Shown here piece after piece: positions 1-64,000 of a DNA stretch of 64,000 nucleotides. Position numbers and translations under genes: made by a program. The stretch comes from a bacterium UBP16_UBA6123. Its GTDB lineage: Bacteria; Muiribacteriota; UBA9980. Each line of letters begins with the position of its first letter. Positions within the stretch are counted from its first letter, which is position 1. The notes under the pieces were generated by a model, which did not search any database, was not told where the DNA came from, and saw only the letters and a list, made by a program, of their open reading frames with translations. The stretch spans positions 8,019 through 72,018 of the forward strand of contig DIVV01000135.1 of the NCBI GenBank assembly GCA_002423385.1. The letters are read 5' to 3'.

Positions 1-740
1 CATGTATGCATCCGATTTCGCTTTCGACGATTCTCGGTCCTGGCGGCCTTTCAGGCAAAGGATTTTCTATCGACCATAATCTTAAGAAGCCCTGGGCGGA
101 CGCTAATGAAATCACTTTTCAGCTCCAGCGCGCCGATAACCCTTATTTATTTTCGGGAACGAATTCCGGGCATATTCCTTCCGCGTTGCTTCACGTTAAA
201 AATTACTACGATTTGAGCCGCGATAAATATTTCGAGCTGGGTTTAACCGCTATGATAGGGCCTAACAGTCGTTTTGGCGTAAACAATCCCGCCGGCGAGG
301 CTTTCGACGAAGCCAAACGCTATACTAAGCTCGCGGGGCTCGATCTAACTTATTTTTATGAGCCGGTCAATATGGCTAAATATAAAAACTTCCTCTGGCG
401 AACCGAGTTGTTTCATGTTAATAAAGAAATAACTAACGCCTTAAGCGGAAAGAATGAAAATATAAATACATTCGGCGGTTATACCTATATCCAGCGTAAA
501 ACTTCCGAGCAGTGGGAGCACGGCTTAAAATTCGATTATACGCATCCGTTTCAGGTCGATAATAAGCGCTTCAGAACTTATGCGATATCGCCCTACGTTA
601 ATTTCTGGCAGAGTCCATGGGTGAGAACGCGCTTTCAGTACGATTATATAAACAGTAATTTCGCGCCGCAAAAGGTCGAGCACCGCGCTAATCTTCAGCT
701 CACCTGGTCGTTCGGACCGCATAAGCACGAAAAATATTGA
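1..740 (+). CDS. Outer-membrane beta-barrel-like protein, C-terminal part (5' end lies outside window)
   Basis: Open frame runs from window edge to TAA at 738-740; repeated alternating aromatic/hydrophobic stretches (TYFYEPVN, GGYTYIQRK, YAISPYVNFWQS, RFQYDYINSNF, LQLTWSF) typical of amphipathic beta-strands; ends in aromatic residue. Confidence 0.35.
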   Translation, partial: CMHPISLSTILGPGGLSGKGFSIDHNLKKPWADANEITFQLQRADNPYLFSGTNSGHIPSALLHVKNYYDLSRDKYFELGLTAMIGPNSRFGVNNPAGEAFDEAKRYTKLAGLDLTYFYEPVNMAKYKNFLWRTELFHVNKEITNALSGKNENINTFGGYTYIQRKTSEQWEHGLKFDYTHPFQVDNKRFRTYAISPYVNFWQSPWVRTRFQYDYINSNFAPQKVEHRANLQLTWSFGPHKHEKY

Positions 741-840
741 TTTGCGGCCGAAAATTTCCATGAAAGGAAATTTAAGTTAACTCGAAGGCGTTTATACGCC
801 AGCAAAAAAATAATCGTATTGAAAAAGGAGAAAAGTATAT

Positions 841-1908
841 ATGAAAAAAATAATATTTTTAGCCGTGGCGATTTTTATAATTTCGCTTTCCGTCGTTATA
901 AATGTGTTTTCGGCCGTAGCCATAGCCGCGGCTGAAGTTAAAGATAAAATCAACGTGGTAACAACTCTTACCGATTACGCATATTTTGTCCGTGAAATAG
1001 GAAAGGAAAAAGTGGAGGTCGTAAATATATGTCAGGGCGATGAAAACGCTCACTTTGTAAGGCCCAAGCCGAGTTTTGTCAAATTGTGCCAGCGCGCCGA
1101 TCTTTTTATAGGCACTGGCCTGGATTTAGAATTATGGGTGCCCGGCCTTCTTGAAAAATCGGCCAATAAGAATATACAGAGCGGCCAGATCGGTTATGTA
1201 GCGGCCGCCGACGGCATCAAAATGCTTGAAATTCCTGAAGTATTAAGCCGTAGCGAAGGCGGGTTGCATGTTTACGGCAATCCGCATATCACGGTCGGGC
1301 CTTTGAACGCCTTTCAGATAGCCGATAATATACTGATAGGTTTAAGAAAAGTATCGCCGGAAAATACCGCTTATTTTGAAAAAAATCACGCGGATTTAAA
1401 AGACCGGTTGGTAAAAGCGCTCTATGGCGAGCAGCTTCCCGCGTTAGTAGGCGCCGAAGAGCTTATCGAAATGACACGCAATAATACGCTGATTAAATTT
1501 TTGAATGATAATAAATTAAAAGGCGAGCCGCTTATAGCTAAACTTGGCGGCTGGCTTAAAAAAGCGATGCCGCTGCGAGGCATTAAAATCATTAATTATC
1601 ACCGCAGTTGGATATATTTTAATTTCGTTTTCGGTATCGAGGCGGCTTCGGAAATCGAGCCGAAACCCGGAATTCCGCCTACGCCGAAGCATATTCTTGA
1701 AGTAATGGATATCATAAAAAAAGAAAATATTAAAATTATATTTTCCGAAAATTTTTATGATATAAAAAAAGTTATGCACGTGGCCGAAAAAACAGGCGCC
1801 AAACCCGTTATTATAGCAAATTATGTTGACGGCGAACCGGGCGTGGATACTTATTTTAAATTGATAGATTCATGGCTCGATAAAATGTTGTCCGCCCTTT
1901 CAAAATAA
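841..1908 (+). CDS. Metal (Zn/Mn) ABC transporter substrate-binding protein, ZnuA/TroA family
   Basis: N-terminal signal peptide; ~355 aa; conserved metal-site region HVYGNPHITVGP and overall TroA-like pattern; AGGAG RBS upstream. Confidence 0.7.
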   Translation: MKKIIFLAVAIFIISLSVVINVFSAVAIAAAEVKDKINVVTTLTDYAYFVREIGKEKVEVVNICQGDENAHFVRPKPSFVKLCQRADLFIGTGLDLELWVPGLLEKSANKNIQSGQIGYVAAADGIKMLEIPEVLSRSEGGLHVYGNPHITVGPLNAFQIADNILIGLRKVSPENTAYFEKNHADLKDRLVKALYGEQLPALVGAEELIEMTRNNTLIKFLNDNKLKGEPLIAKLGGWLKKAMPLRGIKIINYHRSWIYFNFVFGIEAASEIEPKPGIPPTPKHILEVMDIIKKENIKIIFSENFYDIKKVMHVAEKTGAKPVIIANYVDGEPGVDTYFKLIDSWLDKMLSALSK

Positions 1909-2035
1909 GCGCTCGAGTCAGTATTAAGCGGAGCGATAAACGTAAAATGCCGACGGCGGCAAATACTTGACTAAAAAATAAATTGTTATTTAAGTATTTT
2001 TTATAATCGCTTCGTTTAATAGGCGCTCGAGCTAA

Positions 2036-2947
2036 ATGAAATTTAAGATATGGAAAATAGAAAGTGATTGGTTATATATGAATGAAATAATAGCTTTGAT
2101 GCTCGCCCCTTTTTGTGAATGTCTGGTGCTTGTCGGCATACATTCATACCTCGGGCTCCACGTTATAAGGCGCGGAATAATATTTGTAGATCTGGCTTTC
2201 GCGCAGATAGCGGCGCTCGGATTGACCGTAGGTTTTCTTTTCGGAATCATGCCGGATTCTATCGGCGCCTACTGGATATCTCTTTCGTTCACTCTTATAG
2301 GCGCGTTTTTATTTTCGCTTTTCCGTTCGGTTGAATCGAAAATACCGCAGGAGGCCATAATAGGCTTAGTTTACGCCATAGCGGCAAGCGCGATGATAAT
2401 AGTCATCGACAGGGCGCCTCACGGCGCGGAACACATAAAAGAAGTTATGACCGGCGATCTTTTATTCGTTAAATGGGACTTCGTTATAAGCGCGGCCGTG
2501 GTATATTCTATAATTGGAATATTTCATTATATCTTCAGGGATAAATTCGTTACGCTTACCGAAAACCATTCTAAGGCGGGTCAATCTACGCTATGGGATT
2601 TTTTATTTTACGCTTCGTTCGGCGTTATCATAACTCATTCGGTCAGAACGGCGGGCGTATTGCTCGTATTCGTTTTTCTTGTCGCCCCCGCGATATTTAC
2701 AAAACTTTTCTGGACGGGCTGGCGCGATCAGCTTATAGCCGGATGGCTTACGGGAACCCTCGTTTCGGCCGGAGGCCTTTTCACTTCTTATTATCTTGAT
2801 ATGCCTTGCGGGCCTGCCGTAATTTTATTTTACGGCGCGGCGCTTCTTATGGCGGCGGCTTTTTACAGGTATAAATTTTTTATTCCGGTTAATTCGATAC
2901 TGGATCAAATACAGGGACCAACTATAAAATCAAAGGAGATTAATTAA
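2036..2947 (+). CDS. ABC-3 family metal transporter permease (ZnuB/TroC-like)
   Basis: Polytopic membrane protein ~300 aa immediately downstream of ZnuA-like gene; sequence pattern of ABC-3 permeases; alternative start at 2078 (MNEII). Confidence 0.65.
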   Translation: MKFKIWKIESDWLYMNEIIALMLAPFCECLVLVGIHSYLGLHVIRRGIIFVDLAFAQIAALGLTVGFLFGIMPDSIGAYWISLSFTLIGAFLFSLFRSVESKIPQEAIIGLVYAIAASAMIIVIDRAPHGAEHIKEVMTGDLLFVKWDFVISAAVVYSIIGIFHYIFRDKFVTLTENHSKAGQSTLWDFLFYASFGVIITHSVRTAGVLLVFVFLVAPAIFTKLFWTGWRDQLIAGWLTGTLVSAGGLFTSYYLDMPCGPAVILFYGAALLMAAAFYRYKFFIPVNSILDQIQGPTIKSKEIN

Positions 2948-2948
2948 A

Positions 2949-4139
2949 ATGAGCAAGTCAAAAGCATGCGGAAAGTACACAAAGGCTATTCACGCCGGAC
3001 AAACCATAGACCCTTTATACGGCGCGGTATCGGTGCCTATATACCAGACTTCGACCTTCGCTTTTTTATCGGCCGAAGACGGCGCCGCTAAATTCGCTGG
3101 CGAAGTTAAAGGTTATAAATATACCCGGCTGGGCAATCCTACGGTAAAGGCCCTCGAAGATTCGGTCGCCGAGCTCGAAAACGGCTATGGCGGCCTTGCC
3201 ACCTCATCCGGCATGTCGGCTATATCGACGGTTTATATGACTTTTTTATCGGCCGGCGCGCATATCGTTTCGACCGGTTCGGTTTATGGCCCTTCGCGCC
3301 TCGTCATCGAAAAGCAGTTTTCGCGTTTTAACGTCGAATATAGTTATATCGATACTTCCGATGCCGCTAATATCGAAAAAAGCATAAAACCGAATACTAA
3401 AATGCTTTATATCGAAACTCCGGCCAATCCGACTCTTTCTATAACCGATTTAAAGGCGTGCGCTAAGATCGCACAGAAGCACGGTATCGTTTTAGTCGTC
3501 GATAATACCTTTATGGGCCCATGCTTTCAAAGGCCGATAGAATACGGCGCCGACGTAGTGGTTCATTCGCTTACTAAATCGCTTAACGGTCATTCAGACG
3601 TCGTAGCGGGAATGATAGTCACTAAAAACGCCGAACTGTACAAGCAGATACAGGCCGTTCATTACCAGATGGGCGGAACTATAGACCCGAATCAGGCATG
3701 GCTCGTTTTACGCGGCATTAAAACCCTTCCGCTGCGAGTCGAAAAAAGCGCGCACAACGCCATGCAGCTCGCCGAATTTTTACAAAAACATCCGGCCGTT
3801 ACCAGCGTTACATATCCCGGGCTTAAAACCCACGCGCAGCATGAACTCGCATGCAGCCAGATGAGCGGTTTCGGTTCGATGATAACATTCGAAGTAAAAG
3901 GCGGCCTCAAAGCCGGAAAGACCGTTATGAACGGCGTTAAATTAGCCGCTCTCGCGGTTTCTCTCGGCGGCATCGAAAGCCTCATACAGCATCCGGCTTC
4001 GATGACTCACGCCGGCGTATCTAAAAAAGACCGTGAAGAAGCCGGAATTACGGACGGGCTTGTAAGATATTCGGTCGGCTGCGAAGATGTCGAAGATATA
4101 ATAGCGGACCTCGCGCAGGTGCTCGATAAAATAAAGTAA
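2949..4139 (+). CDS. Cys/Met-metabolism PLP-dependent enzyme (cystathionine gamma-synthase / methionine gamma-lyase / O-acetylhomoserine sulfhydrylase family)
   Basis: 396 aa; N-terminal YTRLGNPT and PLP-lysine region SLTKSLNGHSDVVAGM characteristic of the family; AGGAG RBS at 2930. Confidence 0.75.
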   Translation: MSKSKACGKYTKAIHAGQTIDPLYGAVSVPIYQTSTFAFLSAEDGAAKFAGEVKGYKYTRLGNPTVKALEDSVAELENGYGGLATSSGMSAISTVYMTFLSAGAHIVSTGSVYGPSRLVIEKQFSRFNVEYSYIDTSDAANIEKSIKPNTKMLYIETPANPTLSITDLKACAKIAQKHGIVLVVDNTFMGPCFQRPIEYGADVVVHSLTKSLNGHSDVVAGMIVTKNAELYKQIQAVHYQMGGTIDPNQAWLVLRGIKTLPLRVEKSAHNAMQLAEFLQKHPAVTSVTYPGLKTHAQHELACSQMSGFGSMITFEVKGGLKAGKTVMNGVKLAALAVSLGGIESLIQHPASMTHAGVSKKDREEAGITDGLVRYSVGCEDVEDIIADLAQVLDKIK

Positions 4140-4198
4140 AGTAAAGTAAAATGAAATAAAGTATAACAGTCAGTTAAAATATAATCAGGAGGTGTATT

Positions 4199-5179
4199 AT
4201 GGATGTTGAAGGCATTTTAGGGCGGGAGAAGGTAAACGATAACTTGATAGTATTCGGCCCGGTCCCTTCCAGGCGGCTCGGAAGAAGCCTCGGCGTGAAT
4301 AATATACCTCCTAAAATATGTTCATATTCGTGCGTTTATTGTCAGCTCGGGCGCACCGTTAAATTCATGTCGGCGCCTGAAAAGTTCTATGGTCCCGATC
4401 TAATTTATGCTCGGGTGAAAGAAAAAACCGATAAAATAATTAAACTCGATGAGAAACTCGATTATATCACTTTCGTGCCGGACGGCGAACCCACTTTAGA
4501 CGCGGACCTTTCGGATGAAATTGAAAAAATTAAAACGCTCGGTTTTAAAACGGCGGTAATTACTAACTCATCGTTAATTTGCGATGCGTCGGTAGCGAAA
4601 GCGCTTTCTAAAGCGGATCTTGTATGTTTTAAAGCCGACGCCGTTTATAAAGATATATGGATCAAAATAAACCGCCCGGCTAAAAATATCAAGCTGGAAG
4701 CTGTTTTAGAGGCAATAATCGAATTTTCGGCGTCTTATAAGGGCGTTTTGATTACCGATACGATGCTCGTAGAAGGCATTAACGACGGCGCTAAGCATTT
4801 AGAAGCCGTGGCGGATTATCTTGCCGGAGTAAAAGCCTCTAAAAATTATATTTCGGTCATTACCCGTCCCCCGGCTGAAATGCGCGTCAAAAAGCCCTGT
4901 GAAGAAAATCTTAACTGGGCTTATCAGCTTATAAACGCCGCGACGGGAAGAGCGGAGTATAATATTAATTTCGAAGGCGCTGATTTTTGTTATATGGGAG
5001 AGGCCGAAAAAGATTTTTTGAGCATAATTTCAGTGCATCCGATGCGCAGCGACGCGGTTAAAGAGTTTTTAGAGCGCGCCGGATTGGATTGGGCTTTTAT
5101 ACAGGAGCTTAAAACGCGCGGTAAAATAGTTGAAACGCTTTATGACGGAATGGATTTTTATACCAGAAAAATATCGTAA
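4199..5179 (+). CDS. Radical SAM protein
   Basis: CxxxCxxC motif CSYSCVYC preceded by GPVPSRRLGRSLGVN; 326 aa; GGAGG RBS. Confidence 0.7.
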   Translation: MDVEGILGREKVNDNLIVFGPVPSRRLGRSLGVNNIPPKICSYSCVYCQLGRTVKFMSAPEKFYGPDLIYARVKEKTDKIIKLDEKLDYITFVPDGEPTLDADLSDEIEKIKTLGFKTAVITNSSLICDASVAKALSKADLVCFKADAVYKDIWIKINRPAKNIKLEAVLEAIIEFSASYKGVLITDTMLVEGINDGAKHLEAVADYLAGVKASKNYISVITRPPAEMRVKKPCEENLNWAYQLINAATGRAEYNINFEGADFCYMGEAEKDFLSIISVHPMRSDAVKEFLERAGLDWAFIQELKTRGKIVETLYDGMDFYTRKIS

Positions 5180-5283
5180 ACACCCGTATAAATTTTTATA
5201 ATGTTATTTGTAACCGCTTAGTTATATAAATTTATTCAACAATTACAAAAAGCGGAGCGAATGAAATTAAAGTGGGGAAATAA

Positions 5284-6153
5284 ATGCGTACCTATTTAGA
5301 TTGTATTCCATGTTTTTTGCGCCAGGCGCTCGAAGCGTTGCGCGAAAACATTACCGATGAAGATAAAATGCTTTCAGCCATGAGAAAAGTATTAGTTTAT
5401 GCGTCAAAATTCGACGTGCGTAAAAGTCCGCCTGAAATGGGAATGCTTATTCATCGCATCGTTCGCGAAGAATCGGGCTGCTGCGATCCTTACGCCGAAA
5501 TAAAAAAGCGCTCGATAGCCGAATCGCTTAAGGTTATCGATAAGGTTCGCGATACTATTAATTCCTCCGATGATCCGTTAAAAACGGCCGCGCGGTTTTC
5601 CATCGCTGGCAATATCCTCGATTACGCGGTCGTTTCGATGCAGGCTGAATTCAGGCTTTTCGATTCGCTCAAAAAAGCCGTCGATAAGCCTTTGAACGAT
5701 GATATATTCGAATCGCTTCGCGCGCGGCTCGATAAAGCCTCATCTGTATTACTTATCGGCGATAACGCCGGCGAGACGGTATTTGACCGGCTTTTAATAG
5801 AACAGCTTCGCGCGCCGAAAATATATTATGGCGTAAAGGGCTCGCCGGTTATAAATGACGCTGTTTATTCAGACGCGATTGCCTCCGGCCTCGATGAAGT
5901 ATCCGAAATTATCGAAAACGGATCAGACGCGCCCGGAACCATACTGCGGCTTTGTTCCGCCGAATTTAAAAAGGTTTTTCGTAAGTGCGGCGTTGTAATA
6001 GCTAAAGGCCAGGCAAATTTTGAAACTCTCAATAACGCCTCGCGTGAAGTTTTTTTTATGTTGCAGATAAAATGTCCCGTTATAGCCCGAAATTATAACT
6101 ATAAAGTTGGCGATTGGGTCGTAACGACCGCGGAGAGCGGAAAACGAATATAA
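5284..6153 (+). CDS. DUF89 / ARMT1-like (damage-control phosphatase family) protein, tentative
   Basis: 289 aa; N-terminal CIPCFLRQ and internal GDNAGE resemble what I recall of short prokaryotic DUF89 proteins; not verified. Confidence 0.4.
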   Translation: MRTYLDCIPCFLRQALEALRENITDEDKMLSAMRKVLVYASKFDVRKSPPEMGMLIHRIVREESGCCDPYAEIKKRSIAESLKVIDKVRDTINSSDDPLKTAARFSIAGNILDYAVVSMQAEFRLFDSLKKAVDKPLNDDIFESLRARLDKASSVLLIGDNAGETVFDRLLIEQLRAPKIYYGVKGSPVINDAVYSDAIASGLDEVSEIIENGSDAPGTILRLCSAEFKKVFRKCGVVIAKGQANFETLNNASREVFFMLQIKCPVIARNYNYKVGDWVVTTAESGKRI

Positions 6154-6167
6154 AAGAGGAGAAGTAA

Positions 6168-6893
6168 ATGATTATTAAAAAAATTATCGAAAAATTGTCG
6201 CATTTTGGAAACGTAAAAATTATAAGATTGGTTATAGGCCTCGGTTATACGGTAGCGCATACCGAAACAGGCCTTGGGCTTTCATATACCATGATCTCGC
6301 GCAAGGATTCCTGCACGGTAAATCCGACTGCCGGCTCTTTTGCGGGTAGAACGATAAAGGAAGCGCTTGAAATTATCAATCGCGACCCGGATAATATTAA
6401 CAACAGGACTATATTGATAGCTTTATTCAATTCGACCGTAGATTTTGATAAAATAACCAATTCGGGCGGCGACGCGGTCGGTATAATGGATATTAAACCT
6501 GGCGACGAAGTGTTTATGATAGGCTATTTTGAACCGCTCATCGCATCGATTAAGAGCCGCTGCAAGCATTTAACTATAATAGAAGAAAGGCATGGACTGA
6601 CTACCGGCGAATTTAAAGAAGAAGACTGGAAGTCTGAGGTAAATATCATCACTTCGACTTCGCTCATAAATTCTTCGTTCGAAGATATCGCGCGCAAGTG
6701 TAAAAAATCTCGAATTAATTGTCTGATGGGGCCTTCGACTATTCTGGAACCCGAATTTTTTAAAGAATATAATATGAGCTATCTTGCAGGCCTGAAGCCG
6801 CTTAACTATGATAGGATTATTGAAATAGTGTCTGAAGGCGGCGGAACGAAATTATTTAATAAATATTGTGAAAAAATAGTAGTTAAATGTTAA
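6168..6893 (+). CDS. DUF4213/DUF364 (Rossmann-like, putative metal-chelation) protein
   Basis: 241 aa; C-terminal half matches DUF364 pattern (VFMIGYF...ITSTSLIN...CLMGPST); paralog of next gene. Confidence 0.5.
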   Translation: MIIKKIIEKLSHFGNVKIIRLVIGLGYTVAHTETGLGLSYTMISRKDSCTVNPTAGSFAGRTIKEALEIINRDPDNINNRTILIALFNSTVDFDKITNSGGDAVGIMDIKPGDEVFMIGYFEPLIASIKSRCKHLTIIEERHGLTTGEFKEEDWKSEVNIITSTSLINSSFEDIARKCKKSRINCLMGPSTILEPEFFKEYNMSYLAGLKPLNYDRIIEIVSEGGGTKLFNKYCEKIVVKC

Positions 6894-6916
6894 AATAAGA
6901 TTATCAGGGAGGCTTT

Positions 6917-7783
6917 ATGCAAAATGCCGAAAAAATTGGCAAAAAAATGAAAACAGTCCAGCCGGAAGGGCAGTACGGGGTTATGAACAACGATAAAATG
7001 GATAAGTTTTTAAATGAACTGCGCGGCGAGGCGGCGAAAAAAGCGGGTGAAACTTTTCTTACGAATGCATGCGTGGGAGTTTATATGACCTGCGTTGAAA
7101 ACTCGGCTGGCAAGATGGGAGTAAGCTATACCTGGCGCGATGAAAATTTAGTGCCGCATCTATGCAGGGGAATAAATGACGCGGGAAGCCTTCATGGTAA
7201 AAAAATGAGCGATATAATAGAACTTATAAATTCGCCGTCGTCTTTAGAGCGTTCTTTAGCTATGGCGGGGGTTAATTCGCTGCTTAATATCTCCATGGAG
7301 CTCGAAGCGCAGCAAGGCGACATGCTTTTATATCTGCGCGATAAATATAAAGGTGAAAAAGTGGCTATGATAGGCCATTTTCCCTTCGCGGACGAAATGA
7401 AAAAATGGGCTGGCGAATTTCATGTAATAGAAAAAAATCCCGTAGGCGACGATCTTACATTCGATCGCGGCCGTAAATTTTTAAACGAGGCGGCCGCCGT
7501 AGTAATAACCGGGACAACTATATTAAATAAAAGTTTTATAGAGGTTATAAGCGAATGTAAAAATTCGTTCAACGTGATGCTCGGCCCTACCGTTCCGCCT
7601 TCGGAACTGCTTTTTGATTACGGTGTAAGCGCCATAGTGGCTATTCGCTCGCTCGATAACGCCCGGCTTTATTCTTCGATAGCCGAAGGCGCCATTGTGC
7701 CTCGTTTTAAGGGCAGCGAAATGGTGACCTACTGCCGGGAAAAATTAAATTTGCCGCAGGGCGATTTCAGAAATAGAATTTAA
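6917..7783 (+). CDS. DUF4213/DUF364 protein, second tandem paralog
   Basis: 288 aa; VAMIGHFPF...VVITGTTILNKSF...MLGPTVP matches DUF364 pattern; clear similarity to 6168-6893. Confidence 0.5.
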   Translation: MQNAEKIGKKMKTVQPEGQYGVMNNDKMDKFLNELRGEAAKKAGETFLTNACVGVYMTCVENSAGKMGVSYTWRDENLVPHLCRGINDAGSLHGKKMSDIIELINSPSSLERSLAMAGVNSLLNISMELEAQQGDMLLYLRDKYKGEKVAMIGHFPFADEMKKWAGEFHVIEKNPVGDDLTFDRGRKFLNEAAAVVITGTTILNKSFIEVISECKNSFNVMLGPTVPPSELLFDYGVSAIVAIRSLDNARLYSSIAEGAIVPRFKGSEMVTYCREKLNLPQGDFRNRI

Positions 7784-7815
7784 AGATGACGATATTGTAA
7801 AAAGTGAGGAATTAA

Positions 7816-8529
7816 ATGTTTATAGAAACGCTTTTCGATAAAACCGCGGTTGATGAAAAACTGCATACCGGCTGGGGGCTTTCATTTTTGATTGATAACC
7901 GTTTCATCTTCGATACGGGAGAAAAAGGGCCCTGGCTTATGGAAAATATGGATAAGCTGAAAGTTCCGATGGAAAACATCGAGGCTATAATAATTTCTCA
8001 CGATCACTGGGACCATTGGGGCGGCCTCTGGGATTTATTAAAAAATGGCAGGTGCCGTAGGGTTTATATATGCCCCCGCTTCGGCGATAAATTCAAAAAA
8101 AAGGCTAAAAAGCATAACGCCGAATTAATCGAATCGCCGGATTTTATCGAAATTTATAAAAATATTTATATCACCGGCCAGATCGACGGCTTATATGACG
8201 GAACTTATATAGCTGAACAGGCCCTGGCTATAAGGACGCAAAACGGTATAAGCATAATAACCGGCTGCGCTCATCCGGGCATAGTTAAAATTATCGAAAA
8301 AGTAAAAAGTAAATTCATGGGTGAAAGTATTTATACGCTGATAGGCGGTTTTCATTTAATGCACGAGGATGAAACGGCAATAAAAGCCGTGGTAAATAAA
8401 TTCAGAGAAATCGGCGTTAAAAAAGTATATTCCACCCATTGCAGCGGGGATAAAGCGGCGTCAATTTTTTTGAAAAATTACTCTCAGGATTGCGGTGAAG
8501 TAATCGTAGGGCGAAGCATTGAAATATAA
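7816..8529 (+). CDS. MBL-fold metallo-hydrolase
   Basis: HxHxDH-type motif ISHDHWDHWGG, GWGLSFLID N-terminus, later His/Asp ligands; 237 aa. Confidence 0.6.
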   Translation: MFIETLFDKTAVDEKLHTGWGLSFLIDNRFIFDTGEKGPWLMENMDKLKVPMENIEAIIISHDHWDHWGGLWDLLKNGRCRRVYICPRFGDKFKKKAKKHNAELIESPDFIEIYKNIYITGQIDGLYDGTYIAEQALAIRTQNGISIITGCAHPGIVKIIEKVKSKFMGESIYTLIGGFHLMHEDETAIKAVVNKFREIGVKKVYSTHCSGDKAASIFLKNYSQDCGEVIVGRSIEI

Positions 8530-8614
8530 AACGATGTTTAACCTGGATTTAAAACTTTATAGTTTTTTGAAACCGTAAATATTTATCGGCGTAGGGCCTT
8601 AAGGGAGTTTTATT

Positions 8615-9277
8615 ATGCTGAAACAGATTTTAGACGAGCTGCGCGCTCATGCGCCTTATACTTTTTTTGGAGTGATAACGGGCATTATAATAATGCTTTT
8701 ATGCCATCGGCTACCTTTCGAATTATCTTATCGTATTTTTTATGTAATTCATCCGCTGCATGTTTTTTTAAGCGCCTTAGTCACCGCGGCGATGTATGAA
8801 CTTCACGAATGCCCGAAAGTTAATTCTAAATGCGTCAAGGGCCGCTGTAATTTATGGAAATTACTTATCATCGGTTATCTCGGTTCAATAGGAATAGCCA
8901 CTATAAGCGATTCCATTATACCGTATTTTTTTGAAATTTTATTGAATATGCCTAATAAGGGCATCCATCTCGGTTTTATTGAAAAATGGTGGCTCGTGAA
9001 TCCCCTTGCGGTTCTTGGCATTATTTTTGCTCATTATAAACCGGCTACTAAATTTCCGCACGCGGGCCATGTACTTTTGAGCACCTGGGCGTCGCTGTTT
9101 CATATTTTAATGGCTTCAACCGGCAATTTAGATTGGATTTCGTATTTGGTAATTATGTTCTGTCTGTTTATTGCGGTCTGGCTTCCGTGCTGCGTGAGCG
9201 ATATAGCTTTTCCTTTGTTATTCGTTAAAAAGAAAGAAGCGGCCGGCGATGAGGGAGCTAACGGCGATAATTTATAA
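8615..9277 (+). CDS. Hypothetical polytopic membrane protein
   Basis: Several hydrophobic segments; GGGAG RBS; no family recognised. Confidence 0.35.
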   Translation: MLKQILDELRAHAPYTFFGVITGIIIMLLCHRLPFELSYRIFYVIHPLHVFLSALVTAAMYELHECPKVNSKCVKGRCNLWKLLIIGYLGSIGIATISDSIIPYFFEILLNMPNKGIHLGFIEKWWLVNPLAVLGIIFAHYKPATKFPHAGHVLLSTWASLFHILMASTGNLDWISYLVIMFCLFIAVWLPCCVSDIAFPLLFVKKKEAAGDEGANGDNL

Positions 9278-9347
9278 AAGATATGCGGCGGCATAATTAA
9301 AATGTTGTTAAATAGTAAAATAAGTTAAAAAATAAAAGGAGAATATT

Positions 9348-10694
9348 ATGAAAAAATTTGATACCGTAGTTATAGGCGGGGGTCCGGCGGGTATTACTGC
9401 CGCTATTTCGGCCAGACGCAATTATCCTCAAAAAAGCGTAGCCTTGATACGCAGGGAAGAACAGGTTATGATTCCCTGCGGCATTCCTTATATATTCGGC
9501 ACTCTTAAAACACCGGAGCAAAATTTGGCGCCCGATGCCGGGTTGAAAAATAATGCGATAGAACTAATAATAACCGGCGTCGACAAAATCGATGCAGAGA
9601 AAAAGTCTATTCAGACTCCCGGCGGCGAAATATCATGGGATAAACTAGTAATTGCTACCGGCTCGAGACCTTTCGTACCGCCGATACCGGGTAAAAATCT
9701 TAAAGGCGTATTTGATATAAAAAAGGATTCTAATTATCTTAAAGAACTTAAAAAACATATAGCGGAAGCTAAAAATATCGTGATCGTAGGCGGCGGTTTT
9801 ATAGGCGTGGAATTCGCTGATGAAATTGTTAAAACGGCCGGGAAAAGCGTTTCTATAATAGAAATGATGCCGAATTGCCTTGCTTTGTCTTACGACGCTG
9901 AATTTTGCATTGAAGCTGAAAAAAAATTGCGCGCGGCGGGCGTTAATGTATATACATCTACGCGCGTCGAATCTTTCGGAGGCGTCGAAAAGATTGAATT
10001 CGTTAAAATTTCTTCGGGCGAAAGCGTTCCGGCGGATCTTGTTATATTGGGGATAGGCGCTCATGCCGAAGTGGAACTGGCGCGCGCCGCGGGAATTGCA
10101 ATAGGGTCCAGCGGCGGCATAATCGTTGACCGTCGAATGGAAACCAGCGTTAAAAATATTTTTTCCTGCGGCGATTGCACTGAAAAATATTCATTTTTCG
10201 GCGGGCGGCTTTCACAGCTTAAATTAGCTTCCATAGCCACTCAGGAAGCCAGGATCGCGGGCGCCAATCTTTTTGAAACAAGGCTTCAGGGCGCCGGAAC
10301 GCTCGGAGTGTGGTCAACGATGATATCTTCAATGGCCTTTGCCACGGCGGGTCTTACGGAATCGGCGGCCGTGTCGATGGGATATCGCGTTATTACGACC
10401 AGCGTTGAAGGAATTAATCGCCATCCGGGCGTAATGCCGGGCGGCCATAACACTAAATTGAAGTTGGTCTTCGAGGCTTCGTCGTCGATTCTGCTTGGCG
10501 GCCAGGCTTGCGGAGGTGAGTCGGTCGGTGATATGGTCAACGTAGTGGCGGCATTAATACAAAAAAATATGAGAGCGGACGAAATCACTTTATTTCAAAT
10601 GGGAACGCATCCGGCGCTTTCGGCGTCTCCGATCGCTTATCATTTAGTCAACGCGGCTGAAATGGCCTGTCAGAAGTTTTTAAGTAAAGGTTAA
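9348..10694 (+). CDS. FAD-dependent pyridine nucleotide-disulfide oxidoreductase (NADH oxidase / CoA-disulfide reductase family)
   Basis: N-terminal GGGPAG FAD fold, single redox Cys in MIPCGIPYIFG (Nox/CoADR position), second GGGFIG NAD(P) fold, 448 aa. Confidence 0.7.
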   Translation: MKKFDTVVIGGGPAGITAAISARRNYPQKSVALIRREEQVMIPCGIPYIFGTLKTPEQNLAPDAGLKNNAIELIITGVDKIDAEKKSIQTPGGEISWDKLVIATGSRPFVPPIPGKNLKGVFDIKKDSNYLKELKKHIAEAKNIVIVGGGFIGVEFADEIVKTAGKSVSIIEMMPNCLALSYDAEFCIEAEKKLRAAGVNVYTSTRVESFGGVEKIEFVKISSGESVPADLVILGIGAHAEVELARAAGIAIGSSGGIIVDRRMETSVKNIFSCGDCTEKYSFFGGRLSQLKLASIATQEARIAGANLFETRLQGAGTLGVWSTMISSMAFATAGLTESAAVSMGYRVITTSVEGINRHPGVMPGGHNTKLKLVFEASSSILLGGQACGGESVGDMVNVVAALIQKNMRADEITLFQMGTHPALSASPIAYHLVNAAEMACQKFLSKG

Positions 10695-10826
10695 TAAATA
10701 GAAGTTTTTTGAGAGGATTAAAAATGGAGCTAAATTAAATATGAACTAAAAAGAGGGCTAAAGATAGAGTCGGAAAAAAATAAAAAAAGAGAACAAAAGA
10801 GAGGATCATAGAAAGGATTAAGCGTT

Positions 10827-11165
10827 ATGAGGAATTTAAAAGTTAATAATTTCTTTATGCTTATATTTTCATTTGCAGTATTGCTTAATTTATATTTTTA
10901 CTCGGCCGGTTTTTCTGGACCGGATTGCGATAACTGCCCGTTAAAAAGTTTATGCGACGAAACGGTTCTTGACTGCGGCCTGCCGCTTTGTGAGGATGAA
11001 GCGTTTAGAAAGTATTTCGACGCAAATACCGGAAAAGCTAAAGATAACGCATTGGAGCTTATCCGCGCCGAACTGAATTTAAGTACCGCCGAAGCGAATC
11101 TTGGCGCCGTTACAAACGAAGTTACCGTTGAAACAATTTTAAAAAAAGACGCGGTTATAAATTAA
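10827..11165 (+). CDS. Small Cys-rich secreted protein, hypothetical
   Basis: Signal-peptide-like N-terminus then CDNCPLKSLCDETVLDCGLPLC (6 Cys in 25 aa); purine-rich leader upstream. Confidence 0.35.
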   Translation: MRNLKVNNFFMLIFSFAVLLNLYFYSAGFSGPDCDNCPLKSLCDETVLDCGLPLCEDEAFRKYFDANTGKAKDNALELIRAELNLSTAEANLGAVTNEVTVETILKKDAVIN

Positions 11166-11188
11166 AAAGAAGGGATGGCATTTTTACT

Positions 11189-11596
11189 GTGAGTGTTGCA
11201 ATAGATAACGATAACGATAATAATAATTTTGACGCCATCGAATACGGCGATACAAATTTTGATTTAATGAAATTCTTCGGACAGATGAATGATCCGAGCT
11301 GCAGCTCATATATTAAAGGGCCGTGCGGCGATTTTATGGAATTTTATTTAATTTTTGATAAAAGCGGTAAAATTTCTGAAATCAACTATTATACCGAAGG
11401 CTGTGAGGCCACTAAAACGTGCGCTTCGGTGGCCTGCCATCTGGCATTGTATAAGAGCGTCGATGAAGCGCTTATGATTTCGGCGGGTATGATAGCCCGA
11501 AAAATAAAAGGGCTTCCCGACGATCATAAGCATTGCGCGATATTATCGGTCACATCTCTTTATCGGGCGCTCGCCGATTATCTGCTTATGCCCTGA
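11189..11596 (+). CDS. IscU/NifU N-terminal-domain-like Fe-S scaffold protein with Asp/Asn-rich N-terminal extension
   Basis: Three scaffold Cys motifs GPCGD, GCEAT, KHCAIL align to IscU ACGD / GCGS / HCS positions; listed start is GTG at 11189; alternative ATG at 11267. Confidence 0.55.
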   Translation: MSVAIDNDNDNNNFDAIEYGDTNFDLMKFFGQMNDPSCSSYIKGPCGDFMEFYLIFDKSGKISEINYYTEGCEATKTCASVACHLALYKSVDEALMISAGMIARKIKGLPDDHKHCAILSVTSLYRALADYLLMP

Positions 11597-11655
11597 CGGC
11601 GGCTGGATGTATTAAAAAAAGTGGCTCTTATTCATTTCATGTGGGTAAGTTTATC

Positions 11656-11794
11656 AGTGAATAGTGTAGAGTGGATAGTGAATAGTTGAGGCTGGGGCTC
11701 GCCCTGCGAGCTTTATATATAAAATATTTAAATACGCCTTATCGAAATTTCCAAAAGTCCTTTAGTTCTCAACTCTCCACTCTGAACTCTTAAC
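11656..11794. repeat. Imperfect long inverted repeat (arms ~35 nt) flanking a GC-rich core inside a 460-bp intergenic region
   Basis: Left arm cagtgaatagtgtagagtggatagtgaatagttgagg (11656-11692) is near-complementary to right arm ttagttctcaactctccactctgaactcttaac (11762-11794); left arm also contains internal direct repeats AGTG(A/G)ATAGTG. Confidence 0.35.
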
Positions 11795-12057
11795 TTAATT
11801 TAAATATTTTACCCATACGATATGAAAAAGAACCAAAAAAGTATAATGATGGCATGATTAATGCGATATGATCTATAAAGTGTTTAATTATAATGAATCT
11901 ACTCTACAAAGTTGAAAAAAGGCAAAAATATTCATTAAAACTATTTAAAATAGATTATCAAAATTCAAAAAAACGACTTTTTAGAATTAATTCATTTATA
12001 AACACGAAAAAAATTCATAGCTTGCTATAAAAAAAATTCATATTCGAGGAGTTTACT

Positions 12058-12537
12058 ATGAAAAAACGGATCATGCCTTATTTAATCGGAGTATTTGCTG
12101 GTGCGGCCTTAATGTTAATATTAACCGCTTTTTTAATGCCTAAAATTATGATTTTAGAAGACGTTTCACCTCTTGGTTACGATGAAGCGCTTAAAGTTAT
12201 AAAAGATAAAACGGCGGAGCTGAAGTGGAAGATACCTGTAGTTCATGAATTGCATAAGAGCATGGAAAAAGAAGGTTATACGGTTGAAAAAGCCGCCGTG
12301 GTCGAAATTTGCAAGGCCGATTACGCCGCTGAAATTTTACAGACCGATAACGCTCGTAACGTAACATCGTTAATGCCGTGCAGGATAGCTTTATACAGGA
12401 CATCCGACGGAAAAACGATAATTTCGAGAATGAATACAGGCCTTATGAGCAAACTTTTCGGCGGAAAGGTTACGGAAGTCATGGCTAAAGCCACTTTCGA
12501 CAGCGAGCAGATAATATCTGCGCTGCTAAAGCCTTAA
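12058..12537 (+). CDS. DUF302 domain protein
   Basis: 159 aa, N-terminal TM/signal, core with MPCRIALY motif typical of DUF302; GAGGAG RBS. Confidence 0.55.
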   Translation: MKKRIMPYLIGVFAGAALMLILTAFLMPKIMILEDVSPLGYDEALKVIKDKTAELKWKIPVVHELHKSMEKEGYTVEKAAVVEICKADYAAEILQTDNARNVTSLMPCRIALYRTSDGKTIISRMNTGLMSKLFGGKVTEVMAKATFDSEQIISALLKP

Positions 12538-12623
12538 ATTGTAAAAGCCTGTTTTGCGAAGCGGCGATAACATGTCATAAGGTTGAATGTAATCCGCTTT
12601 ATTAAATAATAAATCGAGGATAT

Positions 12624-13412
12624 ATGAAAATAACGGATGATCTCGGCAGAACGTTTTATTTTAAAAGGCAGCCGCGGCGCATAATTTCTTTGTGCCCTTC
12701 GGTAAGCGAAACTTTATTCGATTTGGGCCTTGAAGATTATCTGATCGGCAGGACCGATTATTGCGTTCATCCGCAAAATAAAATAGAGTCGATACAGAGC
12801 GTCGGCGGGCCTAAAAGCGTTTCAATACAGCTCCTTGAATCTTTGTGCCCGGATATAATCCTGGCGGTCAAAGAAGAAAATGATAAAAAAACTCTTGAAA
12901 GCCTCGCCGCGCTTTATTACAAATGTTTTATATTCGACGTAAATACTTTTTCAGATGCGCTTAATATGATCGAAAAAATCGGAACCATATTCGGCCGCGA
13001 AGCGCGGGCACTGGCTATGGCAGAAGATATTAAAAAAGGTTTCGAGGACGCCGGGCAAATTTCTAAAAAACTCAATTTTATTTATATGACCTGGAGTTCG
13101 CCTTATATCGCCGCGGGCACCGGCAATTATATAAATTCGCTGATTGCCGGCCTCGGTTTTAATAACTGCCTTTCAAATCACATTAACCGATATGTAAGGC
13201 TTTCTTTAAGCGATCTTAAGAAATTATCGCCGGATATAGTATTTCTTCCCTCCGAGCCTTATAATTATACGGTTTATGATAAATTAAAATTCGAAAAAAT
13301 ATTCCCGTCGGCCCGCGCTGTTTTAGTTGACGGCGAAATGTTCTGCTGGTACGGCTCGCGTATGATAAAGGCGGCGCCGTATATTAAAAATTTATTTAAA
13401 GAAATAATGTGA
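12624..13412 (+). CDS. Periplasmic binding protein, BtuF/Fe-siderophore (TroA-like class III) family
   Basis: RRIISLCPSVSETLFDLGL N-terminus typical of cobalamin/iron-siderophore SBPs (PF01497-like); 262 aa. Confidence 0.55.
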   Translation: MKITDDLGRTFYFKRQPRRIISLCPSVSETLFDLGLEDYLIGRTDYCVHPQNKIESIQSVGGPKSVSIQLLESLCPDIILAVKEENDKKTLESLAALYYKCFIFDVNTFSDALNMIEKIGTIFGREARALAMAEDIKKGFEDAGQISKKLNFIYMTWSSPYIAAGTGNYINSLIAGLGFNNCLSNHINRYVRLSLSDLKKLSPDIVFLPSEPYNYTVYDKLKFEKIFPSARAVLVDGEMFCWYGSRMIKAAPYIKNLFKEIM

Positions 13413-13444
13413 AATAAGATTAAGAAAAAAATAAGAAAAAAATA

Positions 13445-13473
13445 TTGACATTAAAAATTTAATATGTTAAAAT
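13445..13473 (+). promoter_or_regulatory. Sigma-70-type promoter (TTGACA-17-TAAAAT with extended TGn) upstream of peroxiredoxin gene
   Basis: TTGACA at 13445-13450, 17-nt spacer, TGtTAAAAT at 13465-13473; lies in AT-rich spacer 150 nt upstream of start codon. Confidence 0.4.
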
Positions 13474-13625
13474 AAATAATAATAAGAATTATTACTAATT
13501 AATTAAAAGCTAATATATCGGTTTTGATGTTTATATAAATGAATAATTTAAAATAAGTTAAATTATAGTATTGTATTCCAGGCCGCGTCGTTACTGCGGT
13601 AATTTATAATAGAAGGAGAAAAAAT

Positions 13626-14351
13626 ATGTCTAATGAAACAATGAAACCCGTAGTAGAATCCATGCCCCGTATAGGCGATAAAGCGCCTTCATTCAAAGCC
13701 GTAACCACACAGGGTGATATTAATTTTCCCGATCAATATCAGGGCAGTTGGGTAATATTATTCAGTCATCCCGCCGATTTTACCCCCGTATGCACTTCTG
13801 AATTCATGACTTTTGCGAGCCTCGAACCTCAGTTCAATGAAATCAACTGCAAGCTCGTAGGTCTTTCCATAGACGGCCTTTACAGTCATATCGCGTGGCT
13901 GCGTTCATTAAAGGAAAAAATCGAATATAAGGGCATGAAAAATATAGAAGTAAAATTCCCTCTCATCGAAGATATAACCATGGAAGTAGCTAAAAAATAC
14001 GGCATGATCCAGCCTGGCGAAAGCATGACCAAAGCCGTCCGCGCGGTATTTGTAATCGATCCGAAAGGCTTCATCCGCACGGTAATTTACTATCCAGCCA
14101 GCCTCGGCAGAAATTTCGATGAAATATACAGAGTAGTAGTGGCGCTTCAAACCGCCGACGCTTTTAAAGTTGCAACTCCCGCAGACTGGCGCCCGGGCGA
14201 CGACGTAATAGTTCCGCCGGCAGGCTCCTGCGGCGTGGCTAAAGACCGCATGGAAGGCAAAGAAGATATCAAATGTTACGACTGGTATTTCTGCACTAAA
14301 AAACTCGATAAAGAAACGATTATGAAAGAAATTAAAAAAACGGCGAAGTAA
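13626..14351 (+). CDS. Peroxiredoxin (Prx6/1-Cys-type, thioredoxin fold)
   Basis: Peroxidatic Cys motif FTPVCTSE, DKAPSFKAVTTQGDINF N-terminus, 241 aa; GAAGGAG RBS. Confidence 0.8.
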   Translation: MSNETMKPVVESMPRIGDKAPSFKAVTTQGDINFPDQYQGSWVILFSHPADFTPVCTSEFMTFASLEPQFNEINCKLVGLSIDGLYSHIAWLRSLKEKIEYKGMKNIEVKFPLIEDITMEVAKKYGMIQPGESMTKAVRAVFVIDPKGFIRTVIYYPASLGRNFDEIYRVVVALQTADAFKVATPADWRPGDDVIVPPAGSCGVAKDRMEGKEDIKCYDWYFCTKKLDKETIMKEIKKTAK

Positions 14352-14371
14352 AACCGCAAAAAAAATAAAAA

Positions 14372-14407
14372 AGCCGGCCGAATATTTTTCAGGCCGGCTT
14401 TTTTATT
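14372..14407. terminator. Rho-independent terminator between convergent genes
   Basis: agccggcc (14372-14379) / ggccggct (14392-14399) 8-bp GC stem, 12-nt loop, followed by TTTTTATT; A-run on the other side allows bidirectional function. Confidence 0.6.
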
Positions 14408-14439
14408 ACGGAAATCTATTCCTTTTAAAATAAATTGGT

Positions 14440-15210
14440 TTATGATAACATTCTTAAATAATCATTTTGGGTTTCTTTCACGCATTGAGCCACAAGTTTG
14501 ATGAAATCGTTCTCGTCATGTTCGGCCCTGCGTATTGCCTGAATATATTCTGATCTCAGTATTGGCGGAATGATCGCTATTAAATAATTATGCTGCATTA
14601 AGGCTAAATTCATAAGTAACCTTGAAACGCGTCCGTTGCCATCGGTAAAAGGATGTATATACACCAGTTCTTTATGGAGTTTAGCGGCATAAACAACCGG
14701 ATGGTTTTCTTTTTCTAAATTTTTGATGTTACCGGCAAACTTGCTCATAAGCCCTGAAATTTTTTCCGGTTTCGGTAATTTTTGATCGGAGCCGGTTATA
14801 ATCACTTCACAACGTCGATAACAACCTGCGCAGTTTTTATTTACCCGGTTGTAAAATAATTTGTGTAAATATTTAATATTTTTTTCGGTAATTTCTTTAG
14901 TTTTAAGCAGTTTATAAATATAATCGTAAGCGTCGCTGTGGCCGGCAGCCTCATAATGGTCATTCAACGGTTTTCCGCCAATTGTTATGCCGTCTTCTAA
15001 AACAATTTTCGTTTCAGTTTCGGTAAGAGAATTACCTTCAAGGGCGTTGCTCGTATAAGTGAAACTGACGCGATAATATTGCCGCAATTGTTTAGCCATA
15101 TTGGGAGGCAGGGGCCGCATTTCATTAATTTGTTTTTGCTGTTTATCTATTTTATTTAAAAGTTCATTTAATTTTGTAGATGAAAACACTATTAAAAAAC
15201 CTCGTTTCAA
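14440..15210 (-). CDS. Fic family protein (AMPylation/Fic-Doc fold)
   Basis: Canonical Fic motif HPFTDGNGRVSRLL; listed start codon is TTG at 15208-15210; first in-frame ATG is 30 codons downstream (MRPLPP). Confidence 0.75.
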   Translation of the reverse strand: MKRGFLIVFSSTKLNELLNKIDKQQKQINEMRPLPPNMAKQLRQYYRVSFTYTSNALEGNSLTETETKIVLEDGITIGGKPLNDHYEAAGHSDAYDYIYKLLKTKEITEKNIKYLHKLFYNRVNKNCAGCYRRCEVIITGSDQKLPKPEKISGLMSKFAGNIKNLEKENHPVVYAAKLHKELVYIHPFTDGNGRVSRLLMNLALMQHNYLIAIIPPILRSEYIQAIRRAEHDENDFIKLVAQCVKETQNDYLRMLS

Positions 15211-15270
15211 TTTCGGTTAGCTTAATACTGTATAGTTAAGTTTTTAATATAAAAATATGAGATGTTTTTT

Positions 15271-15780
15271 TTACTTCCATGTCTCATCAAGTTTATCTTT
15301 ATAATAAGAAATCGCCCGTTCATATTTTTGGATAGCGGGATCGGAACTTGTTTCGATAATATTACGCAGTAATATTTCCATCGCTTCGGCGTGCCGGCCA
15401 AGGTTATAAAGCGACATCGACATAAAAATCTGCAGCGCGCGGTTTTGCGGAAAAGCGCGCGAACCCCGTTCGAGCGTTTCAAAAGACTTTTCATATTCGC
15501 CGATCGTGCGGTAAGTGCTGCCCAGGCCGAGAAACGCGCCTTCGAGGTCGGCGCCTTCGAGGTCGGCGCCTTTGAGTCCGCACTTAATCGCGCTTACATA
15601 ATATGGAACGGCTTGCGTCTCGAGTCCGAGCCTGTCATGCGTCCATGCGCACTGATAATTAGCGAGCGCGTCGTCCGGCCTCTCTTTAAGAACTTCGAGT
15701 AAAAGATTTTTCGCTTCTTCGGTTTTGCCTTCTTCACGAAGACCGATTGCGGTTTTAATTCTCGAATCCATTTTTAACAC
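15271..15780 (-). CDS. Tetratricopeptide-repeat protein
   Basis: TPR-like helix pairs (AxxxY/LG spacing); contains in-frame 15-nt tandem duplication encoding GADLEGADLEGA. Confidence 0.55.
   Translation of the reverse strand: MLKMDSRIKTAIGLREEGKTEEAKNLLLEVLKERPDDALANYQCAWTHDRLGLETQAVPYYVSAIKCGLKGADLEGADLEGAFLGLGSTYRTIGEYEKSFETLERGSRAFPQNRALQIFMSMSLYNLGRHAEAMEILLRNIIETSSDPAIQKYERAISYYKDKLDETWK
15536..15576. repeat. 15-nt tandem repeat (gcgccttcgaggtcg x ~2.7) inside TPR gene
   Basis: Seen directly: units at 15536-15550 and 15551-15565, then partial copy; in-frame on the minus strand. Confidence 0.8.
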
Positions 15781-16160
15781 CGCCTGAGTAATATTAATTT
15801 TTCATAGTAATCTCATAATAACAAAGTATTGCCGAAATGTCTATTATTTTATATTTTTATGTCAAATTTTTAATATTTTTTACATGTATGCTTTAAGTAT
15901 ATCAGCTTTTATACATCCCATAAACTGAGTTATCGACTTTCAAAATATCGGCTTCATTTGCGTCCGCTTTTTAATATGAAGAGACCGAACTAAAAAACTG
16001 ATTGAAAAAATATTGCCCATGCGATATAATTAATATATGATTTCAAGAATTAAAAAGTTTGTATATTTTAATAAATTCATTAATAATAAATTTTAAAAGT
16101 TGTTTAATTCTGATTATTATATCTGATTATTTAAACGATCGTTATATTTCAGGGGGTTAT

Positions 16161-17339
16161 ATGAATTACAGAAAAATGGCTGGAGAAGAATTATCTATAT
16201 TGGGTTTTGGCGCGATGCGCCTGCCGAATGATAATGGTAAAGTTGATGAAAACGCAGCGGTTTCTTTAATTAGAAAAGGCGTGGATATGGGCATAAACTA
16301 CATCGATACGGCCTATGTTTATCATAACGGTGAAAGTGAAACTATAGTGGGTAAAGCGCTTTCCGGCAGTTATGCGCGCGGCGCCAGAATAGCCACTAAA
16401 CTTCCGCTGTGGCTGTGCAACGAAACCGGCGATTTCGATAAATATCTCGGAGAGCAGCTTAAAAGGCTCGGACGCGATCATATAGATTTTTATTTAGTAC
16501 ACGCCCTTGGCGGCGAGGCCTGGAAAAAGGCGCAGAAACTCGAAATAGTGAAAAAAATGGAAAAAGCCAGAGCCGACGGCCGCATCGGCCATATAGGTTT
16601 TTCGTTTCATGACCGTTTCGAGAGCTTTGTTGAAATAATAGACGCCTATAATTGGGAATTTTGTCAGATACAATTTAACTATATGGACGAGAATTTTCAG
16701 GCGGGCGGAAAGGGCCTTCAATACGCCCATGAAAAAGGCGTCGGAGTGATCGTAATGGAGCCTCTTCGCGGCGGAAGCCTAGCTATCAATCTTCCACAGA
16801 GCGTTTATAAAGAACTTAATTCAGGCTTTGCCGGCCGCACCGCCGCCGACTGGGCGCTGAGCTTCGTGTGGGACCGGCCCGAAACGGCGGTGGCGTTAAG
16901 CGGCATGAATACGCTGGCGCAGTTGGAGGAAAACGCCGGGATCGCTTCAAGACCGTTAACACGCTCTGGCGGCTTTTTTACGGAGGCCGAACACCGGGCG
17001 GTAGAAAAGGCGCGTGAAGAATTTTTAAAATTGATAAAAGTGCCCTGCACCAACTGCGGATATTGCCTGCCCTGTAAAGCAGGCGTTGATATACCGCTTA
17101 ATTTCACGCTTTATAATTCTACCTTTATGTATGCTAATACTAATTCGGCAAGGCTCAGTTATAATATGTTCATGCCGCCTCATAAAAGAGCCTCGGCATG
17201 CGTTAACTGCGGCGAGTGCCTGGGGAAGTGCCCGCAGAAAATAGAAATAGCCGCCCGGCTTAAACAGACCCATCAGACGCTTTATATGCCTTCTAACGCC
17301 GATAATTCGACGGTAAAAAAACGAGAATTACAGAAATAA
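16161..17339 (+). CDS. Aldo/keto reductase fused to C-terminal 4Fe-4S ferredoxin domain
   Basis: AKR N-terminus (LGFGAMRLP, IDTAYVYHNGESE); C-terminal CTNCGYCLPC...CVNCGECLGKCP Cys clusters; start chosen at MNYRK (16161) with AGGGGG RBS rather than upstream 16059. Confidence 0.7.
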   Translation: MNYRKMAGEELSILGFGAMRLPNDNGKVDENAAVSLIRKGVDMGINYIDTAYVYHNGESETIVGKALSGSYARGARIATKLPLWLCNETGDFDKYLGEQLKRLGRDHIDFYLVHALGGEAWKKAQKLEIVKKMEKARADGRIGHIGFSFHDRFESFVEIIDAYNWEFCQIQFNYMDENFQAGGKGLQYAHEKGVGVIVMEPLRGGSLAINLPQSVYKELNSGFAGRTAADWALSFVWDRPETAVALSGMNTLAQLEENAGIASRPLTRSGGFFTEAEHRAVEKAREEFLKLIKVPCTNCGYCLPCKAGVDIPLNFTLYNSTFMYANTNSARLSYNMFMPPHKRASACVNCGECLGKCPQKIEIAARLKQTHQTLYMPSNADNSTVKKRELQK

Positions 17340-17415
17340 AAAAACAGAAAATTCCGAATATTAAAAGGTTGTTTATATTATATGAAATCAGCCGCTATAA
17401 AATCTTTTTCTAAAA

Positions 17416-18177
17416 TTATCTGGCGTGCCCGGTCTTTTTTGCCTTGAAGCATATAAAAAGCGGGAATTTCATCAGTTTTTCAAAACTGCGCCCGTCCGCT
17501 TCCTTAAATTTATCGGTGGGTTTCGGTTCGAGGATATTCTCGATAACAAAGCCGTTGGCGCTCAGAGCTCCTGAAATAGAGCCGAGGCTGTGATAATAAC
17601 CCGGCATGTTTACGCTTCCGCCAAAACCATCCCAGTCACAGGATACGCGGCGGGTTTCAAAATAATTTTTAATGCCGAAATATCTGTATGAAAAGAAAGG
17701 GTGTTCGGTTGAAAAAACAAACCATCCGCCCATTTTAGTTACACGGTTGATCTCGCCGAAGAGCCTGGCGTGGTCTTTTATATAAGTGATCGCCAGCGCG
17801 CTCAACACACCGTCGAAAATTTCGTCGCCGAAAAAATCGAGAGGCTCTTCCATATTGGCTTTTATAATTTCAGCCCTGCCTTTAAGCCTTTTTTTAGCGT
17901 GCCCGATCATTTTATCGCTGGCGTCAACGGCCGTGACGGATGCTCCGCGCCCGGCGAGCCATTCGGCGTATACGCCGGGGCCGCAGCCGATATCGAGTAT
18001 TTTCATTCCCTCGACGCGGCCTATAAGTGACTGAACGGCCGGCCGGTCGTAGTAAGCATTATGGGGCTTGTTATCGATAAGCTCCGCGTAGCGGTCGGCA
18101 AGTTCTTCATAGGCGTCATAGGCAAGATTTTTTTTCATAAGCTCTCCCCGCATATCTTTTAAATCGGTATTTGTCAT
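17416..18177 (-). CDS. Class I SAM-dependent methyltransferase
   Basis: Motif I ILDIGCGPGVYAEWLA; ~250 aa; better RBS (GGGGAGAG) supports start at 18138 (MKKNLAYD). Confidence 0.65.
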   Translation of the reverse strand: MTNTDLKDMRGELMKKNLAYDAYEELADRYAELIDNKPHNAYYDRPAVQSLIGRVEGMKILDIGCGPGVYAEWLAGRGASVTAVDASDKMIGHAKKRLKGRAEIIKANMEEPLDFFGDEIFDGVLSALAITYIKDHARLFGEINRVTKMGGWFVFSTEHPFFSYRYFGIKNYFETRRVSCDWDGFGGSVNMPGYYHSLGSISGALSANGFVIENILEPKPTDKFKEADGRSFEKLMKFPLFICFKAKKTGHAR

Positions 18178-18414
18178 TATTAACGGTGAGTATTATAATA
18201 TCACGCAATGAATAAGTCAATTCATTTTTATGTGCGATTTAACCCGAAAAATACAATTAAAGTTTGATGTTATTCGAAAAGGCTTGTTTTGTCTTATTTT
18301 TCTTAAATAACGGATAAAATTACACCTTGATATTTTATAATGCGTCTGATATAATCAATAGCGATTAGATTATAAATAACGGATCGTCTATTAATCGATG
18401 AAGGAGAAGTTGCC

Positions 18415-18993
18415 TTGCCGGGAAAAATCAAGTTATTATTTATCGATTTTATAAAATCGGTCAGAGATCTAAGTTATTTATTTTATATTCTCAAATGCGT
18501 TTTAGGCGCCTCGATCTGTTACGGGTTTTACAGGTACTTTCCGAATCATCAGTTCAGTTGGAGCATAGTTTCAGTCCTTTTAGTCATCGCGCCCGAAAGC
18601 GCGGACTCGATACGCCTCGCCTTCGACAGGATGAAAGCAAATATCCTCGGCGCCTCCGTGGGCATGACGGTTTTTATAGTTCATACTCCTGAATTTATAA
18701 GTCTTTTCGTCGCGATAATAACCACGATACTGCTCGCCACTTTTATAAAGCTCGGCGGCGCGTCAAGATCGGCCCTGGCGGCTCTAGCCATAGTTCTAAT
18801 ACAGGAAAATGAGAAAAATACATGGCGTTCCGCGCTCGAAAGAATGGGCTGCGTGGTGAGCGGCTGCCTCGCCGGACTTCTGGTGACGGTTATTTTTTAT
18901 AAAATAGAAATTTATATAATCAATAAAAGAAAAGTTATTGAAACGCATTCTAAATCGGCAAATGAGCCAGTGGAGCTCGATGCGGGCGAGTAA
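18415..18993 (+). CDS. Small polytopic membrane protein, possibly FUSC/aromatic-acid-exporter-like
   Basis: TTG start with AGGAGA RBS; 4-5 hydrophobic helices; weak resemblance to the ArAE/FUSC N-terminal region. Confidence 0.3.
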   Translation: MPGKIKLLFIDFIKSVRDLSYLFYILKCVLGASICYGFYRYFPNHQFSWSIVSVLLVIAPESADSIRLAFDRMKANILGASVGMTVFIVHTPEFISLFVAIITTILLATFIKLGGASRSALAALAIVLIQENEKNTWRSALERMGCVVSGCLAGLLVTVIFYKIEIYIINKRKVIETHSKSANEPVELDAGE

Positions 18994-19064
18994 GCGCGTC
19001 TCGGAGCGTTTTTTTGTTAAAGTCAATAAGGTCGCATAAAATTCAAAATTCATGGGAGGTTATT

Positions 19065-19124
19065 ATGGCAAATTACTTTAATATTCTATCTGTGTTATTC
19101 TTCGCGGCTCTTCTTTTTTCTTGA
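19065..19124 (+). CDS. Candidate 19-aa hydrophobic micro-ORF (MANYFNILSVLFFAALLFS)
   Basis: ATG at 19065 preceded by GGGAGG with 5-nt spacing; ends at TGA 19122-19124; no homology assessable. Confidence 0.15.
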   Translation: MANYFNILSVLFFAALLFS

Positions 19125-19331
19125 TCCTTCATGGCAGAACATGCCGTCCTTCGAGGCAGGCGAAAAATACGGCTGCACCATCGATCGCCGCTGCAACCTC
19201 TTGAAACACTCGCTGGATAACAAAGGAAAATTTACTCCTGAAACAATGATGAAACTTTTCGACACCACCATACCGGAAGGCGGGCCGACTTTTCCCGATA
19301 CAGGCGCCATAAGGACGCTTTATCAGCTATT

Positions 19332-20504
19332 TTATTTTATCGTTTGCGATGCGGCCACGGGACTGTTGATCTCGCCCGGCAGAAGAATTTCCGCGATATC
19401 AGCCAGCGCCCTGTCAGGCGCTGATTTCGCGTTCTCAGGATCGAGGGTGAACATTATTATGATCGAAGTTTTTGTCCCGGGGTGATAAAACATGTCGAGG
19501 TTATAGCCGCTGATGCCGCCGGTATGACCAAGAAAAGAGCCTTTGGCGATGATGCCGAGCCCGTATCCGGCGGCCGGGCTTTTCTCTTTGACGACGAATT
19601 TCAGGCGTTCTTCCTGCATGTTTTTCGAAAGAAGTTTTCCTTCAGCCAGCGCTTCATTCCATTTTTTCAAGTCCTGCAAAGTGGATATTATCGCGCCGGC
19701 GGCGTTAGGGCCGGAAGGATCGAGCAGCGAAACGTCGACGGAGTCGTGGTAGCCGTGATAAAAATTACCGGAGATCTCGGGCGTGGTCGCGTAGTATGTG
19801 CTGATCATGCCGAGAGGGGCGCATATCTTTTCCTGCAAAAATTCGTCATATTTTTTGCCCGAAAGTTTTTCGATGAGCATCCCCATTATCATGTAGTTGG
19901 TGTTTGAATAATTGAACCCCTGCCCCGGCTCGCAGTAAGGTTCGTGATCCGCCACCAGCGCCAATAGATCATTGTATGTCCATTTTTTGAGCGGGTCGGT
20001 AATCGCCAGGTCGTGAAATTCTTTTATTCCGGTATAACTGTAAATTCCGCTGGTATGGTTGATGAGTTGTCTGATGGTTATTTTGTCGGCATTTTTAACG
20101 TTCGGATAAAATTTGCCGAGTTTATCTTCAAGCCCTATTTTTTTATCCTCGACGAGTTTAAGCAGCAGCGTAGCCGTGAAAGTCTTTGTAAGGCTCGCGA
20201 TGCGGAACCTGTCGGTTGCCATGGCGGCTGTTCCCGTCTTTACATCCGATTTTCCTCTGAGGATGACCTGCTCGCCGCCCGGAGTATAAATTCCGACAAG
20301 CGCCGCAGGTGTTTTGACTTCGTCAACGTATTTATCTATGACTGTTTCAATCTTTTTTTTGTTTTCATCGGTTAAAAGCTGCGCGCCGGGGACTCCATCA
20401 TTTGCCTGGGAATAAACGCACGAATTCAGCAATATCACCAGAGAAAATATAGCCGCCGGAAGAATTAAAAATCCTGGTATAGTTTTCAAGACAGGCCTCC
20501 ACAC
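19332..20504 (-). CDS. Serine hydrolase of beta-lactamase / penicillin-binding-protein family, secreted
   Basis: SxxK (ASLTKTF), YxN (YSNTNY) and HTG (GHTGG) motifs; N-terminal signal peptide. Confidence 0.7.
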   Translation of the reverse strand: MWRPVLKTIPGFLILPAAIFSLVILLNSCVYSQANDGVPGAQLLTDENKKKIETVIDKYVDEVKTPAALVGIYTPGGEQVILRGKSDVKTGTAAMATDRFRIASLTKTFTATLLLKLVEDKKIGLEDKLGKFYPNVKNADKITIRQLINHTSGIYSYTGIKEFHDLAITDPLKKWTYNDLLALVADHEPYCEPGQGFNYSNTNYMIMGMLIEKLSGKKYDEFLQEKICAPLGMISTYYATTPEISGNFYHGYHDSVDVSLLDPSGPNAAGAIISTLQDLKKWNEALAEGKLLSKNMQEERLKFVVKEKSPAAGYGLGIIAKGSFLGHTGGISGYNLDMFYHPGTKTSIIIMFTLDPENAKSAPDRALADIAEILLPGEINSPVAASQTIK

Positions 20505-20558
20505 TTTTAAAATTAGCGATGGCCAGTAAAGAAACCAGCCCGCGTATATTTTGAAAAT

Positions 20559-22418
20559 TTACTTTACCTTGATCGGTAAATAAGGATCGCCGAGAAGGTT
20601 GAGTTCAAAAAATACCCAGCGCGTCGTTCCATGGCCCATAAATTTAATGTTGGCTTCTTTGGACGCTTGATTAGCTTCGCCCAGACGGTTTTTACCCGCG
20701 GAAAAAAGCGTGTTGGTGAACTGGCGGTGAAAGTACTGAGAAGCGCCGCGGCACGAAACCGATGCGTCCGGGTCTGGATCTTCCGGGCCGAGGCCGTAAG
20801 ACGAGTTGCCGATAACCGCGTAAGCGCCGGCGGGTGAGGTTACATGAGCGGAGAGTATGCAGTTTCGGTCGGTGAATCGCCCGCAGTAGCAGCCCTGAGT
20901 ATAAAGCAGGTAGTAGGAAGCGTTGGTAAGCCGGCCTATGCTCGACGAGCTAAGGCGCATACTGCTGGTAACGCTGGAATGGCCGATATGGTTGAGTATG
21001 TAAATTCCTTTGTTTATGGCGTTTATTATGTCGGTTGAAGACCATCTTTTATCCTGATCGAAAAGGTAGGTGCGCGGATAGCCGGCAGGATAGCCGACTG
21101 TCGTGAAACCGTGTGCAGGGGAGCCATTTTCGATTTCTTTCATATACGATTTTCCCCAGATGCCTGGAAATAAGTTTTCACCGCAGAAAAATGCGCCTTT
21201 GCTTTCGCTTTCGAAGTATGCGTAAGCGGCGATATTTTTTTTCAGGAAATTAGCTAAGGCCGCGGTGGTTTCGGCCGGCACCCTTCCTATGAAGAGTTCT
21301 GAGAACATATCGATATCCGAGCCGCCGGGGCCGTCGTTAATATCGCCGTATATGTCGTCTTTATTTTCATCGAAGGAGCCGTCGAGATTGCAGTAATAAA
21401 TATCGCCGGGAAGAAGCTGGTCGAAAGAGTCTTTTTCCCATTTAAACGCCGCGTGAAGTTTCCTGGTAGGAATTACGGGTTTGGCATCGAGGCTGCCGCC
21501 CGCTAAAAGAACGAATTTAACGCCGCTTTCGTTGTAACGCTTTCTGAGGTAACTTCTCAACTTATCCGCGTCATCGCGGCCGGTTTCGGAGGCGAGTATG
21601 TCTTCGATAAGCGCGATATCCGTTTTTAATCCTTTGCCGTTTAAAAACTTCATGAATTTATCAAAATTATACTCCTCGCCCGAAGCGGCAAGCTCTTTAG
21701 AAGTGACGATAAGGTAATCGCAGGCGCCGTTTTTATTTATTTTAAGCGCTTTATAGCCGTATATCGCTTCAGGATTATCTACTAAAGATTTAACGTATTC
21801 GCGGTCGCTTTGAATATCGCGGACAATTGCCTTATCGGCGCTTTTTTTAGAGGGTTTGAGATCGTATGTGAGAATGGCTCTGGTGTAGTAAAATATCTTG
21901 CGCGATTCGGCCTGATATGAAACGGGATTGATGTTTAAAACTAATATTTTATAGCCGCGCGCATTCTGCATGGACAAATTCGACATAACGCTGGCTGGAT
22001 ACACTCCGCTGTATTTATATTCAAATATCGGCGATCGGCCGCCGTTTAGTAAAACTTCGCGTTTTCTTTTTTCGATCGCCTGCTTTTCGAATGAAAGCGG
22101 TATGTTATGCGCAACCGGTTTTAAAAAATATTTGCCCTTTACCTCGGTCAGGTTAAAAGGCGTAATTTTTACGTTTACGGCTTCAAAACCCTGTGGAAGA
22201 ACGATAGATACCGGTCTGAAAGGAAGCGCGGGCATTCCGGGCTCGATTGAAAGCGGCAGATCGCCGTGTGAAATTTCGTAATAATTACCCGATTTAACCA
22301 GCTTCGGCGCGTTAAAATTATAAACGGCTTCTCCGGCAAACGCCGGAGCGTGACTGACGAAGATAAACGCGGCAATGACAGCTAATGTCGTAGTGAACGA
22401 TAAAATGGATTTTTTCAT
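20559..22418 (-). CDS. Secreted cysteine peptidase, C25 (gingipain)-like family
   Basis: Signal peptide, long pro-region, then ACDYLIVT..., catalytic-dyad-like NHIGHSS and TQGCYCG spacing as in gingipain/clostripain-type peptidases. Confidence 0.5.
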   Translation of the reverse strand: MKKSILSFTTTLAVIAAFIFVSHAPAFAGEAVYNFNAPKLVKSGNYYEISHGDLPLSIEPGMPALPFRPVSIVLPQGFEAVNVKITPFNLTEVKGKYFLKPVAHNIPLSFEKQAIEKRKREVLLNGGRSPIFEYKYSGVYPASVMSNLSMQNARGYKILVLNINPVSYQAESRKIFYYTRAILTYDLKPSKKSADKAIVRDIQSDREYVKSLVDNPEAIYGYKALKINKNGACDYLIVTSKELAASGEEYNFDKFMKFLNGKGLKTDIALIEDILASETGRDDADKLRSYLRKRYNESGVKFVLLAGGSLDAKPVIPTRKLHAAFKWEKDSFDQLLPGDIYYCNLDGSFDENKDDIYGDINDGPGGSDIDMFSELFIGRVPAETTAALANFLKKNIAAYAYFESESKGAFFCGENLFPGIWGKSYMKEIENGSPAHGFTTVGYPAGYPRTYLFDQDKRWSSTDIINAINKGIYILNHIGHSSVTSSMRLSSSSIGRLTNASYYLLYTQGCYCGRFTDRNCILSAHVTSPAGAYAVIGNSSYGLGPEDPDPDASVSCRGASQYFHRQFTNTLFSAGKNRLGEANQASKEANIKFMGHGTTRWVFFELNLLGDPYLPIKVK

Positions 22419-22543
22419 ACTATACCCCTTTTTAATTTTATTTATAAACTATTTTGTTATTTTTTTAAAAAGTACAGGTTGTTGTTCGTTAGTGTTATTA
22501 ATAATTTTTGCGCTGATTTCAACTGGCGAAAAGCAGGTTTCTA

Positions 22544-22825
22544 CTAAAATTTATTATTAAGCAGCCATCCCCAATTTATGGTGCCCAGATTATAAACGCC
22601 GCCGGTAACTTTTTCGAGTTCTTCATCGGAAAGTTCGGCGCAGGTGCTCGCAAGGTCTTCCTTAGAAAAAATGAATCCGGCGGTTCTTGCAAACTCGACT
22701 ATTTTGTCGGGCAGCGGCTCTTTCGCTCCGCTCTGGTGCGACTGCATAAATTCCGTGAATCTTTTTTTCATATCTTCGACTTTTTCTATTTTTTCAAACA
22801 TAAGCTTAACGTTTTCTTCGCTCAT
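22544..22825 (-). CDS. Nif11-like leader peptide RiPP/bacteriocin precursor with double-glycine cleavage site; predicted 17-aa core VYNLGTINWGWLLNNKF
   Basis: 93 aa; leader resembles the N11P family (MSEE..., ...FARTAGF.FSKEDL..., signature ELSDEELEKVTGG immediately before core); AGGAGG RBS 7 nt upstream. Confidence 0.6.
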   Translation of the reverse strand: MSEENVKLMFEKIEKVEDMKKRFTEFMQSHQSGAKEPLPDKIVEFARTAGFIFSKEDLASTCAELSDEELEKVTGGVYNLGTINWGWLLNNKF

Positions 22826-22933
22826 CGTTAACCTCCTGTATAAAAACCGTAATCACAATTATATGGATGTAATAGTTTGTGCAAAAAATAATTACAGAAC
22901 AATTATACTATATTTTGCAAAATTAATCAATTT

Positions 22934-22986
22934 TCTAAAGAGTATTCTAAAGAGTATTTGACAAACGGTTAAAATTATTATAGAAT
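22934..22986 (+). promoter_or_regulatory. Perfect 12-bp tandem direct repeat (tctaaagagtat x2) abutting a sigma-70-like promoter TTGACA-17-TAGAAT
   Basis: Repeats at 22934-22945 and 22946-22957; TTGACA 22958-22963; TAGAAT 22981-22986; oriented toward the PD40 gene. Confidence 0.35.
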
Positions 22987-23042
22987 AACCGGCGGATCAA
23001 CTTGCATAGTTTATATGAACACGCTCGAATTTATTTTGAAAT

Positions 23043-23083
23043 AGCGGTTAAAAATATTTAAAATGTTAATATTTTTAACCGCT
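23043..23083. promoter_or_regulatory. Perfect 16-bp inverted repeat with 9-nt spacer (operator-like palindrome or leader hairpin)
   Basis: agcggttaaaaatatt (23043-23058) ... aatatttttaaccgct (23068-23083), exact reverse complements; lies in divergent intergenic region, downstream of the putative promoter at 22958. Confidence 0.45.
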
Positions 23084-23251
23084 TATCGAAATGAAGGTTC
23101 GGGTTTTTTATTTTTCGATGATAATTTCGTGCAGGGTGCGTGCTTATGTATGCGCCCCGTTAATGTTTGCGATCGTCTCGGCTGAAACACACTGGTATGC
23201 CCCCTGTATATAAAAATGAAAATAAAAAAAAATTAAATTTGAGGTGTTGTC

Positions 23252-24727
23252 GTGATAAAAATTAAAAAATCAAAAAGTTTATTTTCCAAATTGCTTGCAG
23301 TTGTTATATTTCTTGTGACACTGCTTTCTTTTTCATACGCCGGGGCGGCCCAGCAGATGATTTTAAAACCCGGGTTCAATTTTATCAGTTTTACGCAAGC
23401 CGTTACGCTTTTACCGGCGGATTTTAAATCTTTAAACATCGCGATAGAAGATATTTATTTATACAGCGCGGCTGCTGGAAGTTTTTTAAGCGTATCGGAT
23501 GGTACGCTCGTTTCTCTGGGAGCCGGCAAGGGTTATATAATTAAAAATTCTTCCGCGCTGGATGTTACAATAAACGTTGATGGCGCAGCGCTTTCAACGA
23601 TAGGAAATATTTCGCTGAAATCCGGCTTTAATCTCGCCGGTTTTTCAAAAATGCCAGAAACCGTTACATTCAGCCAATTAATGACGCGTCAGCCGAAAAT
23701 AAAGGGAATGTATAAGTGGAGCGCAGCCGCAGGCACTTTTATTCAGGTAGTAAGAAACGCCTCGGGTATCATCGAAAAATTAGATACGGTAGATCCGGTT
23801 ATGAAAGCCTCTGAATCTTATTTTATCAACATGACTGAAGAACTTCCGCTTAATTATGACGGTGCATCGGTTGTAGTCGGAACTCCGCCGGCCGAAGCGG
23901 TAATCGCTTTCGTTTCAAACAGGAATGGAAGAAATGAAATATTTACGATGAGCGCAAGCGGCGCGGCGCAGACAAAAATTTCAAATCATCAGACCGCCGT
24001 TCATAGTCCCGCGATTTCGCCCGACGGCTCTAAAGTGGCTTACGTGCTCGAATCGAGCGCGGGCGTTTATGATATTTATGTAATGAATATTGACGGTTCG
24101 AATGTAAAACAGCTTACCACAGACGGTTTGAGCAGTTGGCCGGCATGGTCGGCCGACGGAACGAAATTTGCGTTTTCAAAGTCGATGGCCGAAGTCTGGA
24201 CTATGAATTCCGATGGTTCGGCCCAGAATAAAATAAATATAACGCTTTCCGGAAGCATGGACCGTTTAGGCCAGCCGTGCTGGTCGCCTGATGGCACAAA
24301 AATTCTGGTGACGGGCTTTTATCCTACTAGTTCAAATATTTATTATATAAATGTCGCTTCCTCGACTTTACATCAATTATCGTACAATGTTGGAATGAAT
24401 ATGGGACCGGCTTTCTCGCCCGACGGCACAAAAATCGTTTTCGGCTGCAACCGCAGCGTCGAAATGGGCAGCGTATATACTATTTACGTAATGGACGCAA
24501 ACGGTTTGAGCCAGCAGGAACTTAGCTCGGGCAGCATAGATTCTTTTTCGGCTAAATATTCATGGTCGCCCGACGGCTCGAAGATCGTCTTCGCTGAAAG
24601 CCGCGCTGGTGACAGCAATTACACTCAGGTGTATATTATGAATTCGGACGGCTCCGCTCAGACGCGTCTCACCGATCCGGCCAATAAAGATAATATAACG
24701 CCTTCTTTCGCGGCGCCTTCGCGCTAA
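23252..24727 (+). CDS. Secreted TolB-like beta-propeller protein (PD40 repeats)
   Basis: GTG start with GAGGTG RBS; signal peptide; five or more SPDG(S/T)K(I/V)xF-type PD40 repeat signatures. Confidence 0.6.
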   Translation: MIKIKKSKSLFSKLLAVVIFLVTLLSFSYAGAAQQMILKPGFNFISFTQAVTLLPADFKSLNIAIEDIYLYSAAAGSFLSVSDGTLVSLGAGKGYIIKNSSALDVTINVDGAALSTIGNISLKSGFNLAGFSKMPETVTFSQLMTRQPKIKGMYKWSAAAGTFIQVVRNASGIIEKLDTVDPVMKASESYFINMTEELPLNYDGASVVVGTPPAEAVIAFVSNRNGRNEIFTMSASGAAQTKISNHQTAVHSPAISPDGSKVAYVLESSAGVYDIYVMNIDGSNVKQLTTDGLSSWPAWSADGTKFAFSKSMAEVWTMNSDGSAQNKINITLSGSMDRLGQPCWSPDGTKILVTGFYPTSSNIYYINVASSTLHQLSYNVGMNMGPAFSPDGTKIVFGCNRSVEMGSVYTIYVMDANGLSQQELSSGSIDSFSAKYSWSPDGSKIVFAESRAGDSNYTQVYIMNSDGSAQTRLTDPANKDNITPSFAAPSR

Positions 24728-24769
24728 ACCGTCTGGCGCGCGTTTTATTTATCAGAACAGAGGTTTTAA

Positions 24770-25438
24770 GTGTTTTTAAATATATCTTATCTTGAATGGC
24801 TCGGCTATTCGGCGTCTTTTATTATAGTGGTATCGCTTTTGATGAGCTCTATTATAAAGCTGCGCTGGGTGAATCTTTCGGGCGCCGCTATGTTCTGCGC
24901 GTACGGTTATTCGATCGGTTCGCTTCCAGTGTGTCTTTCTAACGCCGCAATAGCCGTTATCGATATTTATTATCTTTACAGGATCTATACTGGCAAAGAA
25001 TATTTTCAGGTGCTCGAAATTAAAAAAGGCGATACTTATCTGAAAAGATTTTTGAGCTTTTATAAAAGCGATATAAAATATTACTTTCCAGATTTTAATT
25101 TTAACTGCTGTGAGGATGAAAATACCGTCAGTTTTTATATTTTAAGAAATATGATGACCGCGGGAATATTTATCGGAAAAAAACTTGAAGACGGTTCGCT
25201 GATGGTGATTATGGACTTTGCCGTCCCGGAATACCGCGATTTTAAAATCGGCAGTTATATTTATTGTGAAAATGAAAAATATTTTGCCCATCTTGGATAT
25301 AATAAATTCTGCGCAGAAACTGGAACTTTAAAGCATCAAAGCTACCTTTTAAAGATGGGATTTATTCTTAAAGCCGAAACTGACGGCAAGCGGTTATATG
25401 TAAAGCCGATTAAAAATATCGATATATTTCAGGCATGA
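24770..25438 (+). CDS. Membrane protein with YgjV-like N-terminal TM region and GNAT-acetyltransferase-like C-terminal domain, tentative
   Basis: Two or three N-terminal TM helices; C-terminal MVIMDFAVPEYRDFKIGSYI...YLLKMGF resembles GNAT motif A. Confidence 0.3.
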   Translation: MFLNISYLEWLGYSASFIIVVSLLMSSIIKLRWVNLSGAAMFCAYGYSIGSLPVCLSNAAIAVIDIYYLYRIYTGKEYFQVLEIKKGDTYLKRFLSFYKSDIKYYFPDFNFNCCEDENTVSFYILRNMMTAGIFIGKKLEDGSLMVIMDFAVPEYRDFKIGSYIYCENEKYFAHLGYNKFCAETGTLKHQSYLLKMGFILKAETDGKRLYVKPIKNIDIFQA

Positions 25439-25642
25439 TATTTATCTTCCGGCGACGTAAATAACGGGTTCGTCTCAGTCTTTGATAAACTTCATATAAA
25501 TATTATTTAAATATTATTATAATCAGCCAATCAAGTTGTATCGCAAACAAATATATTCGTGGAAAAATAAATAATAAAAAACAAGTGTATTTTTATCGGC
25601 TATGTGATATAATAATTTTTTAAAAAAATAAAGGATTGATAA

Positions 25643-27160
25643 ATGAGTTATCAAATTGAAAAAGACGGGCTCGTCGAATTGATTGACGATTCCGGCGACA
25701 ATATAAGAAATAATTCCTTATACAGCGAAGATCTAAAACCGGTAAGCATAGCCGAACGCACATGGAGCAGAAGACATATAGCTTCGCTGTGGGCCGGAAT
25801 GAGTATATGTATTCCCACATATACTCTTTCATCGGGGCTTATCACCAGCGGAATGAACTGGCGCGAGGCCGTTTTTACGATATTTCTCGGAAATATAATA
25901 GTTTTGATACCGATGATTTTAATTGCGGCAGCCGGCACTAAATATGGAATATCGTATCCGGTTTTCTGCCGGGCGTCTTTCGGAAAAAAAGGCGCTCATC
26001 TGCCCCTGCTTTTACGCGCCGGCGTCGCCTGCGGCTGGTTCGGAATCAACTGCTGGATTGGCGGAGAATTCATGTATATCGCTTTCGCCGGTTTTTTTCC
26101 GTCTTTACTATTATACCCGAAAGCTAAATTTATAATATTTTTATTGTTTTTAATGTCTAATCTTGCTATCGCCTACAGGGGACACGAAGCCGTCAAGGCC
26201 ATCGAAATATATTGCGTGCCGATCTTAGTGGCTATAGGCGTATCAATAGCTACCTGGGCGATTTATCAGGCCGGCTCGCTTTCGGCGCTGCTTGAAGCCG
26301 GCGACAGGATCGATCTCGGCCGCCCGGTCGCGGCAAGGCCTTTTAAAGAACTTTTTCTGCCTTCGCTTAACGCGATGATATCTTACTGGGCGCCGCTCGC
26401 GCTTAATATATCCGATTTTACCCGATTCGCCTCCACTCAAAAAGATCAGGCGCTCGGGCAGCTTATCGGCCTTCCGCCGGCAATGGCTTTTTTCTCGATG
26501 GTGGGCGTTTTCGGCACGCTCGGTTCCATAATCGCCTTCAATCAGATGATATGGAATCCCGTCTATACGGTCGTCGCTTTTAAGATGCCGTGGCTGAGCC
26601 TTCTGGGTGGCGTCTTAGTTTTCGTCGCGATTATAACCACTAACATAGCGGCGAACGTGGTCGGGCCGTCTAATATTTTTTCAAATCTCAGCCCTAAAAA
26701 TATTCCTTACAGATACGGCGTTTTAATAACCGGTTTTGTCGGCCTGATAATAATGCCCTGGAAGCTCTATGCCGAGCCGACCGGTTATATTTTCAATTGG
26801 CTTGGAACTTATGGATCGTTTTTAGGGCCGCTTACCGGGCTTTATATAGCCGATTATTACTTTATCAGAAGACAGCATTTAAGCCTCTACGACCTTTATT
26901 CCGATAAATCAAAACTTTATAATTATAGCGGCGGCGTGAATTTTATCGCTTATGTTTCATACGCTTTATCTGTAACGCCGTTTGTTGTCGATCTCTGCTT
27001 TTCCACATTCGGCGGCGGCATCGTAAATAATTCATGGGCCTTCGGCGTTTTGTTTTCATTTACGATATACGGCACGCTTATGAAGTGGTACTATCCAGAT
27101 GTCGTTCCTTCTTCGATTCCGCCGCGGGCGGCCGAAGAAGCCGCAGGGGTGGATGCTTAG
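25643..27160 (+). CDS. NCS1 family nucleobase:cation symporter (cytosine/purine/allantoin/hydantoin permease family)
   Basis: 505 aa, 12-TM profile, N-terminal SLWAGMSICIPTYTLSSG and GINCWIGG regions typical of NCS1. Confidence 0.7.
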   Translation: MSYQIEKDGLVELIDDSGDNIRNNSLYSEDLKPVSIAERTWSRRHIASLWAGMSICIPTYTLSSGLITSGMNWREAVFTIFLGNIIVLIPMILIAAAGTKYGISYPVFCRASFGKKGAHLPLLLRAGVACGWFGINCWIGGEFMYIAFAGFFPSLLLYPKAKFIIFLLFLMSNLAIAYRGHEAVKAIEIYCVPILVAIGVSIATWAIYQAGSLSALLEAGDRIDLGRPVAARPFKELFLPSLNAMISYWAPLALNISDFTRFASTQKDQALGQLIGLPPAMAFFSMVGVFGTLGSIIAFNQMIWNPVYTVVAFKMPWLSLLGGVLVFVAIITTNIAANVVGPSNIFSNLSPKNIPYRYGVLITGFVGLIIMPWKLYAEPTGYIFNWLGTYGSFLGPLTGLYIADYYFIRRQHLSLYDLYSDKSKLYNYSGGVNFIAYVSYALSVTPFVVDLCFSTFGGGIVNNSWAFGVLFSFTIYGTLMKWYYPDVVPSSIPPRAAEEAAGVDA

Positions 27161-27218
27161 CTCGTCTCCGCTGTTTTTAAAATTGAAGAATTTTAGAGTA
27201 ACGCTTTATAGTTATTAA

Positions 27219-27275
27219 AATCTCCTTTTGCATTTGATAAATATTATTTAATTTTATTCAAAGCAAAAGGAGATT
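27219..27275. terminator. Hairpin (13-bp stem, 31-nt loop) between convergent genes, possible bidirectional terminator
   Basis: aatctccttttgc (27219-27231) / gcaaaaggagatt (27263-27275); loop is long and U-tract weak. Confidence 0.3.
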
Positions 27276-27390
27276 AATTATTTTGAGCGTCTAAATGGTT
27301 ATTATTAACCGCCGCCAATCAACATGAAAACTTTAGGAACCCATAAATTCGATCTTTACAGTTATTTTTCTTTCCATGCAATATTCCTTT

Positions 27391-29799
27391 TTACTTTTTC
27401 ATCTTCTTTTTTATTTCAGCCAGAACACGGTTGGGCGTGTATGGCCCTGAAAACATGCGAACTCCCGCGGCGTCGAAAATCGCGTTGCCGATAGCAGGCA
27501 GCGCTCCGTTAATGCCTATTTCTGAAACGCTCTTCGCTCCGAAAGGTCCGCTTTCTTCATAAGTTGGAACGAGTATTGTTTTGACGGCCGGCATATCGAC
27601 GGCGTTAAATATCTTGTAATCATTAAACGATGTATTTAACAGCCTTCCTTTTTTATCGAATATGAATTCTTCGCTCAGAGCGAAACTGATGCCGTTTAAA
27701 ACCGCGCCTTCGCACTGGCCTTCGGCGAATTTCGGGTTTATGGCCGTTCCACAGTCGGTCACGTTAAGGTATTCGAGTGGTTTTACGAACCCGGTTCTGA
27801 TATCGACGGCTACATACACAAAATGCGCTGAAAAAGGCGGCGGCGATTTGTGCGTTATATGCGAAGCCGAAGCGTCGATCTGGAATTGGTTCTTTTCGTA
27901 AAGCGTATAATACGCGATATCTTTAAACGATACCTTCTCTTTTTTAGAAGCGCTATATACGATTCCATTTTTAAACCTCAGGTCGTCTTCCGTAGTTTTC
28001 ATCATTTCGCAGGCGACTTTTGAAATTTTAGCTTTTATTTTTTCCGCTGTCTTGATAACCGCGCCTCCTGAAAGATAAGTAGTCGAAGAAGCGTATGCGC
28101 CGACATCAAATGGCGTCATATCGGTATCCGAGGAATAAACTATTATATCGGCGGGCTGTACGGTGAGAATTTCGGCCGCCATCTGCGCGAATATGGTGTC
28201 GCTTCCGGTGCCGAGGTCTGTCGCGCCTAATGATAAGTTGAACGATCCATCATCGTTTATTTTCATGTAGGCTGCGCCCATGTCTATTTCGGGAATACTC
28301 GAGCCCTGCATGAGGCATACCATGCCCGCGCCGTAATGCCAGTCGCCTTCAACGCGCTTTTTGTTGAATTTATCGTACCAGCCGAATTCTTTAACGCCGA
28401 TATCGATGCATTTTTCGAGGCCGCAGGAACCGATTTTCATTTCGACGCCTTCTTTGCCTTCGCCCATCTTCTGAAATACCGGTGAGCCTTCGCCTTCTTT
28501 GATGTGATGTTTTTTGTAGAATTTGATTATGTCGATACCCATTTCACGGCACATTATATCGACTTGCTGGCCGATAGCGTGGTATGTTTGCGTCGCGCCA
28601 TAGCCGCGATAGGCGCCGCCGACGGGAAGATTGGTGTAAACGGAATCGCCGTAGAAGCGGATATCTTTTACTTTATTAAACAGCGGCAAAACTTTGCTGG
28701 CCGAGTTGCAAAGAACCGTAAGCGCGGCGGAGCCATAGGCGCCCGTGTTCATTATGATATTTACGTCTATTGCGGTAAGGTCTCCATTTTTGTTCATTCC
28801 GGTGCGAAGTTCGATATGTTGCGGATGACGCGTGCGCGCGCTCATAAATTCTTCGTGGCGGCTATATTCGAGCCTGACGGGTTTTTTAGTTTTCATCGTC
28901 AGCGCGGCGCAGATATCTTCGATAAGCATTTCCTGCTTGCCGCCGAAGCCGCCGCCGATGCGCGGCTTGATAACGCGGATGCGCTTTACCGGTATATCGA
29001 GAGCCTGTCCCACTATGCGTCTTGTATGAAACGGCACCTGGGTGCTGGTTATGATATTAAGCCTGTCGTTGGGGTCTAAATGCGTTATGCACACATGCGG
29101 TTCCATCGGGCAATGCTGGGCGTAGTGGGATTCGTAAGTATGTTCGAAAACGCGCTCGGAATTTTTAAGCGCCGCTTCGACGTCGCCTTCGCTCATTTCG
29201 GCGTGCGCGGCGAGATTGGTGTTTTTATCGTAGGCAAGCGGTATTATCATTCGGGCTTCGTCTTCGTCGTGAATGACCGGCGCGCCCTTTGCGCGGGCTT
29301 TAAGCGGGTCTAAAACCGCTTCTAATATTTTATATTCAACTTTAATCAATTCTAACGCTTCTTCGGCTAATTCCAGCGTTTCAGCCGCCACGGCGGCTAC
29401 GCGGTCGCCCACGAAGCGCACTTTTTTATCCAGAGTGAAGCTGTCGTAAGGCGACGGTTCGGGATATCCCTGCCCGGCCGTGGTGTGAATTATGCGCGGC
29501 AGGTCTTTATGCGTGAGAACGGCTTTCACGCCAGGTAATTTTTCAGCTTTAGACGTATCGATGCTTATTATTTCCGCGTGAGCGTGAGGACTCGTTAAAA
29601 TTTTAGCGTAAAGCATTCCGTGAAATTCAAAATCGTCGGTGAACATGGGTTTGCCGGTGACAAGCCCGGGGCCTTCGACTTTTTTAATACTGCTGTTGAC
29701 TATTTTGAAATTATCTTTATGCTCTAAAGGCGCGCCGCTTTCAAATTTATCGGCCGGCGCATTTTTAATTGTTTTTTTATCTTTCATATTATTTATCAC
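27391..29799 (-). CDS. Molybdopterin-binding large subunit of xanthine dehydrogenase / aldehyde oxidase family
   Basis: 802 aa; N-terminal Ald_Xan_dh_C-like region (GKPMFTDDFEFHGMLYAKILTSPHAHAEIISID) and long C-terminal MoCo domain. Confidence 0.8.
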   Translation of the reverse strand: MINNMKDKKTIKNAPADKFESGAPLEHKDNFKIVNSSIKKVEGPGLVTGKPMFTDDFEFHGMLYAKILTSPHAHAEIISIDTSKAEKLPGVKAVLTHKDLPRIIHTTAGQGYPEPSPYDSFTLDKKVRFVGDRVAAVAAETLELAEEALELIKVEYKILEAVLDPLKARAKGAPVIHDEDEARMIIPLAYDKNTNLAAHAEMSEGDVEAALKNSERVFEHTYESHYAQHCPMEPHVCITHLDPNDRLNIITSTQVPFHTRRIVGQALDIPVKRIRVIKPRIGGGFGGKQEMLIEDICAALTMKTKKPVRLEYSRHEEFMSARTRHPQHIELRTGMNKNGDLTAIDVNIIMNTGAYGSAALTVLCNSASKVLPLFNKVKDIRFYGDSVYTNLPVGGAYRGYGATQTYHAIGQQVDIMCREMGIDIIKFYKKHHIKEGEGSPVFQKMGEGKEGVEMKIGSCGLEKCIDIGVKEFGWYDKFNKKRVEGDWHYGAGMVCLMQGSSIPEIDMGAAYMKINDDGSFNLSLGATDLGTGSDTIFAQMAAEILTVQPADIIVYSSDTDMTPFDVGAYASSTTYLSGGAVIKTAEKIKAKISKVACEMMKTTEDDLRFKNGIVYSASKKEKVSFKDIAYYTLYEKNQFQIDASASHITHKSPPPFSAHFVYVAVDIRTGFVKPLEYLNVTDCGTAINPKFAEGQCEGAVLNGISFALSEEFIFDKKGRLLNTSFNDYKIFNAVDMPAVKTILVPTYEESGPFGAKSVSEIGINGALPAIGNAIFDAAGVRMFSGPYTPNRVLAEIKKKMKK

Positions 29800-30265
29800 C
29801 TCTCATCTTTTTCGCGGCGCGCTCGACTGCTTCGAGTTTTTTTACATATCCTGTGCAGCGGCAGAGATTGCCGTCGGTCGCTCTTTTTATTTCATCCATA
29901 TTTGGATCGGGATTCGATTTTAAAAGGGCGTAAGATGAAATTAAAAAACCGGGTGTGCAGTAGCCGCATTGAACGCCGCCTGTTTCGAGTATGGATTCCT
30001 GGAGCGGATGAAGATTATCGCTTTCGCCTAAACCTTCGATGGTGGTTATTTCAAAGCCGTCGGCCGATGCGGCGGGTATCATGCATGAATTCATCGGCCT
30101 GCCGTTTACAAGCACCGTGCAGGCGCCGCAGCTTCCTTCGTAGCAGCCCTTTTTAATGCCTTTATAGCCGGCCGCCCTCAAGGCGTCCACGAGGCGCTCG
30201 TTTATTTTTACTCTTAATATTTTATCTTCGTTATTTATTTTTAATTTGATCTCTATTGTTTTCAT
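29789..30265 (-). CDS. [2Fe-2S]-binding small subunit of xanthine dehydrogenase/CO dehydrogenase family
   Basis: CYEGSCGACTV plant-type ferredoxin motif plus second cluster CGYCTPG...CRCTGY; 158 aa. Confidence 0.8.
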   Translation of the reverse strand: MKTIEIKLKINNEDKILRVKINERLVDALRAAGYKGIKKGCYEGSCGACTVLVNGRPMNSCMIPAASADGFEITTIEGLGESDNLHPLQESILETGGVQCGYCTPGFLISSYALLKSNPDPNMDEIKRATDGNLCRCTGYVKKLEAVERAAKKMRGDK

Positions 30266-30269
30266 AATC

Positions 30270-31133
30270 TTAATTGCCTCCTTTGTTTTCTTTAACGACG
30301 CGTTCTATGAGGCGCTCGAATAACGCGGGCAGTATTTCTTTTTTATATTCGATCGACACCCTTTTATCGTTTGTGAATATCGTTTCTGAAGCGGCATGAC
30401 GGGCGGCTTTTGCGGCGGCGCCTTTATCGTCTGCCGGCGCGCCTTTTAAAAGCGCCGCCGATTCGCTTAATAGCTGTGGCAGGCTTCCAGCGGCGCTTAC
30501 CGCGAAACGGATATCTTCGAATGCGCCGTCTTTTATTTTAGCGATCACTCCGGCGTCTAATATGGCGTAATCAAAATTAGTCTGTGAAAATTTAGTGAAT
30601 TTACCCGTATAACTGGTAAGATCAGGAAATAAAACTTCGGTGACTATTTCGTTTTTAGAAATTGCCAGACTCGGATGTTTTTTGACGGCGTTAATATATG
30701 ATAATTTTCTGATATTGTTTTTAGAGGCAACGCTGAGTTCGGCGCCGCATAAAAGAAGGGCGGCCGGAAGGTCCGACCACGGAAAGGTCTGGATTATATT
30801 ACCGCCTAAAGTTATCATATTTCTAAGAGGGGTGCTTGCGATATAATAGGCGGCCTCATAAATAAGCCCGCCGCAATAGTTTTTTATTTCATTCGATTCG
30901 AGAAGGCTGGCTATTGTTACGGTTGCGCCCGCCCTGACGCCGTTTTCATCTTTTATTATTTTATCCGTCCCGGTATTTTTGATGTCGATGAGAGTTTTCA
31001 CTTCGTTGTTTTTTGCCGCCATAACGGCCGTGCCGCCGGCGATCAACTTCGCGCCTTCGGTGTTTTCATCCGCGAGGCGCAGGGCTTCCTGCAGTGATGA
31101 AGGTTTATAATAGTTTTCTAATTTTCTGAGCAT
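30270..31133 (-). CDS. FAD-binding subunit of xanthine dehydrogenase/CO dehydrogenase family (CoxM/XdhB-like)
   Basis: 287 aa; AGGTAV FAD-binding motif (FAD_binding_5-like); first gene of a three-gene operon with 4-nt spacing. Confidence 0.75.
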   Translation of the reverse strand: MLRKLENYYKPSSLQEALRLADENTEGAKLIAGGTAVMAAKNNEVKTLIDIKNTGTDKIIKDENGVRAGATVTIASLLESNEIKNYCGGLIYEAAYYIASTPLRNMITLGGNIIQTFPWSDLPAALLLCGAELSVASKNNIRKLSYINAVKKHPSLAISKNEIVTEVLFPDLTSYTGKFTKFSQTNFDYAILDAGVIAKIKDGAFEDIRFAVSAAGSLPQLLSESAALLKGAPADDKGAAAKAARHAASETIFTNDKRVSIEYKKEILPALFERLIERVVKENKGGN

Positions 31134-31650
31134 TTATACCTCCCGTTAAATTTAATATAAAACCATATAGAATTTTAATTTAATTTTAAGGCAATAAGCT
31201 TTAAGGCAATATGCGCTAAAATTAAAAACAATTCAAGTTCAGGTTATTGACGTTCATTTATAAAAGCAAAAAGTATGCCTGATTTTTTTTGTAAAATATA
31301 TTATACGCGTCTAAAAATATTATATAATTCAACAGGCCGTGTTTTGAAAAATAAAACAGGTAAGTTGAAGGCAACCGTAAAAAACGACGGTAAAATGCCG
31401 TAGATTTAATTATGAGTAATATTTGAAAAAGGCGTATATGCAGGCATATATCTCGAAACTTCGCCGAAGTTTTTAGTAACCCGGCTTCATAACCAGTTGC
31501 CGTGGGTTTTTAGCATATAACACCGCCTTTGGATAGATTGGACGTGCCGCCGTAATTAAAAAATAAAAGCACTGACCGATAGATGAATTAATAAAGCATC
31601 GCTATTATTTCATGGAGTAATACGGCGCGGCATAAAATGTAAAAAATAAA

Positions 31651-31706
31651 TATTGCGTTATCGAAAAAATTGCATTTGCGCAATAATTGCAGTATTGCAA
31701 TGCCAG
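31651..31706. promoter_or_regulatory. Cluster of TTGC(A)/TGCAA half-sites including 8-bp palindrome ATTGCAAT; candidate activator/regulator binding region
   Basis: tattgcgtta...aattgcatttgcgcaataattgcagtattgcaatgcc; located ~100 nt upstream of the sigma-54 activator gene and ~520 nt upstream of the divergent molybdoenzyme operon. Confidence 0.25.
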
Positions 31707-31803
31707 TTTTATTATGATATAATAGTTGGAGTAAAATTTCAAGATATTTTTAATTTATTTTAAAGTTTTAAAAAAATTATTTCGCAAAGTCAGCATGTAA
31801 TTA

Positions 31804-33159
31804 ATGGAAGTGAGTCCTATGGATATTAACCAGGTCCTCGATTTTATTGAAGACGGTATATTCAGCGTCGATAATAATTTTAAAATAACCTCATTCAATC
31901 GCGCCGCTGAAATCATTACGGGCGTGAAGCAAAAAGACGCGCTCGGCAGAAACTGTCTTGACATTTTCAACACTTCCATCTGTAAGACCGCCTGTCCTTT
32001 AAAAGAAGCCATGAAAAAAGAAAAGCAGGTAGGCGGGGTTAGAATTGAAATAAAAACGGCGCTGAAAAAGAAATTGCCGATTTGCGTCACGGCGGGCCCG
32101 TTATTTGATGAAAAAGGAAAAATTGCCGGCGGCATTGAAATATTTAAAGATATTTCCGGTATCGAGAATTTGAAAAAAGAGCTTGACGGAAAATACTCAC
32201 ACTACGATATAGTCGGTAAAAGCGAGTATATGAAAACGCTTTTTAATATTCTGCCCGATATTTCCGAAAGCGATTGCAATGTACTCATCGAAGGCCCCTC
32301 CGGCTCGGGAAAGAGTCTGGTCGCAAAAACTCTCCACAATCTTTCCGAACGTTCTAAAAAGCCTTTCGTCACAGTCAACTGCGGCGCCCTGCCCGATACG
32401 CTTCTTGAATCCGAATTATTCGGATATGAAAAGGGCGCTTTCACCGATGCTAAAAAGGATAAACCGGGCCGTTTCGCCTTAGCGGAAGGCGGCACTATAT
32501 TTTTAGACGAGATAGCTGAAATGCCGTTTCATCTTCAGGTAAAGCTGCTGCGCGTTATCGAAGAAAAGCGGTACGAGCCGCTCGGCGCCGTAGTAACCCG
32601 AAAGGCCGACGTGCGTATAATAGCGGCCACCAATAAGGATTTGAACGTGATGGTCAGGCGTGAAAAATTTCGCGAAGATCTTTATTACAGGCTTAAAATC
32701 GTTAATATTAAAATACCGTCGCTCGCGGAGCGCCGCGAAGATATCGAAGTTCTGGCGCGCCATTTCATTAATAATTTAAACGGCGTTAAAAATAATAAAA
32801 TAATAGATATTTCCGAAAAAGTTCTTAAATTTTTCGCGGTTTATGATTTTCCGGGCAACGTGCGCGAACTCGAAAATATACTCGAATACGCTTTTATATT
32901 CTGCCGCGATGGAAAACTTCTGCCGGAGCATCTTCCGGCTGAATGCCGCAGTTTTATCACGCAGATGCAGTTGGCGCCGCGCTCTGAAAAAGCCATTCTG
33001 TCATGCGTAACCCTCGATAAAGCCGTCGGCAACGCCGAAAAATTGTCGCTGGTAAGCGCGCTTGAAAGATTTAAAGGCGATAAAAAAAGCGCCGCGCGTT
33101 TTTTAAAAATAGATTATTCAACGCTGTGGCGCAAAATGAAAAAATATTCAATCGATTAA
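31804..33159 (+). CDS. Sigma-54-dependent transcriptional activator (PAS sensor + AAA+ sigma-54 interaction domain + Fis-type HTH)
   Basis: Walker A GPSGSGKS, ESELFGYEKGAFTDA (GAFTGA-loop variant), arginine finger region, C-terminal HTH; N-terminal PAS-like domain. Confidence 0.8.
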   Translation: MEVSPMDINQVLDFIEDGIFSVDNNFKITSFNRAAEIITGVKQKDALGRNCLDIFNTSICKTACPLKEAMKKEKQVGGVRIEIKTALKKKLPICVTAGPLFDEKGKIAGGIEIFKDISGIENLKKELDGKYSHYDIVGKSEYMKTLFNILPDISESDCNVLIEGPSGSGKSLVAKTLHNLSERSKKPFVTVNCGALPDTLLESELFGYEKGAFTDAKKDKPGRFALAEGGTIFLDEIAEMPFHLQVKLLRVIEEKRYEPLGAVVTRKADVRIIAATNKDLNVMVRREKFREDLYYRLKIVNIKIPSLAERREDIEVLARHFINNLNGVKNNKIIDISEKVLKFFAVYDFPGNVRELENILEYAFIFCRDGKLLPEHLPAECRSFITQMQLAPRSEKAILSCVTLDKAVGNAEKLSLVSALERFKGDKKSAARFLKIDYSTLWRKMKKYSID

Positions 33160-33246
33160 AAACCATATATTAAAAAATGTAATTAACATAATTTAGATAT
33201 AATTAAATTTATAATTAAAAAATATCGCGATATAATCGGAGGTAAA

Positions 33247-33792
33247 ATGCAGAGGGAAGAAGTTTTAAATCTTGTGAAAAAATATGTTAAAAATAATAAT
33301 TTAATTAAGCATATGCTCGCAGCGGAAACCGTGATGGAGCATTTTGCCCCGCGCTTTAACGGCGATACGCAAGAATGGGCTACGGCGGGGCTTGTGCATG
33401 ATATCGACGTGGAGATGACTAAAGACTGTCCGGGGCTGCACGGTAAAAAAAGCGCGGAAATACTTAAAAATAACGGTTTTTCAGATAAAATAATAGAGGC
33501 CGTATCCAATCATCCGAAAGACGAACCGGCCGGCGATGAAATGTCGAAAATGCTTTATTCGGCCGATCAGGTAACGGGTCTTATAGTGGCCGGCGCGCTG
33601 ATTCATCCCGATAAAAAACTCGCTTCGATCGATAAGGAATTCATACTCAAGCGTTTTAATGAAAAACGCTTCGCGGCCGGCGCCAACCGTGAAAGAATAA
33701 GGGCCGTCGAAAAGATGGGAATACCGCTCGATGAATTTATCGGCGAGGCGCTCAAAGCCATGCAGGCTGTCAGTAAAGAATTAGGGCTTTGA
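33247..33792 (+). CDS. HD-domain phosphohydrolase, small
   Basis: H...HD motif (HMLAAETV...AGLVHDID) and later His; 181 aa. Confidence 0.5.
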   Translation: MQREEVLNLVKKYVKNNNLIKHMLAAETVMEHFAPRFNGDTQEWATAGLVHDIDVEMTKDCPGLHGKKSAEILKNNGFSDKIIEAVSNHPKDEPAGDEMSKMLYSADQVTGLIVAGALIHPDKKLASIDKEFILKRFNEKRFAAGANRERIRAVEKMGIPLDEFIGEALKAMQAVSKELGL

Positions 33793-33832
33793 GGCGGTAC
33801 GCTTAATTTTGTATATAAGGAAATGATGATAT

Positions 33833-34882
33833 ATGAATATACTTTTGCTTTATTTTTCGGCGACTGGCAATACCGCTTATTACGCTGAGCTTTTAGCCCG
33901 TTCGATTAACGCGCGCGGCCACCGCTGCGATCTTATGGATATCGAAAAGCATTTTAACACGGGTGAAATATGGCGCGCCGAACCGCTTATCCCCCGTTAT
34001 ATAAACGAAGCGGAAAACCGCCTGCCGCTCGAGGTTAAACTCGCATCAGCCGCCTCAGTCCAAGTTTCTGCTGACGCCTCCGTCGATAATGTCTCCGTTT
34101 CCGCCGTCGATATATCCGCCGCACTCTCCCCCGGCGCGGGAACCCTCATTGAAAAAGCCTCATTGAAAAAGACTTTTGATGATTTAGATAAGTATATGTC
34201 GAATTTCGATATAATCGGTTTCGGTTGTCCTGTTTATTTTTTTGAGCCGCCAGCGGTTTTTTCGAGTTTTATTAAAATGCTTAAACCGCTCGACGGCAGA
34301 AAAGTTTTTACTTTCGCCACTCACATGGAAGGCCCGGTCTGGTTTGCGCAAAATATAAGGCGTTCTCTCGAGGAAAAAGGCTTTAGCGTTATAGGGCATA
34401 TCGACGATCACATAATTCATACCGAGCTCCTTCCACTCGCGCCGAAGTGGCTTGCAGGCGAAGGCGTTCGCCGTTTTTATTTAAGCCGGCGTCTGCCCAA
34501 GATAAAAAGGAAAATAAGATTTTTTTTAGATTCGCTTAATATGGTTAAAGGAGCCGTCGCAAAAGATATTACGCCTGCCGCGTTTTCTACGGCGCCCGGA
34601 ATGGATCGATTCGTGGGCGGCCTCGTTGAAAAATTTCTTTATGCTTCAATGAAATATTATCTTGGTAGCCGGATACTCGAAGAAAAATGCGTTAAGTGCG
34701 GCCTGTGCGCTAAAACCTGCCCGATGAATTTAATTAAGATGGATGCGCCGGGCGGATATCCGCTTAGAACCAGCCACTGCATGTATTGTTTGCGCTGCAT
34801 TAATATATGTCCGACTGAAGCCGTTTCTTACGCGCCGCTATACGATAATAAATCGAGGTTCAAAGGTTTCGATAAACTATAG
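33833..34882 (+). CDS. Flavodoxin-like domain fused to 2x[4Fe-4S] ferredoxin domain, with Ala/Ser/Val-rich internal insertion
   Basis: N-terminal LLLYFSATGNT flavodoxin signature; C-terminal CVKCGLCAKTCP and CMYCLRCINICP; low-complexity insert ~34028-34136. Confidence 0.6.
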   Translation: MNILLLYFSATGNTAYYAELLARSINARGHRCDLMDIEKHFNTGEIWRAEPLIPRYINEAENRLPLEVKLASAASVQVSADASVDNVSVSAVDISAALSPGAGTLIEKASLKKTFDDLDKYMSNFDIIGFGCPVYFFEPPAVFSSFIKMLKPLDGRKVFTFATHMEGPVWFAQNIRRSLEEKGFSVIGHIDDHIIHTELLPLAPKWLAGEGVRRFYLSRRLPKIKRKIRFFLDSLNMVKGAVAKDITPAAFSTAPGMDRFVGGLVEKFLYASMKYYLGSRILEEKCVKCGLCAKTCPMNLIKMDAPGGYPLRTSHCMYCLRCINICPTEAVSYAPLYDNKSRFKGFDKL

Positions 34883-34916
34883 TGTGAAAGATAAAATTAT
34901 ATAGCGAGGAGTTTTT

Positions 34917-35804
34917 ATGAAAAATTTAAATTATATAGCGCCTGTTATAGGGTTGAAATGTTTTACCGCAGAGTATTTCACAGCATCTATTATAATTCCG
35001 GTTTCATTGATTTTTTTAATGGCGCTCTCGATTTTTGCCTTTGGCATGTTTTTTCCCGCTGCCGCTTCAGCGGCCGAAGTAATAGGACACCGTGGCGCCG
35101 CTTTTTACGCGCCGGAAAACACTATTTCTTCCATTAAGGCGGCTCTGGCTATGGGCGTTGATGGAGTCGAAATCGATGTGCATCTTACTAAAGATAAAAA
35201 AATAGCCGTCTTTCACGATAAAGACACTAAGCGCATCAGCGGCGGAAAGTACGATTTTAATATTTCCGAAAAAACTTACGATGAATTAAAACATATAGAC
35301 GTCGGCACTCATAAAGCCCCTGAATTTAAAGATGAAAGGATTCCCCTGCTGGAAGAAGTTTTAGCGCTTATGCCCGAAGATAAAAAATTATTTATAGAAA
35401 TTAAATGCGGCGCCGAAATATTCGAATTTTTGCCCGCGCAGCTTGAAAATATAAAACGCCCTGAGAGTATCGTGATTATCAGCTTCAGCCTCGATGTCGC
35501 GGCGCTTTCTAAAGTTTTAATGCCGCGTTTTGAATCATATTGGATTTTAGGTTCGAAATTTTTTGAAGGCGCTAAAATAGAGGATGCTCTTAAAATAGCC
35601 GCAGCTAATAATCTCGACGGCATAGACATAGACCATAAATTAGCCTCGGCCGATTATATCAAAAAAACTAAATCGGCCGGGCTTAAATTTTATGTATGGA
35701 CGCTCGACGAGCCTCGTCGCGCCGCCGTTTTAAAGCTATACGGTCTCGACGGCATTACTTCGAATAAACCCGACGTTATTATCGAAGCGATAAAAAAACT
35801 ATAG
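34917..35804 (+). CDS. Glycerophosphodiester phosphodiesterase (GDPD family), membrane-anchored/secreted
   Basis: HRGAAFYAPENT catalytic motif, EIDVHLTKD; N-terminal hydrophobic anchor. Confidence 0.75.
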   Translation: MKNLNYIAPVIGLKCFTAEYFTASIIIPVSLIFLMALSIFAFGMFFPAAASAAEVIGHRGAAFYAPENTISSIKAALAMGVDGVEIDVHLTKDKKIAVFHDKDTKRISGGKYDFNISEKTYDELKHIDVGTHKAPEFKDERIPLLEEVLALMPEDKKLFIEIKCGAEIFEFLPAQLENIKRPESIVIISFSLDVAALSKVLMPRFESYWILGSKFFEGAKIEDALKIAAANNLDGIDIDHKLASADYIKKTKSAGLKFYVWTLDEPRRAAVLKLYGLDGITSNKPDVIIEAIKKL

Positions 35805-35850
35805 CGGATAACCTTCGCCGGTAATGTAATTTAATTTAATGTAATTTATT

Positions 35851-37092
35851 TTATTCGCAAAATCCAGCGCAAAGCGCGCCGAAAATCTTGACGGCGTTTA
35901 TTATATCTTTGTCGCCGACGTTGAATTTGGGATGGTGCAGCGGGTAATTCTGCGCGGCGCTTTTATTGCCGCAGCCGAAAAAAACGAATGCTGACGGCGC
36001 TTTTAACGCGTAATATGAAAAATCTTCACTTCCCATGGAGCGGTCCGCTTCGCTTAAAACATTACCGGCGCCCAGTATTTTTTGGCAGGCCGGCAAAAAT
36101 ATTTCAACTGCGCTTTTAGCGTTTATCGTAACCGGATACCCGTCTATGAATTTAAGAGCGTATTGCGTGCCGAATTCGGCGCATTTACACTTGATTATAT
36201 TTTCGAGTTTTTCTTTTAGAAGCGTTCTTACGGCCGGCTCTAAACTTCTTATAGTACCCGACATATTCGCGCGCGCCGGAAGTATGTTACGCGCGCTTCC
36301 CGAATGGAGCGTACAGAAACTTATAACAGCCGGCGTAAAAGGGCTTATGCCGCGCGATACGATCTTTTGCGCCCCCGATATAATTTCGGCGGACAAAAGG
36401 AGAAGATCGTCCGCTTCGTCAGGTTTGGCGCCATGCCCGCCCCGGCCGGACAGCTCGAGTTCGAATTCGTCCACCGCGGCCATTACCGCTCCTTCCATAA
36501 GGCCGGCCGCGCCGGAGGGAAGGTTCGGCATAACATGCAGTCCGAAGGCCATTTTAACGCCGTTCATAACGCCGTGACTTATAAGCGCTACGGCGCCGCC
36601 GGGCGATTTTTCTTCAGATGCCTGGAAGATAAAACGCAGCGCCGAAACTTTCGAGTTTTTTTTCATTATTTCGTAATTATTAATTACCGCCATAAACGCG
36701 CCGTAAAGCGCAGTCATATGAGCGTCGTGCCCGCATGCATGCATTTTTCCGGGTGTTTTAGAGTGGAAGGAAAGACCGGTTTCTTCGACGACCGGCAGCG
36801 CGTCCATGTCGGCGCGAAGCGCCACGGCGCCTGACGCGTAAATATCGTTTTTAAAAATTACATCTACCCAGAAGCCGAAAGTATCGTCAAAATCGAAAAT
36901 TTTCATATATTCATTATTTTGAATATTCATTATTTCGGATATTATATATTTTTTTGTTTCGGCTTCTTCGCATGAAAGTTCTGGATTAGCGTGCAGGTGC
37001 TCGCGAAATTTTAATAATTCAGAAGCGCTGGAGTCGATATATTTTATTATTGAATCTAAAATATTTGATTTATCAGTCTCAGGTTTGTTCAT
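35851..37092 (-). CDS. M20D-family amidohydrolase (N-acyl-amino-acid / hippurate hydrolase-like)
   Basis: MHACGHDAHM metal-binding motif and overall M20/M40 architecture; 413 aa. Confidence 0.75.
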   Translation of the reverse strand: MNKPETDKSNILDSIIKYIDSSASELLKFREHLHANPELSCEEAETKKYIISEIMNIQNNEYMKIFDFDDTFGFWVDVIFKNDIYASGAVALRADMDALPVVEETGLSFHSKTPGKMHACGHDAHMTALYGAFMAVINNYEIMKKNSKVSALRFIFQASEEKSPGGAVALISHGVMNGVKMAFGLHVMPNLPSGAAGLMEGAVMAAVDEFELELSGRGGHGAKPDEADDLLLLSAEIISGAQKIVSRGISPFTPAVISFCTLHSGSARNILPARANMSGTIRSLEPAVRTLLKEKLENIIKCKCAEFGTQYALKFIDGYPVTINAKSAVEIFLPACQKILGAGNVLSEADRSMGSEDFSYYALKAPSAFVFFGCGNKSAAQNYPLHHPKFNVGDKDIINAVKIFGALCAGFCE

Positions 37093-37093
37093 A

Positions 37094-38017
37094 TTAATAA
37101 CCCCTGCTGCTATATTTTCTAACTAATTCGATGATCTTTTCGTCGCCCTTGCTTTTAGCCGCTATAAGAGGCGTTTTACCTCTGTAATTGGTGTAATAGG
37201 TGTCCGATCCTTTTTCCAGAAGGATTTTGACGGTTTCATAGTCGCCCGAATCTATGGCGTAGTAAAGCGCGTGTTCGTCGTCTAAGTTGGAGACTTTATA
37301 ATTGGCTTTGCTGTCCAGTAACACTTTAACAGCCCTGCTGCTGCCGCTTTTAGCCGCGAGCATCAGCGCCGTTTCTTTTTTCGAGTTTATGGCGTTGACG
37401 TTAGCGCCTTTTTTAATCAATTCGCGGATTTTTTGAGCGTCGCCGTCCGCGGCCGCCCGCAGAAGCTCGTTTTTAGGATCGGATACTTCGGCGTTTAAAT
37501 TGATATGCGCGTTGAGATAGCCTTCAGCGTCGCCGCTCACTTTTAAGAAATAAGAGGCTTTTTTAGCGACGCTGAAATTCAGGTTGACGATGAGCGCTGA
37601 TCCCGCGTTGAGCTTCGGTAATTTTTCGTCGGGGGCTATTTCTTTTTTAGACGAAGCGTCTATGAGCGATAGTGGCGGAAAAGGGCCGCTGTCGGGTCCT
37701 GTATTTCTGACCGAAAGGGTTATTAATAAGGAATCGTTTTTAGCTTCCTGTTTATTGAGCGAACATGAGGTTATTTTATATATATAATCGCCGCATATTG
37801 CTTCGTCGTTCATTGTGAATTCAGGTGCCGCGGTAGTTTCGGCTGCGGATAAACCGCGCATAAAAATCGTTTTTTCAGCTAAAGGCGTAAGCAGTAAAAA
37901 TGAAGTGATAAGAACTAAAAATAAAGATAAAGATAAAGATAAAGACGGTAATTCCAAATTTATATTAAAGTGTAGAGATAGTCGCCGTGAAAAATTAAAA
38001 TCGTTTTTATTTTCCAT
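37094..38017 (-). CDS. Ankyrin-repeat protein with N-terminal hydrophobic/SSR-encoded segment
   Basis: Three or four ANK repeats in C-terminal half (GANVNAINSKKETALMLAAKSG..., TPLIAAKSKGD); N-terminal LSLSLSLS encoded by a hexamer repeat. Confidence 0.6.
   Translation of the reverse strand: MENKNDFNFSRRLSLHFNINLELPSLSLSLSLFLVLITSFLLLTPLAEKTIFMRGLSAAETTAAPEFTMNDEAICGDYIYKITSCSLNKQEAKNDSLLITLSVRNTGPDSGPFPPLSLIDASSKKEIAPDEKLPKLNAGSALIVNLNFSVAKKASYFLKVSGDAEGYLNAHINLNAEVSDPKNELLRAAADGDAQKIRELIKKGANVNAINSKKETALMLAAKSGSSRAVKVLLDSKANYKVSNLDDEHALYYAIDSGDYETVKILLEKGSDTYYTNYRGKTPLIAAKSKGDEKIIELVRKYSSRGY
37922..37945. repeat. (TAAAGA)x4 perfect hexanucleotide tandem repeat inside 5' end of ankyrin gene
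   Basis: Seen directly; in-frame on minus strand, encoding (LS)4. Confidence 0.85.
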
Positions 38018-38033
38018 TATTAACCTCGCTTTG

Positions 38034-38089
38034 CCTTATAACCTTATAACCTTATAATCCTATAACTCTATAACTCTTTAACTCTTATC
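38034..38089. repeat. Degenerate 8-nt tandem repeat (ccttataa x3, then tcctataa, ctctataa, ctctttaa, ctcttatc) in the 75-bp spacer upstream of the ankyrin gene
   Basis: Seen directly; about seven contiguous copies. Confidence 0.8.
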
Positions 38090-38092
38090 GCT

Positions 38093-39238
38093 TTACCGGT
38101 TGAAATAATTTCTTATTTTATCGAAAGCGCTTTCTTTTATTACGATCGCCCCGCAGGGGCACAATTCCTGGCAGCAGAAGCAGCGAACGCATTTTTTCAG
38201 ATCGAATTCTATTTTTTGGCCGGCATTGTATTTTATCGCGCCGGCCGGGCAGACATTAAAACATATTGCGCAGAATTTGCATTTATCGCGGCTGTAATAA
38301 GGCTCCGAAAGACTGAACTTGCGCAGCGCCTGCCTGAGGCTGTCGAAGATAGGCCACTGGATGTTTTCTATTTTACGCGGCAGTTTGAAATCGGTTATAT
38401 TGAAGTCTTCTAATTTATTTCCGCAGATCTCGATTTCATCGAGGCGCGCACCGGCCAAATTCATTTTAAGCGCGGTCCTTCCGGTATAAAACATTTCGGG
38501 CGAAACCTTTAGAAGCGCGGCCGCCACGGTATCTATGGCTACGCAGTTGATCCCGCCGGCCAGTATATTTAATTCGCGCGGCACTCCGTTGGACGGCCCG
38601 TTTCCTTCCATGCCGTAAACGCCGTCTAATATGCTGAAAGTCGGCGCAGTGGCTAAATTCAGTTCCAGAAGCATCCGCGCGAAAAAATCGGCGTCAACGC
38701 CGGCTTTGAAGTGCCATTGCGGCTTTAAAAGCCCGACGACGGCGCCGAACATATTTTTGACGCTCATAGTCAGAAGCATCTGTCCGTGCGACTTTAATTT
38801 AGCTAAATTTACGATTTTATCGGATTCGACTATTTCCCGCGCGACTTCGAATTTTTTGAATATTCGATTTTCTGCATTTACCTTTATTTCAACGCTTTTT
38901 TCAAAATTAACGAATTTCACGTCCATTTTTTTTACGCTGTCGTAAATGCCGCATTTTTTAGCTACGGTAATAGCGCTCGAGTAACCCGGGCTGTCGCCGA
39001 GCGTAATGCGGCAGCCAATATCCTTTAATATGCGGCATACGGCGTTTACCACCTGCGGATGAGTGGTGACGTGTTCGCCGGATCTGCGCGCTAAAAGAAG
39101 ATTTGGCTTAATGAGCACTTTATCGCCGCGCGCGAAAAAACTACCTGCGCCGCCGAAATAATCGAATATTTTAATTACGCCGTTATTAATTTCATTTTGA
39201 TCGTATGTTTTAGTTTTGATTAAAGCCGTTTTGATCAT
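38093..39238 (-). CDS. DUF362 domain protein fused to C-terminal 2x[4Fe-4S] ferredoxin domain
   Basis: N-terminal DUF362-like region (GDKVLIKPNLL...); C-terminal CKFCAICFNVCP / CVRCFCCQELCP. Confidence 0.6.
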   Translation of the reverse strand: MIKTALIKTKTYDQNEINNGVIKIFDYFGGAGSFFARGDKVLIKPNLLLARRSGEHVTTHPQVVNAVCRILKDIGCRITLGDSPGYSSAITVAKKCGIYDSVKKMDVKFVNFEKSVEIKVNAENRIFKKFEVAREIVESDKIVNLAKLKSHGQMLLTMSVKNMFGAVVGLLKPQWHFKAGVDADFFARMLLELNLATAPTFSILDGVYGMEGNGPSNGVPRELNILAGGINCVAIDTVAAALLKVSPEMFYTGRTALKMNLAGARLDEIEICGNKLEDFNITDFKLPRKIENIQWPIFDSLRQALRKFSLSEPYYSRDKCKFCAICFNVCPAGAIKYNAGQKIEFDLKKCVRCFCCQELCPCGAIVIKESAFDKIRNYFNR

Positions 39239-39241
39239 ATA

Positions 39242-39631
39242 TTATTTTTTTTCCGCTTCTTTATCTTTGAGCGTGCCTACATAATTTAGCCTTAAGTTAG
39301 TTATTATGCTCTGAATTTCATTGGCCTCTTTAGAATCGATTCTGCCTTTGAGTTTTTCTAAAATAGCCGCCATGCAGTCTATTGAAAACTGCGCCTGGGG
39401 AAGATCGATTTTAATTTCGTTCGATTTTGGATCGGCGGCTATTTTACCCAGATATATCCAGGCTTTCTGCGCGAGCATCATCGTAAATGAAAGCGCTATC
39501 GAATAGGAATCGATATTAGCCATTGTCTGCTCGGCATTTTGCTGAGCGCCGTCCGTCTGATGTGCGTTGTGCGTGTGCTGCTGCTGCTGATTCTGAGCGT
39601 TATCGCCAGCGGTATTTAAAGTTTCGGACAT
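39242..39631 (-). CDS. DUF1844-like small protein with Gln/His-rich N-terminus
   Basis: C-terminal region ...DPKSNEIKIDLPQAQFSIDCMAAILEKLKGRIDSKEANEIQSIITNLRLNYV resembles the DUF1844 consensus; 129 aa. Confidence 0.4.
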   Translation of the reverse strand: MSETLNTAGDNAQNQQQQHTHNAHQTDGAQQNAEQTMANIDSYSIALSFTMMLAQKAWIYLGKIAADPKSNEIKIDLPQAQFSIDCMAAILEKLKGRIDSKEANEIQSIITNLRLNYVGTLKDKEAEKK

Positions 39632-39948
39632 TTAAACCACCTCTTATAAAATTAGCGTTAAGTATTATAAAAAATTGCGGCCGGCGGATTTATAACCAGC
39701 CTTAACTTTCGCCGTATGCTCATTTTACCAGATATTTAATAAAATTTCAATGGCTGCTTTTATTTATTTATCTTTCATAGTACTAACGACAATTATAAAA
39801 ATAAAAAAAATAAAAAATTTAAGTTAAAAAGGTTGAACTTTAAACTTTTTTATTATAGAATTAAACATGACAAAATAATACATAAATAAAAGAAGAAATA
39901 GAAGAAATAGAATAAAACGACGAAAAAGACGAGCGGCACTCATAAGAT

Positions 39949-40719
39949 ATGAAAACCATAGTTTTAAAAGTAGAATATGACGGCACGGATTATTACGGAT
40001 TTCAGAAACAGACCGGTAACGAAAATAAAACGCCGACGATCCAGGGTAAAATAGAAGCCGCGCTCGATAAAATTTTAGGCCGTCACTTCGATACGAAGGG
40101 GTCGGGCCGTACTGACAGCGGAGTACACGCATTCGGACAGATTGTGAGCGTCCAGATTGCACCGGATTTTAATTTGCGCATAACGCCCGAAGGACTTAAA
40201 AGGCTTCTAAATAATAAACTTGCGCCGGATATAATGGTTAAAAGCGTAAATATAGTTGATGGCGATTTTCACGCACTCGGGCTTTCAAAAGTGAAATCCT
40301 ACGCTTATATCGTAAAATATGGCGCGCCGGACGCTTTTACCGGTCGGTATTGCTGGCAGGTAAATAAAGAAATCGATTTCAACCGGTTGAAGGAACTTAT
40401 TCCGATGTTTAAAGGCGATGTTTTCTGTGCGCCTTTCTGCGCTGGCGACGTCGATGAAAACTGCATGGAATCCTATTATAAAGAAATTTATTTTTTCAGG
40501 TTTTATAAAATAAAAAAGCGTTCGACAATAGTTTTCATAATAAAGGCCCGCGGTTTTTTATATAAAATGGTGCGCAGGCTCATAGGTTTTTTAATAGATT
40601 ATTCGACTGGCCGCTTTGATTTACAGACTGCGAAAAAAGTTATGGCCGATTATAAATTGAGGTCGTTGTATATAACCGCTCCGCCGAACGGGTTATTTTT
40701 ATATAAAGTTAAGTACTGA
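39949..40719 (+). CDS. truA: tRNA pseudouridine(38-40) synthase
   Basis: Catalytic-Asp motif GRTDSGVHAFGQ, N-terminal VEYDGTDYYGFQ, 256 aa. Confidence 0.8.
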   Translation: MKTIVLKVEYDGTDYYGFQKQTGNENKTPTIQGKIEAALDKILGRHFDTKGSGRTDSGVHAFGQIVSVQIAPDFNLRITPEGLKRLLNNKLAPDIMVKSVNIVDGDFHALGLSKVKSYAYIVKYGAPDAFTGRYCWQVNKEIDFNRLKELIPMFKGDVFCAPFCAGDVDENCMESYYKEIYFFRFYKIKKRSTIVFIIKARGFLYKMVRRLIGFLIDYSTGRFDLQTAKKVMADYKLRSLYITAPPNGLFLYKVKY

Positions 40720-40754
40720 AATATTGATCATCATTAAAATTAAAACGAGGCGTC

Positions 40755-43700
40755 ATGAATAGTAAGCAATTAATAAACGACGAATTGTATATACAATTTT
40801 TTGACAATGAATCGATTCCGAAATTAATGATCGATCCCGAATCTTTGGATATCGTCGATGCTAATATGGCGGCTGTTTCTTTTTATGGTTATGGCGAAGA
40901 TATCAGACGGATGAAAATAAGTCAGATTAACACTTTGACCGAAAAACAGGTAAAACATGCCACCTGTAAAGCTAAAGACGGCTCTCAGGTTTTTTATTTC
41001 AAGCACCGCCTGGCCTCCGGCGCTATACGCGACGTGGAAGTGCATACTAACTCCATAGTTATCAAAGATAAAGTTTTTATTCAGTCTGCCGTAATCGATA
41101 TTACGGAAAGAAATCGCGTTTATCGCGAATTGTACAATTCAGAGCAAAAATACAGACAGCTTTTCAAAAATATGTCGGAGGCTTTTGCCTATTGCAGAAT
41201 AGTTAACGATGATGATACGGGTTCCCGTGATTTTGAAATAGTCGAAATTAACGACGCTTTTGAAGATTTGTTCGCTACGAACGCCAAAGAAGCTGTCGGT
41301 GAAAGGTTTTTAAATTCTACCTTCCGTTTCGCCGAATTAAATGAAGCCGTTTCAGAATTTTTATCCGTTCCAACGACAGACGGCGCTTGTAATTATATAT
41401 CCAAGTTTTTTCCGGCGCTTGATAAATGGCTTAAAATTAATTATTTTGCCCCCGCACCCGGTTATTTCGTTTTGATGATAAACGATATCACGAGTCAAAA
41501 ATTATTTGAAAATTCTTTAAGCGAGTCGCATCAGTTTTTGAAATCGATTTTTAATACGCTTTATATATCCATAGCTATTTTAGACGAAAACGGAATGATA
41601 ATTCAGTTGAATGATTCATGGAAACGCAACGGTTATAATTCCGATTTGCTCGGGCCTAACTGCCGTGTCGGCATGAACTATTTTGAAATATGCAGCGAAG
41701 TTATAAAAAACAGTGGAGAAGATATCGACTTATCCCTTGCCGCGGCGGAGGTTAAAGAATCTATCGATGATACGCTTTCAAGAAAAAACAATAATATCAC
41801 CAATGAAATCTGCATTGCCGGAAATTACTTCAGGTTTACCACCCGGCTTTTTGAATGGCCGGAATCATACAGAATTATTCTCGCATTTGAAGATATCACA
41901 TACCGAAAAAAATCGGAAGAAAAAATTAAAAAATTATCCCTCGCCGTAGAGCAAAGCCCGGCCGCAGTCTTTATCACTGATTCAGAAGGCGTGATCGAAT
42001 ACGTAAATCATAAATTTAGCTCGTTAACCGGGTATAGCGGCGAGGAGGCCGTCGGAAAAACGCCGCGGATATTAAATTCAGGCCACTACAATAAGGAATT
42101 TTATATCGAGATGTGGCGGATAATTAAATCCGGCGGCGAGTGGCGCGGTGAATTCAGAAATAAAAAAAAGGACGGCAGCCTGTACTGGGAGTCGGCGTCA
42201 ATAACTCCGATAGTGGCCGATAACGGCGTTATAACGCATTTTATTGCGCTCAAAGAAGATATAAGCGTTAGAAAAACTATCGAGGAAGAATTAAAAAAGT
42301 CCAAAGAAGACGCCATCAAAGCGCGTTTGGCCGCTGAAGACGCGAGCGAAGCCAAGAGCCGTTTTTTAGCCAATATGAGCCACGAAATAAGGACGCCGAT
42401 GAACAGCATAATAGGCTTTACCGATATGCTCGCTTCGACCGAATTGACCGGTGACCAGAAAGAACTGCTCGATTATGTTAAAACGAGTTCCAAAGCGCTT
42501 TTATCATTGATTAATGATATACTCGATCTGTCGAAGATAGAGGCCGGTAAACTCGAGATGGAAAGCGTTGAATTCGAACTTCATTCGATGTTAGAACAGG
42601 TTATCGGCATTACGCGCTCCAACGCTTCTAAACGGGGAATTAAATACGGTTATATGCTTGATTCGGCGATTAATTTCAGGGTTTTTTCCGACGCGGCGCG
42701 TCTTCGCCAGGTTATGCTTAATTTAGTCGATAATTCAATCAAATTTACCGAAACGGGTAAAAATGTTAAAATTATTATATCACTCGAAGGCTCCGATAAA
42801 GAAAACGCCGTCATTAAATTTATGGTCTCCGACGAAGGTATCGGCATACCCGAAAATAAGATTGACACTATTTTTATGTCTTTTATGCAGTCGGATACTT
42901 CAATAACCAGAAAATACGGCGGGACCGGGTTGGGGCTTACTATATCCAATCATATAATAAAGCTGATGGGCGGCGAAGGAATAAAAGTGACGAGCGTCGA
43001 AGGTTCTGGAAGTGATTTTTATTTTATCCTTAATTTGAAAAAAGGTTCGTTAATTAATTATGAAGGCTTGAAATATAGCACGTCCGATTCTTTAGAAGTC
43101 GCTTCCGCGAAAAAGTATGACATTCTTTTAGTGGAAGATAATCTTTCGAATATAGCCCTTACCACAAAGGTGCTGCTCCGTTTCGGCCATAACGTCGCGG
43201 TCGCGGTTAATGGTGAAGAAGCGGTTAAAATGAGCGAACAGCAAAAATACGATCTTTTGCTTATGGATATTCAGATGCCGGTTATGGACGGATTCGAAGC
43301 CACCAGGGCAATACGCGGCCGCGGCGACGTAGTTCCCATAATAGCCATGACGGCTTCCGCCATGAAAGGCGACTACGAAGCCTGCATTAATGCCGGAATG
43401 GACGGCTACATACCGAAACCTATCAATATAAGCGAAATAAACAAGACTATAAGCGATGTTTTATATCGGTTTAAAAATAGGAATAAAAAAGAAGAGGCGC
43501 CGCCTAAAAAAACAGGTGGAACTTCAAACGTTCTGCTGGATATGCGCAGGGAAAGTTTAGAAGAAAAAGCGGCCGTCATTGAAAAAAGGATGCAGCCGGC
43601 CGCCGACGGCGAATTAAAGGTGTTCGATCCGCAGAAACTGATGTTTAACATGGGCGATATTAAAGAACTGGCCATCGACTCGGTTGATATGTTTTTAGAA

Positions 43701-43967
43701 TATTCCACGGCTTATTATCAGGAAGTAAAAAAATCCATAGAAGAAAAAAATGCAGATAAAATCAAGCGGGCGGCCCATAAATTCAAGGGCACTTCTTTAA
43801 ACGCCTGCGCGATGAAGGTCGCTTCTCTCTTATTAAAAATTGAAGGCTGCGCTAAAAACGGCGTTGTAAATGAATGTGAAATCTTATTTGAAGAGCTCGG
43901 CCGTGAGATTGAAATTTATAAAAAAGAAGTAAGCGTTTCAGAATTTTTTATCGAAAAAGATAAATAA
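40755..43967 (+). CDS. Hybrid sensor histidine kinase (multiple PAS - HisKA - HATPase - REC - Hpt)
   Basis: H-box MSHEIRTPMNSIIGF, G-boxes (GTGLGLTIS), receiver LLVEDN...LLLMDIQMPVMDG...K, C-terminal Hpt-like HKFKGTSLNACA; 1070 aa. Confidence 0.8.
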   Translation: MNSKQLINDELYIQFFDNESIPKLMIDPESLDIVDANMAAVSFYGYGEDIRRMKISQINTLTEKQVKHATCKAKDGSQVFYFKHRLASGAIRDVEVHTNSIVIKDKVFIQSAVIDITERNRVYRELYNSEQKYRQLFKNMSEAFAYCRIVNDDDTGSRDFEIVEINDAFEDLFATNAKEAVGERFLNSTFRFAELNEAVSEFLSVPTTDGACNYISKFFPALDKWLKINYFAPAPGYFVLMINDITSQKLFENSLSESHQFLKSIFNTLYISIAILDENGMIIQLNDSWKRNGYNSDLLGPNCRVGMNYFEICSEVIKNSGEDIDLSLAAAEVKESIDDTLSRKNNNITNEICIAGNYFRFTTRLFEWPESYRIILAFEDITYRKKSEEKIKKLSLAVEQSPAAVFITDSEGVIEYVNHKFSSLTGYSGEEAVGKTPRILNSGHYNKEFYIEMWRIIKSGGEWRGEFRNKKKDGSLYWESASITPIVADNGVITHFIALKEDISVRKTIEEELKKSKEDAIKARLAAEDASEAKSRFLANMSHEIRTPMNSIIGFTDMLASTELTGDQKELLDYVKTSSKALLSLINDILDLSKIEAGKLEMESVEFELHSMLEQVIGITRSNASKRGIKYGYMLDSAINFRVFSDAARLRQVMLNLVDNSIKFTETGKNVKIIISLEGSDKENAVIKFMVSDEGIGIPENKIDTIFMSFMQSDTSITRKYGGTGLGLTISNHIIKLMGGEGIKVTSVEGSGSDFYFILNLKKGSLINYEGLKYSTSDSLEVASAKKYDILLVEDNLSNIALTTKVLLRFGHNVAVAVNGEEAVKMSEQQKYDLLLMDIQMPVMDGFEATRAIRGRGDVVPIIAMTASAMKGDYEACINAGMDGYIPKPINISEINKTISDVLYRFKNRNKKEEAPPKKTGGTSNVLLDMRRESLEEKAAVIEKRMQPAADGELKVFDPQKLMFNMGDIKELAIDSVDMFLEYSTAYYQEVKKSIEEKNADKIKRAAHKFKGTSLNACAMKVASLLLKIEGCAKNGVVNECEILFEELGREIEIYKKEVSVSEFFIEKDK

Positions 43968-44055
43968 TTTTTCCCTGTTATAATTTATATATTTATGCCG
44001 ATGATTCAGTTAAGGTTATTGTTACTTTAACCAAAATTACCGGCTGGAAGTTATT

Positions 44056-46806
44056 ATGAGTGAAAAAACCATTAATATTTTAATGATCGAAGACGATATC
44101 ATCGATCAGTTGTCGTTTAAAAACCTTGTCAGGAATGAAAACCTCGACTATCGATACGATATAGTAGCTTCTATCGCGGAAGCTTCGATTTTATTAAAGC
44201 AAAAAAAATATGACGCGGTAATTACCGATTATATATTAAGCGATGGAACTTCTTTTGATTTAATGGAGATGGTTTCGAATTTGCCCGTTATTTTCGTATC
44301 CGCTACCGGCGACGAGGAAATTGCCGTAAAGGCCTTGCAGTCCGGTGCTTCAGAATACTTGATCAAAGATATCGAAAGAAATTATATAAAAGTTCTTCCA
44401 TTAAGCATCGAACACGCCATAGCCAAAAAAAATTCCGAAAAGAAAGTTAAAACGCTTTCGCATGCCATTACGAATATCACCGATTGTGTTTTTATATTAC
44501 AGCCCGATTATACGGTTATATTCGTTAACAGGTCTTTTTGCGCAACTTATGGTTACGAAGAAAGCGAGGCGCTGGGCAGAAAAGCCGGCGAACTGATATT
44601 TGTGGACGCCGCCGAAGGCGTCTCGATATGTTCGGCGTTTCTGGCCGATTTTAATCATAGCTGGCGCGGTGACATATTCAGTAGAAAGTCGCGCGGCGAA
44701 ATATTTCCGGCGGCGCTTTCGCTGGCCGCGATTAAAAATGAAAAGGGCGAATTGACCGAAATTATAGGCGTAATACAGGATATAAGCGCCATAATCAACA
44801 GCGGTAAAGAGCTCGAAAGATCTAAGGAGTTTTTAAAAAACGCTATAGATTCGCTCACGGCTAATATAGTAATACTCGATGAAAAAGGCTTTATAGTCCA
44901 TGCGAACGCGGCCTGGCAAAAATTCGCCAGGACTAATAACGAGGGCGAAGTTTCGTGGCTCGGGGTTAATTATCTGGATATCTGTCTGAAAGCGGCTTCT
45001 GAGGGCGTTGAACCCGCGCGGCACCTTGCCGGAAATATAGAAAAAATTATAAAAGGCGAAATAAAGCAGTATCATATGGAATATCAAAGCGATTTTACGG
45101 CCGAAAAAATGTGGTTTATGGTTAATATAACCCGTTTTATATCTTCAGGCATGGCCAGAGTCGTAGTTTCACACGAGGATATTACGGCCAGAAAAATTGC
45201 CGAAGAAGATGCGCGTCGCGCTAAAATAGCGGCTGAAGAGGCAAATCTGGCAAAAAGCGATTTTCTTGCGAGCATGAGCCATGAAATAAGGACGCCGATG
45301 AATGCGATCATAGGCATGGCGGAACTTTTGTGGGATACTTCGCTTACCGAGGAGCAGCAGAAATATGTGCAGATCTTTCGGACGGCCGGGCAGTCGCTGC
45401 TCGATTTGATAAATGACATACTCGATATATCTAAAATAGAGGCTGGCCATTTAGCCATTGAAAATATTAAATTTAATCTCCTCGAATTAATTGAGAAAAC
45501 TTTTGAAGTATTATCTATTAAAGCGCATGAAAAAGGTCTCGAACTGTTGTTTTTTATTGAAGCTGACGTTCTGCTCAATCTTTCGGGAGATCCTGTACGC
45601 CTGCGCCAGATTATAATAAATCTTGTCGGAAATGCCGTTAAATTTACGGAATCTGGCGAAATAATATTGCGTATAAAAACCGTGGATGAAGCCGGGGGCC
45701 GTCCAGGAGACTATATCCTCAGTTTTTCGGTGTCGGATACCGGTATCGGGATTTCAGAAAATAAACTCAGCGATATTTTCGAAAAATTCACTCAGGCCGA
45801 TTCATCGACCACCCGTAAATATGGCGGTACCGGCCTCGGGCTTTCAATTTCTAAAAGGCTTATAGAATTGATGGGCGGAGCGATAACGGTAAAAAGCGTA
45901 AAAGACAGCGGCAGCGAATTTGTGTTTACCGCGCGGTTTAAAAAAACGAGCGATGCGTGCACCATGTCTTCGATATCAGATTTTAAACTCGAAGGTTTGA
46001 GAGTTCTGATTATAGATCACAATAAAGCTAATTCGAATTTTTTAAAATCGACCCTTGAAATTTTCGGCGCCTCGGTCGCCTGCGTCGATACCATGTCAAA
46101 AGGCCTTGTCTGTCTTAAAGCGGCATTGGAAAAAGCTCTTGAATATCATTTAGTGTTTATAGACAATCATATATTCAAAAATAATAAGGACGATACTTTT
46201 TTAATCAAGCAGCGGTCTGATTTATGTAAAGTTGTTATATTAATGCTTACTACAAATGATTTAAGCGATGAAATAACCTGGCTTAAAAACCATGGAATAG
46301 AATTTTATATTATTAAGCCCATTAAATACTCCGTTTTATTTGAAACGCTTTACTGCGCTTTTATTAAAAGAGATATAATTGAGGCGGGCGGCGACAAAGT
46401 TAAGGCAATGCCCGTCGATTTAAAGGAAGGCACGAAACCGCTTAAAATATTGCTGGTCGAAGATTCCGAGACTAATAAAATGCTGGTGCAGGCTTATTTT
46501 AAAAATACCCCGCATCTGCTCGATATCGCCGAAAACGGCGCGATCGCCTTTGAAAAATATAAGGCGGGCGATTATGATATAGTTTTTATGGATATGCAGA
46601 TGCCCGTAATGGACGGATATACTTCGACTAAATTGATCCGAGAATACGAAAAAAAAGAAAATAAGCCGCCTAAACCGATTATAGCCCTTACGGCTTTCGC
46701 TTTTAAAGAGGATATCAATAAAAGCATGAGCGCCGGCTGTACCGATTATTTGGCCAAACCCATAAAAAAATCATCTTTAATGGAGGCCGTTAAAAAACAT
46801 TCATAG
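44056..46806 (+). CDS. Hybrid histidine kinase with N-terminal REC, PAS domains, HisKA-HATPase core and two C-terminal REC-like domains
   Basis: N-terminal ILMIEDD...VITDY receiver; H-box MSHEIRTPMNAIIGM; GTGLGLSIS; C-terminal LLVEDSETN...FMDMQMPVMDG receiver; 916 aa. Confidence 0.8.
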   Translation: MSEKTINILMIEDDIIDQLSFKNLVRNENLDYRYDIVASIAEASILLKQKKYDAVITDYILSDGTSFDLMEMVSNLPVIFVSATGDEEIAVKALQSGASEYLIKDIERNYIKVLPLSIEHAIAKKNSEKKVKTLSHAITNITDCVFILQPDYTVIFVNRSFCATYGYEESEALGRKAGELIFVDAAEGVSICSAFLADFNHSWRGDIFSRKSRGEIFPAALSLAAIKNEKGELTEIIGVIQDISAIINSGKELERSKEFLKNAIDSLTANIVILDEKGFIVHANAAWQKFARTNNEGEVSWLGVNYLDICLKAASEGVEPARHLAGNIEKIIKGEIKQYHMEYQSDFTAEKMWFMVNITRFISSGMARVVVSHEDITARKIAEEDARRAKIAAEEANLAKSDFLASMSHEIRTPMNAIIGMAELLWDTSLTEEQQKYVQIFRTAGQSLLDLINDILDISKIEAGHLAIENIKFNLLELIEKTFEVLSIKAHEKGLELLFFIEADVLLNLSGDPVRLRQIIINLVGNAVKFTESGEIILRIKTVDEAGGRPGDYILSFSVSDTGIGISENKLSDIFEKFTQADSSTTRKYGGTGLGLSISKRLIELMGGAITVKSVKDSGSEFVFTARFKKTSDACTMSSISDFKLEGLRVLIIDHNKANSNFLKSTLEIFGASVACVDTMSKGLVCLKAALEKALEYHLVFIDNHIFKNNKDDTFLIKQRSDLCKVVILMLTTNDLSDEITWLKNHGIEFYIIKPIKYSVLFETLYCAFIKRDIIEAGGDKVKAMPVDLKEGTKPLKILLVEDSETNKMLVQAYFKNTPHLLDIAENGAIAFEKYKAGDYDIVFMDMQMPVMDGYTSTKLIREYEKKENKPPKPIIALTAFAFKEDINKSMSAGCTDYLAKPIKKSSLMEAVKKHS

Positions 46807-46876
46807 TTCGGGAAAAAAAATTAAACTTTTCATTTTTTATTTCGATATCTCTCTTATAAATATAAAATTAGAGGGG

Positions 46877-47497
46877 TTGAGATCTATGTTCCGTTTTAAA
46901 CTTTTTATTTTATCTGTTTTCATAATTTTTTCGAGTATTTCGCCGTGCTTAGCTAATATTTGCGAAGAAGACGCGGCTAAAATGGCAATGTCACACTGTT
47001 TCAAAAACTTTTCAGATTTATACCAGAGTCCGAGCGTTAAAGTGCGCGTTGAAAAAGTCGAACTGGTTAAATTAAATGGAATTAACGGCCCGATAGAACT
47101 TTTCAATGTCGTGATATCTAAATATCACAAGCAGACTTTAGTTAAAATAAACGATTTTTTACTTTATGAAATTGAAAAGCAGAACGCTTCAATAGTCACT
47201 ATTAAAAATATAGAAGACGACAACTCATGTTTGAAGGCATCAGTCTATAAATTGTTTTGTGACGGCGGGTTGGCTTCGCTTAAATCGGTTAATTATGAAA
47301 AATACGCGAATATTATTAATCTTTGCGGCGATTTAATTTTAAGCGCCGTAAGGGAAGAAAGCGATAAATCCATAAAAGAAAGAGTTTTAAGTAATATAGA
47401 TACGGTAATCGCTGGAATCGGAATTTATAAACCTGAGCTTAATTATAAAATCGCGGAATTCGAACAGGGACTTAAATCTTTAAGAATTATGCAATAA
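46877..47497 (+). CDS. Hypothetical secreted protein
   Basis: Signal-peptide-like N-terminus; no recognised family. Confidence 0.3.
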   Translation: MRSMFRFKLFILSVFIIFSSISPCLANICEEDAAKMAMSHCFKNFSDLYQSPSVKVRVEKVELVKLNGINGPIELFNVVISKYHKQTLVKINDFLLYEIEKQNASIVTIKNIEDDNSCLKASVYKLFCDGGLASLKSVNYEKYANIINLCGDLILSAVREESDKSIKERVLSNIDTVIAGIGIYKPELNYKIAEFEQGLKSLRIMQ

Positions 47498-47658
47498 CCG
47501 GCTGGCGGCTGCACTTCATGCGCCGTATTTTATAGTATATTCAACCAGAGCGCATCAAGTTACTTTATAAACCGGCCCCGACGGGCTCAGAATGCTTTCA
47601 ATCAAGCTCGATCTGATTTCCGTTTGAGGGCCGGTTTTATCAATAAATGATTTTTTAT

Positions 47659-48195
47659 TTATATAGTGTTTAATGCGTCGAATTTCTTTTTATCTTCTAA
47701 TTCTTTTTTAGTTATTAATTTAACCGTGAAATTTTTGCCGTAATTAGAGTCCCATATAAAACCCCATGATTTGTAATTATCATAAGTATAAGCGGCGAAA
47801 AAGGCCACCTGTATCGTAGATGCGTCGTCGGGAATTTTTATTACCGCGCTAAGCTCGCCCGTAGCCGTAGGCTTGAGTTCCACGTCGCTGCAGCTCTGCC
47901 AGAAATCGTAGGAATATCTCATATATACGCTGCAGTTTTTATTAAATAAAATTTCTTTTCTTTCGTTGCCATAAACGATCCTGGCTTTTTTTCCAGCAAT
48001 CAGGCTGCCGTCGATTACAAAATGCTTATATTTTTTTTCTTCGCCGCTATATGTAAAATAGAGCGTAGCCGTGGTGTTTTTAATTTTATTAACCGCTTCA
48101 GAAGCCGCGGCTGGAACGCGCAGCGCCACCAGGTTAAAAATTACCATCATCGCTAATAATGCGTTTAAGGTATTGTAGTTAATATAGCTAAACAT
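47659..48195 (-). CDS. Hypothetical secreted protein
   Basis: Signal-peptide-like N-terminus, aromatic-rich beta-type sequence; no recognised family. Confidence 0.3.
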   Translation of the reverse strand: MFSYINYNTLNALLAMMVIFNLVALRVPAAASEAVNKIKNTTATLYFTYSGEEKKYKHFVIDGSLIAGKKARIVYGNERKEILFNKNCSVYMRYSYDFWQSCSDVELKPTATGELSAVIKIPDDASTIQVAFFAAYTYDNYKSWGFIWDSNYGKNFTVKLITKKELEDKKKFDALNTI

Positions 48196-48426
48196 TTAAT
48201 TCACTCGCTTTCATTTTTGCTTTTATTTTTAGATAACTTTTTTAAATAACTGATTATTTTAATCATTAAATTTACTGTAGCGTTACATACTTTTCTGCCT
48301 TTCTCTCAAATATATAGGCAATTAGCGTGCCATAACTTAAAATACTCGTAAAACCGCGGGTTATAGTATATATATCGGTGAATATTCAAGGTAGTAAAGT
48401 ATGAATTAAAATACAATCTATTGATT

Positions 48427-48462
48427 AAAAAATACGCATCATGATTAATTCACGGTGCGTAT
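48427..48462 (-). terminator. Rho-independent terminator closing the minus-strand selB/rSAM/ferredoxin array
   Basis: On minus strand: atacgca stem / tgcgtat stem (plus coords 48456-48462 and 48432-48438) followed by UUUUU (plus 48427-48431); 61 nt past ferredoxin stop. Confidence 0.4.
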
Positions 48463-48522
48463 TGATGATTTTATAAGCTGAATGCGCTTTATGATGATTA
48501 TAACGTATTATCGCGTTGATAA

Positions 48523-48711
48523 TTATTCGTATTTAATTGCGTTTACCGGGCAGCCTAAAGCGGCTTTTTGAATGCAGGCTTCGTTTTTAATAAAATCGGC
48601 GGAGGGAAGAATGCTTGACTTTTTGCCGATTATTTTAAAGACTTCAGGGCAACTGAATTCGCATGCCGTGCAGGCTATGCAGTCATCGGTTATATATACT
48701 TTTTTAATCAT
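48523..48711 (-). CDS. Small 4Fe-4S ferredoxin
   Basis: 62 aa; CIACTACEFSCP and later CxxxAxxGCP cluster motifs. Confidence 0.7.
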   Translation of the reverse strand: MIKKVYITDDCIACTACEFSCPEVFKIIGKKSSILPSADFIKNEACIQKAALGCPVNAIKYE

Positions 48712-48730
48712 TGAAGCCCCCTTTATATTA

Positions 48731-50923
48731 TTAATTGTTTTTACAATTGACTATTATACCATATTTGATAAATTTTTCAATAAGCGCCGGAAGGTTTTTT
48801 GAAATTAAAAGAATGTTTTTGTTGATGGTTTCAAATTCTTCGCCGGATTCTTCCGCTCTGGATAAAAGCTGGATATCGGCCGGTTTATTTTTATCGGTAT
48901 AATAAAAATAATCGAGCGCTAAAAAATCGAGCGGATCGTTAAAATAGAATTTTTGAGTATCGAATGTGCCGTCGTTGTTTACTATATGTTTTAAGGCCAT
49001 GCAAACCTTGCGGGCTGGCGGATTTTTAAAGTTGAATACGGTTGTTGCGGCAGCGGAGATATCGCAGCCTGATGGGCAATTTATTATATCGTTATCAAAG
49101 CGGATCAGCGAAAACGTTTTAGACAGTTTTAGCCTGCCGCCGCCGGCGAAATTTTCGGCGCACGCGCGGATAGCTTCATATAAACGGCCGTCACGTTTAA
49201 TTTTTTGAGGTTTTAAAAAATCGGGAAGTGAAAATCTTTTGGATTCGCCCGCGATAAAGTCGTATCGGAGGCAGTCCGATAAAATTTGATAATAGTCTGC
49301 TGCGGATGGTTTTATCGTTTCGCCGTTGAAGCGGTCTATATATAAAAACAGGTTCTGGCGAGATATCGCCGTTTCGGATATATCGTTGCGTTCGAAATAT
49401 TCTATGAGCGCAAAAAAAAGGTCCGACGGTTTTTTAAAATAATAAAACAGCGCGCGCAGCGTGAGATTAAGATGTCCGTGGTTATATAGCAAATCGAGAT
49501 ATCGGCCGAGTTTTTGAAGTTTGAACATTTCAAAAGCGTCGATAGTATTGGTTTTAATAACCGCATAGGGCGGGTTGAGATCGTAAATTAACCCCATTTT
49601 TTCGGCATTTTCACGAAGTTTAGTGCCGCGCAGAAGTTTTAGCTGCCAGAATTGCACGCTGTCGGGAGTTTTAGACAGGAGCTCGTCGAAAGAAGATATG
49701 CAGTTTTGATAATTATCGCCGGGCAGTCCGTACATTAAATCGGCGTGAATATTGATTCGGGTGTCATTAATCAATAAATCGAGGATATCGCCCGCGTTAA
49801 CGGTTTTAGCATTTTCGGGCGCGGTTGAACCGCCGCCGGCTTGTTCGCCGTCAGAGCTGGTTCTGGCAGGGCTTTCCGAGTTAACGCGTCCGACGGCGTC
49901 GAGCGCTTTTTTATTAAACGACTGCACGCCTATTTCGAATTGAAAATATTGCAGCTCGAGGCTTTTTAAATAATCGAGCAATTCGGGCGTGAACTTATAG
50001 GGGCTGATTTCAAATTGAAAAAGGGTTTCAGGCCGCGCGGCTGAAACCGCGTATTTAAAAATTGCGAGGGCGCGCCCGGGATCGTCGTTGAAAGTGCGGT
50101 CTATTACGCGAATTTTATCGATTTTTAAATCGTTTATTATCGTGTCGATATCTTTAAAAACGCGGTTTAATGAAAAATATCTGACTGCCGGCGCGTTTTT
50201 AGGCTTGAGCGAGCTCAGGCAATAATGACAGTGATTGGGGCAGCCGCGTGAGGTTTCAAGATATACGAAGTTTTTGCCGCCGCGCGCCGCCTGCCGGCCG
50301 TCATGCTTTAAAAAGATCGACGGCAGATCGTCTAAATTATTTACTACGGCCGGTTCCGGGCAAAATTCGAAGGCGCCGGAATCGCTTAAATGCGCCATGC
50401 CTTCTATCTGCATAAGACGGCCGCGCTCGGGGGCGGCTTCGCCCGAGCATTGGAAGGAGTCTATTGAAAGTTCTATAAAGCGCGCGAATGAAATTTCGCC
50501 CTCGCCGCTAATCGCGTAGGAAGCGCCGCACATGGCTTCGCTCTCGCCGCGGCAGACGGAAATAACTTCGGGCCCGCCGGCCAGGGTGAGCGCGTGTGGA
50601 AAAGCCCGTCTGATAAACGATATTAATTTACGGATAAAATCGTGGTTCCATATATATATTGAAAAGCAGTAAATATCGGCGTTATTCGAGCAAAGCGCGC
50701 GCGTGGCGTATTCATGGGTGTCGCTCAAGTTGAATTCATAAATTTTAAGCTCGTATCGATCGCACCCGATATTTTTTGAATCGAGATATTTGTAAAGATA
50801 GCCGCTCAAATAATCTAAGGCGGCGGCATTTTGCGTATAACGGGTATTAACGGCGCAAAGCGCGATTTTGAGTTTTTTAGCTGTCGTAGAGTTTTGGGCA
50901 TTTTTGATTTGATCGTCGTTCAT
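48731..50923 (-). CDS. B12-binding-domain radical SAM protein with C-terminal DUF4080-like region
   Basis: N-terminal cobalamin-binding-like domain (IALCAVNTRY...), radical SAM CxxxCxxC (CPNHCHYC), long C-terminal extension typical of the DUF4080 class; 730 aa; has a low-complexity insert (SPARTSSDGEQAGGGSTAPENAK). Confidence 0.7.
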   Translation of the reverse strand: MNDDQIKNAQNSTTAKKLKIALCAVNTRYTQNAAALDYLSGYLYKYLDSKNIGCDRYELKIYEFNLSDTHEYATRALCSNNADIYCFSIYIWNHDFIRKLISFIRRAFPHALTLAGGPEVISVCRGESEAMCGASYAISGEGEISFARFIELSIDSFQCSGEAAPERGRLMQIEGMAHLSDSGAFEFCPEPAVVNNLDDLPSIFLKHDGRQAARGGKNFVYLETSRGCPNHCHYCLSSLKPKNAPAVRYFSLNRVFKDIDTIINDLKIDKIRVIDRTFNDDPGRALAIFKYAVSAARPETLFQFEISPYKFTPELLDYLKSLELQYFQFEIGVQSFNKKALDAVGRVNSESPARTSSDGEQAGGGSTAPENAKTVNAGDILDLLINDTRINIHADLMYGLPGDNYQNCISSFDELLSKTPDSVQFWQLKLLRGTKLRENAEKMGLIYDLNPPYAVIKTNTIDAFEMFKLQKLGRYLDLLYNHGHLNLTLRALFYYFKKPSDLFFALIEYFERNDISETAISRQNLFLYIDRFNGETIKPSAADYYQILSDCLRYDFIAGESKRFSLPDFLKPQKIKRDGRLYEAIRACAENFAGGGRLKLSKTFSLIRFDNDIINCPSGCDISAAATTVFNFKNPPARKVCMALKHIVNNDGTFDTQKFYFNDPLDFLALDYFYYTDKNKPADIQLLSRAEESGEEFETINKNILLISKNLPALIEKFIKYGIIVNCKNN

Positions 50924-51006
50924 ATAGTAAGCCTGATTCGTTTTAAAGGCTTTCCCTTCTTTTAAGTTCGGTTTTTTAAAAATCCGGTTCAGTTTTTATC
51001 GGTCCT

Positions 51007-52956
51007 TTATTTTAAAAACCTGTCGTTTTCTTTTCGGACGGTTATGCCGGTTTTATCGAAAAATTCAAGTATCGCTATGGCGTATTTTCTTGACAGCGTG
51101 GTTTTATCTTTGAAATCGATGACGCTAAAAGACGGCTTTGCCGAAATTATCTCTTTAATAGCCGAAAGATATGATTCCATCTGGCCGGCTGTTATATAAT
51201 AGTTTTCGAATATTCTATAAATCGATTTTTCGTTCTCTAAAAATTTAACTACTTTATTAAAAAGCTCGATCTGGTTTTTAGCGACGACGGCTTTTACCTC
51301 GTCGAGAGTTTTAGGCGTAAATGAAGCGCCGTCGAAAGATTTAAAGATTTTCCGCCTTATAATTTCGGAATCGCCTTCGAGTTTTTTTTCCGCCGCTCCG
51401 CCGCCGGCGGGTAAAGTTATCATTCCGTCGGCGTTTTTAATTTTATTTTCGGCGGCAGCCGAGTCTATGATGTATGAATAAAAAAGAGTTTCGTCTTCGT
51501 CCGGTTTCGCCGAATATAACTTGAAAAGCTCTAATTTTGTGATGCCGGCGTTCAATTTATTCGAATTTAAGTATTGGTTTAATTTATCAATCATTGACGC
51601 TTTAAATGCCTGCATGTTTTTTTCGCCTGTAATCAGCCGGTCTTTGATAAAAAGATATTTATCATCAGGCGCCGCGCGGGAAATAATATCGATTATTTTT
51701 TCTTTAATGGTCATAAAAGCGGCGCAGGCAAGATTTATTTCTATAAAGCCGCGCTTTTTAATTTCATTTGAAAAAAATAATTCGGCTATTTTAGTTTCAT
51801 CTTCCATCGGCGCGTCTTTAAAAATTGAAACGCTTTCCAGTACGGCTTTTTTATTTTTAACAAGCTGGTTATGACAGCTTAATATTATTCCGCCGCCGAT
51901 AGTTTCTTCGTCGGTATGCGTCCTGATTATGAATGGTTTTAAAATTAAAGCGAAATCAGCCGAAGCCAGAATTATCTGGGCCAGATAAATGCTGTCCGCC
52001 TCGAGTTCCGAAGTTTCTAAAAGCCTCAGTTTGGCGGCGTAACAGGCGGAATAAAAATAAAATTTAATATTGGCGCCGCTTTTAATTTTATGTTTGAGGT
52101 TTTTGGACGCGCGGAGTTTAACGGTTAAAACACGGTATGTGCAAGCGATTTCGCTTGAAACTAAAAACGAGCCGCGCGCGATTTCAGCTTCGCGCGTTTT
52201 TGTTATATTAAGCGCGGCGCGCAGGCCGCTGCTCACTTCGCTGAATTTAGCCGAATGTGATTCTATGGAGCGTACCTTGCATTCGCCGCCGGGCATTATT
52301 TTATAAATTCCGTCGGTTTTAAGGCATCCCCGCATGAGCGTGCCGGTTAAAATCTGCCCGAATCCCGCTTTATCAAAGACACGGTCAATCGGATAAAGCG
52401 TTAATTTATCGATTTCGCGCCCTCCGCCGCTGACGCCTTCGGCCGCTAGAGCGGCTATTTCTTTGCTGACGGCGGCGATTAATTCGGCGCTTCCTTTTTT
52501 ATCGGCCGCGGAAAAATTTATAATCTTTGAATTTTGAAATTTTGTGTCTTTTAAAAAATCTTCGATTTCCATTCTGCGGTACTCGATATCGTCTTCGGAA
52601 ACCAGGTCGCATTTATTGAGCACCGCTATTATTTTAGAAATTCCGCAAAAATTTAATATATCGAAGTGTTCGACGGTCTGCGGCATTATTCCTTCACTTG
52701 CCGCTATTACAAGCAGCGCGACGCGCGCGCCGAATATTCCGGCGAGCATGTTATGAACGAAATCTTCGTGGCCCGGAACATCTATTATGGAAACCGGCCC
52801 CGCGCCTTCTATATCGATATGCGCGAAGCCTATATCGATGGTGATTTCGCGCTCTATCTCCTCGCGGTAGCGCGCGGTGGTAATGCCCGTGAGCGCCTTG
52901 ATTACGCTTGATTTGCCGTGGTCAACGTGACCGGCCATTCCTATTACGAATCCCAT
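51007..52956 (-). CDS. selB: Selenocysteine-specific translation elongation factor
   Basis: GTPase N-terminus GMAGHVDHGKSS..., DVPGHEDF, NKCDL; 649 aa with long C-terminal winged-helix region as in bacterial SelB. Confidence 0.8.
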   Translation of the reverse strand: MGFVIGMAGHVDHGKSSVIKALTGITTARYREEIEREITIDIGFAHIDIEGAGPVSIIDVPGHEDFVHNMLAGIFGARVALLVIAASEGIMPQTVEHFDILNFCGISKIIAVLNKCDLVSEDDIEYRRMEIEDFLKDTKFQNSKIINFSAADKKGSAELIAAVSKEIAALAAEGVSGGGREIDKLTLYPIDRVFDKAGFGQILTGTLMRGCLKTDGIYKIMPGGECKVRSIESHSAKFSEVSSGLRAALNITKTREAEIARGSFLVSSEIACTYRVLTVKLRASKNLKHKIKSGANIKFYFYSACYAAKLRLLETSELEADSIYLAQIILASADFALILKPFIIRTHTDEETIGGGIILSCHNQLVKNKKAVLESVSIFKDAPMEDETKIAELFFSNEIKKRGFIEINLACAAFMTIKEKIIDIISRAAPDDKYLFIKDRLITGEKNMQAFKASMIDKLNQYLNSNKLNAGITKLELFKLYSAKPDEDETLFYSYIIDSAAAENKIKNADGMITLPAGGGAAEKKLEGDSEIIRRKIFKSFDGASFTPKTLDEVKAVVAKNQIELFNKVVKFLENEKSIYRIFENYYITAGQMESYLSAIKEIISAKPSFSVIDFKDKTTLSRKYAIAILEFFDKTGITVRKENDRFLK

Positions 52957-52983
52957 TTTATCTCCGTCGGCGGGCGCCGATGA

Positions 52984-53655
52984 TTATTTCCATAAAAGCG
53001 CCAGGCCGCCCACGGTTTTATAGACGCCCTGATATAAATAATAAGAGCCGATTCCGATGGCGCAAATTTTACCTATCGTAACCGCCGTTTTTCCGCGGCA
53101 GGCCGCCCCCAGAAACGGGACGACCGCAAAGTATATCGAAGATCCCGCGAAAAAGGCGAAGTAGAAAAAAAGCGCGCTTAAAAGTCCGTGCCTGTTGGCT
53201 GCTTCAAAGACGGCTATGAGTATGGGCGGGCAGATATTAAACGCCGTTAAAAATCCCAGGCCGAGCGCCGTTTTTGAAAAAAATCCAGCGGCCCCTGAAC
53301 CGCCCGCGGCGCCGGCCGCGCTGGATGCATCGGCCCCGCAGCCGCAGGAGTTAGTTTTAGTTTTTATCAGGGCGTGGTGCATTAAAAACGCGGCCAGAAT
53401 AAAAAAAGAAACTCCGCTGATCACGTTTTTAATTACGTCGTTTTTAAATATGGCCTTACTGATATACCAGGCGAAGGTGCCGACCGCCATATAGCCCAAA
53501 AACCGTCCTAAAAGAAAATTAAGGCTTACTTTAAGCGTCTGGATAAATCCGTTTCCTTCGCTTAAAACATAAGGCACGACCAGCGGCGTACATGTAAACA
53601 GGCACACCGGGCTGAGACTGAGGCCGAGCATAAACGCTTTGATGAATGAATCCAT
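52984..53655 (-). CDS. CcdA/DsbD-family (DsbD_2-like) transmembrane thiol-disulfide transporter, tentative
   Basis: N-terminus AFMLGLSLSPVCLFTCTPLVVPYVLS parallels CcdA LSFLSPCVLPLVP; second Cys motif AFNICPPIL; ~6 TM; Gly/Ala/Ser-rich loop with CGCG. Confidence 0.45.
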   Translation of the reverse strand: MDSFIKAFMLGLSLSPVCLFTCTPLVVPYVLSEGNGFIQTLKVSLNFLLGRFLGYMAVGTFAWYISKAIFKNDVIKNVISGVSFFILAAFLMHHALIKTKTNSCGCGADASSAAGAAGGSGAAGFFSKTALGLGFLTAFNICPPILIAVFEAANRHGLLSALFFYFAFFAGSSIYFAVVPFLGAACRGKTAVTIGKICAIGIGSYYLYQGVYKTVGGLALLWK

Positions 53656-53694
53656 ATTATCAGCTTTCCTTTAAAGTGGTTATTATAGATATTT

Positions 53695-55032
53695 TTAATA
53701 AAAACCGAAAAATCTTGCTACCGCGGGGCCCGCGCCGGACATATTAAGCGATACCGGCACCATTAGTACGGCCAGCAGGTTGAGGCGTCGCGAGTGCCAC
53801 ATATTAGGCACGAGTCCGAGCGCGGTGGCGACGGTTAAAAGAACCATACCCTGCCAGTGGGTAATTTGTATCGTTAGTACGATTAACATCGCGCAGCCGA
53901 TGGCCGAAAACCAGTTGTAGTCGATTTTTTCTACAAGGTAAGCGCACAGGCGCGAGAACCAGCCGATCAGAAGAAACGATACGGCGCCGGTGAGTGCGAT
54001 TATCCCCGATATTAAAAAGAATTGCTCGGGAGTTTCGGGTACGAAAAATAAACTTATATTAATGGCCGCGCCGCCGCGTCTCATGAAAACGCCGGGCATG
54101 AAAAACAGCATCAACGCGCCCACATAGTATATAACGCGCCCCACGCCGCCGCCGATTAAAAACTGCCGCTCGCCCGATGTGACCGTTAAATGGCCGGTGC
54201 ATAAAAGCGCCGGGCCTGGAGTCATGCCGGGAACGAGCGCCGCGTAAAGGCCGGCTAAAAATCCCGAAGCGCTGCCGCGCATAACGTCGTGCGGCGCGGA
54301 TTCTACGGAGTCGCATATATATTGTTTGGGTACTTTAACCTTAGTCATAAAAGTCATTATCTGCGAGGGAATGGCGAAGAGTCCTACGAATAAGGGCATC
54401 AGCGACTGGAAGGCGTTTTCGACCGGAACGATGGTGCGGTAAAATACGAACATGCCGAGGATTCCAGCCACTATAAAGGTGAAATAGCCCATTAAAAGCT
54501 GGACCCAGCCGTCCCAGAATCTCTGCCAGCCGGTTTTTCCGACGCCGTGGTCTTTCGGCCACTCGGTCATCAAAATAAAAAACATGACAAGCGCGACCAT
54601 CCAGTAGCCGTGCGGCTGGACGATATTGCGCGCCAGGGCGAAAAACGAAGGTATAAGCGGAAATAATAGAGTTATTATAAAAATTGCCACCAGACTTCCG
54701 AGCGCGCCCAGCATTACCGCTTCGTGCCCTCTGCCTTCTAAAAGAAAGCGTTCGTGCGGCAGCATTATCGAACGGAAACTTTCATCGTTCGGCTGGAAAT
54801 ATTGTGAGGAAACCGTAAAGAGCATTGAAAACCCTACGACCATGCCGAGCATAAAGCCGGTAAGCACTATAGGATGAAGTCCTGAAAAAAGGTCGGCCGC
54901 CGTGAAAGCCAGCAGCATCGTAAGCGCGATGACGTTATAGATGTGAAGCCCCGGTATGATCGAGGCGAGCATCGCGATAAAAACTCCTATGAGCGAAGCT
55001 ATGATTGAATATATAACGATCGAGATTTCCAT
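53695..55032 (-). CDS. Polytopic membrane transporter, TctA/DUF112-like, tentative
   Basis: 445 aa, about 10-12 TM; two Pro/Gly-rich half-site motifs (IIPGLH..., LVPGMTPGPALL) resembling the TctA repeats. Confidence 0.3.
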   Translation of the reverse strand: MEISIVIYSIIASLIGVFIAMLASIIPGLHIYNVIALTMLLAFTAADLFSGLHPIVLTGFMLGMVVGFSMLFTVSSQYFQPNDESFRSIMLPHERFLLEGRGHEAVMLGALGSLVAIFIITLLFPLIPSFFALARNIVQPHGYWMVALVMFFILMTEWPKDHGVGKTGWQRFWDGWVQLLMGYFTFIVAGILGMFVFYRTIVPVENAFQSLMPLFVGLFAIPSQIMTFMTKVKVPKQYICDSVESAPHDVMRGSASGFLAGLYAALVPGMTPGPALLCTGHLTVTSGERQFLIGGGVGRVIYYVGALMLFFMPGVFMRRGGAAINISLFFVPETPEQFFLISGIIALTGAVSFLLIGWFSRLCAYLVEKIDYNWFSAIGCAMLIVLTIQITHWQGMVLLTVATALGLVPNMWHSRRLNLLAVLMVPVSLNMSGAGPAVARFFGFY

Positions 55033-55066
55033 AGATTATTATCCTCCCCTGTTAAGGAATATAAGT

Positions 55067-55969
55067 TTAATTTAATATTATAATGGCGTCGGTTTCTTCT
55101 TCGTTGACCTTAATTTCCCAGTAACCGCCGCGTTCGTAAAAGACGAAAAGCCCGTTTATCGATAGTTTCTGCCCTTCTTTATACCGCGTGGAATCAACGC
55201 CGAAAACTATTACAGAAGCCGGTTTCGAGCCGGGAATGGTTTCAACGGCGGTATCGGCCACTTCGACTATGAGCTTGCCGCGTTTTGATACAACTATGGC
55301 TTCTTTTATCTTAATTTTTTTATTTTTGAAGTTATCGGGTTTTTCAAGAAGCGATTTGATATCCGCGTCGATGGTTTTATTTTCATTCGACTTATCTACC
55401 ACTTTTAAAAGTTCGGCGGTGCCGAGGCTCAGCGTGCGGTATCCTTTTCCGGCAAAAAGCGTCGCCGAGGCGTCGATGATATCGCCGCGGGCGGGCAGCA
55501 GCCCTTTTTCTTTAAGCTCTCTGGCGACTTCGCCTTCGGCTTTTAGTTTGATGCGGCCTTCGTAGTCGTCGCCGCTGCCTTTAGATGCGTCTTCGAGCTC
55601 TAATTGTATCGTCGAGCGCTTCTGGTATTTGTCTTTGAATTCGCTTATATAGCGCACTTTTGCAAGTACGCGCACGTGCGAAAAATTCATGGTTTCGTTA
55701 AGATCGCCTATGGCTATATAATTCGGGCTCAAACTTACCGATATCGCGAAATAAACGAGGGCGGCTATAAAAAGTATTATAGTCGAAAGATTCATACTTC
55801 TTACGCTTATCCGCTCGCGCGGCGGGGTAAGCGCGCAGCAGTAAGCGCACCTTTTTTTAAATTCAGGGTTCGGCCGTCCGCAGCTCGGGCATTTGTCCGC
55901 GATATTAAGCGTTTCCGGCGCGCCGTCCATATTCATGGTATCTATTTCAAAATTATTTTGATCGCTCAA
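55067..55969 (-). CDS. Membrane protein: N-terminal Cys4 zinc ribbon, single TM, extracytoplasmic region with two OB-fold-like modules
   Basis: CPSCGRPNPEFKKRCAYCC; TM IILFIAALVYFAISV; paralog of the adjacent gene (ARELKEKGLLPARGDIIDASATL vs TRELVEAKKLPAFGDKIKMTASF). Confidence 0.4.
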   Translation of the reverse strand: MSDQNNFEIDTMNMDGAPETLNIADKCPSCGRPNPEFKKRCAYCCALTPPRERISVRSMNLSTIILFIAALVYFAISVSLSPNYIAIGDLNETMNFSHVRVLAKVRYISEFKDKYQKRSTIQLELEDASKGSGDDYEGRIKLKAEGEVARELKEKGLLPARGDIIDASATLFAGKGYRTLSLGTAELLKVVDKSNENKTIDADIKSLLEKPDNFKNKKIKIKEAIVVSKRGKLIVEVADTAVETIPGSKPASVIVFGVDSTRYKEGQKLSINGLFVFYERGGYWEIKVNEEETDAIIILN

Positions 55970-55997
55970 TGTTATCCTCCATATACGGTATACGACA

Positions 55998-56897
55998 TTA
56001 CATCATATTGTCTTTTTTGACGATATCTTCGCTCGCTTTTATGATACTTTCGGCCGAGGGGAGCACAATTACGAAATATTTATCGTCTTTTTTGCCGCGC
56101 AGTTCGAGCGCTCCGCTTAAAGTGATAAAATCGCCTTCGCGCGGCGCGTCTTTCCACTCATCGGCGTTTTCTTTGACGAGGCGTCCCGCCTGCAAAGCGG
56201 AAAACGGCATTACCGCGGTCAGCCGGGTTTCATCGGTCGCCTCGCCGGCTTCCAGGTCGATTTCAAGCTCGTATCTGGAGCTGTTGACGGCCGCAACGCG
56301 CCCCGACACCTTTACGATATCGCCGCGTTTGAATTTATCGCCGGGGTTTTCATTGACGGTTTTAATCGGTGAAGCGGTTTCGGGCGTATGGCGCTCTATT
56401 TTAATGCCTTTTTCCGAGCCGAGTATTAAGAAACCGCCCTTGCCTTTATATTGAAAACTTGCCGTCATTTTGATTTTATCGCCGAAGGCGGGGAGTTTTT
56501 TGGCTTCGACGAGTTCGCGCGTGGCGTCGTCATAGCAGCGAACGAGCATAAGGGCGGTGCCGTCGTCGATTTCGAATTCGACCGAACCTCCGGCGTTTTC
56601 GCCTTTATCGGCGGCCGCATAGTAGCGCAGTGGCGCGTTAACGACGGCGTTAGTGGTTACCTGGGCGAAGTTGCTACGTTTGGTGAGCGTGTCGAGCTTA
56701 ACCTCGGGATTGCCGTAATGAACGCCGATATAATGAAGTACAAAGAGGCCAAGGACTGATATTATGGGGGTTAAATATTTAATCAGGCGTACCGAAAGCC
56801 TCTTGGGATTAAAACTACGGCAGAAAGGACACAATTCCAGCGCGCCGACAAAACGGCCGCAGGTTTTACAGTGCGTTTCTTCGTAATTTTGACTCAT
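55998..56897 (-). CDS. Paralogous zinc-ribbon / TM / 2xOB-fold-like membrane protein
   Basis: CKTCGRFVGALELCPFC; TM PIISVLGLFVLHYIGV; C-terminal region homologous to 55067-55969. Confidence 0.4.
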   Translation of the reverse strand: MSQNYEETHCKTCGRFVGALELCPFCRSFNPKRLSVRLIKYLTPIISVLGLFVLHYIGVHYGNPEVKLDTLTKRSNFAQVTTNAVVNAPLRYYAAADKGENAGGSVEFEIDDGTALMLVRCYDDATRELVEAKKLPAFGDKIKMTASFQYKGKGGFLILGSEKGIKIERHTPETASPIKTVNENPGDKFKRGDIVKVSGRVAAVNSSRYELEIDLEAGEATDETRLTAVMPFSALQAGRLVKENADEWKDAPREGDFITLSGALELRGKKDDKYFVIVLPSAESIIKASEDIVKKDNMM

Positions 56898-57002
56898 GAC
56901 GATTTTTTCGACTTCAGGTTTTAGTTTAATAACATACCACCCTCTTTACAATTATTTATATTAAAAATTGCCTTATTTTGCCGTTCTATTTGGTAATATG
57001 AT

Positions 57003-58838
57003 TTATCTTTTAAGCCTTATTTTCGGGCGCAGGTCTTGATTCGGGGCGTTGCTGATATCGTTAGCCTGTTCCATAAGCGTTTTATGCGGTCCGCCTTCTA
57101 TATCGCGGAATTTGACGAATCCTTCGTTCATGAGTTTTTTCAGAAGCGTTTCGATGCGGCTGAATCGATAAGCGTTGGTGCTTTCTTTAAAGCCGAGTTC
57201 GAAAAACCTGTTTTCTTCTATGAAGAAGAAGTACTGAACGCATGGTGATTTGCCTTCGGGCGCGTCGCGGTTTTTATCCAGGTGCAGGCTCAGTATATCT
57301 ATTTTAGGCAGATGTATAGGGTCTTTATTCATAGATTCAGCCAGATGGGCCATCTGGTTGTATAATTCTTTCGAATCGCCCCAGTCTTTGCTTAATATCA
57401 TCGCGCAGTCCAGATCGTATTCGATGTCGCCGGAGCCTTTGCAATGGTACAAACCCGGCCTTTCATCGTCATTTTCGGTTATTTCGATCATACAGCCTTC
57501 TTTGTTTAAAGACGATATGATTATAAGCGGGCAGTTAAGTTCTATGGTAAGGCGTTTCAGGTCGGTGGATATCTCTTCCACTCTGAATTTTTCGGAGTCG
57601 TAATTTCTGGCGATCGGCATTTTCTGGATATAATCGCAGACTATTAAAACCTCGTCGGTTTGATGGTCCTGCATGGCGTTATAGGCGTGGGCCTTGATGC
57701 GGTCAACCGTGTCTTCTTTGGTGCCTTCGATTACATAAAGGCAGTCCATGTATTGTTCCATTTTAACCCAGCCCTGGGCGAATTTCATATCGTTTTCGGG
57801 CACGCCCTTGATGCGGCGTCGTTGAAGAGTGTCGGGGTTGATCCTGGTTTCTTTAGCTAAAAGCCTGTAGGTGAGGTTCTTTTTAGTCTGTTCCCAGGTG
57901 AAGAACAGGACGGGCTTTTTGCTGTTAGAGGCCACCAGCGTGGCTAATTCGAGAGTAAAATTGGTCTTGCCGCGCCTCGGCGCGCCCGCTATGCCGTATA
58001 AAAATCCGCGCCTGAGGCCTGAAATGGCGCTGCTTAAATCGCTGAAAGGTTTCAGCGAATATCCAAGGCAGTCTTTTTCGCCTTCGAGCTCGCGCTGATT
58101 GATATCCTGAGCTATTTCAATCATCTGCGCCTTGATGAGCTGTATTTCTTTTTTGGACTGAGCCCTCTGGATATCGCGAATTTCTTTGGTGATTTCGCTC
58201 GAAAAATCGATGAAGCTCATTTTGGCTTCCTTATCGACGCCCTTTAAAAAATTATTGATGCGATGAGTGATTTCGCGAAGCTGATGCTTTGAACTTTCTT
58301 CTCGCAGTATCTTAAGATAAGCCATCACCTGCGAAAGTTGAGGCACGCGCGATTTAGTGACCAGGTCGAAAAAGCGTTTCATATTATCGTCGAAAAGTTT
58401 GTTCTGTTCGAGCTTATTTCTTATTATTATCGCGTCAACTACTTTTTCGCGGCCGACTCCGGCGTAAACGTCCTGTATCATTCTGAAAATATGCTTCGAA
58501 TAAATATTATGAAGCATTTTTTCATTGAAGCCTTCGTTTAATACCTTGCCGAGCATGTACTGATCGTTTATAAAGCCGTTTAGTATGGTTATTTCTATTT
58601 CTTCGTTTAAATCGGAAGCCGGCGGCATTTCATAAGAATGTGATGACGGCGCGGCCGCTGTCACGCCGGAGGATTCTACTCTGCTGGCTGCTTGAGCGTC
58701 GCCGCCCGTGGCGCTTTTATCGCGTACGGCGCGAAGCGGCTCCGTACGGGCGCTCTGGAATATAGAAAACGCGCATTTGCCGCAAATTCCGGAAAAGTTG
58801 CTTTCGGGTATGCCTGCACCGCATTTTTTGCATTTCAT
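57003..58838 (-). CDS. DnaB-family helicase with N-terminal Cys4 zinc ribbon and ~90-aa C-terminal extension
   Basis: CKKCGAGIPESNFSGICGKC; DnaB-N-like segment (FNEKMLHNIYSKHIFRMIQDVY...); RecA-like core with Walker A GAPRRGKT, Walker B VLIVCDYIQKM, and KGSGDIEYDLD. Confidence 0.55.
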   Translation of the reverse strand: MKCKKCGAGIPESNFSGICGKCAFSIFQSARTEPLRAVRDKSATGGDAQAASRVESSGVTAAAPSSHSYEMPPASDLNEEIEITILNGFINDQYMLGKVLNEGFNEKMLHNIYSKHIFRMIQDVYAGVGREKVVDAIIIRNKLEQNKLFDDNMKRFFDLVTKSRVPQLSQVMAYLKILREESSKHQLREITHRINNFLKGVDKEAKMSFIDFSSEITKEIRDIQRAQSKKEIQLIKAQMIEIAQDINQRELEGEKDCLGYSLKPFSDLSSAISGLRRGFLYGIAGAPRRGKTNFTLELATLVASNSKKPVLFFTWEQTKKNLTYRLLAKETRINPDTLQRRRIKGVPENDMKFAQGWVKMEQYMDCLYVIEGTKEDTVDRIKAHAYNAMQDHQTDEVLIVCDYIQKMPIARNYDSEKFRVEEISTDLKRLTIELNCPLIIISSLNKEGCMIEITENDDERPGLYHCKGSGDIEYDLDCAMILSKDWGDSKELYNQMAHLAESMNKDPIHLPKIDILSLHLDKNRDAPEGKSPCVQYFFFIEENRFFELGFKESTNAYRFSRIETLLKKLMNEGFVKFRDIEGGPHKTLMEQANDISNAPNQDLRPKIRLKR

Positions 58839-58890
58839 TCAATAAACCTCCGATAATTTTACCTCAGCCGCGTTTGTATCTTCGCGCCGT

Positions 58891-59952
58891 TCAGTTTAAA
58901 CAGTTGTGGCAGGCAGCGAATCGGCCTGCCGTGACTTCTTTCAGCGCCGGGCGTTCTTTTAAGCATATATCGGTTTTAAAATCGCAGCGCGGGCTGAAGT
59001 AACAGTAATTACCGGACGATTCGACTTCGTTTATATCCGCTACGGAAAGGTCCGATACTTCTTTATGCGTTAATTCGTTGTTTTCAAATTTCTTCAAAAA
59101 ATTTTCGCGTGATTTTTCGTCGAATGTGAGTATTGAATCTTTTAATAATTTAGAGTACGGATGATACTGTTTATTAAAAAAAAGGCCGCCAGGGGCTAAT
59201 TCCATAACCCGTCCCATGTAGAGCACCATCACCCTGTCGCTTATGTGATTTATTACCGCCAGGTTATGTGAAATAAAAATATAAGTCAGGCCGAATTCGG
59301 CCTGCAGGTCGCGCATTAAATTCAACACCTGCGCCTGCACCGATACGTCGAGCGCTGAGACCGGCTCGTCGGCGATAATTATTTCAGGATTGAGAGCCAG
59401 CGCCCTCGCTATGCCTATTCTTTGCTTTTGCCCGCCCGAGAACTCGTGTGGATAGCGCTGCGCCATCTCGGCTGAAATGCCGACTTTTTCAAGAAGGCCG
59501 TAAACGAATTCGCGCCTTTCGTTTTTGCGCGGGTAGATATCATGAACTATGAGCGGCTCTTCTACTATCTGATTGGCCCGCCATTTCGGGTCTAAACTGA
59601 GATTGGGGTCCTGAAAGATCATTTGAAACTTTCGCCGGTATTTAAAAAGCTCGGCCCGCGATTTTATCTGAAAAAAATCTATGCCGCCGGGGCCGTATTC
59701 GGACCCGTGATATATCAGGCTGCCTCCGGCGGGCTCTATAAGGCGCATTATGGTCTTGCCGAGCGTCGATTTACCGCAGCCCGATTCGCCGACGATGCCG
59801 AGCGTTTCGCCGCGCGCTATTTTAAAATTGACGCCGTCAACGGCTTTTTTGTAGCCGTAAAGTTTTTGGAACAGTCCGCGGCGCATGGGAAAATAAGTTT
59901 TAATGCCGCTGGCCTCGAGTATCGCATTTTTATCGGGCGCCATATAAGCCAT
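58891..59952 (-). CDS. ABC transporter ATP-binding protein, oligopeptide/dipeptide (OppF/DppF) type, no cognate permease/SBP adjacent
   Basis: Walker [10 protein letters not shown], signature [15 protein letters not shown], Walker B IIIADEP, C-terminal oligo_HPY-like tail. Confidence 0.75.
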
Positions 59953-60004
59953 CCGTTTATTCTATCATATGATAAATTACATCCGTTGAATCAAGTCGGT
60001 TAAG

Positions 60005-60556
60005 TTAAATTATTTCTTTAAATATTTCGGCCTTCGGCGAAGGTATTACGACGGCGTTAACTAAAAGCCCTTTTTCGCCTATTATTTTAACGGCGGCATC
60101 TACCGCCTCGCGGACGTTTGAAACCGTTCCGGTCATCGTGCAGTAAGCCTTTCCGCCAAGCGCCATAGCGAGCCTTATTTCGATAAGCTCTACGTTAGCC
60201 GCTTTGACGGCCGCGTCGGCGCCTTCTATAAGAGAGGCCACCGAAAAGGCTTCTACGATTCCCAGCGCGTCGGGTTTGCAAAAATCGCAGGCGCCCTTAA
60301 TGGCTTTAAAAACCGATTCGTGAACGTTAGGGATCACGAAGGAATCTATCAAAGTATTTGCGGCGGCTTCGATTCCCGCTTCTACCGAAGATTTTACCGC
60401 GGCGACCTCGCCGCCCACTAAAGCTACGAATTTGCCCGAACATACGGTTCTGAGTAATAACAATTCGGTGTTCGCAGCTTTTATCATCGTGTCGCCGATT
60501 AAAAAACCGGAGGCGACAGAAGATGATTCTATTATTCCAATAGCTCTGCTAGTCAT
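60005..60556 (-). CDS. pduT: Tandem-BMC-domain microcompartment shell protein, PduT-like (Fe-S pore Cys conserved)
   Basis: 183 aa, two BMC repeats (AIGIIESSSVASG...KAANTEL and ALGIVEAFSVASL...KAANVEL); near-collinear with Salmonella PduT including RTVCSGKF (PduT TICPGKF, 4Fe-4S ligand Cys). Confidence 0.75.
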   Translation of the reverse strand: MTSRAIGIIESSSVASGFLIGDTMIKAANTELLLLRTVCSGKFVALVGGEVAAVKSSVEAGIEAAANTLIDSFVIPNVHESVFKAIKGACDFCKPDALGIVEAFSVASLIEGADAAVKAANVELIEIRLAMALGGKAYCTMTGTVSNVREAVDAAVKIIGEKGLLVNAVVIPSPKAEIFKEII

Positions 60557-60587
60557 GATTCTTTTCCTTTCCCGGATTAAATGATCA

Positions 60588-60640
60588 GTTGTTAGTCGTT
60601 AGGGGGCCGTTAGTCGTTAGTTGTTAGTTATTAGAGGTTA
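60588..60640. repeat. GTTAG-based direct repeats (GTTAGTCGTTAG x2 separated by GGGGCC, plus further GTTAG copies) in the PduS-like/PduT spacer
   Basis: Seen directly: 60591-60602 and 60609-60620 are identical 12-mers; additional gttag at 60623-60627 and ttattag following. Confidence 0.8.
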
Positions 60641-60690
60641 CTAAATTAAATATAGTTGGCAGTTTCACGCGTTGTGTTATTTTTAAAGCG

Positions 60691-62025
60691 TTAAACGGCT
60701 TTTATTATTATGGCGTCTTTTCTTATCGAAGAAACCGTTCCGTCTATCGAGGCGTGAATGTCGGCGCCAAGTTTATTTTCGGCCATAGTGGCTATCAACT
60801 GCCCTTTTTTAACGGTTTCACCTATTGACACTAAAGGTTCCGCGGGCTGGCCTATATGCTGTTTTAATAATATAGTTACCGATTCGGGTTTGATTTCGAT
60901 TAAATTCAGTTCGGCATGATCGTTATAGCCGCCAAGCCCGATTTTATTTATTAATTTTTTAGTCGGCACTTTTCGATATTGCGCCATAGGATGAGCTTTT
61001 AAATTATCTTTTTTCGCTTCGAATTTTAATCCGCCCGCTATGGCGTCACGCTTGGCCGAGGCGCACATAAAGTTGGGCAGCAAATCTTCGGGGCACGAAT
61101 AAAAACCGCATAAACCGCACTCTACGCATCCCGACGCCCATTTAGTTATCAGCGGATCGTTTTGCGAGCTCATTAAAAGAGTGCGCATTACGCGGTGCGG
61201 CTCTATCTGGTGGCCGACGAGGTAGCGCGGGCAGAACTCGGTGCAGTAGGAGCATTGATCGCAGGCCGATTTGCCGACTTTTTTGAACTGCGCAGGTTTT
61301 TGGGTTTTGCGCTGTATGAATTTATGTCCGGCTGAAAGCACTATATATCCCGAAGAGGTTTTAGTGATCGGAGTTTCGGCGTCATAAACTATCTCGCTCA
61401 TCATGGCGCCGCCCGACATATAAACCGGATCGGAAACAAGTGTTTTTCCCGCCAGGCCGATGATATCTGAAATTTTAACGCCTATAGGCACTTTCAGGGT
61501 TATCGGATGTTCGACTTCGCCGGCGATAGTTAAAAATTTGTCGGTAACTGGCGCCGAAGTTTTATAGGCGGCAAAAATATTATAAAAAGTTTCAACATTT
61601 GAAACTATAACGCCAACATTGAGCGGAATTCCCCCTGGCGGCACGATACGGCCGAGTACGTCGCTCACCATCACCACTTCGTCGCCCGCCGGATAATAAT
61701 CGCCGATAATATGTATTTTAATTCTACCGTCGAGCTTATTAGCGGCGATTATCTCATTCATTTTTTCGATAGCTTCTTTATTTTTGCTTTTAAGCGCTAT
61801 TATACCGCATTTTGCAGATGAATTAGCCGTGGTTAAAAGCAGGCCGCCGATTATCTCTTCGGCGAAGTTCTTCATCATTTCTTTATCTTTACATAAAAGA
61901 GGTTCGCACTCGGCGCCGTTGACGATAATGGTATCGACTTTAGCGTTCATTTTAACGTGAGACGGAAATCCGGCGCCGCCAGCGCCTACTATTCCGGCTT
62001 TTTTGATCGTATCGATTAAATTCAT
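60691..62025 (-). CDS. RnfC/complex-I-51K-family flavo-Fe-S oxidoreductase, PduS-like
   Basis: GAGGAGFP nucleotide/FMN motif, two 4Fe-4S motifs (CDQCSYCTEFCP, CVECGLCGFYSCP), 444 aa, immediately upstream of pduT as in pdu operons. Confidence 0.6.
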   Translation of the reverse strand: MNLIDTIKKAGIVGAGGAGFPSHVKMNAKVDTIIVNGAECEPLLCKDKEMMKNFAEEIIGGLLLTTANSSAKCGIIALKSKNKEAIEKMNEIIAANKLDGRIKIHIIGDYYPAGDEVVMVSDVLGRIVPPGGIPLNVGVIVSNVETFYNIFAAYKTSAPVTDKFLTIAGEVEHPITLKVPIGVKISDIIGLAGKTLVSDPVYMSGGAMMSEIVYDAETPITKTSSGYIVLSAGHKFIQRKTQKPAQFKKVGKSACDQCSYCTEFCPRYLVGHQIEPHRVMRTLLMSSQNDPLITKWASGCVECGLCGFYSCPEDLLPNFMCASAKRDAIAGGLKFEAKKDNLKAHPMAQYRKVPTKKLINKIGLGGYNDHAELNLIEIKPESVTILLKQHIGQPAEPLVSIGETVKKGQLIATMAENKLGADIHASIDGTVSSIRKDAIIIKAV

Positions 62026-62048
62026 TGCTTATCCCCGATCTTTTTGGT

Positions 62049-63062
62049 TTATTGCATACTGCTAAACATTTTAACGCTTGAAAGCCGCTCTATGTCTTGA
62101 AGCGGCAGATTGATGAATTTTTTGACTATTTCAGGATTGAACCGCGCGCCCGAGTCGTTTTTTAATATATCGACGGCTTCTATCGCAGGAAGGGCGGCCC
62201 GGTTAAGCAGCCCGTGCGTCATTATGTCGTAACTATCTGCTATGGCCACTATTTGAGCGCCAAGCGGTATTTTATCGCCGGCGATACCGTCGGGAAACCC
62301 TGCGCCGTTATATTTTTCGTGATGATGTAAAATAATCGAAAGAGAGCGCGTCATGGCTTTAAGCGGCGCGCAGATTTCGTAGCCGAGCATCGGGTGTTTT
62401 TTATAAATTTCGTATTCGTGTTCGGAGAGTGCATCGGTTTTTTCTAATATTTCGGTCGGAACGCCTATTTTGCCTATATCGTGAAGGTAGGCGCCGAACT
62501 CTATTTCGGTGATCTCGTCCCGCGTTAAATTCATCATTCGCGCGCATTCGGTCGCATACATTCCCACGCGCTTCGAGTGCCCTTTTCTGAAAGTGTCTTT
62601 AAAATCAGTGGCGAAAGCGAACGACATTATCACATTGCGCGAGCTTTCAAGCTGACTTCCGAGGTGCTTGAATTTTAAAAGCGTTTTAACTCTGGTTAAA
62701 AGCTCTCTTTTATTGATAGGCTTGGTTAAAAATTCGTCCGCGCCCAGTTCGATGCCCTTAAGTTTATCGTCGAGCTGGTTTAAAGCTGAAATAATTATTA
62801 TAGGAGTTCTTTTCGTGTTTTCGTTTTCCTTGACTTCACGGCATATTTCAAAGCCGTTTATTCCGGGCATTAAAACGTCGAGCAGTATCAAATCGGGGCG
62901 CGATTCATTTATTAACGAAATCGCGCGCGTACCGTCTTCAAGGGTTTCGACGAAATATCCTTCTTTTTCGAGGATCATTTTAAGTATTTTAAGATTGTTT
63001 TCGTTATCGTCGACGGCGAGTATTTTATATTTTTGCTCGCTGAATAAATTGGTTGAATTCAT
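62049..63062 (-). CDS. Response regulator with HD-GYP phosphodiesterase output domain
   Basis: REC domain (ILAVDDN...LILLDVLMPGINGF...K); HD motif YLHDIGKIG and HHHEKYNGAGFP (HD-GYP signature). Confidence 0.75.
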   Translation of the reverse strand: MNSTNLFSEQKYKILAVDDNENNLKILKMILEKEGYFVETLEDGTRAISLINESRPDLILLDVLMPGINGFEICREVKENENTKRTPIIIISALNQLDDKLKGIELGADEFLTKPINKRELLTRVKTLLKFKHLGSQLESSRNVIMSFAFATDFKDTFRKGHSKRVGMYATECARMMNLTRDEITEIEFGAYLHDIGKIGVPTEILEKTDALSEHEYEIYKKHPMLGYEICAPLKAMTRSLSIILHHHEKYNGAGFPDGIAGDKIPLGAQIVAIADSYDIMTHGLLNRAALPAIEAVDILKNDSGARFNPEIVKKFINLPLQDIERLSSVKMFSSMQ

Positions 63063-63120
63063 CGTTTATCGCTCCCGTTAAAATCGCGTACATTAATTTT
63101 ATCAAAAGTTGGCCGCTTTG

Positions 63121-63612
63121 TCAAATTGTAGAGATTTCTTTTTTTAATTTTTCGTCAATATTAATGAATTTAAATTTAAATATCCTTAAATTTTCATCCT
63201 CTTCGATATCTTGTGAAATTTCGCCTATTATGGTAGGAGCATCCGGGAGATATCCCATATCGCCGAATTTATCGGCCCACTCGACCGCCATGACGAACTT
63301 TTCAGAACCGGCGTATTCGTAAAAATCAAAACTCATAAGATCGGAGCTCTCCAAAAGTCTGTATAAATCGATATGATAAAGCGGATAAACGCCGCCCGTA
63401 TATTCTTTGACTATGGTAAAAGAAGGGCTTAAAACCGGCCCGTCGATTCCTAATCCGTGCGCAAGCCCTGAAACGAAAGCCGTTTTTCCGCAGCCGAGGC
63501 CGCCGTTTAGCGCGAATATAAAACGGCCGCCTTCTTTACTTTCTGCGATATTTAAACCGAATTTTTTGCCGAGCCGGTATGTTTGCTCGAATGAATAAGT
63601 TTTACAGATCAT
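63121..63612 (-). CDS. tsaE: tRNA threonylcarbamoyladenosine biosynthesis ATPase
   Basis: P-loop LNGGLGCGKTAFVSGLAHGLGI and PSFTIV..Y....LYHIDLYRL typical of TsaE/YjeE; 163 aa. Confidence 0.7.
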   Translation of the reverse strand: MICKTYSFEQTYRLGKKFGLNIAESKEGGRFIFALNGGLGCGKTAFVSGLAHGLGIDGPVLSPSFTIVKEYTGGVYPLYHIDLYRLLESSDLMSFDFYEYAGSEKFVMAVEWADKFGDMGYLPDAPTIIGEISQDIEEDENLRIFKFKFINIDEKLKKEISTI

Positions 63613-63630
63613 AAATATTAAAGTCCCCGT

Positions 63631-64000
63631 CTATATTTCGCTTAATTTATCTATTATCGAAGCATTCGTTCCGGCTTTTATAATAATGCCGCTTATATCG
63701 CTTCCATCTTCACCGGCTGCGCCGCTTTTATCTAAAACCGTTTCTGAAGATATCGAATAGACCCTGCAATTATCATAATCGCGGGCAAGTTCATAATAAT
63801 CCGCGATTGCGCCGCCGAGTTTTCCTTTTATAAAGCCGCTCCCGTTTAAAGCCGCGCAGAGCGAATCGAAGGCGGTTTTTAACGCAATTTTGTCTCCGCT
63901 GATTTTAACATAACAGCCGTCTATTTTAGAAATTTTACGGTTGTTTTTATAATCGATATATTTTGATGAATTAACTCGCGTTATGTCTAAACCGCTAAAA
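63631..64000 (-). CDS. Hypothetical protein, C-terminal part (5' end outside window)
   Basis: Open frame on minus strand from window edge to TAG (plus 63631-63633); translation ...KISGDKIALKTAFDSLCAALNGSGFIKGKLGGAIADYYELARDYDN...; family not recognised. Confidence 0.3.
   Translation of the reverse strand, partial: FSGLDITRVNSSKYIDYKNNRKISKIDGCYVKISGDKIALKTAFDSLCAALNGSGFIKGKLGGAIADYYELARDYDNCRVYSISSETVLDKSGAAGEDGSDISGIIIKAGTNASIIDKLSEI

Follow-up and report, generated by a model that had tools for sequence, protein, structure and literature searches.

What does a row of co-directional genes that combines a metal importer with sulfur, radical SAM and DUF364 enzymes do, and does it stand on its own? 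The window (the whole stretch analysed, 64,000 nucleotides) carries eight such genes near its start:

841..1908, plus strand: ZnuA/TroA-type (cluster A-I) metal-cation binding protein with a signal peptide (PF01297, 135 bits, cut-off 29)
2036..2947, plus strand: ABC-3 family permease (PF00950, 80.7 bits, cut-off 20.1)
2949..4139, plus strand: methionine-gamma-lyase (MGL)-like PLP enzyme, accessory (PF01053, 510 bits, cut-off 27)
4199..5179, plus strand: radical SAM enzyme of an uncharacterised subfamily, COG0731-type N-terminus, core (PF04055, 45 bits, cut-off 29.5)
5284..6153, plus strand: DUF89/ARMT1-like metal-dependent phosphatase fold, accessory (PF01937, 207 bits, cut-off 25)
6168..6893, plus strand: DUF4213+DUF364 protein, type A, motif VSEGGGTK, core (PF04016 102.5 bits, PF13938 39.3 bits)
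6917..7783, plus strand: DUF4213+DUF364 protein, type B, motif IAEGAIVPRFKG...LPxGDF, accessory (PF04016 94.5 bits, PF13938 54.7 bits)
7816..8529, plus strand: MBL-fold protein, accessory (PF00753, 33.9 bits, cut-off 22.7)

The reading frames at 841-8529 lie exactly where the preliminary description placed them, and its eight-gene co-directional array is confirmed by ORFs, Pfam and synteny. Judged against Pfam gathering cut-offs, all the families it predicted (PF01297, PF00950, PF01053, PF04055, PF01937, PF04016 with PF13938 twice, and PF00753) score above threshold. The array does not end at 8529, as had been proposed: co-directional genes run on to 13412, and a further array gene, truncated by the window start, lies upstream. 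Counted from that upstream gene, the spacers are 100, 127, 1, 59, 104, 14, 23 and 32 nt, a range of 1-127 nt rather than 15-130 nt. The reported succession of Shine-Dalgarno sites holds in that a GGAG-type motif precedes every gene except the ABC-3 permease, which has no such motif at 2036 and may instead start at 2078, giving 289 aa, the length seen in the related locus L007. Consensus scans for promoters and terminators gave no more matches than in shuffled sequence and so do not delimit an operon. The genes that extend the array are:

6..740, plus strand: predicted porin-like outer-membrane protein, C-terminal 244 aa of about 500 aa, start outside the window
8615..9277, plus strand: His-rich polytopic membrane protein, 220 aa, no known family
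9348..10694, plus strand: CoA-disulfide-reductase (CoADR)/NADH-oxidase-like flavoprotein (Pyr_redox_2, Pyr_redox_dim)
10827..11165, plus strand: small secreted protein with six Cys, no family found
11189..11596, plus strand: NifU_N/IscU-like scaffold, core (PF01592, 57.8 bits)
12058..12537, plus strand: DUF302 protein with an N-terminal hydrophobic segment, accessory (PF03625, 38 bits)
12624..13412, plus strand: cytoplasmic TroA/BtuF-like 'helical backbone metal receptor', core (PF01497, 88 bits)

A gene-neighbourhood analysis found the arrangement conserved. The array is syntenic in about ten Wallbacteria-like assemblies, where it lies directly 3' of homologues of the Desulfovibrio orange protein (ORP) complex genes: a NifX-like orange protein, two MinD-type ATPases with ferredoxin inserts, Mrp and DUF5320 (gene identities from PMC6345978 and PMC4641369). 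This upstream synteny is seen in L007 (radical SAM 83% identical), in L003 from bacterium ADurb.Bin243 (65%) and in the Wallbacteria loci L012 and L013. As the window begins inside the outer-membrane gene, the presence of ORP genes upstream of it is inferred from these relatives. In L092, from an unrelated MAG, a single co-directional operon mixes these families with ORP genes: DUF134, DUF5320, NifU, NifX, Orp3, Orp4, PLP lyase (518 bits), NifX, DUF364, DUF364-B (209 bits), Mrp, DUF89, a small protein, the outer-membrane protein (215 bits), ZnuA (375 bits), ABC_tran, ABC-3, DUF364 and MBL. Deltaproteobacterial loci (L019) carry TrmO and DUF364 directly 3' of ORP genes, with YqeB, NifU, NifS and MBL in the same string. 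In varying order, the families thus recur together in Wallbacteria, L092, Thermodesulfobacteriota, Acidobacteriota, NC10 and others. Because about ten related loci are syntenic and the families also recur together in other phyla, the eight-gene array is real and conserved, not a product of chance. In this Wallbacteria-like uncultured anaerobe it makes up the downstream half of an extended ORP gene cluster. The preliminary description missed that the array extends a known cluster; the literature searched held no description of this exact gene combination, as that description had suspected.

The transport module begins with the porin-like gene, whose homologues lie 5' of ZnuA/ABC-3 in Wallbacteria-like loci, in L061 (Acidobacteriota, 85 bits) and in L092; full-length homologues in L001 and L007 have 500-502 aa. 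The protein matches no Pfam family and gives only sub-threshold hints of beta-barrel porin families. Outer-membrane barrels typically end in an aromatic residue, as this protein does. The binding protein falls far below the cut-off of every NCBIfam equivalog and aligns with YcdH, YfeA and MntC, and all three alignable metal-ligand positions are His, which predicts a free-cation (three-His) type. A metal-type ABC ATPase is encoded nowhere in the 64-kb window, the sole ABC_tran domain being Opp-type (58891-59952), so the ATPase is indeed missing as first reported. It is also absent from L003, L007, L009 and L061; since L092 carries one, the absence is lineage-specific.

Four of the eight genes are dispensable, in that the PLP lyase, DUF89, second DUF364 and MBL genes are each missing from some syntenic loci. 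The PLP enzyme scores 472 bits to the MGL model TIGR01328, below its 549.7 cut-off, and its closest solved relatives are MGLs (about 430 bits). It retains the Tyr, PLP-Lys and Arg equivalents, has Pro in place of Cys115, and is a candidate generator of sulfide or a thiol; its gene is missing from L009 and L018. The radical SAM enzyme has CX3CX2C at residues 41-48, and the N-terminus noted earlier, GPVPSRRLGRSLGVN...CSYSCVYC, is invariant in 30 homologues. No sequence in NCBIfam or the PDB matched it. An AF2 model (pLDDT 80) resembles only the generic radical SAM fold (TM about 0.5) and has a predicted C-terminal helix-helix-helix-hairpin unit. The subfamily adjoins DUF364 in loci of Thermotogae, Vulcanimicrobiota and Proteobacteria. 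The DUF89 protein scores 161 bits to the NCBIfam damage-control phosphatase model (cut-off 440) and has 2ffj and 2g8l as solved relatives; its gene is missing from L013 and found in L092 and L042. Types A and B of DUF364 are 22% identical. Adenosyl-site residues of Dhaf4260 align to invariant type A positions G119, E139, T162/T164 and N88, and these sites are invariant in both paralogs. No complete syntenic locus lacks type A; L010 and L092 likewise have A/B pairs, and type B is missing from L012, L009/L018 and L017. Relatives of the MBL protein are 7dck (7dck_A, E 9.5e-39), TM1679 and 2p4z, and its gene is missing from L003, L004, L009 and L018.

Of the downstream genes, the membrane protein at 8615 has no Pfam match even at E<=5 and is homologous (347 bits) to a 214-aa protein of L009 encoded between NifU::ParA and DUF89. 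The flavoprotein scores 230-235 bits to CoADR models, below cut-off, and has a single Cys, in VMIPCGIPY. The six-Cys secreted protein is conserved among Wallbacteria-like loci only. The NifU-like gene is below cut-off in equivalog models. Every complete syntenic locus has such a gene, fused in L009 to a ParA/Mrp ATPase; the gene had been placed outside the array as a nearby gene of possible relevance and is a core member of the set. The DUF302 gene comes and goes between loci. The TroA-like protein (NF038402, 114.6 bits, cut-off 30) begins MKITDDLGRTF... with no signal peptide; its gene is in all complete loci and adjoins DUF364 in L009.

We examined the neighbourhoods of DUF364 homologues in 73 other species. 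ORP-like genes lie beside DUF364 in 21/73 and Mo-cofactor or xanthine-dehydrogenase (XDH) genes in 15/73; nearby we also found NifU/Mrp (32 species), NifS (17), MBL (20), TrmO (17), the same radical SAM subfamily (14) and genes related to the CoADR-like flavoprotein (8). A MocA-DUF364-MoCF_biosynth-DUF364-YqeB-YqeC operon recurs in L021, L028, L034 and L080, is partial at contig ends in L040, L054 and L074 and is rearranged in L071; its YqeB and YqeC score above NCBIfam cut-offs. In M. maripaludis, a modABC operon published as cofit with nifH contains DUF364, and STRING ties the family to transporters of Mo, W and V. The preliminary description missed where DUF364 has its strongest outside links: genes for Mo cofactor, Se-dependent Mo-hydroxylase maturation and XDH. 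The window itself encodes a candidate client enzyme:

27391..31133, minus strand: XdhA-like molybdenum hydroxylase operon, three subunits (MoCoBD_1/2+Ald_Xan_dh_C; Fer2/Fer2_2; FAD_binding_5+CO_deh_flav_C)

It scores 643-660 bits to XdhA models, below cut-off, and an orthologous operon lies directly 3' of DUF364 in L009/L018, another Wallbacteria lineage.

Taken together, these associations suggest that the array, as part of an ORP-associated system, takes up a cation, mobilises sulfide and, by means of SAM/adenosyl-ligand enzymes, assembles or delivers a Mo/W-sulfur centre; we give this tentative reading a probability of roughly 45%. A thiophilic divalent cation would enter through a small Cys/His membrane protein, the porin-like protein, the ZnuA-type protein and ABC-3, powered by an ATPase encoded elsewhere. 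The MGL-like gamma-lyase (NifS in other lineages) would release sulfide, possibly selenide; NifU, Mrp and the ORP ATPases would build Fe-S or heterometal-sulfide clusters and move them onto NifX-like carriers and the cytoplasmic TroA-like receptor. Chemistry that depends on SAM or nucleotides, acting on the cofactor or an organic ligand, may fall to the radical SAM enzyme, a TrmO-like SAM protein and the two DUF364 types with their conserved adenosyl-ligand site; the DUF89 and MBL proteins would be accessory hydrolases. The product or client would most likely be a Mo/W-sulfur centre, for example the orange protein's thiomolybdate-type cluster, and/or, in XdhA-type hydroxylases, the cofactor in its sulfurated or selenated form. 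The conserved partners (NifU, NifS or gamma-lyase, Mrp and NifX-like carriers) agree with the theme first proposed, in which metal uptake, mobilised sulfur and cofactor work combine, so the original interpretation stands in part. The array connects several families of unknown function with molybdenum-enzyme cofactor genes. Several points weigh against a Mo/W-sulfur product. The binding protein resembles a divalent-cation rather than an oxyanion receptor, about half of the DUF364 neighbourhoods hold neither ORP nor Mo genes, and the XDH operon is 19 kb from the array. Neither modABC, moa/moe, mocA, yqeB/C or xdhC genes (array and rest of the 64 kb) nor a Moco riboswitch or other Rfam element was found. 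The published ORP role is 'putatively cell division', and gene association cannot assign chemistry.

The only biochemically characterised DUF364 protein, Orf5 of a Streptomyces peptide pathway, cyclises the SAM derivative 4''-methyl-SAM to methyl-azetidine-carboxylate (published), which points to small-molecule chemistry. The main rival, which we consider unlikely, is that the enzymes make a SAM-derived chelator: the radical SAM enzyme would modify SAM or another adenosyl substrate, DUF364 A/B would act as SAM-lyase, cyclase or aminocarboxypropyl-type enzymes, and a gamma-family PLP enzyme and a pyruvoyl decarboxylase (upstream in relatives) would tailor the product. This ligand, resembling nicotianamine or an azetidine, would either buffer or pass on the imported metal within the cell or leave the cell as a secreted metallophore. 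In line with this, DUF364 and radical SAM co-occur in a published EFI-GNT analysis and are adjacent in several phyla, the adenosyl site is conserved, PvlArgDC-like genes lie in the same strings, and DUF364 adjoins importers of differing specificity (ZnuA/ABC-3 in L061, TonB/FecCD in L011, Mod in the literature). However, the radical SAM partner of Orf5 is of the B12-dependent C-methyltransferase class and that of the array is not, the L092 string has no radical SAM gene, and the tight embedding in ORP, NifU, NifS and YqeB/YqeC operons is left unexplained. The array also lacks NAS/CntL, opine dehydrogenase, NRPS and a dedicated exporter, and its binding protein appears not to be a chelate receptor; the secreted-metallophore option raised earlier thus finds no support.

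It is quite unlikely that the cluster serves only Fe-S biogenesis and Fe/Zn supply for ORP-complex proteins, with no Mo/W or pterin cofactor involved. ZnuA/ABC-3 would then import Fe2+ or Zn2+, the lyase would give sulfide, and NifU and Mrp would make [4Fe-4S] clusters, both for Orp3/Orp4 and for the radical SAM enzyme. The other genes would be unrelated passengers. MrpORP does pass Fe-S clusters to Orp3/Orp4 in vitro (published), NifU-like genes belong to the core, NifS is common, and among solved binding proteins YfeA, MntC and YcdH come closest. Yet the alleged passengers DUF364, TrmO, MBL and radical SAM show the most consistent linkage from phylum to phylum, DUF364 also occurs in MocA/YqeB/YqeC operons that have no ORP or NifU genes, and the orange protein cluster is Mo-Cu-S, not Fe-S (published).

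Selenium handling has a slim chance of being the answer. Here the lyase would free selenide or methylselenol from seleno-amino acids, and NifU, the CoADR-like reductase and DUF364 would relay it to the labile Se-Mo cofactor of an XdhA-like, selenium-dependent hydroxylase. The organism encodes SelB and therefore uses selenium, and at least 8 species have DUF364 flanked by YqeB/YqeC, markers of Se-dependent Mo hydroxylases. Against the Se_sel_red_Mo model the XDH large subunit reaches 627 bits, but it is below every selenium-related cut-off, the window has no selD, yqeB, yqeC or SirA/YedF-type gene, and the lyase is missing from Wallbacteria loci where an XDH operon lies alongside (L009).

A chance juxtaposition of zinc uptake, methionine catabolism, tRNA modification (TrmO, a TYW1-like radical SAM enzyme) and oxidative-stress genes would accommodate a TrmO-like protein above the TIGR00104 cut-off, the JGI name 'wyosine synthetase' for the radical SAM enzyme, its modelled C-terminal unit, the dispensable members and the undemonstrated operon boundaries, but it is highly improbable and disfavoured by the co-occurrence data, as the families recur together in differing orders in several phyla, the TrmO-like protein is an N-terminal domain only, and bacteria are not known to make wyosine.

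For the preferred Mo/W-sulfur reading, one further gene of the window is relevant:

31804..33159, plus strand: PAS-domain sigma-54 activator, divergent from the XDH operon (Sigma54_activat, PAS, HTH_8)

A candidate -24/-12 element lies at 31265-31280 on the minus strand; the pattern is not enriched in the window, and sigma-54 promoter matches are not above chance, which counts against that reading. The activator itself supports the reading: it scores 448 bits to activators adjoining DUF364 in Acidobacteriota, and sigma-54 activators of this kind lie near DUF364 in 21/73 species.

Our ORF table matches exactly the eight co-directional plus-strand genes of the preliminary description, and every Pfam family predicted for them there scores above its gathering threshold. 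The array is larger than was reported, and in the window it comprises the following genes:

6-740, cut by the window start: protein of ~500 aa without a family, porin-like (OMP)
841-1908, plus strand: ZnuA-like binding protein (Pfam 135 bits)
2036-2947, plus strand: ABC-3 permease (80.7 bits)
2949-4139, plus strand: Cys_Met_Meta_PP lyase (510 bits)
4199-5179, plus strand: Radical_SAM protein, rSAM (45 bits)
5284-6153, plus strand: ARMT1-like/DUF89 protein (207 bits)
6168-6893, plus strand: DUF4213+DUF364 protein, type A (39.3 + 102.5 bits)
6917-7783, plus strand: DUF4213+DUF364 protein, type B (54.7 + 94.5 bits)
7816-8529, plus strand: Lactamase_B (MBL-fold) protein (33.9 bits)
8615-9277, plus strand: His-rich membrane protein, 220 aa
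9348-10694, plus strand: CoADR-like flavoprotein
10827-11165, plus strand: secreted protein with six Cys
11189-11596, plus strand: NifU_N scaffold
12058-12537, plus strand: DUF302 protein
12624-13412, plus strand: TroA/BtuF-like 'helical backbone metal receptor' without signal peptide

The genes are tightly spaced, as previously described, but the measured gaps (100, 127, 1, 59, 104, 14, 23 and 32 nt) span 1-127 nt and not 15-130 nt. The reported run of consecutive Shine-Dalgarno sites is broken at the permease, which has none and whose start may be 2078 instead of 2036; a GGAG-like motif precedes all other genes. Consensus scans of positions 1-15500 for sigma-70 promoters and terminators stayed at background, with no enrichment, and so do not delimit operons or transcripts. 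Matches to the sigma-54 -24/-12 pattern in the window and in the Wallbacteria-like locus L007 were at or below shuffle expectation, with two isolated candidates only. One of these, TGGCATTATTTTTGCT (9016-9031, plus strand), has a single mismatch to the sigma-54 consensus; it lies inside the gene for the 220-aa membrane protein, ~320 nt 5' of the flavoprotein gene, and recurs identically in L007 at 14782-14797. This likeness may be due to chance.

The rSAM sequence is found unchanged on a JGI contig (sample 3300002498), and, among named genomes, Candidatus Wallbacteria MAGs and 'bacterium ADurb.Bin243' come closest. Gene-neighbourhood conservation, named in the preliminary description as a check, upholds the grouping: the array is syntenic in Wallbacteria-like loci, and its families also occur together in independent lineages. 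In a presence matrix of ten Wallbacteria-like loci, with genes labelled by phmmer, the invariant core consists of a small Cys/His membrane protein, the OMP, ZnuA, ABC-3, rSAM, DUF364 type A, the NifU-like protein and the cytoplasmic TroA-like protein. The lyase is missing in L009 and L018, DUF89 in L013, DUF364 type B in L012, L009, L018 and L017, and the MBL gene in L003, L004, L009 and L018; half of the originally described genes (4/8) are thus accessory. Presence of the 220-aa membrane protein, flavoprotein and DUF302 genes is variable as well. Two loci are natural variants: L012 (10001-10786), whose DUF364 type A is 97% identical, has lost type B, leaving only 63 nt up to the MBL gene, and Wallbacteria GWC2_49_35 (L013, 8967-9977) lacks DUF89.

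The small membrane protein is encoded just outside the window. In two Wallbacteria-like loci, an Acidobacteriota locus (L061) and an unrelated MAG (L092), its gene is always directly 5' of the OMP gene:

L007, 4655-4951
L003, 4963-5265
L061, 3163-3537
L092, 13056-13508

It has an HxH...C...CxxC motif and no Pfam family, and its C-terminus reads R-G-P-P in L092 and N-[KR]-[AS]-P-P in the other three lineages. A permissive Pfam search (E<=5) with this protein, the OMP, the Cys-rich protein and the membrane protein of 220 aa gave no family above threshold; below it were hints of porin families and, with the L092 copy of the small membrane protein, of DUF2946 (E 0.3).

In L007, L003, L012 and L013, the array lies directly 3' of, and on the same strand as, a string of genes of the type known from the orange protein (ORP) complex of Desulfovibrio. 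The string encodes a Nitro_FeMo-Co protein, two CbiA/MinD ATPases with ferredoxin inserts, a pyruvoyl-type decarboxylase, a ParA/Mrp ATPase, a DUF5320 protein and a TrmO_N protein. Of these, the Nitro_FeMo-Co protein is the counterpart of Orp8, the pair of ferredoxin-ATPases that of Orp3/Orp4, and Mrp that of Orp9. The Orp8-type protein and the paired Orp3/4-type ATPases, which carry two [4Fe-4S] ferredoxin motifs, are present in these four loci, in L009 and in L092; the Mrp/NBP35-type ATPase is the 5' ParA/Mrp gene product in L007 and L003 and is fused to NifU in L009. No protein tested reached the MrpORP equivalog cut-off (450 bits). The TrmO-like protein scores 120.8 bits to TIGR00104 (cut-off 93.25), and at 159 aa it consists of the TrmO_N domain alone, as opposed to the two-domain architecture of the tRNA m6t6A methyltransferase TrmO. 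As the OMP gene is already cut by the window start, we infer the ORP genes of the window organism from relatives that are 83-97% identical.

An independent view of the same association comes from L092, whose type-B DUF364 is only 43% identical. Here a single co-directional string encodes DUF134, DUF5320, Zn-ribbon, NifU, NifX-like, Orp3-like, Orp4-like, Cys/Met lyase and NifX-like proteins, then DUF364, DUF364-B, Mrp, DUF4405, DUF89, a small protein and OMP, and finally ZnuA, an ABC ATPase, a fused ABC-3, a third DUF364 and MBL. The lyase, OMP and ZnuA score 518, 215 and 375 bits to the window proteins, and the originally described families are interleaved with ORP genes, with an ATPase present. 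In L010, ORP genes are followed by a B/A pair of DUF364 genes. L061 combines DUF364 with genes for the small protein, OMP, ZnuA and ABC-3, again with no ATPase. A 53%-identical rSAM homologue from another lineage (L005/L006, 10001-13940) does not adjoin DUF364 and has DUF134 and Nitro_FeMo-Co genes less than 3 kb away, a hint that this rSAM subfamily goes with ORP-type genes in its own right.

The ORP cluster of D. vulgaris Hildenborough comprises orp3/4/5/7/8/9 and the sigma-54 activator gene DVU2106; orp operons are sigma-54 controlled, and Orp8-type proteins carry an [S2MoS2CuS2MoS2] cluster (PMC6345978, PMC4641369). Shared with it are the co-directional Orp8-, Orp3/4- and Orp9-like genes, together with DUF5320, directly upstream of the array in relatives, a PAS sigma-54 activator of the associated type in the window, and confinement to anaerobes. 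Unlike the array, the published cluster, as described in PMC6345978 and PMC4641369, has no metal ABC importer, gamma-lyase, radical SAM, DUF89, DUF364, MBL or TroA-like genes. The array differs in turn in that Mrp lacks a fused NifX-like domain, the activator lies 18 kb away, no convincing sigma-54 promoter was found in the array, and the ORP genes themselves fall outside the window.

We surveyed DUF364 type A homologues at one genome per species, which yielded 80 loci, 73 of them outside the Wallbacteria-like group. These 73 are mostly from Thermodesulfobacteriota/Deltaproteobacteria and Acidobacteriota, with few or single loci labelled NC10/Methylomirabilis, Vulcanimicrobiota, Thermotogae, Actinomycetota or SAR324. 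Neighbours up to 10 kb from DUF364 were counted at set bit-score thresholds:

Neighbours of DUF364 type A homologues outside the Wallbacteria-like group (species with the neighbour)
NifU/Mrp: 32/73
PAS sigma-54 activator: 21/73
ORP-like genes: 21/73
MBL: 20/73
NifS: 17/73
TrmO-like, often directly 5' of DUF364: 17/73
Mo-cofactor or XDH genes: 15/73
rSAM of the same subfamily: 14/73

When the neighbours were clustered without supervision, these families came up again, with DUF169, CGGC and hotdog thioesterase in addition. Rare genes are found beside DUF364 in a third to half of species; by an informal estimate this is far beyond chance, because a cluster of this kind spans ~20 kb of a several-Mb genome. 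A deltaproteobacterial locus (L019) combines Mrp, YqeB, two NifX-like proteins, Orp3, Orp4, TrmO, DUF364, NifU, NifS, MBL, DUF134 and a second YqeB in a single string; directly 3' of its DUF364 gene is a protein with a flavodoxin-like N-terminus. Acidobacteriota (L046, L022, L056 and others) have another conserved set, made up of DUF169, NifS, NifU, hotdog thioesterase, DUF364, sigma-54 activator, MBL and TrmO, with a TonB-dependent receptor also frequent.

A second association is with selenium-dependent molybdenum hydroxylases, for which YqeB and YqeC are comparative-genomic markers and YqeB, YqeC and MocA/YgfJ form the maturation set (Haft & Self 2008, PMC2276186). A six-gene operon encoding MocA-like, DUF364, MoCF_biosynth, a third DUF364 type, YqeB and YqeC proteins is complete in four survey loci (L021, L028, L034, L080), partial at contig ends in L040, L054 and L074, and rearranged in L071. 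The YqeB and YqeC assignments are well above cut-off (359 bits vs 220 and 169 vs 73). Searches of the window with phmmer and Pfam found no YqeB, YqeC or SelD, and, unlike the maturation set, it also lacks mocA. It does contain a possible client enzyme and its surroundings:

25643-27160: purine/cytosine permease
27391-31133, minus strand: XdhA-like three-subunit Mo hydroxylase operon, a candidate client enzyme
31804-33159: PAS sigma-54 activator, divergent from the XDH operon

The activator scores 448 bits to activators that adjoin DUF364 in Acidobacteriota. In L009 and L018, a second Wallbacteria lineage, the orthologous XDH operon starts 140 nt after DUF364, and DUF364 and XDH-family genes are also paired in L011, L025, L046 and L090. 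A single -24/-12-like element, AGGCATACTTTTTGCT (31265-31280, minus strand), precedes the start codon of the FAD subunit by 132-147 nt. Also near this locus are a DUF362 protein with a ferredoxin domain (38093-39238, minus strand) and a flavodoxin-ferredoxin fusion (33833-34882, plus strand).

Taken together, these neighbourhoods show that the originally described genes are part of a conserved supercluster that has ORP genes and DUF364 at its centre and is strongly tied to Fe-S/sulfur mobilisation, Mo-cofactor and XDH genes. A metal importer, a source of sulfide, scaffolds, carriers and SAM/adenosyl-ligand enzymes could combine in the assembly or delivery of a Mo/W-sulfur (or selenium) centre, a reading whose mechanism we infer and to which we give a probability of roughly 0.45. 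Several observations weigh against it: the array has no Mo-specific gene, its binding protein is of the cation type, an Rfam scan of the window and four related loci found no Moco or other riboswitch, no sigma-54 promoter is demonstrable in the window or L007, and a tentative cell-division role has been published for ORP.

In alignments with YcdH, YfeA and MntC, the ZnuA-like protein has His at the three alignable ligand positions; it looks like a divalent-cation receptor, not a molybdate/tungstate receptor. With its PF00950 permease it resembles the cluster A-I importers ZnuABC, TroABCD and MntABC. Unlike in those systems, genes for the OMP and the small Cys/His membrane protein precede the importer, the array proteins fall far below the corresponding NCBIfam equivalog cut-offs, and the ATPase gene is missing in this lineage and in L061. 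The reported absence of a ZnuC-type ATPase is borne out: neither the array nor the 64-kb window encodes a metal-type ABC ATPase, the sole ABC_tran gene (58891-59952) being Opp-type, while the L092 importer has one.

The supercluster can also be compared, by functional analogy only, with the Nif assembly line (NifS, NifU, NifB, NifX, NifH): both combine a source of sulfur, a scaffold of NifU type, a radical SAM protein, NifX-like carriers and ATPases of the NifH/MinD class. Homology to NifB, NifEN or NifDK does not go beyond the generic level (TM ~0.45), and the window has no nitrogenase.

Absence of active-site Cys115/116, the hallmark of methionine gamma-lyase (MGL), sets the lyase apart. It was described as a transsulfuration-family C-S lyase, and the family holds, with MGL nearest (~430 bits to solved MGLs) and the Tyr, PLP-Lys and Arg equivalents kept; however, Pro replaces the Cys and the scores are below MGL equivalog cut-offs (TIGR01328, 472 vs 549.7 bits; NF004876, 486 vs 666). 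A conservative reading of its sequence is a gamma/beta-eliminating producer of sulfide or thiol. The putative DUF89 metal-dependent phosphatase retains its domain call and can be placed by sequence in the damage-control phosphatase fold family (PF01937, 207 bits, above cut-off; NF040824, 161 bits, below the cut-off of 440). None of the eight proteins was assigned to a curated NCBIfam equivalog, and no specific NCBIfam model covers rSAM or either of the DUF364 proteins. A mercuric reductase assignment for the flavoprotein was rejected, as its redox motif has a single Cys and its best models are CoADR/NADH oxidase.

The rSAM has a single CX3CX2C motif, no obvious auxiliary cluster and no B12-binding domain, and a PDB sequence search gave no match. 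Foldseek comparison of an AF2 model (pLDDT 80) to the PDB returned only generic radical-SAM cores at TM 0.42-0.55 (PFL-AE, viperin, NifB, TYW1, MoaA, LipA), so its substrate cannot be inferred. Identity as MoaA or a tungsten-cofactor rSAM maturase was ruled out (22-31 bits against cut-offs of 325-380). The C-terminal ~58 residues (269-326) are modelled as three helices and a beta-hairpin, winged-helix-like, and contain an invariant VHPMR motif.

The main rival concerns the DUF364 proteins, which, with rSAM and perhaps the PLP enzyme and decarboxylase, might instead make a SAM-derived chelator. The two had been described as tandem DUF364/DUF4213 proteins, and PF04016 and PF13938 indeed both exceed gathering score in each, at 22% identity to each other. 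In a 13-sequence alignment of both types, the equivalents of Gly129, Glu148, Thr174 and Asn83 at the adenosyl site of Dhaf4260 (G119, E139, T162/T164 and N88) are invariant, as is a Cys. The precedent is the Orf5/BnvC pair of the bonnevillamide pathway, in which the DUF364 protein Orf5, the one member characterised, converts 4''-methyl-SAM to methyl-azetidine-carboxylate and MTA and is paired with a B12-dependent radical SAM C-methyltransferase (PMC12930334); this 2026 assignment, in an unrelated secondary-metabolite setting, is the first biochemical one for DUF364. The array similarly has DUF364 beside a radical SAM gene and keeps the adenosyl-binding residues, and a chelator would fit the pairing of DUF364 with importers of differing specificities. 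In published work on DUF364, STRING links to transporters of Mo, W, V and Fe were noted with a structure in 2010, and in M. maripaludis a DUF364 gene lies within a modABC operon that is cofit with nifH. The array differs from the Orf5 system in that its rSAM lacks a B12-binding domain, NRPS context is absent, and two divergent paralogs stand among metal-trafficking neighbours. Orf5 has catalytic Tyr61 and Glu204; the comparison here covers the adenosyl site. The metallophore option of the preliminary description has no support in the gene content: unlike Cnt-like opine/nicotianamine metallophore clusters, the 16 array genes include no NAS/CntL, opine dehydrogenase or exporter, nor any other metallophore-type synthase or dehydrogenase, nor a chelate-binding receptor of NikA/Opp type. 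A SAM-derived chelator also leaves the embedding in ORP and YqeB/YqeC operons unexplained, and we regard it as unlikely.

A line that supplies Fe-S clusters only is less likely still. A selenium-specific route seems improbable. The organism encodes SelB (51007-52956, minus strand, beside DsbD_2 and TctA-family genes) and therefore inserts selenocysteine and uses selenium. Coincidence of the genes, given their recurrence beside DUF364, is very improbable.

The orange protein complex has been under study since ~2000 without a settled function, and its gene cluster is not a new kind of system. In the preliminary description the combination was not recognised as a known system, which stands for the extension, of which our literature search found no account: porin/ZnuA/ABC-3 importer, rSAM subfamily, DUF89, DUF364 paralogs, MBL and TroA-like receptor are new to ORP, as is the bridge from them to YqeB/YqeC/MocA and XDH operons. 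Literature mentioning DUF364 yielded nothing on ORP, selenium or Mo-hydroxylase maturation, and a thiomolybdate paper on M. maripaludis no specific relevant genes. The ORP, DUF364 and YqeB/YqeC sets share neighbourhoods across several phyla, with the rSAM subfamily, TrmO-like, NifU/NifS and MBL-fold proteins and the porin/ZnuA/ABC-3 importer as common partners. This joins three separate questions in a single testable hypothesis, though it reveals no mechanism. Speculatively, and against the odds as we see them, ORP and DUF364 with the COG0731-type rSAM, TrmO-like, NifU/NifS, MBL and, in some lineages, YqeB/YqeC proteins might be one unrecognised anaerobe-wide line that builds or delivers an S- or Se-bearing Mo/W centre. 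Its product could be the thiomolybdate-type heterometal cluster of the orange protein, serving as Mo donor, or else the cofactor of XDH-family hydroxylases in its sulfurated/selenated form. A common function would then emerge for the orange protein, DUF364 and YqeB/YqeC; to our knowledge, the labile selenium-molybdenum cofactor has no known markers other than YqeB and YqeC. In sulfidic settings, thiomolybdates dominate over molybdate, and a Mo/W-sulfur link would bear on how anaerobes handle molybdenum there.

Elsewhere in the window, outside the cluster, we observed a B12-binding radical SAM protein that also has a DUF4080 domain (48731-50923, minus strand). A tandem-BMC-domain shell protein adjoining an RnfC/Nuo51-like Fe-S flavoprotein (60005-62025, minus strand) points to a locus for a bacterial microcompartment at the edge of the window.

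Follow-up and report, generated by a model that had tools for sequence, protein, structure and literature searches.

The window analysed here, a 64-kb stretch of a contig belonging to an uncultured member of Candidatus Wallbacteria, carries selB inside a long co-directional run of minus-strand genes which extends from 63612 down to 48523. Seven of these genes, namely two encoding zinc-ribbon/OB-fold proteins, a TctA-family gene, a DsbD_2-family gene (hereafter dsbD2), selB, a radical SAM gene (rSAM) and a ferredoxin gene, precede an intrinsic terminator. The first product of this string is a zinc-ribbon membrane protein of 299 aa (55998..56897), in which an N-terminal zinc ribbon (CxxC...CxxC) is followed by one TM helix and OB-fold-like domains with a weak match to PF01336; the second is its 300-aa paralogue (55067..55969, 26% identity), combining a zinc ribbon, a TM helix and a beta-rich part and matching no family in Pfam or NCBIfam. 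Downstream lie the genes for an orphan TctA-family permease (445 aa, 53695..55032), the DsbD_2-family membrane protein (223 aa, 52984..53655), the selenocysteine-specific elongation factor SelB (649 aa, 51007..52956), a putative B12/radical-SAM enzyme with C-terminal DUF4080 (730 aa, 48731..50923) and a single-cluster 4Fe-4S ferredoxin paired with the latter (62 aa, 48523..48711; PF13370 Fer4_13). Spacers comprise 39 nt between the TctA gene and dsbD2, 27 nt between dsbD2 and selB (52957..52983) and 83 nt between selB and the rSAM gene. The terminator (48427..48463) is formed by a 13-bp interrupted stem, its hairpin spanning 48463..48431, with a U-run after it, and is unusually stable (-14.2 kcal/mol, z = -5.05, none of 200 shuffles being equally stable). 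All ORF positions and the strand given in the preliminary description hold, as do the terminator that it placed near 48430 and its 83-nt spacer, while the 28 nt reported ahead of selB should read 27 nt and the co-directional run, correctly noticed, reaches farther than it was described.

The short dsbD2/selB spacer contains a GGAG Shine-Dalgarno element 5 nt ahead of the selB ATG and no promoter-like site, and we infer co-transcription of the two genes. A GC hairpin within this spacer was considered as a regulatory element and discarded, its stability being that of shuffled sequences (z = -0.16) and the hairpin missing in relatives. The TctA, DsbD_2 and SelB ORFs share one frame, yet both internal stops are TAA, which dismisses fusion of the three by UGA read-through; dsbD2 itself has no internal stop and terminates with TAA.

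SelB passes the curated equivalog cut-off of TIGR00475 (276.2 bits against 242.25, residues 4-649 aligned) and combines an EF-Tu-like GTPase with a C-terminal winged helix: in Pfam, GTP_EFTU covers residues 5-167 and SelB-wing_3 residues 603-648, Beta-barrel_SelB being detected as well, and the motifs G1 (AGHVDHGKS), G3 (DVPGH) and G4 (NKxD) are invariant. PF09106 and PF03144 were undetected in this protein, which we attribute to sequence divergence. Ranking of homologues gave no more than 33% identity to any SelB from outside Wallbacteria. The gene, named selB already in the preliminary description, genuinely encodes a selenocysteine elongation factor, though a divergent one.

Of selA, selD and tRNA-Sec the window has none, as had been noticed before: ARAGORN found no tRNA in the 64 kb, Rfam gave no match at gathering score anywhere in it and, within 47000..57500, none to tRNA-Sec at E<=1, and some 55 genes of the window surveyed with Pfam revealed no SelA or SelD domains. 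According to work cited in PMC13188914, tRNA-Sec is nested in or near selB in some phyla; this arrangement was sought and rejected here, given the results of both programs for the window and the lack of any ARAGORN hit in nine related loci. Neither is a UGA-interrupted gene present in the 64-kb window, where searches for TGA-joined ORFs, for TGA codons just ahead of starts and for read-through of TGA stops yielded nothing but artefacts on the non-coding strand or between genes. In the window and seven related loci, neither genes for thioredoxin-like proteins or exported selenoproteins nor candidates with an in-frame UGA were encountered, no cytochrome c maturation genes occur among the window genes or in the same seven loci, and Pfam detected no YeeE/YedE or SirA/DsrE-type domains in surveyed window genes or related loci.

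Separation of selB from selA is ordinary. The preliminary description took selB to be found as a rule beside selA or selD, which is not supported for selA by a survey of 48 diverse selB loci having at least 3 kb of flank on each side: selA adjoins selB in nine of them and is found anywhere in the flank in 12.

The product of dsbD2 matches PF13386 (55.3 bits, cut-off 24.9), the only family reported at E<=1e-3, and does not match PF02683 (DsbD/CcdA). NCBIfam gave no match even at E<=1, including the model NF045694 for TsoB, a rhodanese/DsbD-fusion selenoprotein, and no UGA interrupts the frame where the cysteine motif is encoded. Six TM helices are predicted, the best full-length structural match is CcdA and the fold of the subfamily appears CcdA/RnfA-like; the CcdA-like assignment of the preliminary description survives at the level of the DsbD-superfamily HMM and of this structural match but not at that of PF02683. 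By prediction, the four invariant cysteines lie as CxxxC in TM1, as one loop residue past TM3 and within CPP in TM4. The four-cysteine subfamily comprises 312 representatives at E<=1e-30, and among 170 aligned sequences both C18 and C22 are conserved in 166 (the remaining four are gapped there), C104 in 162, C142 in all 170 and R51 in 169; the window protein conforms to the resulting signature CxxxC(TM1) / C(loop) / CPP(TM4) / GR..Y. Some members are fused to a Fer4_5 polyferredoxin with or without FMN_bind, the fused parts matching NosR, NapH and RnfG; Fer4_5 genes adjoin homologues in loci L096 and L098, and remote homologues have polyferredoxin or rSAM/Memo genes as neighbors rather than sel genes. 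Since members of the subfamily are repeatedly fused or adjacent to NosR/NapH-type polyferredoxins, it points to transmembrane electron transfer, not to CcdA proper. A family-profile sequence search of solved structures returned nothing meaningful and a literature search for PF13386 no papers. With about 300 diverse representatives and frequent fusions to NosR/NapH/RnfG-like modules, the subfamily gives the impression of a kind of transmembrane electron conduit not described before.

Related Candidatus Wallbacteria lineages (loci L082, L084-L088, L092 and L100) allowed the neighborhood to be followed beyond the window. The adjacency of the membrane protein gene and selB pointed out in the preliminary description is conserved: in five lineages (window, L084, L100, L082 and L086) dsbD2 immediately precedes selB, and in a sixth (L087) it comes directly after selA. 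L087 and L092 carry arsR-selA-(71 nt)-dsbD2, followed by one inserted opposite-strand gene and selB, so dsbD2 has selA as its sel neighbor in some lineages and selB in others. All DsbD_2 orthologues with more than 60% identity adjoin a sel gene where the contig is long enough, and this persistence offers a weak lead to a selenium-handling membrane component. DsbD_2 is strongly constrained, being 78-88% identical where SelB is 60-69%. Against the refuting condition set in the preliminary description, the synteny comparison gave a divided answer: deeper Wallbacteria lineages have either arsR-selA-selB, which is the canonical arrangement of L085, or selB alone, and L088 also lacks the dsbD2-selB pair, but the neighborhood of dsbD2 and selB is kept in the other lineages.

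The TctA-like protein matches PF01970 over residues 11-419 of its 445 (85.2 bits against 28.9), with no TctB or TctC partner among neighboring genes. Its gene precedes dsbD2 in three of six lineages, the proteins of L084 and L100 being 93-96% identical, and in the same three (window, L084 and L100) the 299-aa zinc-ribbon gene is kept upstream of it; this latter protein is a neighbor outside the sel unit. A connection to selenium was considered for TctA, for which the sole hint from outside is that in M. maripaludis a TctA-family gene near yedE is induced 2.6 log2 by selenium depletion (PMC11097638). Orthologues of 445 aa and 55-67% identity are present in Lentisphaerota, Planctomycetes, Deltaproteobacteria and Thermoplasmatota, and since the type is widespread in other phyla and linked to selB in only three lineages, we treat TctA as a neighbor. 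The rSAM protein contains Radical_SAM (45 bits) and DUF4080 domains and a CPNHCHYC motif at residues 228-235 (CxxxCxxC); its putative B12-binding domain scores 31.9 against a cut-off of 32.1, and its best partial NCBIfam matches, far below cut-offs, are B12-rSAM families. The linkage of TctA and of the rSAM-ferredoxin pair to selB looks like inherited synteny.

Several explanations can be offered for the company of selB. The preliminary description allowed for a tie between the B12-rSAM enzyme and selenium metabolism, with the enzyme and its ferredoxin co-expressed with selB. The pair follows selB both in the window, where one terminator closes the gene string, and in L086, where the start of the rSAM gene (62% identity) abuts or overlaps the selB stop and the ferredoxin, in the same position, is 85% identical. 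These are the only two such lineages, and their gene order agrees throughout on the downstream side (histidine kinase-truA-DUF1844-DUF362), so the adjacency counts as a single event; the rSAM gene does not follow selB in L082, L084, L085, L087 or L088, nor in any of 80 background loci, and a literature search on DUF4080 with radical SAM found no papers. The enzyme is probably a neighbor only, and its involvement in selenium metabolism appears highly improbable. Scarcely better placed is a CcdA-type thiol-disulfide shuttle keeping an exported periplasmic thioredoxin-fold selenoprotein reduced, a client suggested by the preliminary description. It is favored by the linkage of dsbD2 to sel genes and by likeness to CcdA/DsbD-beta (PF02683; PDB 5VKV): in addition to the structural match, DsbD_2 belongs to the same clan-level HMM family and is predicted to span the membrane six times (3+3), with a cysteine beside a proline in both TM1 and TM4. 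Unlike CcdA, however, it has a CxxxC motif in TM1, where CcdA has a single cysteine, and an invariant loop cysteine, so that two invariant cysteines (the second of CxxxC and C104) are unneeded by CcdA; its family is partnered by polyferredoxin and FMN proteins rather than by thioredoxins; and besides the missing PF02683 match, neither cytochrome c maturation genes nor any of the candidate clients sought in the window and seven related loci were encountered, no UGA-interrupted ORF or Trx-like neighbor being there to be served. We regard this shuttle as very unlikely.

A much more serious competitor is neutral synteny, according to which selB merely resides in a long co-directional run of unrelated genes and DsbD_2 is a general redox neighbor bearing no relation to selenium. 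The five lineages in which the two genes adjoin directly are close kin (TctA 93-96% and DnaB 92% identical), and therefore shared descent alone could hold dsbD2 and selB together; the phylum keeps gene order well, the block ispF-dxr-kinase-ispD-NYN being retained even at 44-48% SelB identity. The dsbD2/selB spacer varies from 10 nt in L082 and 27 nt in the window to 70 nt in L084, 93 nt in L100 and 165 nt in L086, and those of L084 and L086 are AT-rich and could accommodate a selB promoter. The pair is lacking in L085 and L088, and a DsbD_2 homologue of 40% identity from the same sample as L088 has an unrelated gene context. Among 80 selB loci from other phyla (about 30% identity, collected by a contig scan with generic GTPase motifs), none carries a gene of the DsbD_2 subfamily at distances of up to 10 kb from selB. 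Against neutrality stand the tight spacing in L082 and the window, the location of dsbD2 between selA and selB in L087, and survival of the pair next to at least three different upstream neighbors (TctA, glycerate kinase or methyltransferase) and at least three downstream ones (rSAM-ferredoxin, convergent ispF, or a hypothetical gene plus HATPase). Rearrangements were roughly counted as about six at the two outer junctions versus one at the inner, which is not significantly unlike equal rates (binomial p about 0.26), and we do not use breakpoint statistics as an argument for the pairing. Neutral synteny is a quite possible explanation, in which case the window presents an ordinary selB locus of a poorly known phylum.

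The reading we tentatively put forward takes the window to hold a dsbD2-selB remnant of a Wallbacteria sel cluster into which dsbD2 was recruited for selenium supply. That the pair is a remnant of a lineage-specific sel cluster is probable judging from gene order, because DsbD_2 borders selB in five lineages and selA in the sixth, and deeper lineages have arsR-selA-selB. The ancestral Wallbacteria-specific cluster would have been arsR-selA-dsbD2-selB, flanked now by unrelated genes, those upstream encoding the OB-fold proteins and TctA, those downstream the B12-rSAM enzyme and ferredoxin; SelB would act as an ordinary Sec-tRNA(Sec) elongation factor, with selA, selD and selC presumably located elsewhere in the genome. 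The DsbD_2 subfamily may serve as a transmembrane redox module drawing electrons from ferredoxin-type partners, and its Wallbacteria member, once recruited into the sel cluster, could aid selenium supply as a route across the membrane for reducing power or for a thiophilic selenium species, so that selenium would reach SelD as selenide. Any role of DsbD_2 in selenium handling is what we infer from this context. A bolder version, in which DsbD_2 is a dedicated membrane part of selenium acquisition for selenocysteine synthesis, encoded within the Wallbacteria sel cluster, an electron/thiol conduit reducing or handing over extracytoplasmic selenium for uptake and possibly acting with the adjacent TctA-type permease, seems unlikely to us. 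Were this bolder version true, DsbD_2 would rank among the first membrane proteins given a specific role in selenium supply, whatever the organism.

Among known systems, the DsbD_2 family recalls the RnfA/RnfE and NqrD/NqrE membrane subunits and NosR/NapH-type electron-transfer proteins in that some members are fused to FMN_bind (RnfG/NosR-like) and Fer4_5 (NapH/NosR-like) modules, and these fusions mirror the Rnf electron path, which runs from polyferredoxin via membrane cysteines to FMN. Unlike RnfA/RnfE and NqrD/NqrE, it has no sequence-level match to Rnf or Nqr families, and unlike NosR/NapH/Rnf, the Wallbacteria orthologue is unfused and devoid of a polyferredoxin neighbor, any metal or cluster binding being putative. 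Bacterial sel operons are organized as selAB in E. coli and as selA-selB-selC in Gram-positives. The window SelB is a canonical member of its family, and in deeper Wallbacteria selA-selB follows an ArsR/SmtB regulator; the differences are that selA has moved away from the window locus, that a membrane-protein gene occupies the selA-proximal side of selB (in L087, between selA and selB), and that this SelB is no more than 33% identical to those known outside the phylum. As for selenium supply, reviews and a Methanococcus study know of no dedicated selenium transporter or membrane system (PMC13188914, PMC11097638), and YedE, nominated as selenium-associated by genome context (PMC5322559), is the only strong, though context-based, candidate, to which DsbD_2 would add a concrete second. 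Like YedE/YedF (FdhT), DsbD_2 is a cysteine-bearing membrane protein tied to selenium by genome context alone; unlike them, it belongs to an unrelated family and its association is limited to a single candidate phylum, while the co-occurrence of YedE with SelD extends over the prokaryotes.

The ORFs of the preliminary description are present at the coordinates it assigned, all on the minus strand, and their family assignments are upheld with one qualification. selB (51007..52956, minus strand) matches the curated equivalog TIGR00475 with 276 bits against a cut-off of 242, and its product comprises the EF-Tu GTPase, the SelB beta-barrel and a C-terminal winged helix. The gene directly upstream (dsbD2, 52984..53655, minus strand) encodes a 223-aa membrane protein whose attribution to the CcdA/DsbD family stands as far as PF13386 (DsbD_2) is concerned, but not for PF02683 (DsbD/CcdA), which gave no match. 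It is preceded by an orphan permease gene (53695..55032, minus strand) with a 445-aa product matching TctA over its full length. On the other side of selB lie genes for a 730-aa putative B12/radical-SAM enzyme (48731..50923, minus strand) and for a 62-aa single-cluster ferredoxin (48523..48711, minus strand). The enzyme matches Radical_SAM and DUF4080 and has CxxxCxxC at residues 228-235; its B12-binding domain scores slightly below the Pfam cut-off. Spacers between TctA and DsbD_2, DsbD_2 and selB, and selB and the radical-SAM gene are 39, 27 and 83 nt, respectively. The terminator proposed after the ferredoxin gene is a strong intrinsic one (48463..48431 followed by a U-run, z = -5.05), and the codirected run which it closes extends from 63612 to 48523, further than originally described. 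The TctA, DsbD_2 and SelB genes all lie in the same frame, yet both internal stops are TAA, and UGA read-through joining them was rejected.

Other genes of the window deserve mention in their own right. Upstream of TctA, two tandem paralogues (55067-56897, minus strand; 26% identity, no family assignment) each combine an N-terminal zinc ribbon (CxxC...CxxC), one transmembrane helix and OB-fold-like domains; in three lineages the conserved pair immediately precedes the orphan TctA gene, with counterparts in the related Wallbacteria loci L084 (6015-7878) and L100 (4503-6334). A bacterial microcompartment shell protein gene adjoins an RnfC-like gene (Complex1_51K/RnfC_N) at 60005-62025 (minus strand), this pair being kept in L084. 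A three-subunit molybdenum hydroxylase of the xanthine dehydrogenase family (27391-31133, minus strand; MoCoBD_1/2, Fer2_2, FAD_binding_5), adjoined by a cytosine/purine permease gene (25643-27160, plus strand), could be of the selenium-dependent type, given a Sec-using anaerobe. A metal- and sulfur-related run (841-8529, plus strand) contains ZnuA and ABC-3 transporter parts, a Cys/Met-metabolism PLP enzyme, a radical SAM protein, an ARMT1-like phosphatase, two tandem DUF364/DUF4213 “heavy-metal chelation” genes and a metallo-beta-lactamase-fold gene.

The reported absence of tRNA, selA and selD from the window was confirmed: no tRNA and, among some 55 surveyed genes, no SelA or SelD domain was found, no Rfam family reached its gathering score in the window, and the region around selB gave no tRNA-Sec at E<=1. 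The expectation that selB lies with selA as a rule did not hold, since in a non-random sample of 80 selB loci from many phyla, collected by genome scan and scored for selA, selA directly adjoins selB in 9 and lies anywhere in the flank in 12 of the 48 loci having at least 3 kb on either side of selB. Isolated selB is not unusual, and its separation from selA is common. An identical SelB comes from a JGI metagenome contig (sample 3300002498); close relatives number only about 16 (44-91% identity), the named ones being Candidatus Wallbacteria, and all other SelB proteins are at most 33% identical. The gene is a divergent but genuine candidate-phylum selB, and the observation as a whole is real but largely ordinary.

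One feature alone merits following up: in a conserved, lineage-specific association, sel genes are accompanied by the gene of a four-cysteine membrane protein with a putative CcdA fold. The order DnaB-OB-OB-TctA-DsbD_2-SelB is shared by the window and L084 (SelB 67% identical to that of the window, itself 100%), and by L100 (62%) except that its contig begins after the DnaB position. L082 (65%) carries HemC-glycerate kinase-DsbD_2-SelB, and L086 (61%) methyltransferase-DsbD_2-SelB-rSAM(DUF4080)-ferredoxin. In L087 and L092 (55%) the order is ArsR-SelA-DsbD_2-SelB, with 71 nt between SelA and DsbD_2 and a 428-aa gene on the opposite strand before SelB; L085 (48%) has ArsR-SelA-SelB, and L088 (44%) SelB alone. 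DsbD_2 is the only constant sel neighbour: each of the six lineages possessing it has it beside a sel gene, with at least three different contexts occurring upstream and at least three downstream. TctA (three lineages) and the radical-SAM-ferredoxin pair (two lineages) each co-vary with a larger synteny block on their own side, and are read as probable inherited neighbours. Downstream of selB, a convergent ispF-dxr-kinase-ispD-NYN block is common to L082, L084, L085, L087 and L088, while the window and L086 share the radical-SAM-ferredoxin pair followed by histidine kinase-truA-DUF1844-DUF362. A further rearrangement of the upstream junction is seen in L091, which belongs to a sub-lineage akin to L082: there the glycerate kinase gene and DsbD_2 are set apart by some 1.7 kb of additional sequence (4864-6575), and the contig ends inside DsbD_2, before any selB. 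The ArsR/SmtB metalloregulator preceding selA in the deeper lineages (L085 6608-6850; L087 5815-6111) scores 88.8 bits against a cut-off of 55, has the sulfite sensor BigR as next-best match and shows 81% identity against 52% for SelA; it may regulate the sel cluster in response to selenium or chalcogens.

In the most likely history, an ancestral Wallbacteria-specific cluster arsR-selA-dsbD2-selB would have lost selA by relocation in the crown group while dsbD2 and selB remained joined, the window being such a remnant with new neighbours. The DsbD_2 module may, by inference, support selenium supply, either by transferring thiophilic selenium species across the membrane or by furnishing reducing power on its outer side, a proposal to be held tentatively and to which we give slightly less than an even chance. 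Pure inherited synteny of the dsbD2-selB pair is judged equally likely. The five lineages in which the two genes directly adjoin are closely related (TctA, 53695-55032, 93-96% and DnaB, 57003-58838, 92% identical), and by our own arithmetic the tally of about six rearrangements at the outer junctions and a single insertion at the inner one does not depart significantly from equal rates (p ~0.26). The five dsbD2-selB spacers measure 10, 27, 70, 93 and 165 nt, of which the 70- and 165-nt ones are AT-rich and could hold a promoter. The seemingly fast-evolving SelB (51007-52956) is 60-69% identical across the same genomes and DsbD_2 78-88%; the low SelB value reflects either unusually fast evolution in the Wallbacteria group or a mosaic locus. 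The sample that gave L088 also yielded a DsbD_2 homologue (40% identical) in unrelated context, and none of the 80 background selB loci has a DsbD_2-subfamily gene.

The two functional suggestions of the preliminary description fared poorly. That the CcdA-like protein services a periplasmic selenoprotein is improbable, since neither a client nor a thioredoxin-like partner turned up and crude scans for genes interrupted by UGA yielded nothing credible. A selenium role for the B12/radical-SAM enzyme is still harder to credit: the enzyme and its ferredoxin follow selB in the window and L086 only, co-varying with the downstream block, and no DUF4080 radical-SAM gene, nor any TctA-like one, occurs in the 80 background loci. 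For TctA a lead exists in M. maripaludis, where selenium depletion raises expression of a TctA-family gene located near yedE (PMC11097638). A transporter dedicated to selenium is not known (PMC13188914, PMC11097638), YedE having been nominated from genome context alone (PMC5322559). The Wallbacteria TctA type is not sel-specific, because orthologues 55-67% identical exist in several other phyla.

The Wallbacteria DsbD_2 orthologues share seven invariant cysteines. Profile search of the full library returned 312 cluster representatives at E<=1e-30 and 1805 at E<=1e-3; across about 170 representatives C18 and C22 (CxxxC, TM1), C104 (after TM3) and C142-P-P (TM4), together with G50-R51 and Y55, are essentially invariant. 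No NCBIfam model covers the protein, that of the TsoB DsbD-fusion selenoprotein included, and its AlphaFold model presents a six-transmembrane-helix layout at moderate confidence (pLDDT 67.7). Three members (P0232, P0244, P0261) start just past the TM1 CxxxC motif, for which a wrongly called start, truncation at a contig edge or an in-frame UGA (Sec) codon within CxxxC may be responsible. Several members carry a fused Fer4_5 polyferredoxin, in some cases together with FMN_bind, these parts matching NosR, NapH and RnfG; P0193, P0208, P0248 and P0292, from outside the window, join four-cysteine DsbD_2, FMN_bind and Fer4_5 in NosR/RnfG/NapH-like architecture, and about 27 further representatives carry an uncharacterised C-terminal domain of 120-250 aa. 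Two remote homologues are followed by a Fer4_5 protein gene and a third by a radical SAM gene of the Memo/AMMECR1 set. These fusions and neighbours point to transmembrane electron transfer, a simple solute-transporter role being less well supported. By analogy, electrons could pass through a CcdA-like dithiol relay, or the membrane cysteines could hold an intramembrane Fe-S or metal site, for which Rnf and Nqr provide the precedent.

Follow-up and report, generated by a model that had tools for sequence, protein, structure and literature searches.

The three consecutive genes with N-terminal zinc ribbons in the window (the whole 64,000-nucleotide stretch of DNA analysed here) are best explained as two independent units joined by a recent rearrangement, one being the DnaB helicase of the lineage and the other a membrane module that occurs across phyla and comprises two OB-fold proteins, pA and pB, and a TctA-like permease; we put the probability of this reading at about three in four. 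All three ribbon-bearing open reading frames lie on the minus strand, as the first-pass annotation had placed them: a DnaB-family helicase of 611 aa in its 'long' form (57003-58838), pA (55998-56897; 299 aa) and pB (55067-55969; 300 aa, with a TTG start codon). Each begins with a Cys4 ribbon, formed by CKKCGAGIPESNFSGICGKC in DnaB (aa 3-22), CKTCGRFVGALELCPFC in pA (aa 10-26) and CPSCGRPNPEFKKRCAYC in pB (aa 27-44), and when 55 crudely called genes from the whole window are scanned, these are the only ones with a CxxC-x6-25-CxxC pattern within their first 70 residues (3/55). Beyond this CxxC pattern, the ribbon of DnaB has no detectable sequence similarity to those of pA and pB. Because pA and pB are tandem paralogs, the ribbon-bearing units are only two, and we put the chance of finding them side by side in the window at roughly 4%, a mild coincidence and one seen in a single shallow clade only. 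The context is ordinary chromosomal; the ten large window ORFs that were scanned contain housekeeping domains only, no tRNA genes were found in the window, and Rfam gives zero matches there at the gathering score.

The two units meet at an AT-rich gap of 105 nt between DnaB and pA (56898-57002; 28% GC), which nucleotide comparison identifies as a synteny breakpoint. In two relatives at 75% identity (L010 and L017), nucleotide homology ends about 90 nt before the stop codon of DnaB and never resumes; in two relatives at 92% identity (L015 and L016), it runs on into pA. The order DnaB-pA is shared by five or more related genomes (L012-L016), and the junction is found solely where DnaB is at least 90% identical, that is, within one genus-level group of Wallbacteria. 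At 75% identity, the upstream BMC-ABC synteny is retained and the 3' side of DnaB is occupied by ComFB/STAS. Gaps within the run from pA to selB are only 27-39 nt, and terminator prediction gives no site between DnaB and pA; as all five genes of this run share the strand of DnaB, co-transcription is possible in the window's own clade. Outside this clade, no pA or pB is found beside the ribbon-bearing DnaB orthologs of HGW-Wallbacteria-1, Ozemobacter and L008, and where pA-pB-TctA-like occurs in other loci, the gene upstream is never DnaB.

In its AlphaFold2 model (pLDDT 84.7, pTM 0.72), pA comprises the ribbon, one transmembrane helix (aa 34-60) and two β-barrels, both OB folds (aa 79-168 and 194-287). 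In pB, the ribbon is followed by a transmembrane helix at about aa 54-79 and again by two OB modules, and both proteins are predicted to be N-in single-pass membrane proteins, with the zinc ribbon in the cytoplasm and the two OB folds outside. That the two would be paralogs with one transmembrane helix and two OB modules each, as had been proposed, is borne out by this model, by BLASTP (26% identity over 191 aa, E 1e-10) and by hhalign comparison of their family profiles (probability 98.9%, E 3e-17, 245 columns across both barrels). The profile search (A1) yields 525 representatives at E<=1e-3, and among the best 149 of these the ribbon is present in 138 and followed by a transmembrane helix in 136; this ribbon-then-TM layout is a hallmark of the pA/pB family. 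Both proteins have the features of that family, namely a CxxCGR...CPxC ribbon, a basic stretch, one transmembrane helix and at least one PF01336-like OB fold, and its members are named 'uncharacterized OB-fold protein' or 'hypothetical' in their sources. Distinct pA-type and pB-type orthologs adjoin in loci labelled Planctomycetes, Deltaproteobacteria and Thermoplasmatota. PHROG and PADLOC return zero matches for pA, pB and the TctA-like protein.

pA and pB have a conserved partner in the TctA-like permease (53695-55032, minus strand; 445 aa), which matches Pfam TctA over its full length at 4.8e-24, with a PF01970 score of only 85 bits. Its orthologs, 55-99% identical, come after pA-pB in L011-L013, L015, L016, L026, L028-L034, L036, L038 and L039, and the order pA-pB-TctA-like is seen without DnaB in L011/L031, L026, L030, L032, L033, L034, L036, L038 and L039. 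It recurs both in Wallbacteria and in MAGs that carry the labels Planctomycetes, Deltaproteobacteria, Kiritimatiellales and Thermoplasmatota. The MAG with the Thermoplasmatota label, whose binning is unverified, carries the full triplet; the Kiritimatiellales locus has a single OB protein with the TctA-like one. In four loci, a YdjM-like gene lies 3' of the TctA-like gene. Neither TctB nor TctC is found beside the TctA-like gene in the window neighbourhood or in the related loci, and the module thus departs from the TTT transporters as defined by TctABC, the Salmonella citrate system: it resembles that system in having a large subunit in PF01970, but has OB-fold partners in place of the other two subunits.

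The closest counterpart, by architecture and gene order, is a pair from Methanococcus maripaludis, in which a single-TM OB-fold protein of the PF01336 type (MMJJ_13020) adjoins a TctA-like protein (PF01970) with 11 TM helices (MMJJ_13030), likewise with no TctB or TctC, and neither of the two is dispensable for natural transformation (Fonseca et al. 2023, PMC10133366). The window module differs from it in being bacterial and in having a pair of OB-fold paralogs, both of which bear two OB modules and a zinc ribbon at the N-terminus; often, the bacterial module also has the YdjM-like gene on its 3' side. A functional analogy is possible to ComEC, which combines an OB-fold DUF4131, a competence channel and a metallo-beta-lactamase nuclease: the corresponding parts would be the extracytoplasmic OB folds of pA and pB, the polytopic TctA-like protein and, in other loci, the YdjM-like protein as a membrane metal-dependent hydrolase. 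The parts of the module are, however, separate polypeptides with no sequence relationship to ComEC, and pA, pB and the TctA-like protein have no Pfam match to Competence, DUF4131 or Lactamase_B.

A possible alternative, to which we give tentative weight, is that pA, pB and the TctA-like protein form an ordinary carboxylate-type TTT transporter, in which the OB proteins replace TctB and TctC and nucleic acids have no part. The full-length Pfam match of the permease is in line with this, as is the name 'tripartite tricarboxylate transporter permease' that its homologs bear in their sources; furthermore, the ectodomains of pA and pB are not basic (pI 5.4 and 7.9) and so lend no positive support to DNA binding. 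Against it stand the missing TctB and TctC, the best structural neighbours of the OB modules, which are nucleic-acid-binding OB folds, and the recurrent YdjM-like metal-hydrolase neighbour, which is unexpected for a carboxylate importer; moreover, the sole genetic data on a pairing of OB and TctA-like proteins, those from M. maripaludis, lead to DNA uptake (PMC10133366).

The other unit, DnaB, has a canonical body at aa 78-548 (57195-58607, minus strand), consisting of an N-terminal helical domain, a linker helix and a RecA-like domain. It matches Pfam DnaB_C (PF03796) at 8e-37 with 127.4 bits (cutoff 27) and covers TIGR00665 from end to end (model positions 5-430 of 435, by aa 78-545), at an equivalog score of 163.8 bits, which is far below the curated cutoff of 385.25 bits; a PDB search returns DnaB matches down to 5e-21. 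The motifs GAPRRGKT (Walker A), DYIQKM (Walker B) and KGSGDIEYD are all found, and the earlier assignment of a DnaB N-domain and RecA-like core stands, with the proviso that the match to the Pfam N-domain (PF00772) is weak (E 0.0017, 18.8 bits) and below the 23-bit cutoff; the same domain is called in several orthologs. With E. coli DnaB the protein aligns over its full length through all three parts of the body, at 24% identity, with Walker A and Walker B conserved and the KxRxxPxG loop retained as KNRDAPEG. It differs in a stretch of about 16 aa inserted behind motif H4, in the extra parts at its ends (Cys4 ribbon and disordered linker at the N-terminus, helix and basic tail at the C-terminus), in the presence of a ribbon-less paralog in the same genomes on the Wallbacteria side, and in having K467 at the arginine position of RESG (LRESG in E. 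coli). This arginine we take to be the arginine finger, for which the lysine, invariant across 29 clade members, could stand in.

The four cysteines of the ribbon (58773-58832, minus strand) are retained by every one of the 26 long orthologs in alignment A3; the ribbon is modelled by AlphaFold2 with a pLDDT of 68-80 and has only weak, generic zinc-ribbon matches in Pfam. It leads into a disordered linker of low complexity (aa 31-77; 58608-58748, minus strand; pLDDT < 50 for aa 31-73); in orthologs, the linker is Pro/Ala/Ser-rich and its length ranges from some tens of residues up to about 250 or above. The C-terminal extension (aa 549-611; 57006-57194, minus strand), missing from E. coli DnaB, proceeds from a conserved helix, YRFSRIETLLKKLMNEGF, through a variable stretch to a basic tail, RPKIRLKR, and has a pI of 10.0; the helix (aa 555-571) is modelled with a pLDDT of about 75-80 and the tail with < 50. 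Both segments are shorter than the first-pass annotation had them: the linker is about 47 aa long instead of ~70, and the extension reaches about 60 aa, not ~90, beyond the canonical end in the alignment with E. coli DnaB. The C-terminal helix is common to the long and the short paralogs and the basic tail is restricted to ribbon-bearing forms; ribbon, linker and tail together are conserved in all 26 long orthologs, in both Wallbacteria and Riflebacteria.

DnaB has orthologs in Wallbacteria (46-98% identity) and in Riflebacteria (about 50%), and the idea of a divergent replicative DnaB with lineage-specific extensions, one of the candidates originally offered, gains support from their shared ribbon, linker and tail. 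Their neighbours are unrelated: in HGW-Wallbacteria-1, dnaA-recF-DciA-remA-gyrB-gyrA lie 10 kb upstream, in Ozemobacter the flanks are bamA/lpx and GH3, and in L008 alr precedes the gene. It would thus be simply the DnaB of its lineage in so far as relatives have the same extensions in other contexts, but it is not the sole dnaB in every related genome, as six Wallbacteria MAGs carry a second, 'short' paralog without ribbon and tail. This short paralog belongs to the same clade as the long DnaB and represents a young duplication nested within Wallbacteria; compared over the same genome pairs, the long copy is the slower-evolving of the two, with 97% vs 84% identity in the closest set and 82% vs 73-75% in more distant pairs.

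That the ribbon-bearing DnaB might instead be an accessory helicase of repair, recombination or mobile-element origin, with replication left to a canonical dnaB elsewhere or to the short paralog, we regard as unlikely. The scores below the cutoffs of TIGR00665 and of the phage DnaB model TIGR03600 (149.9 vs 498.65 bits) would be in line with such a role, as would a score against the phage DnaB-like phrog_19 (156 bits) about equal to that against bacterial DnaB, the lysine at the RESG position, the extra domains and the existence of a second paralog; the SPI-7 type is in any case out of range (101 bits vs a cutoff of 655). There is also a precedent in RadA/Sms, a recombination helicase in which a zinc finger is fused to a DnaB-like ATPase, and an N-terminal Cys4 element ahead of such an ATPase is likewise seen in T7 gp4/Twinkle. 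Both of these, however, are without the DnaB N-domain that the window protein has in full, together with the linker helix; the protein has no Lon/ChlI match and a loop of KNRDAPEG, not KNRFG, which sets it apart from RadA/Sms, and it has no Toprim match and passes from the ribbon through the 47-aa linker to the DnaB N-domain, which sets it apart from T7 gp4/Twinkle. Further against an accessory role, the ribbon form is conserved across two candidate phyla while the short paralog is the young and faster-evolving duplicate, the ribbon-bearing gene is origin-proximal in HGW-Wallbacteria-1, and no gene of a phage or other mobile element is among its neighbours in the loci examined.

The view that DnaB, pA and pB cooperate, their ribbons binding each other or a common partner and so tethering a helicase for DNA uptake or processing to the membrane, could draw on the single strand, the short gaps, a junction with no predicted terminator, the order shared by the related genomes, the exclusive ribbons and the good sense of a helicase neighbour if the module imports DNA, but it is highly improbable and already largely refuted by synteny, since the junction is restricted to one shallow clade and missing at 75% identity despite persisting upstream synteny, each unit occurs elsewhere without the other, and the ribbon of pA and pB is the hallmark of their own family, with nothing detectable in common with that of DnaB past the CxxC pattern.

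The original interpretation of the array is thus partly supported, and on the two-unit reading its parts would serve separate ends. The 611-aa protein would be the replicative helicase of Wallbacteria and Riflebacteria, a hexameric RecA-type 5'-3' enzyme, for which DciA, encoded next to dnaA in a relative, is the presumed loader. Since ribbon and tail were lost together in the younger, faster-evolving paralog, they may act jointly and provide the replicative copy with an auxiliary tether for DNA or for a partner protein. DNA uptake, which had been suggested for the array, may fit the membrane module rather than the helicase, by analogy with MMJJ_13020/13030 (PMC10133366). Here, pA and pB would assemble with the TctA-like permease as substitutes for the absent TctB and TctC, and the most likely job of the complex, with a carboxylate as the main alternative substrate, would be to capture a polyanion outside the cell, possibly DNA or oligonucleotides, and to import it, as the archaeal transformation pair suggests.

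In the window, an uninterrupted run of minus-strand genes begins with an ABC ATPase (58891-59952) and continues with a 611-aa DnaB (57003-58838), the paralogous proteins pA (299 aa, 55998-56897) and pB (300 aa with a TTG start, 55067-55969), a TctA-like permease gene (53695-55032), a DsbD_2/CcdA-like gene (52984-53655), and selB (51007-52956); DnaB and pA are separated by 105 nt of 28% GC, the genes from pA through selB by 27-39 nt each. The motif CxxC-x(9-12)-CxxC opens DnaB, pA and pB, and none of the other genes in a rough set of 55 from the window; together with the ORF coordinates, this bears out the first-pass annotation in its description of three successive minus-strand genes with an N-terminal Cys4 ribbon. 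Of its interpretation, one part stood, namely that this is the lineage's own DnaB with lineage-specific extensions; the other, that the ribbons mark one shared system, did not, as the neighbours are not conserved and the Pfam matches of the ribbons differ. A common ribbon family is rejected, the three isolated N-termini matching different generic Pfam ribbon models, each weakly, and family HMMs of pA and pB gave no further match among the window ORFs, DnaB included. At the downstream end of the run (51007-53655), selB immediately follows the DsbD_2/CcdA-like membrane protein, which carries the Cys motifs CLFTC and CGCG and an Ala/Gly/Ser-rich loop; this pair is found after the TctA-like gene in the window's own clade only (L016 and L029, two related loci). 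On metagenome contigs, DnaB and its neighbouring genes occur in identical copies, and the closest named relatives are Candidatus Wallbacteria MAGs, with Riflebacteria/Ozemobacteraceae farther away at ~50% identity. Neither tRNA genes nor Rfam matches at gathering score were found in the window.

The 611-aa protein is matched by Pfam DnaB_C (8e-37) and weakly by the DnaB N-domain (E 0.0017; 18.8 bits, cutoff 23 bits); it aligns to TIGR00665 from end to end (aa 78-545 to model positions 5-430 of 435), and even so, at 164 bits, falls far short of the cutoff of 385. It is 24% identical to E. coli DnaB, with Walker A, Walker B and the KxRxxPxG loop retained and ~16 aa inserted after H4. At aa 457-468 (57435-57470, minus strand), the LRESGSIEQDAD of canonical DnaB reads CKGSGDIEYDLD in the clade; K467 here replaces the Arg of RESG, which we take to be the arginine finger of DnaB, and this Lys is invariant across the clade. 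In an alignment of 29 clade members, 26 of them long forms bearing the ribbon, the four N-terminal Cys are invariant in 26/26; they are followed by a Pro/Ala/Ser-rich linker (from tens of residues up to some 250 or more), the DnaB body, which is highly conserved, an extra C-terminal helix (YRFxKIExLxxxL, conserved in all 26 and starting at the point where E. coli DnaB ends), a short variable stretch, and a basic tail, R-x-K-I-R/K-L-K. The Riflebacterial linkers (P0037, P0054, P0066, P0077) comprise roughly 200-260 Pro/Ala-rich residues, and a GGFSL...L motif directly after the ribbon is conserved in Riflebacterial members and missing in Wallbacteria. In the AlphaFold2 monomer of the window protein, the ribbon is moderately confident (pLDDT 68-80) and helix 555-571 confident, with linker and tail disordered; both ends being flexible, the model is not informative on whether the tail docks onto the ribbon. 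The extensions are shorter than first described: the linker, put at ~70 aa, has ~47 aa disordered in the model, and the C-terminal extension, put at ~90 aa, reaches ~60 aa past the canonical end in the alignment with E. coli DnaB. Text searches of the literature found no description of a zinc-ribbon DnaB.

The same extensions recur in relatives in which DnaB has unrelated neighbours, which the first-pass annotation had named as one half of the outcome that would make the gene simply the lineage's DnaB. In HGW-Wallbacteria-1 (DnaB 46% identical), the gene lies 10 kb downstream of dnaA-recF-DciA-remA-gyrB-gyrA and is followed by an unrelated 521-aa protein; in locus L008 (52%), it is preceded by alr and followed by a TPR-like protein; in Ozemobacter (about 50%), bamA/lpx genes lie on one side and a GH3 glycosidase on the other; and in the 75% relatives (L010/L018, L017), the upstream order BMC-ABC-DnaB is retained, with ComFB and STAS downstream and no pA or pB. 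Nucleotide homology with the 75% relatives ends ~90 nt before the DnaB stop codon, and with the 92% relatives continues into pA. For HGW-Wallbacteria-1 and L008, it was considered whether the genes that follow DnaB are fused relatives of pA and pB; they are not, being unrelated lipoprotein-like or TPR-like proteins. The gene cluster upstream of DnaB in HGW-Wallbacteria-1 (L004 1-9961) is of origin type; as it encodes DciA, the unusual DnaB may have a loader of that type. In three divergent Wallbacteria lineages, a small gene for a STAS-domain (anti-sigma antagonist-like) protein lies one to two genes from the DnaB ortholog (L004 9575-9961; L008 8270-8653; L010 12394-12771); the window DnaB has no adjoining STAS-domain gene. 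Upstream of the window DnaB (58891-62025) are an RnfC-like Fe-S protein, a protein with a BMC domain, and an ABC ATPase of oligopeptide type that stands alone, no permease adjoining it; this run is still syntenic in the 75% relatives, with pdxJ-rpoN-TsaE-response regulator further up.

A genome scan with the DnaB query found two DnaB loci in each of six Wallbacteria MAGs: a long ribbon-bearing gene, in one MAG 98% identical to the window DnaB, and a 518-546-aa copy, 65-69% identical, in which the extra C-terminal helix is kept but ribbon, linker and basic tail are missing. When the core is placed in a neighbour-joining tree, all short copies group in a single clade whose sister is the set of long copies from these genomes, which points to a gene duplicated within Wallbacteria. 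Compared over the same genome pairs, the long cores are 97% and 82% identical and the short cores 84% and 73-75%, so that the long copy is the more constrained and the short one evolves faster; the short copies have ordinary chromosomal neighbours, which vary between genomes. Judged from these sequence comparisons, the replicative helicase is most probably the ribbon-bearing DnaB, with the short copy as a derived paralog. The one clue to what ribbon and tail do is their joint loss in the short copy; it suggests a joint action, perhaps that of a flexible tether for DNA or for a partner protein. On a secondary and rather unlikely reading, the two would be a loading or tethering device built into the replicative helicase of Wallbacteria and Riflebacteria and specific to it.

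The paralogy of pA and pB, and their build of a ribbon, one TM helix and two OB-like modules, had been proposed at first pass and are confirmed by BLASTP (E 1e-10), by profile-profile comparison (245 columns aligned with 98.9% probability, both C-terminal modules included), and by the AlphaFold2 model of pA (pLDDT 84.7), which has two beta-barrels besides the ribbon and a TM helix at 34-60. In both sequences, a Lys/Arg cluster lies just before the TM helix; it implies an N-in topology, with the ribbon predicted to be cytoplasmic and the OB folds extracytoplasmic. The ectodomains have a pI of 5.4 in pA and 7.9 in pB, so their charge adds no support for nucleic-acid binding. A word-indexed search returned 15 relatives of pA, from Wallbacteria only, and an exhaustive profile search with the pA family 525 cluster representatives (E<=1e-3), named in their sources 'uncharacterized OB-fold protein' or 'hypothetical'. 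Among the best 149 of these 525, a Cys4 ribbon lies within the first 90 residues in 138 and is followed by a TM helix in 136; the ribbon is thus a hallmark of the pA/pB family. The number of OB repeats varies in pB-type proteins (three to four modules in L034 5791-7512 and L036 1541-3070), and P0207, a family member of 2672 aa, has 15 matched stretches; with these varying counts, the ectodomain appears modular and expandable. At L027 (6001-11135), a distant 581-aa member has a CHAT protease gene beside it and, two genes away, one of RadA/Sms type (Zn ribbon, DnaB-like ATPase and ChlI), probably by coincidence.

The proteins pA, pB and TctA-like stay together, as a widespread module separate from DnaB. 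In a Wallbacteria MAG with its long DnaB on another contig, amidohydrolase, pA, pB and TctA-like genes follow each other in this order, and pA-pB-TctA-like occurs without an upstream DnaB in five loci (L026, L030, L032, L033, L034). A search for TctA-like homologs found the triplet in MAGs labelled Planctomycetes (L036), Deltaproteobacteria (L038) and Thermoplasmatota archaeon (L039), in all of which pA-type and pB-type orthologs are both present as separate genes; a Kiritimatiellales locus has a single OB protein with TctA-like, and more distant pA-family members, such as that of L027, are unlinked to TctA-like. In four loci of different phyla, the TctA-like gene is followed by one for a YdjM-like (PF04307) membrane hydrolase of about 315-408 aa (L026 8309-9535; L036 6938-8161; L037 6430-7377; L038 6348-7547), which in L011 lies further downstream (18679-19902); these five proteins are 29-50% identical to each other. 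The window contains no YdjM-like homolog.

For the function of this module, the only precedent found is a pair of adjoining genes in Methanococcus maripaludis, both essential for natural transformation: MMJJ_13020, whose product is a nucleic-acid-binding OB-fold protein that has a single TM helix, and MMJJ_13030, whose product is TctA-like, has 11 TM and comes without TctB/C (PMC10133366). A TctA-like homolog of Methanoculleus thermophilus is likewise essential, and the authors proposed TctA-like as the archaeal DNA transporter (PMC10133366). Domain pair, topology and adjacency agree with those of pA-pB-TctA-like, the likeness being one of architecture. Literature searches returned the combination of OB and TctA-like only in Fonseca et al., and nothing for YdjM with TctA. 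Our best guess by this analogy is that the module imports an extracellular polyanion, possibly DNA or oligonucleotides, in which case pA and pB would be the outward-facing binding subunits. A serious rival is a carboxylate transporter with novel accessory subunits. The TctA-like protein matches PF01970 over its full length but weakly (85 bits), and no relative of it was found in the PDB. A classical TTT system is rejected, since neither TctB nor TctC is encoded nearby, and a mobile-element or defence origin likewise, given that PHROG (phage) and PADLOC (defence) have no matches for pA, pB or TctA-like, that the window is free of tRNA and Rfam features, and that a scan of ten large ORFs in its other parts gave housekeeping, signalling and metabolic domains.

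Import of a polyanion could be specified further, to a reading we hold to be rather unlikely: that pA-pB-TctA-like, elsewhere joined by the YdjM-like protein, corresponds in bacteria to the archaeal OB-fold/TctA-like DNA importer, serving ComEC-independent uptake of DNA or oligonucleotides. The cytoplasmic ribbons of pA and pB would then take over the strand as it comes in, or be the docking site of a cytoplasmic partner. By an analogy of our own, the OB fold, channel and metal-dependent nuclease of ComEC may be likened to the OB protein, the polytopic membrane protein and the YdjM-like hydrolase, which here are separate polypeptides.

The idea of a three-gene DnaB-pA-pB module dissolves with these results. 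They leave an architectural variant of DnaB that is new and comes with an informative paralog, and a bacterial module related by architecture to the archaeal OB/TctA-like pair. In the variant, the zinc ribbon is tethered, the tail basic and the Arg of RESG replaced by Lys, throughout a clade at the level of a whole candidate phylum, and the stripped-down paralog in one subgroup offers a natural with/without comparison of what the additions to DnaB do. The OB-fold/TctA-like pairing, tied to function so far only in two methanogens, as candidate DNA-uptake genes, is found here as a cluster conserved over several bacterial phyla, in which the pA/pB duplication is fixed and a YdjM-like partner recurs. 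Should the analogy hold, there are bacterial relatives of the proposed archaeal importer, and its mechanism would be open to comparative study, possibly in cultivable Planctomycetes or Kiritimatiellia.
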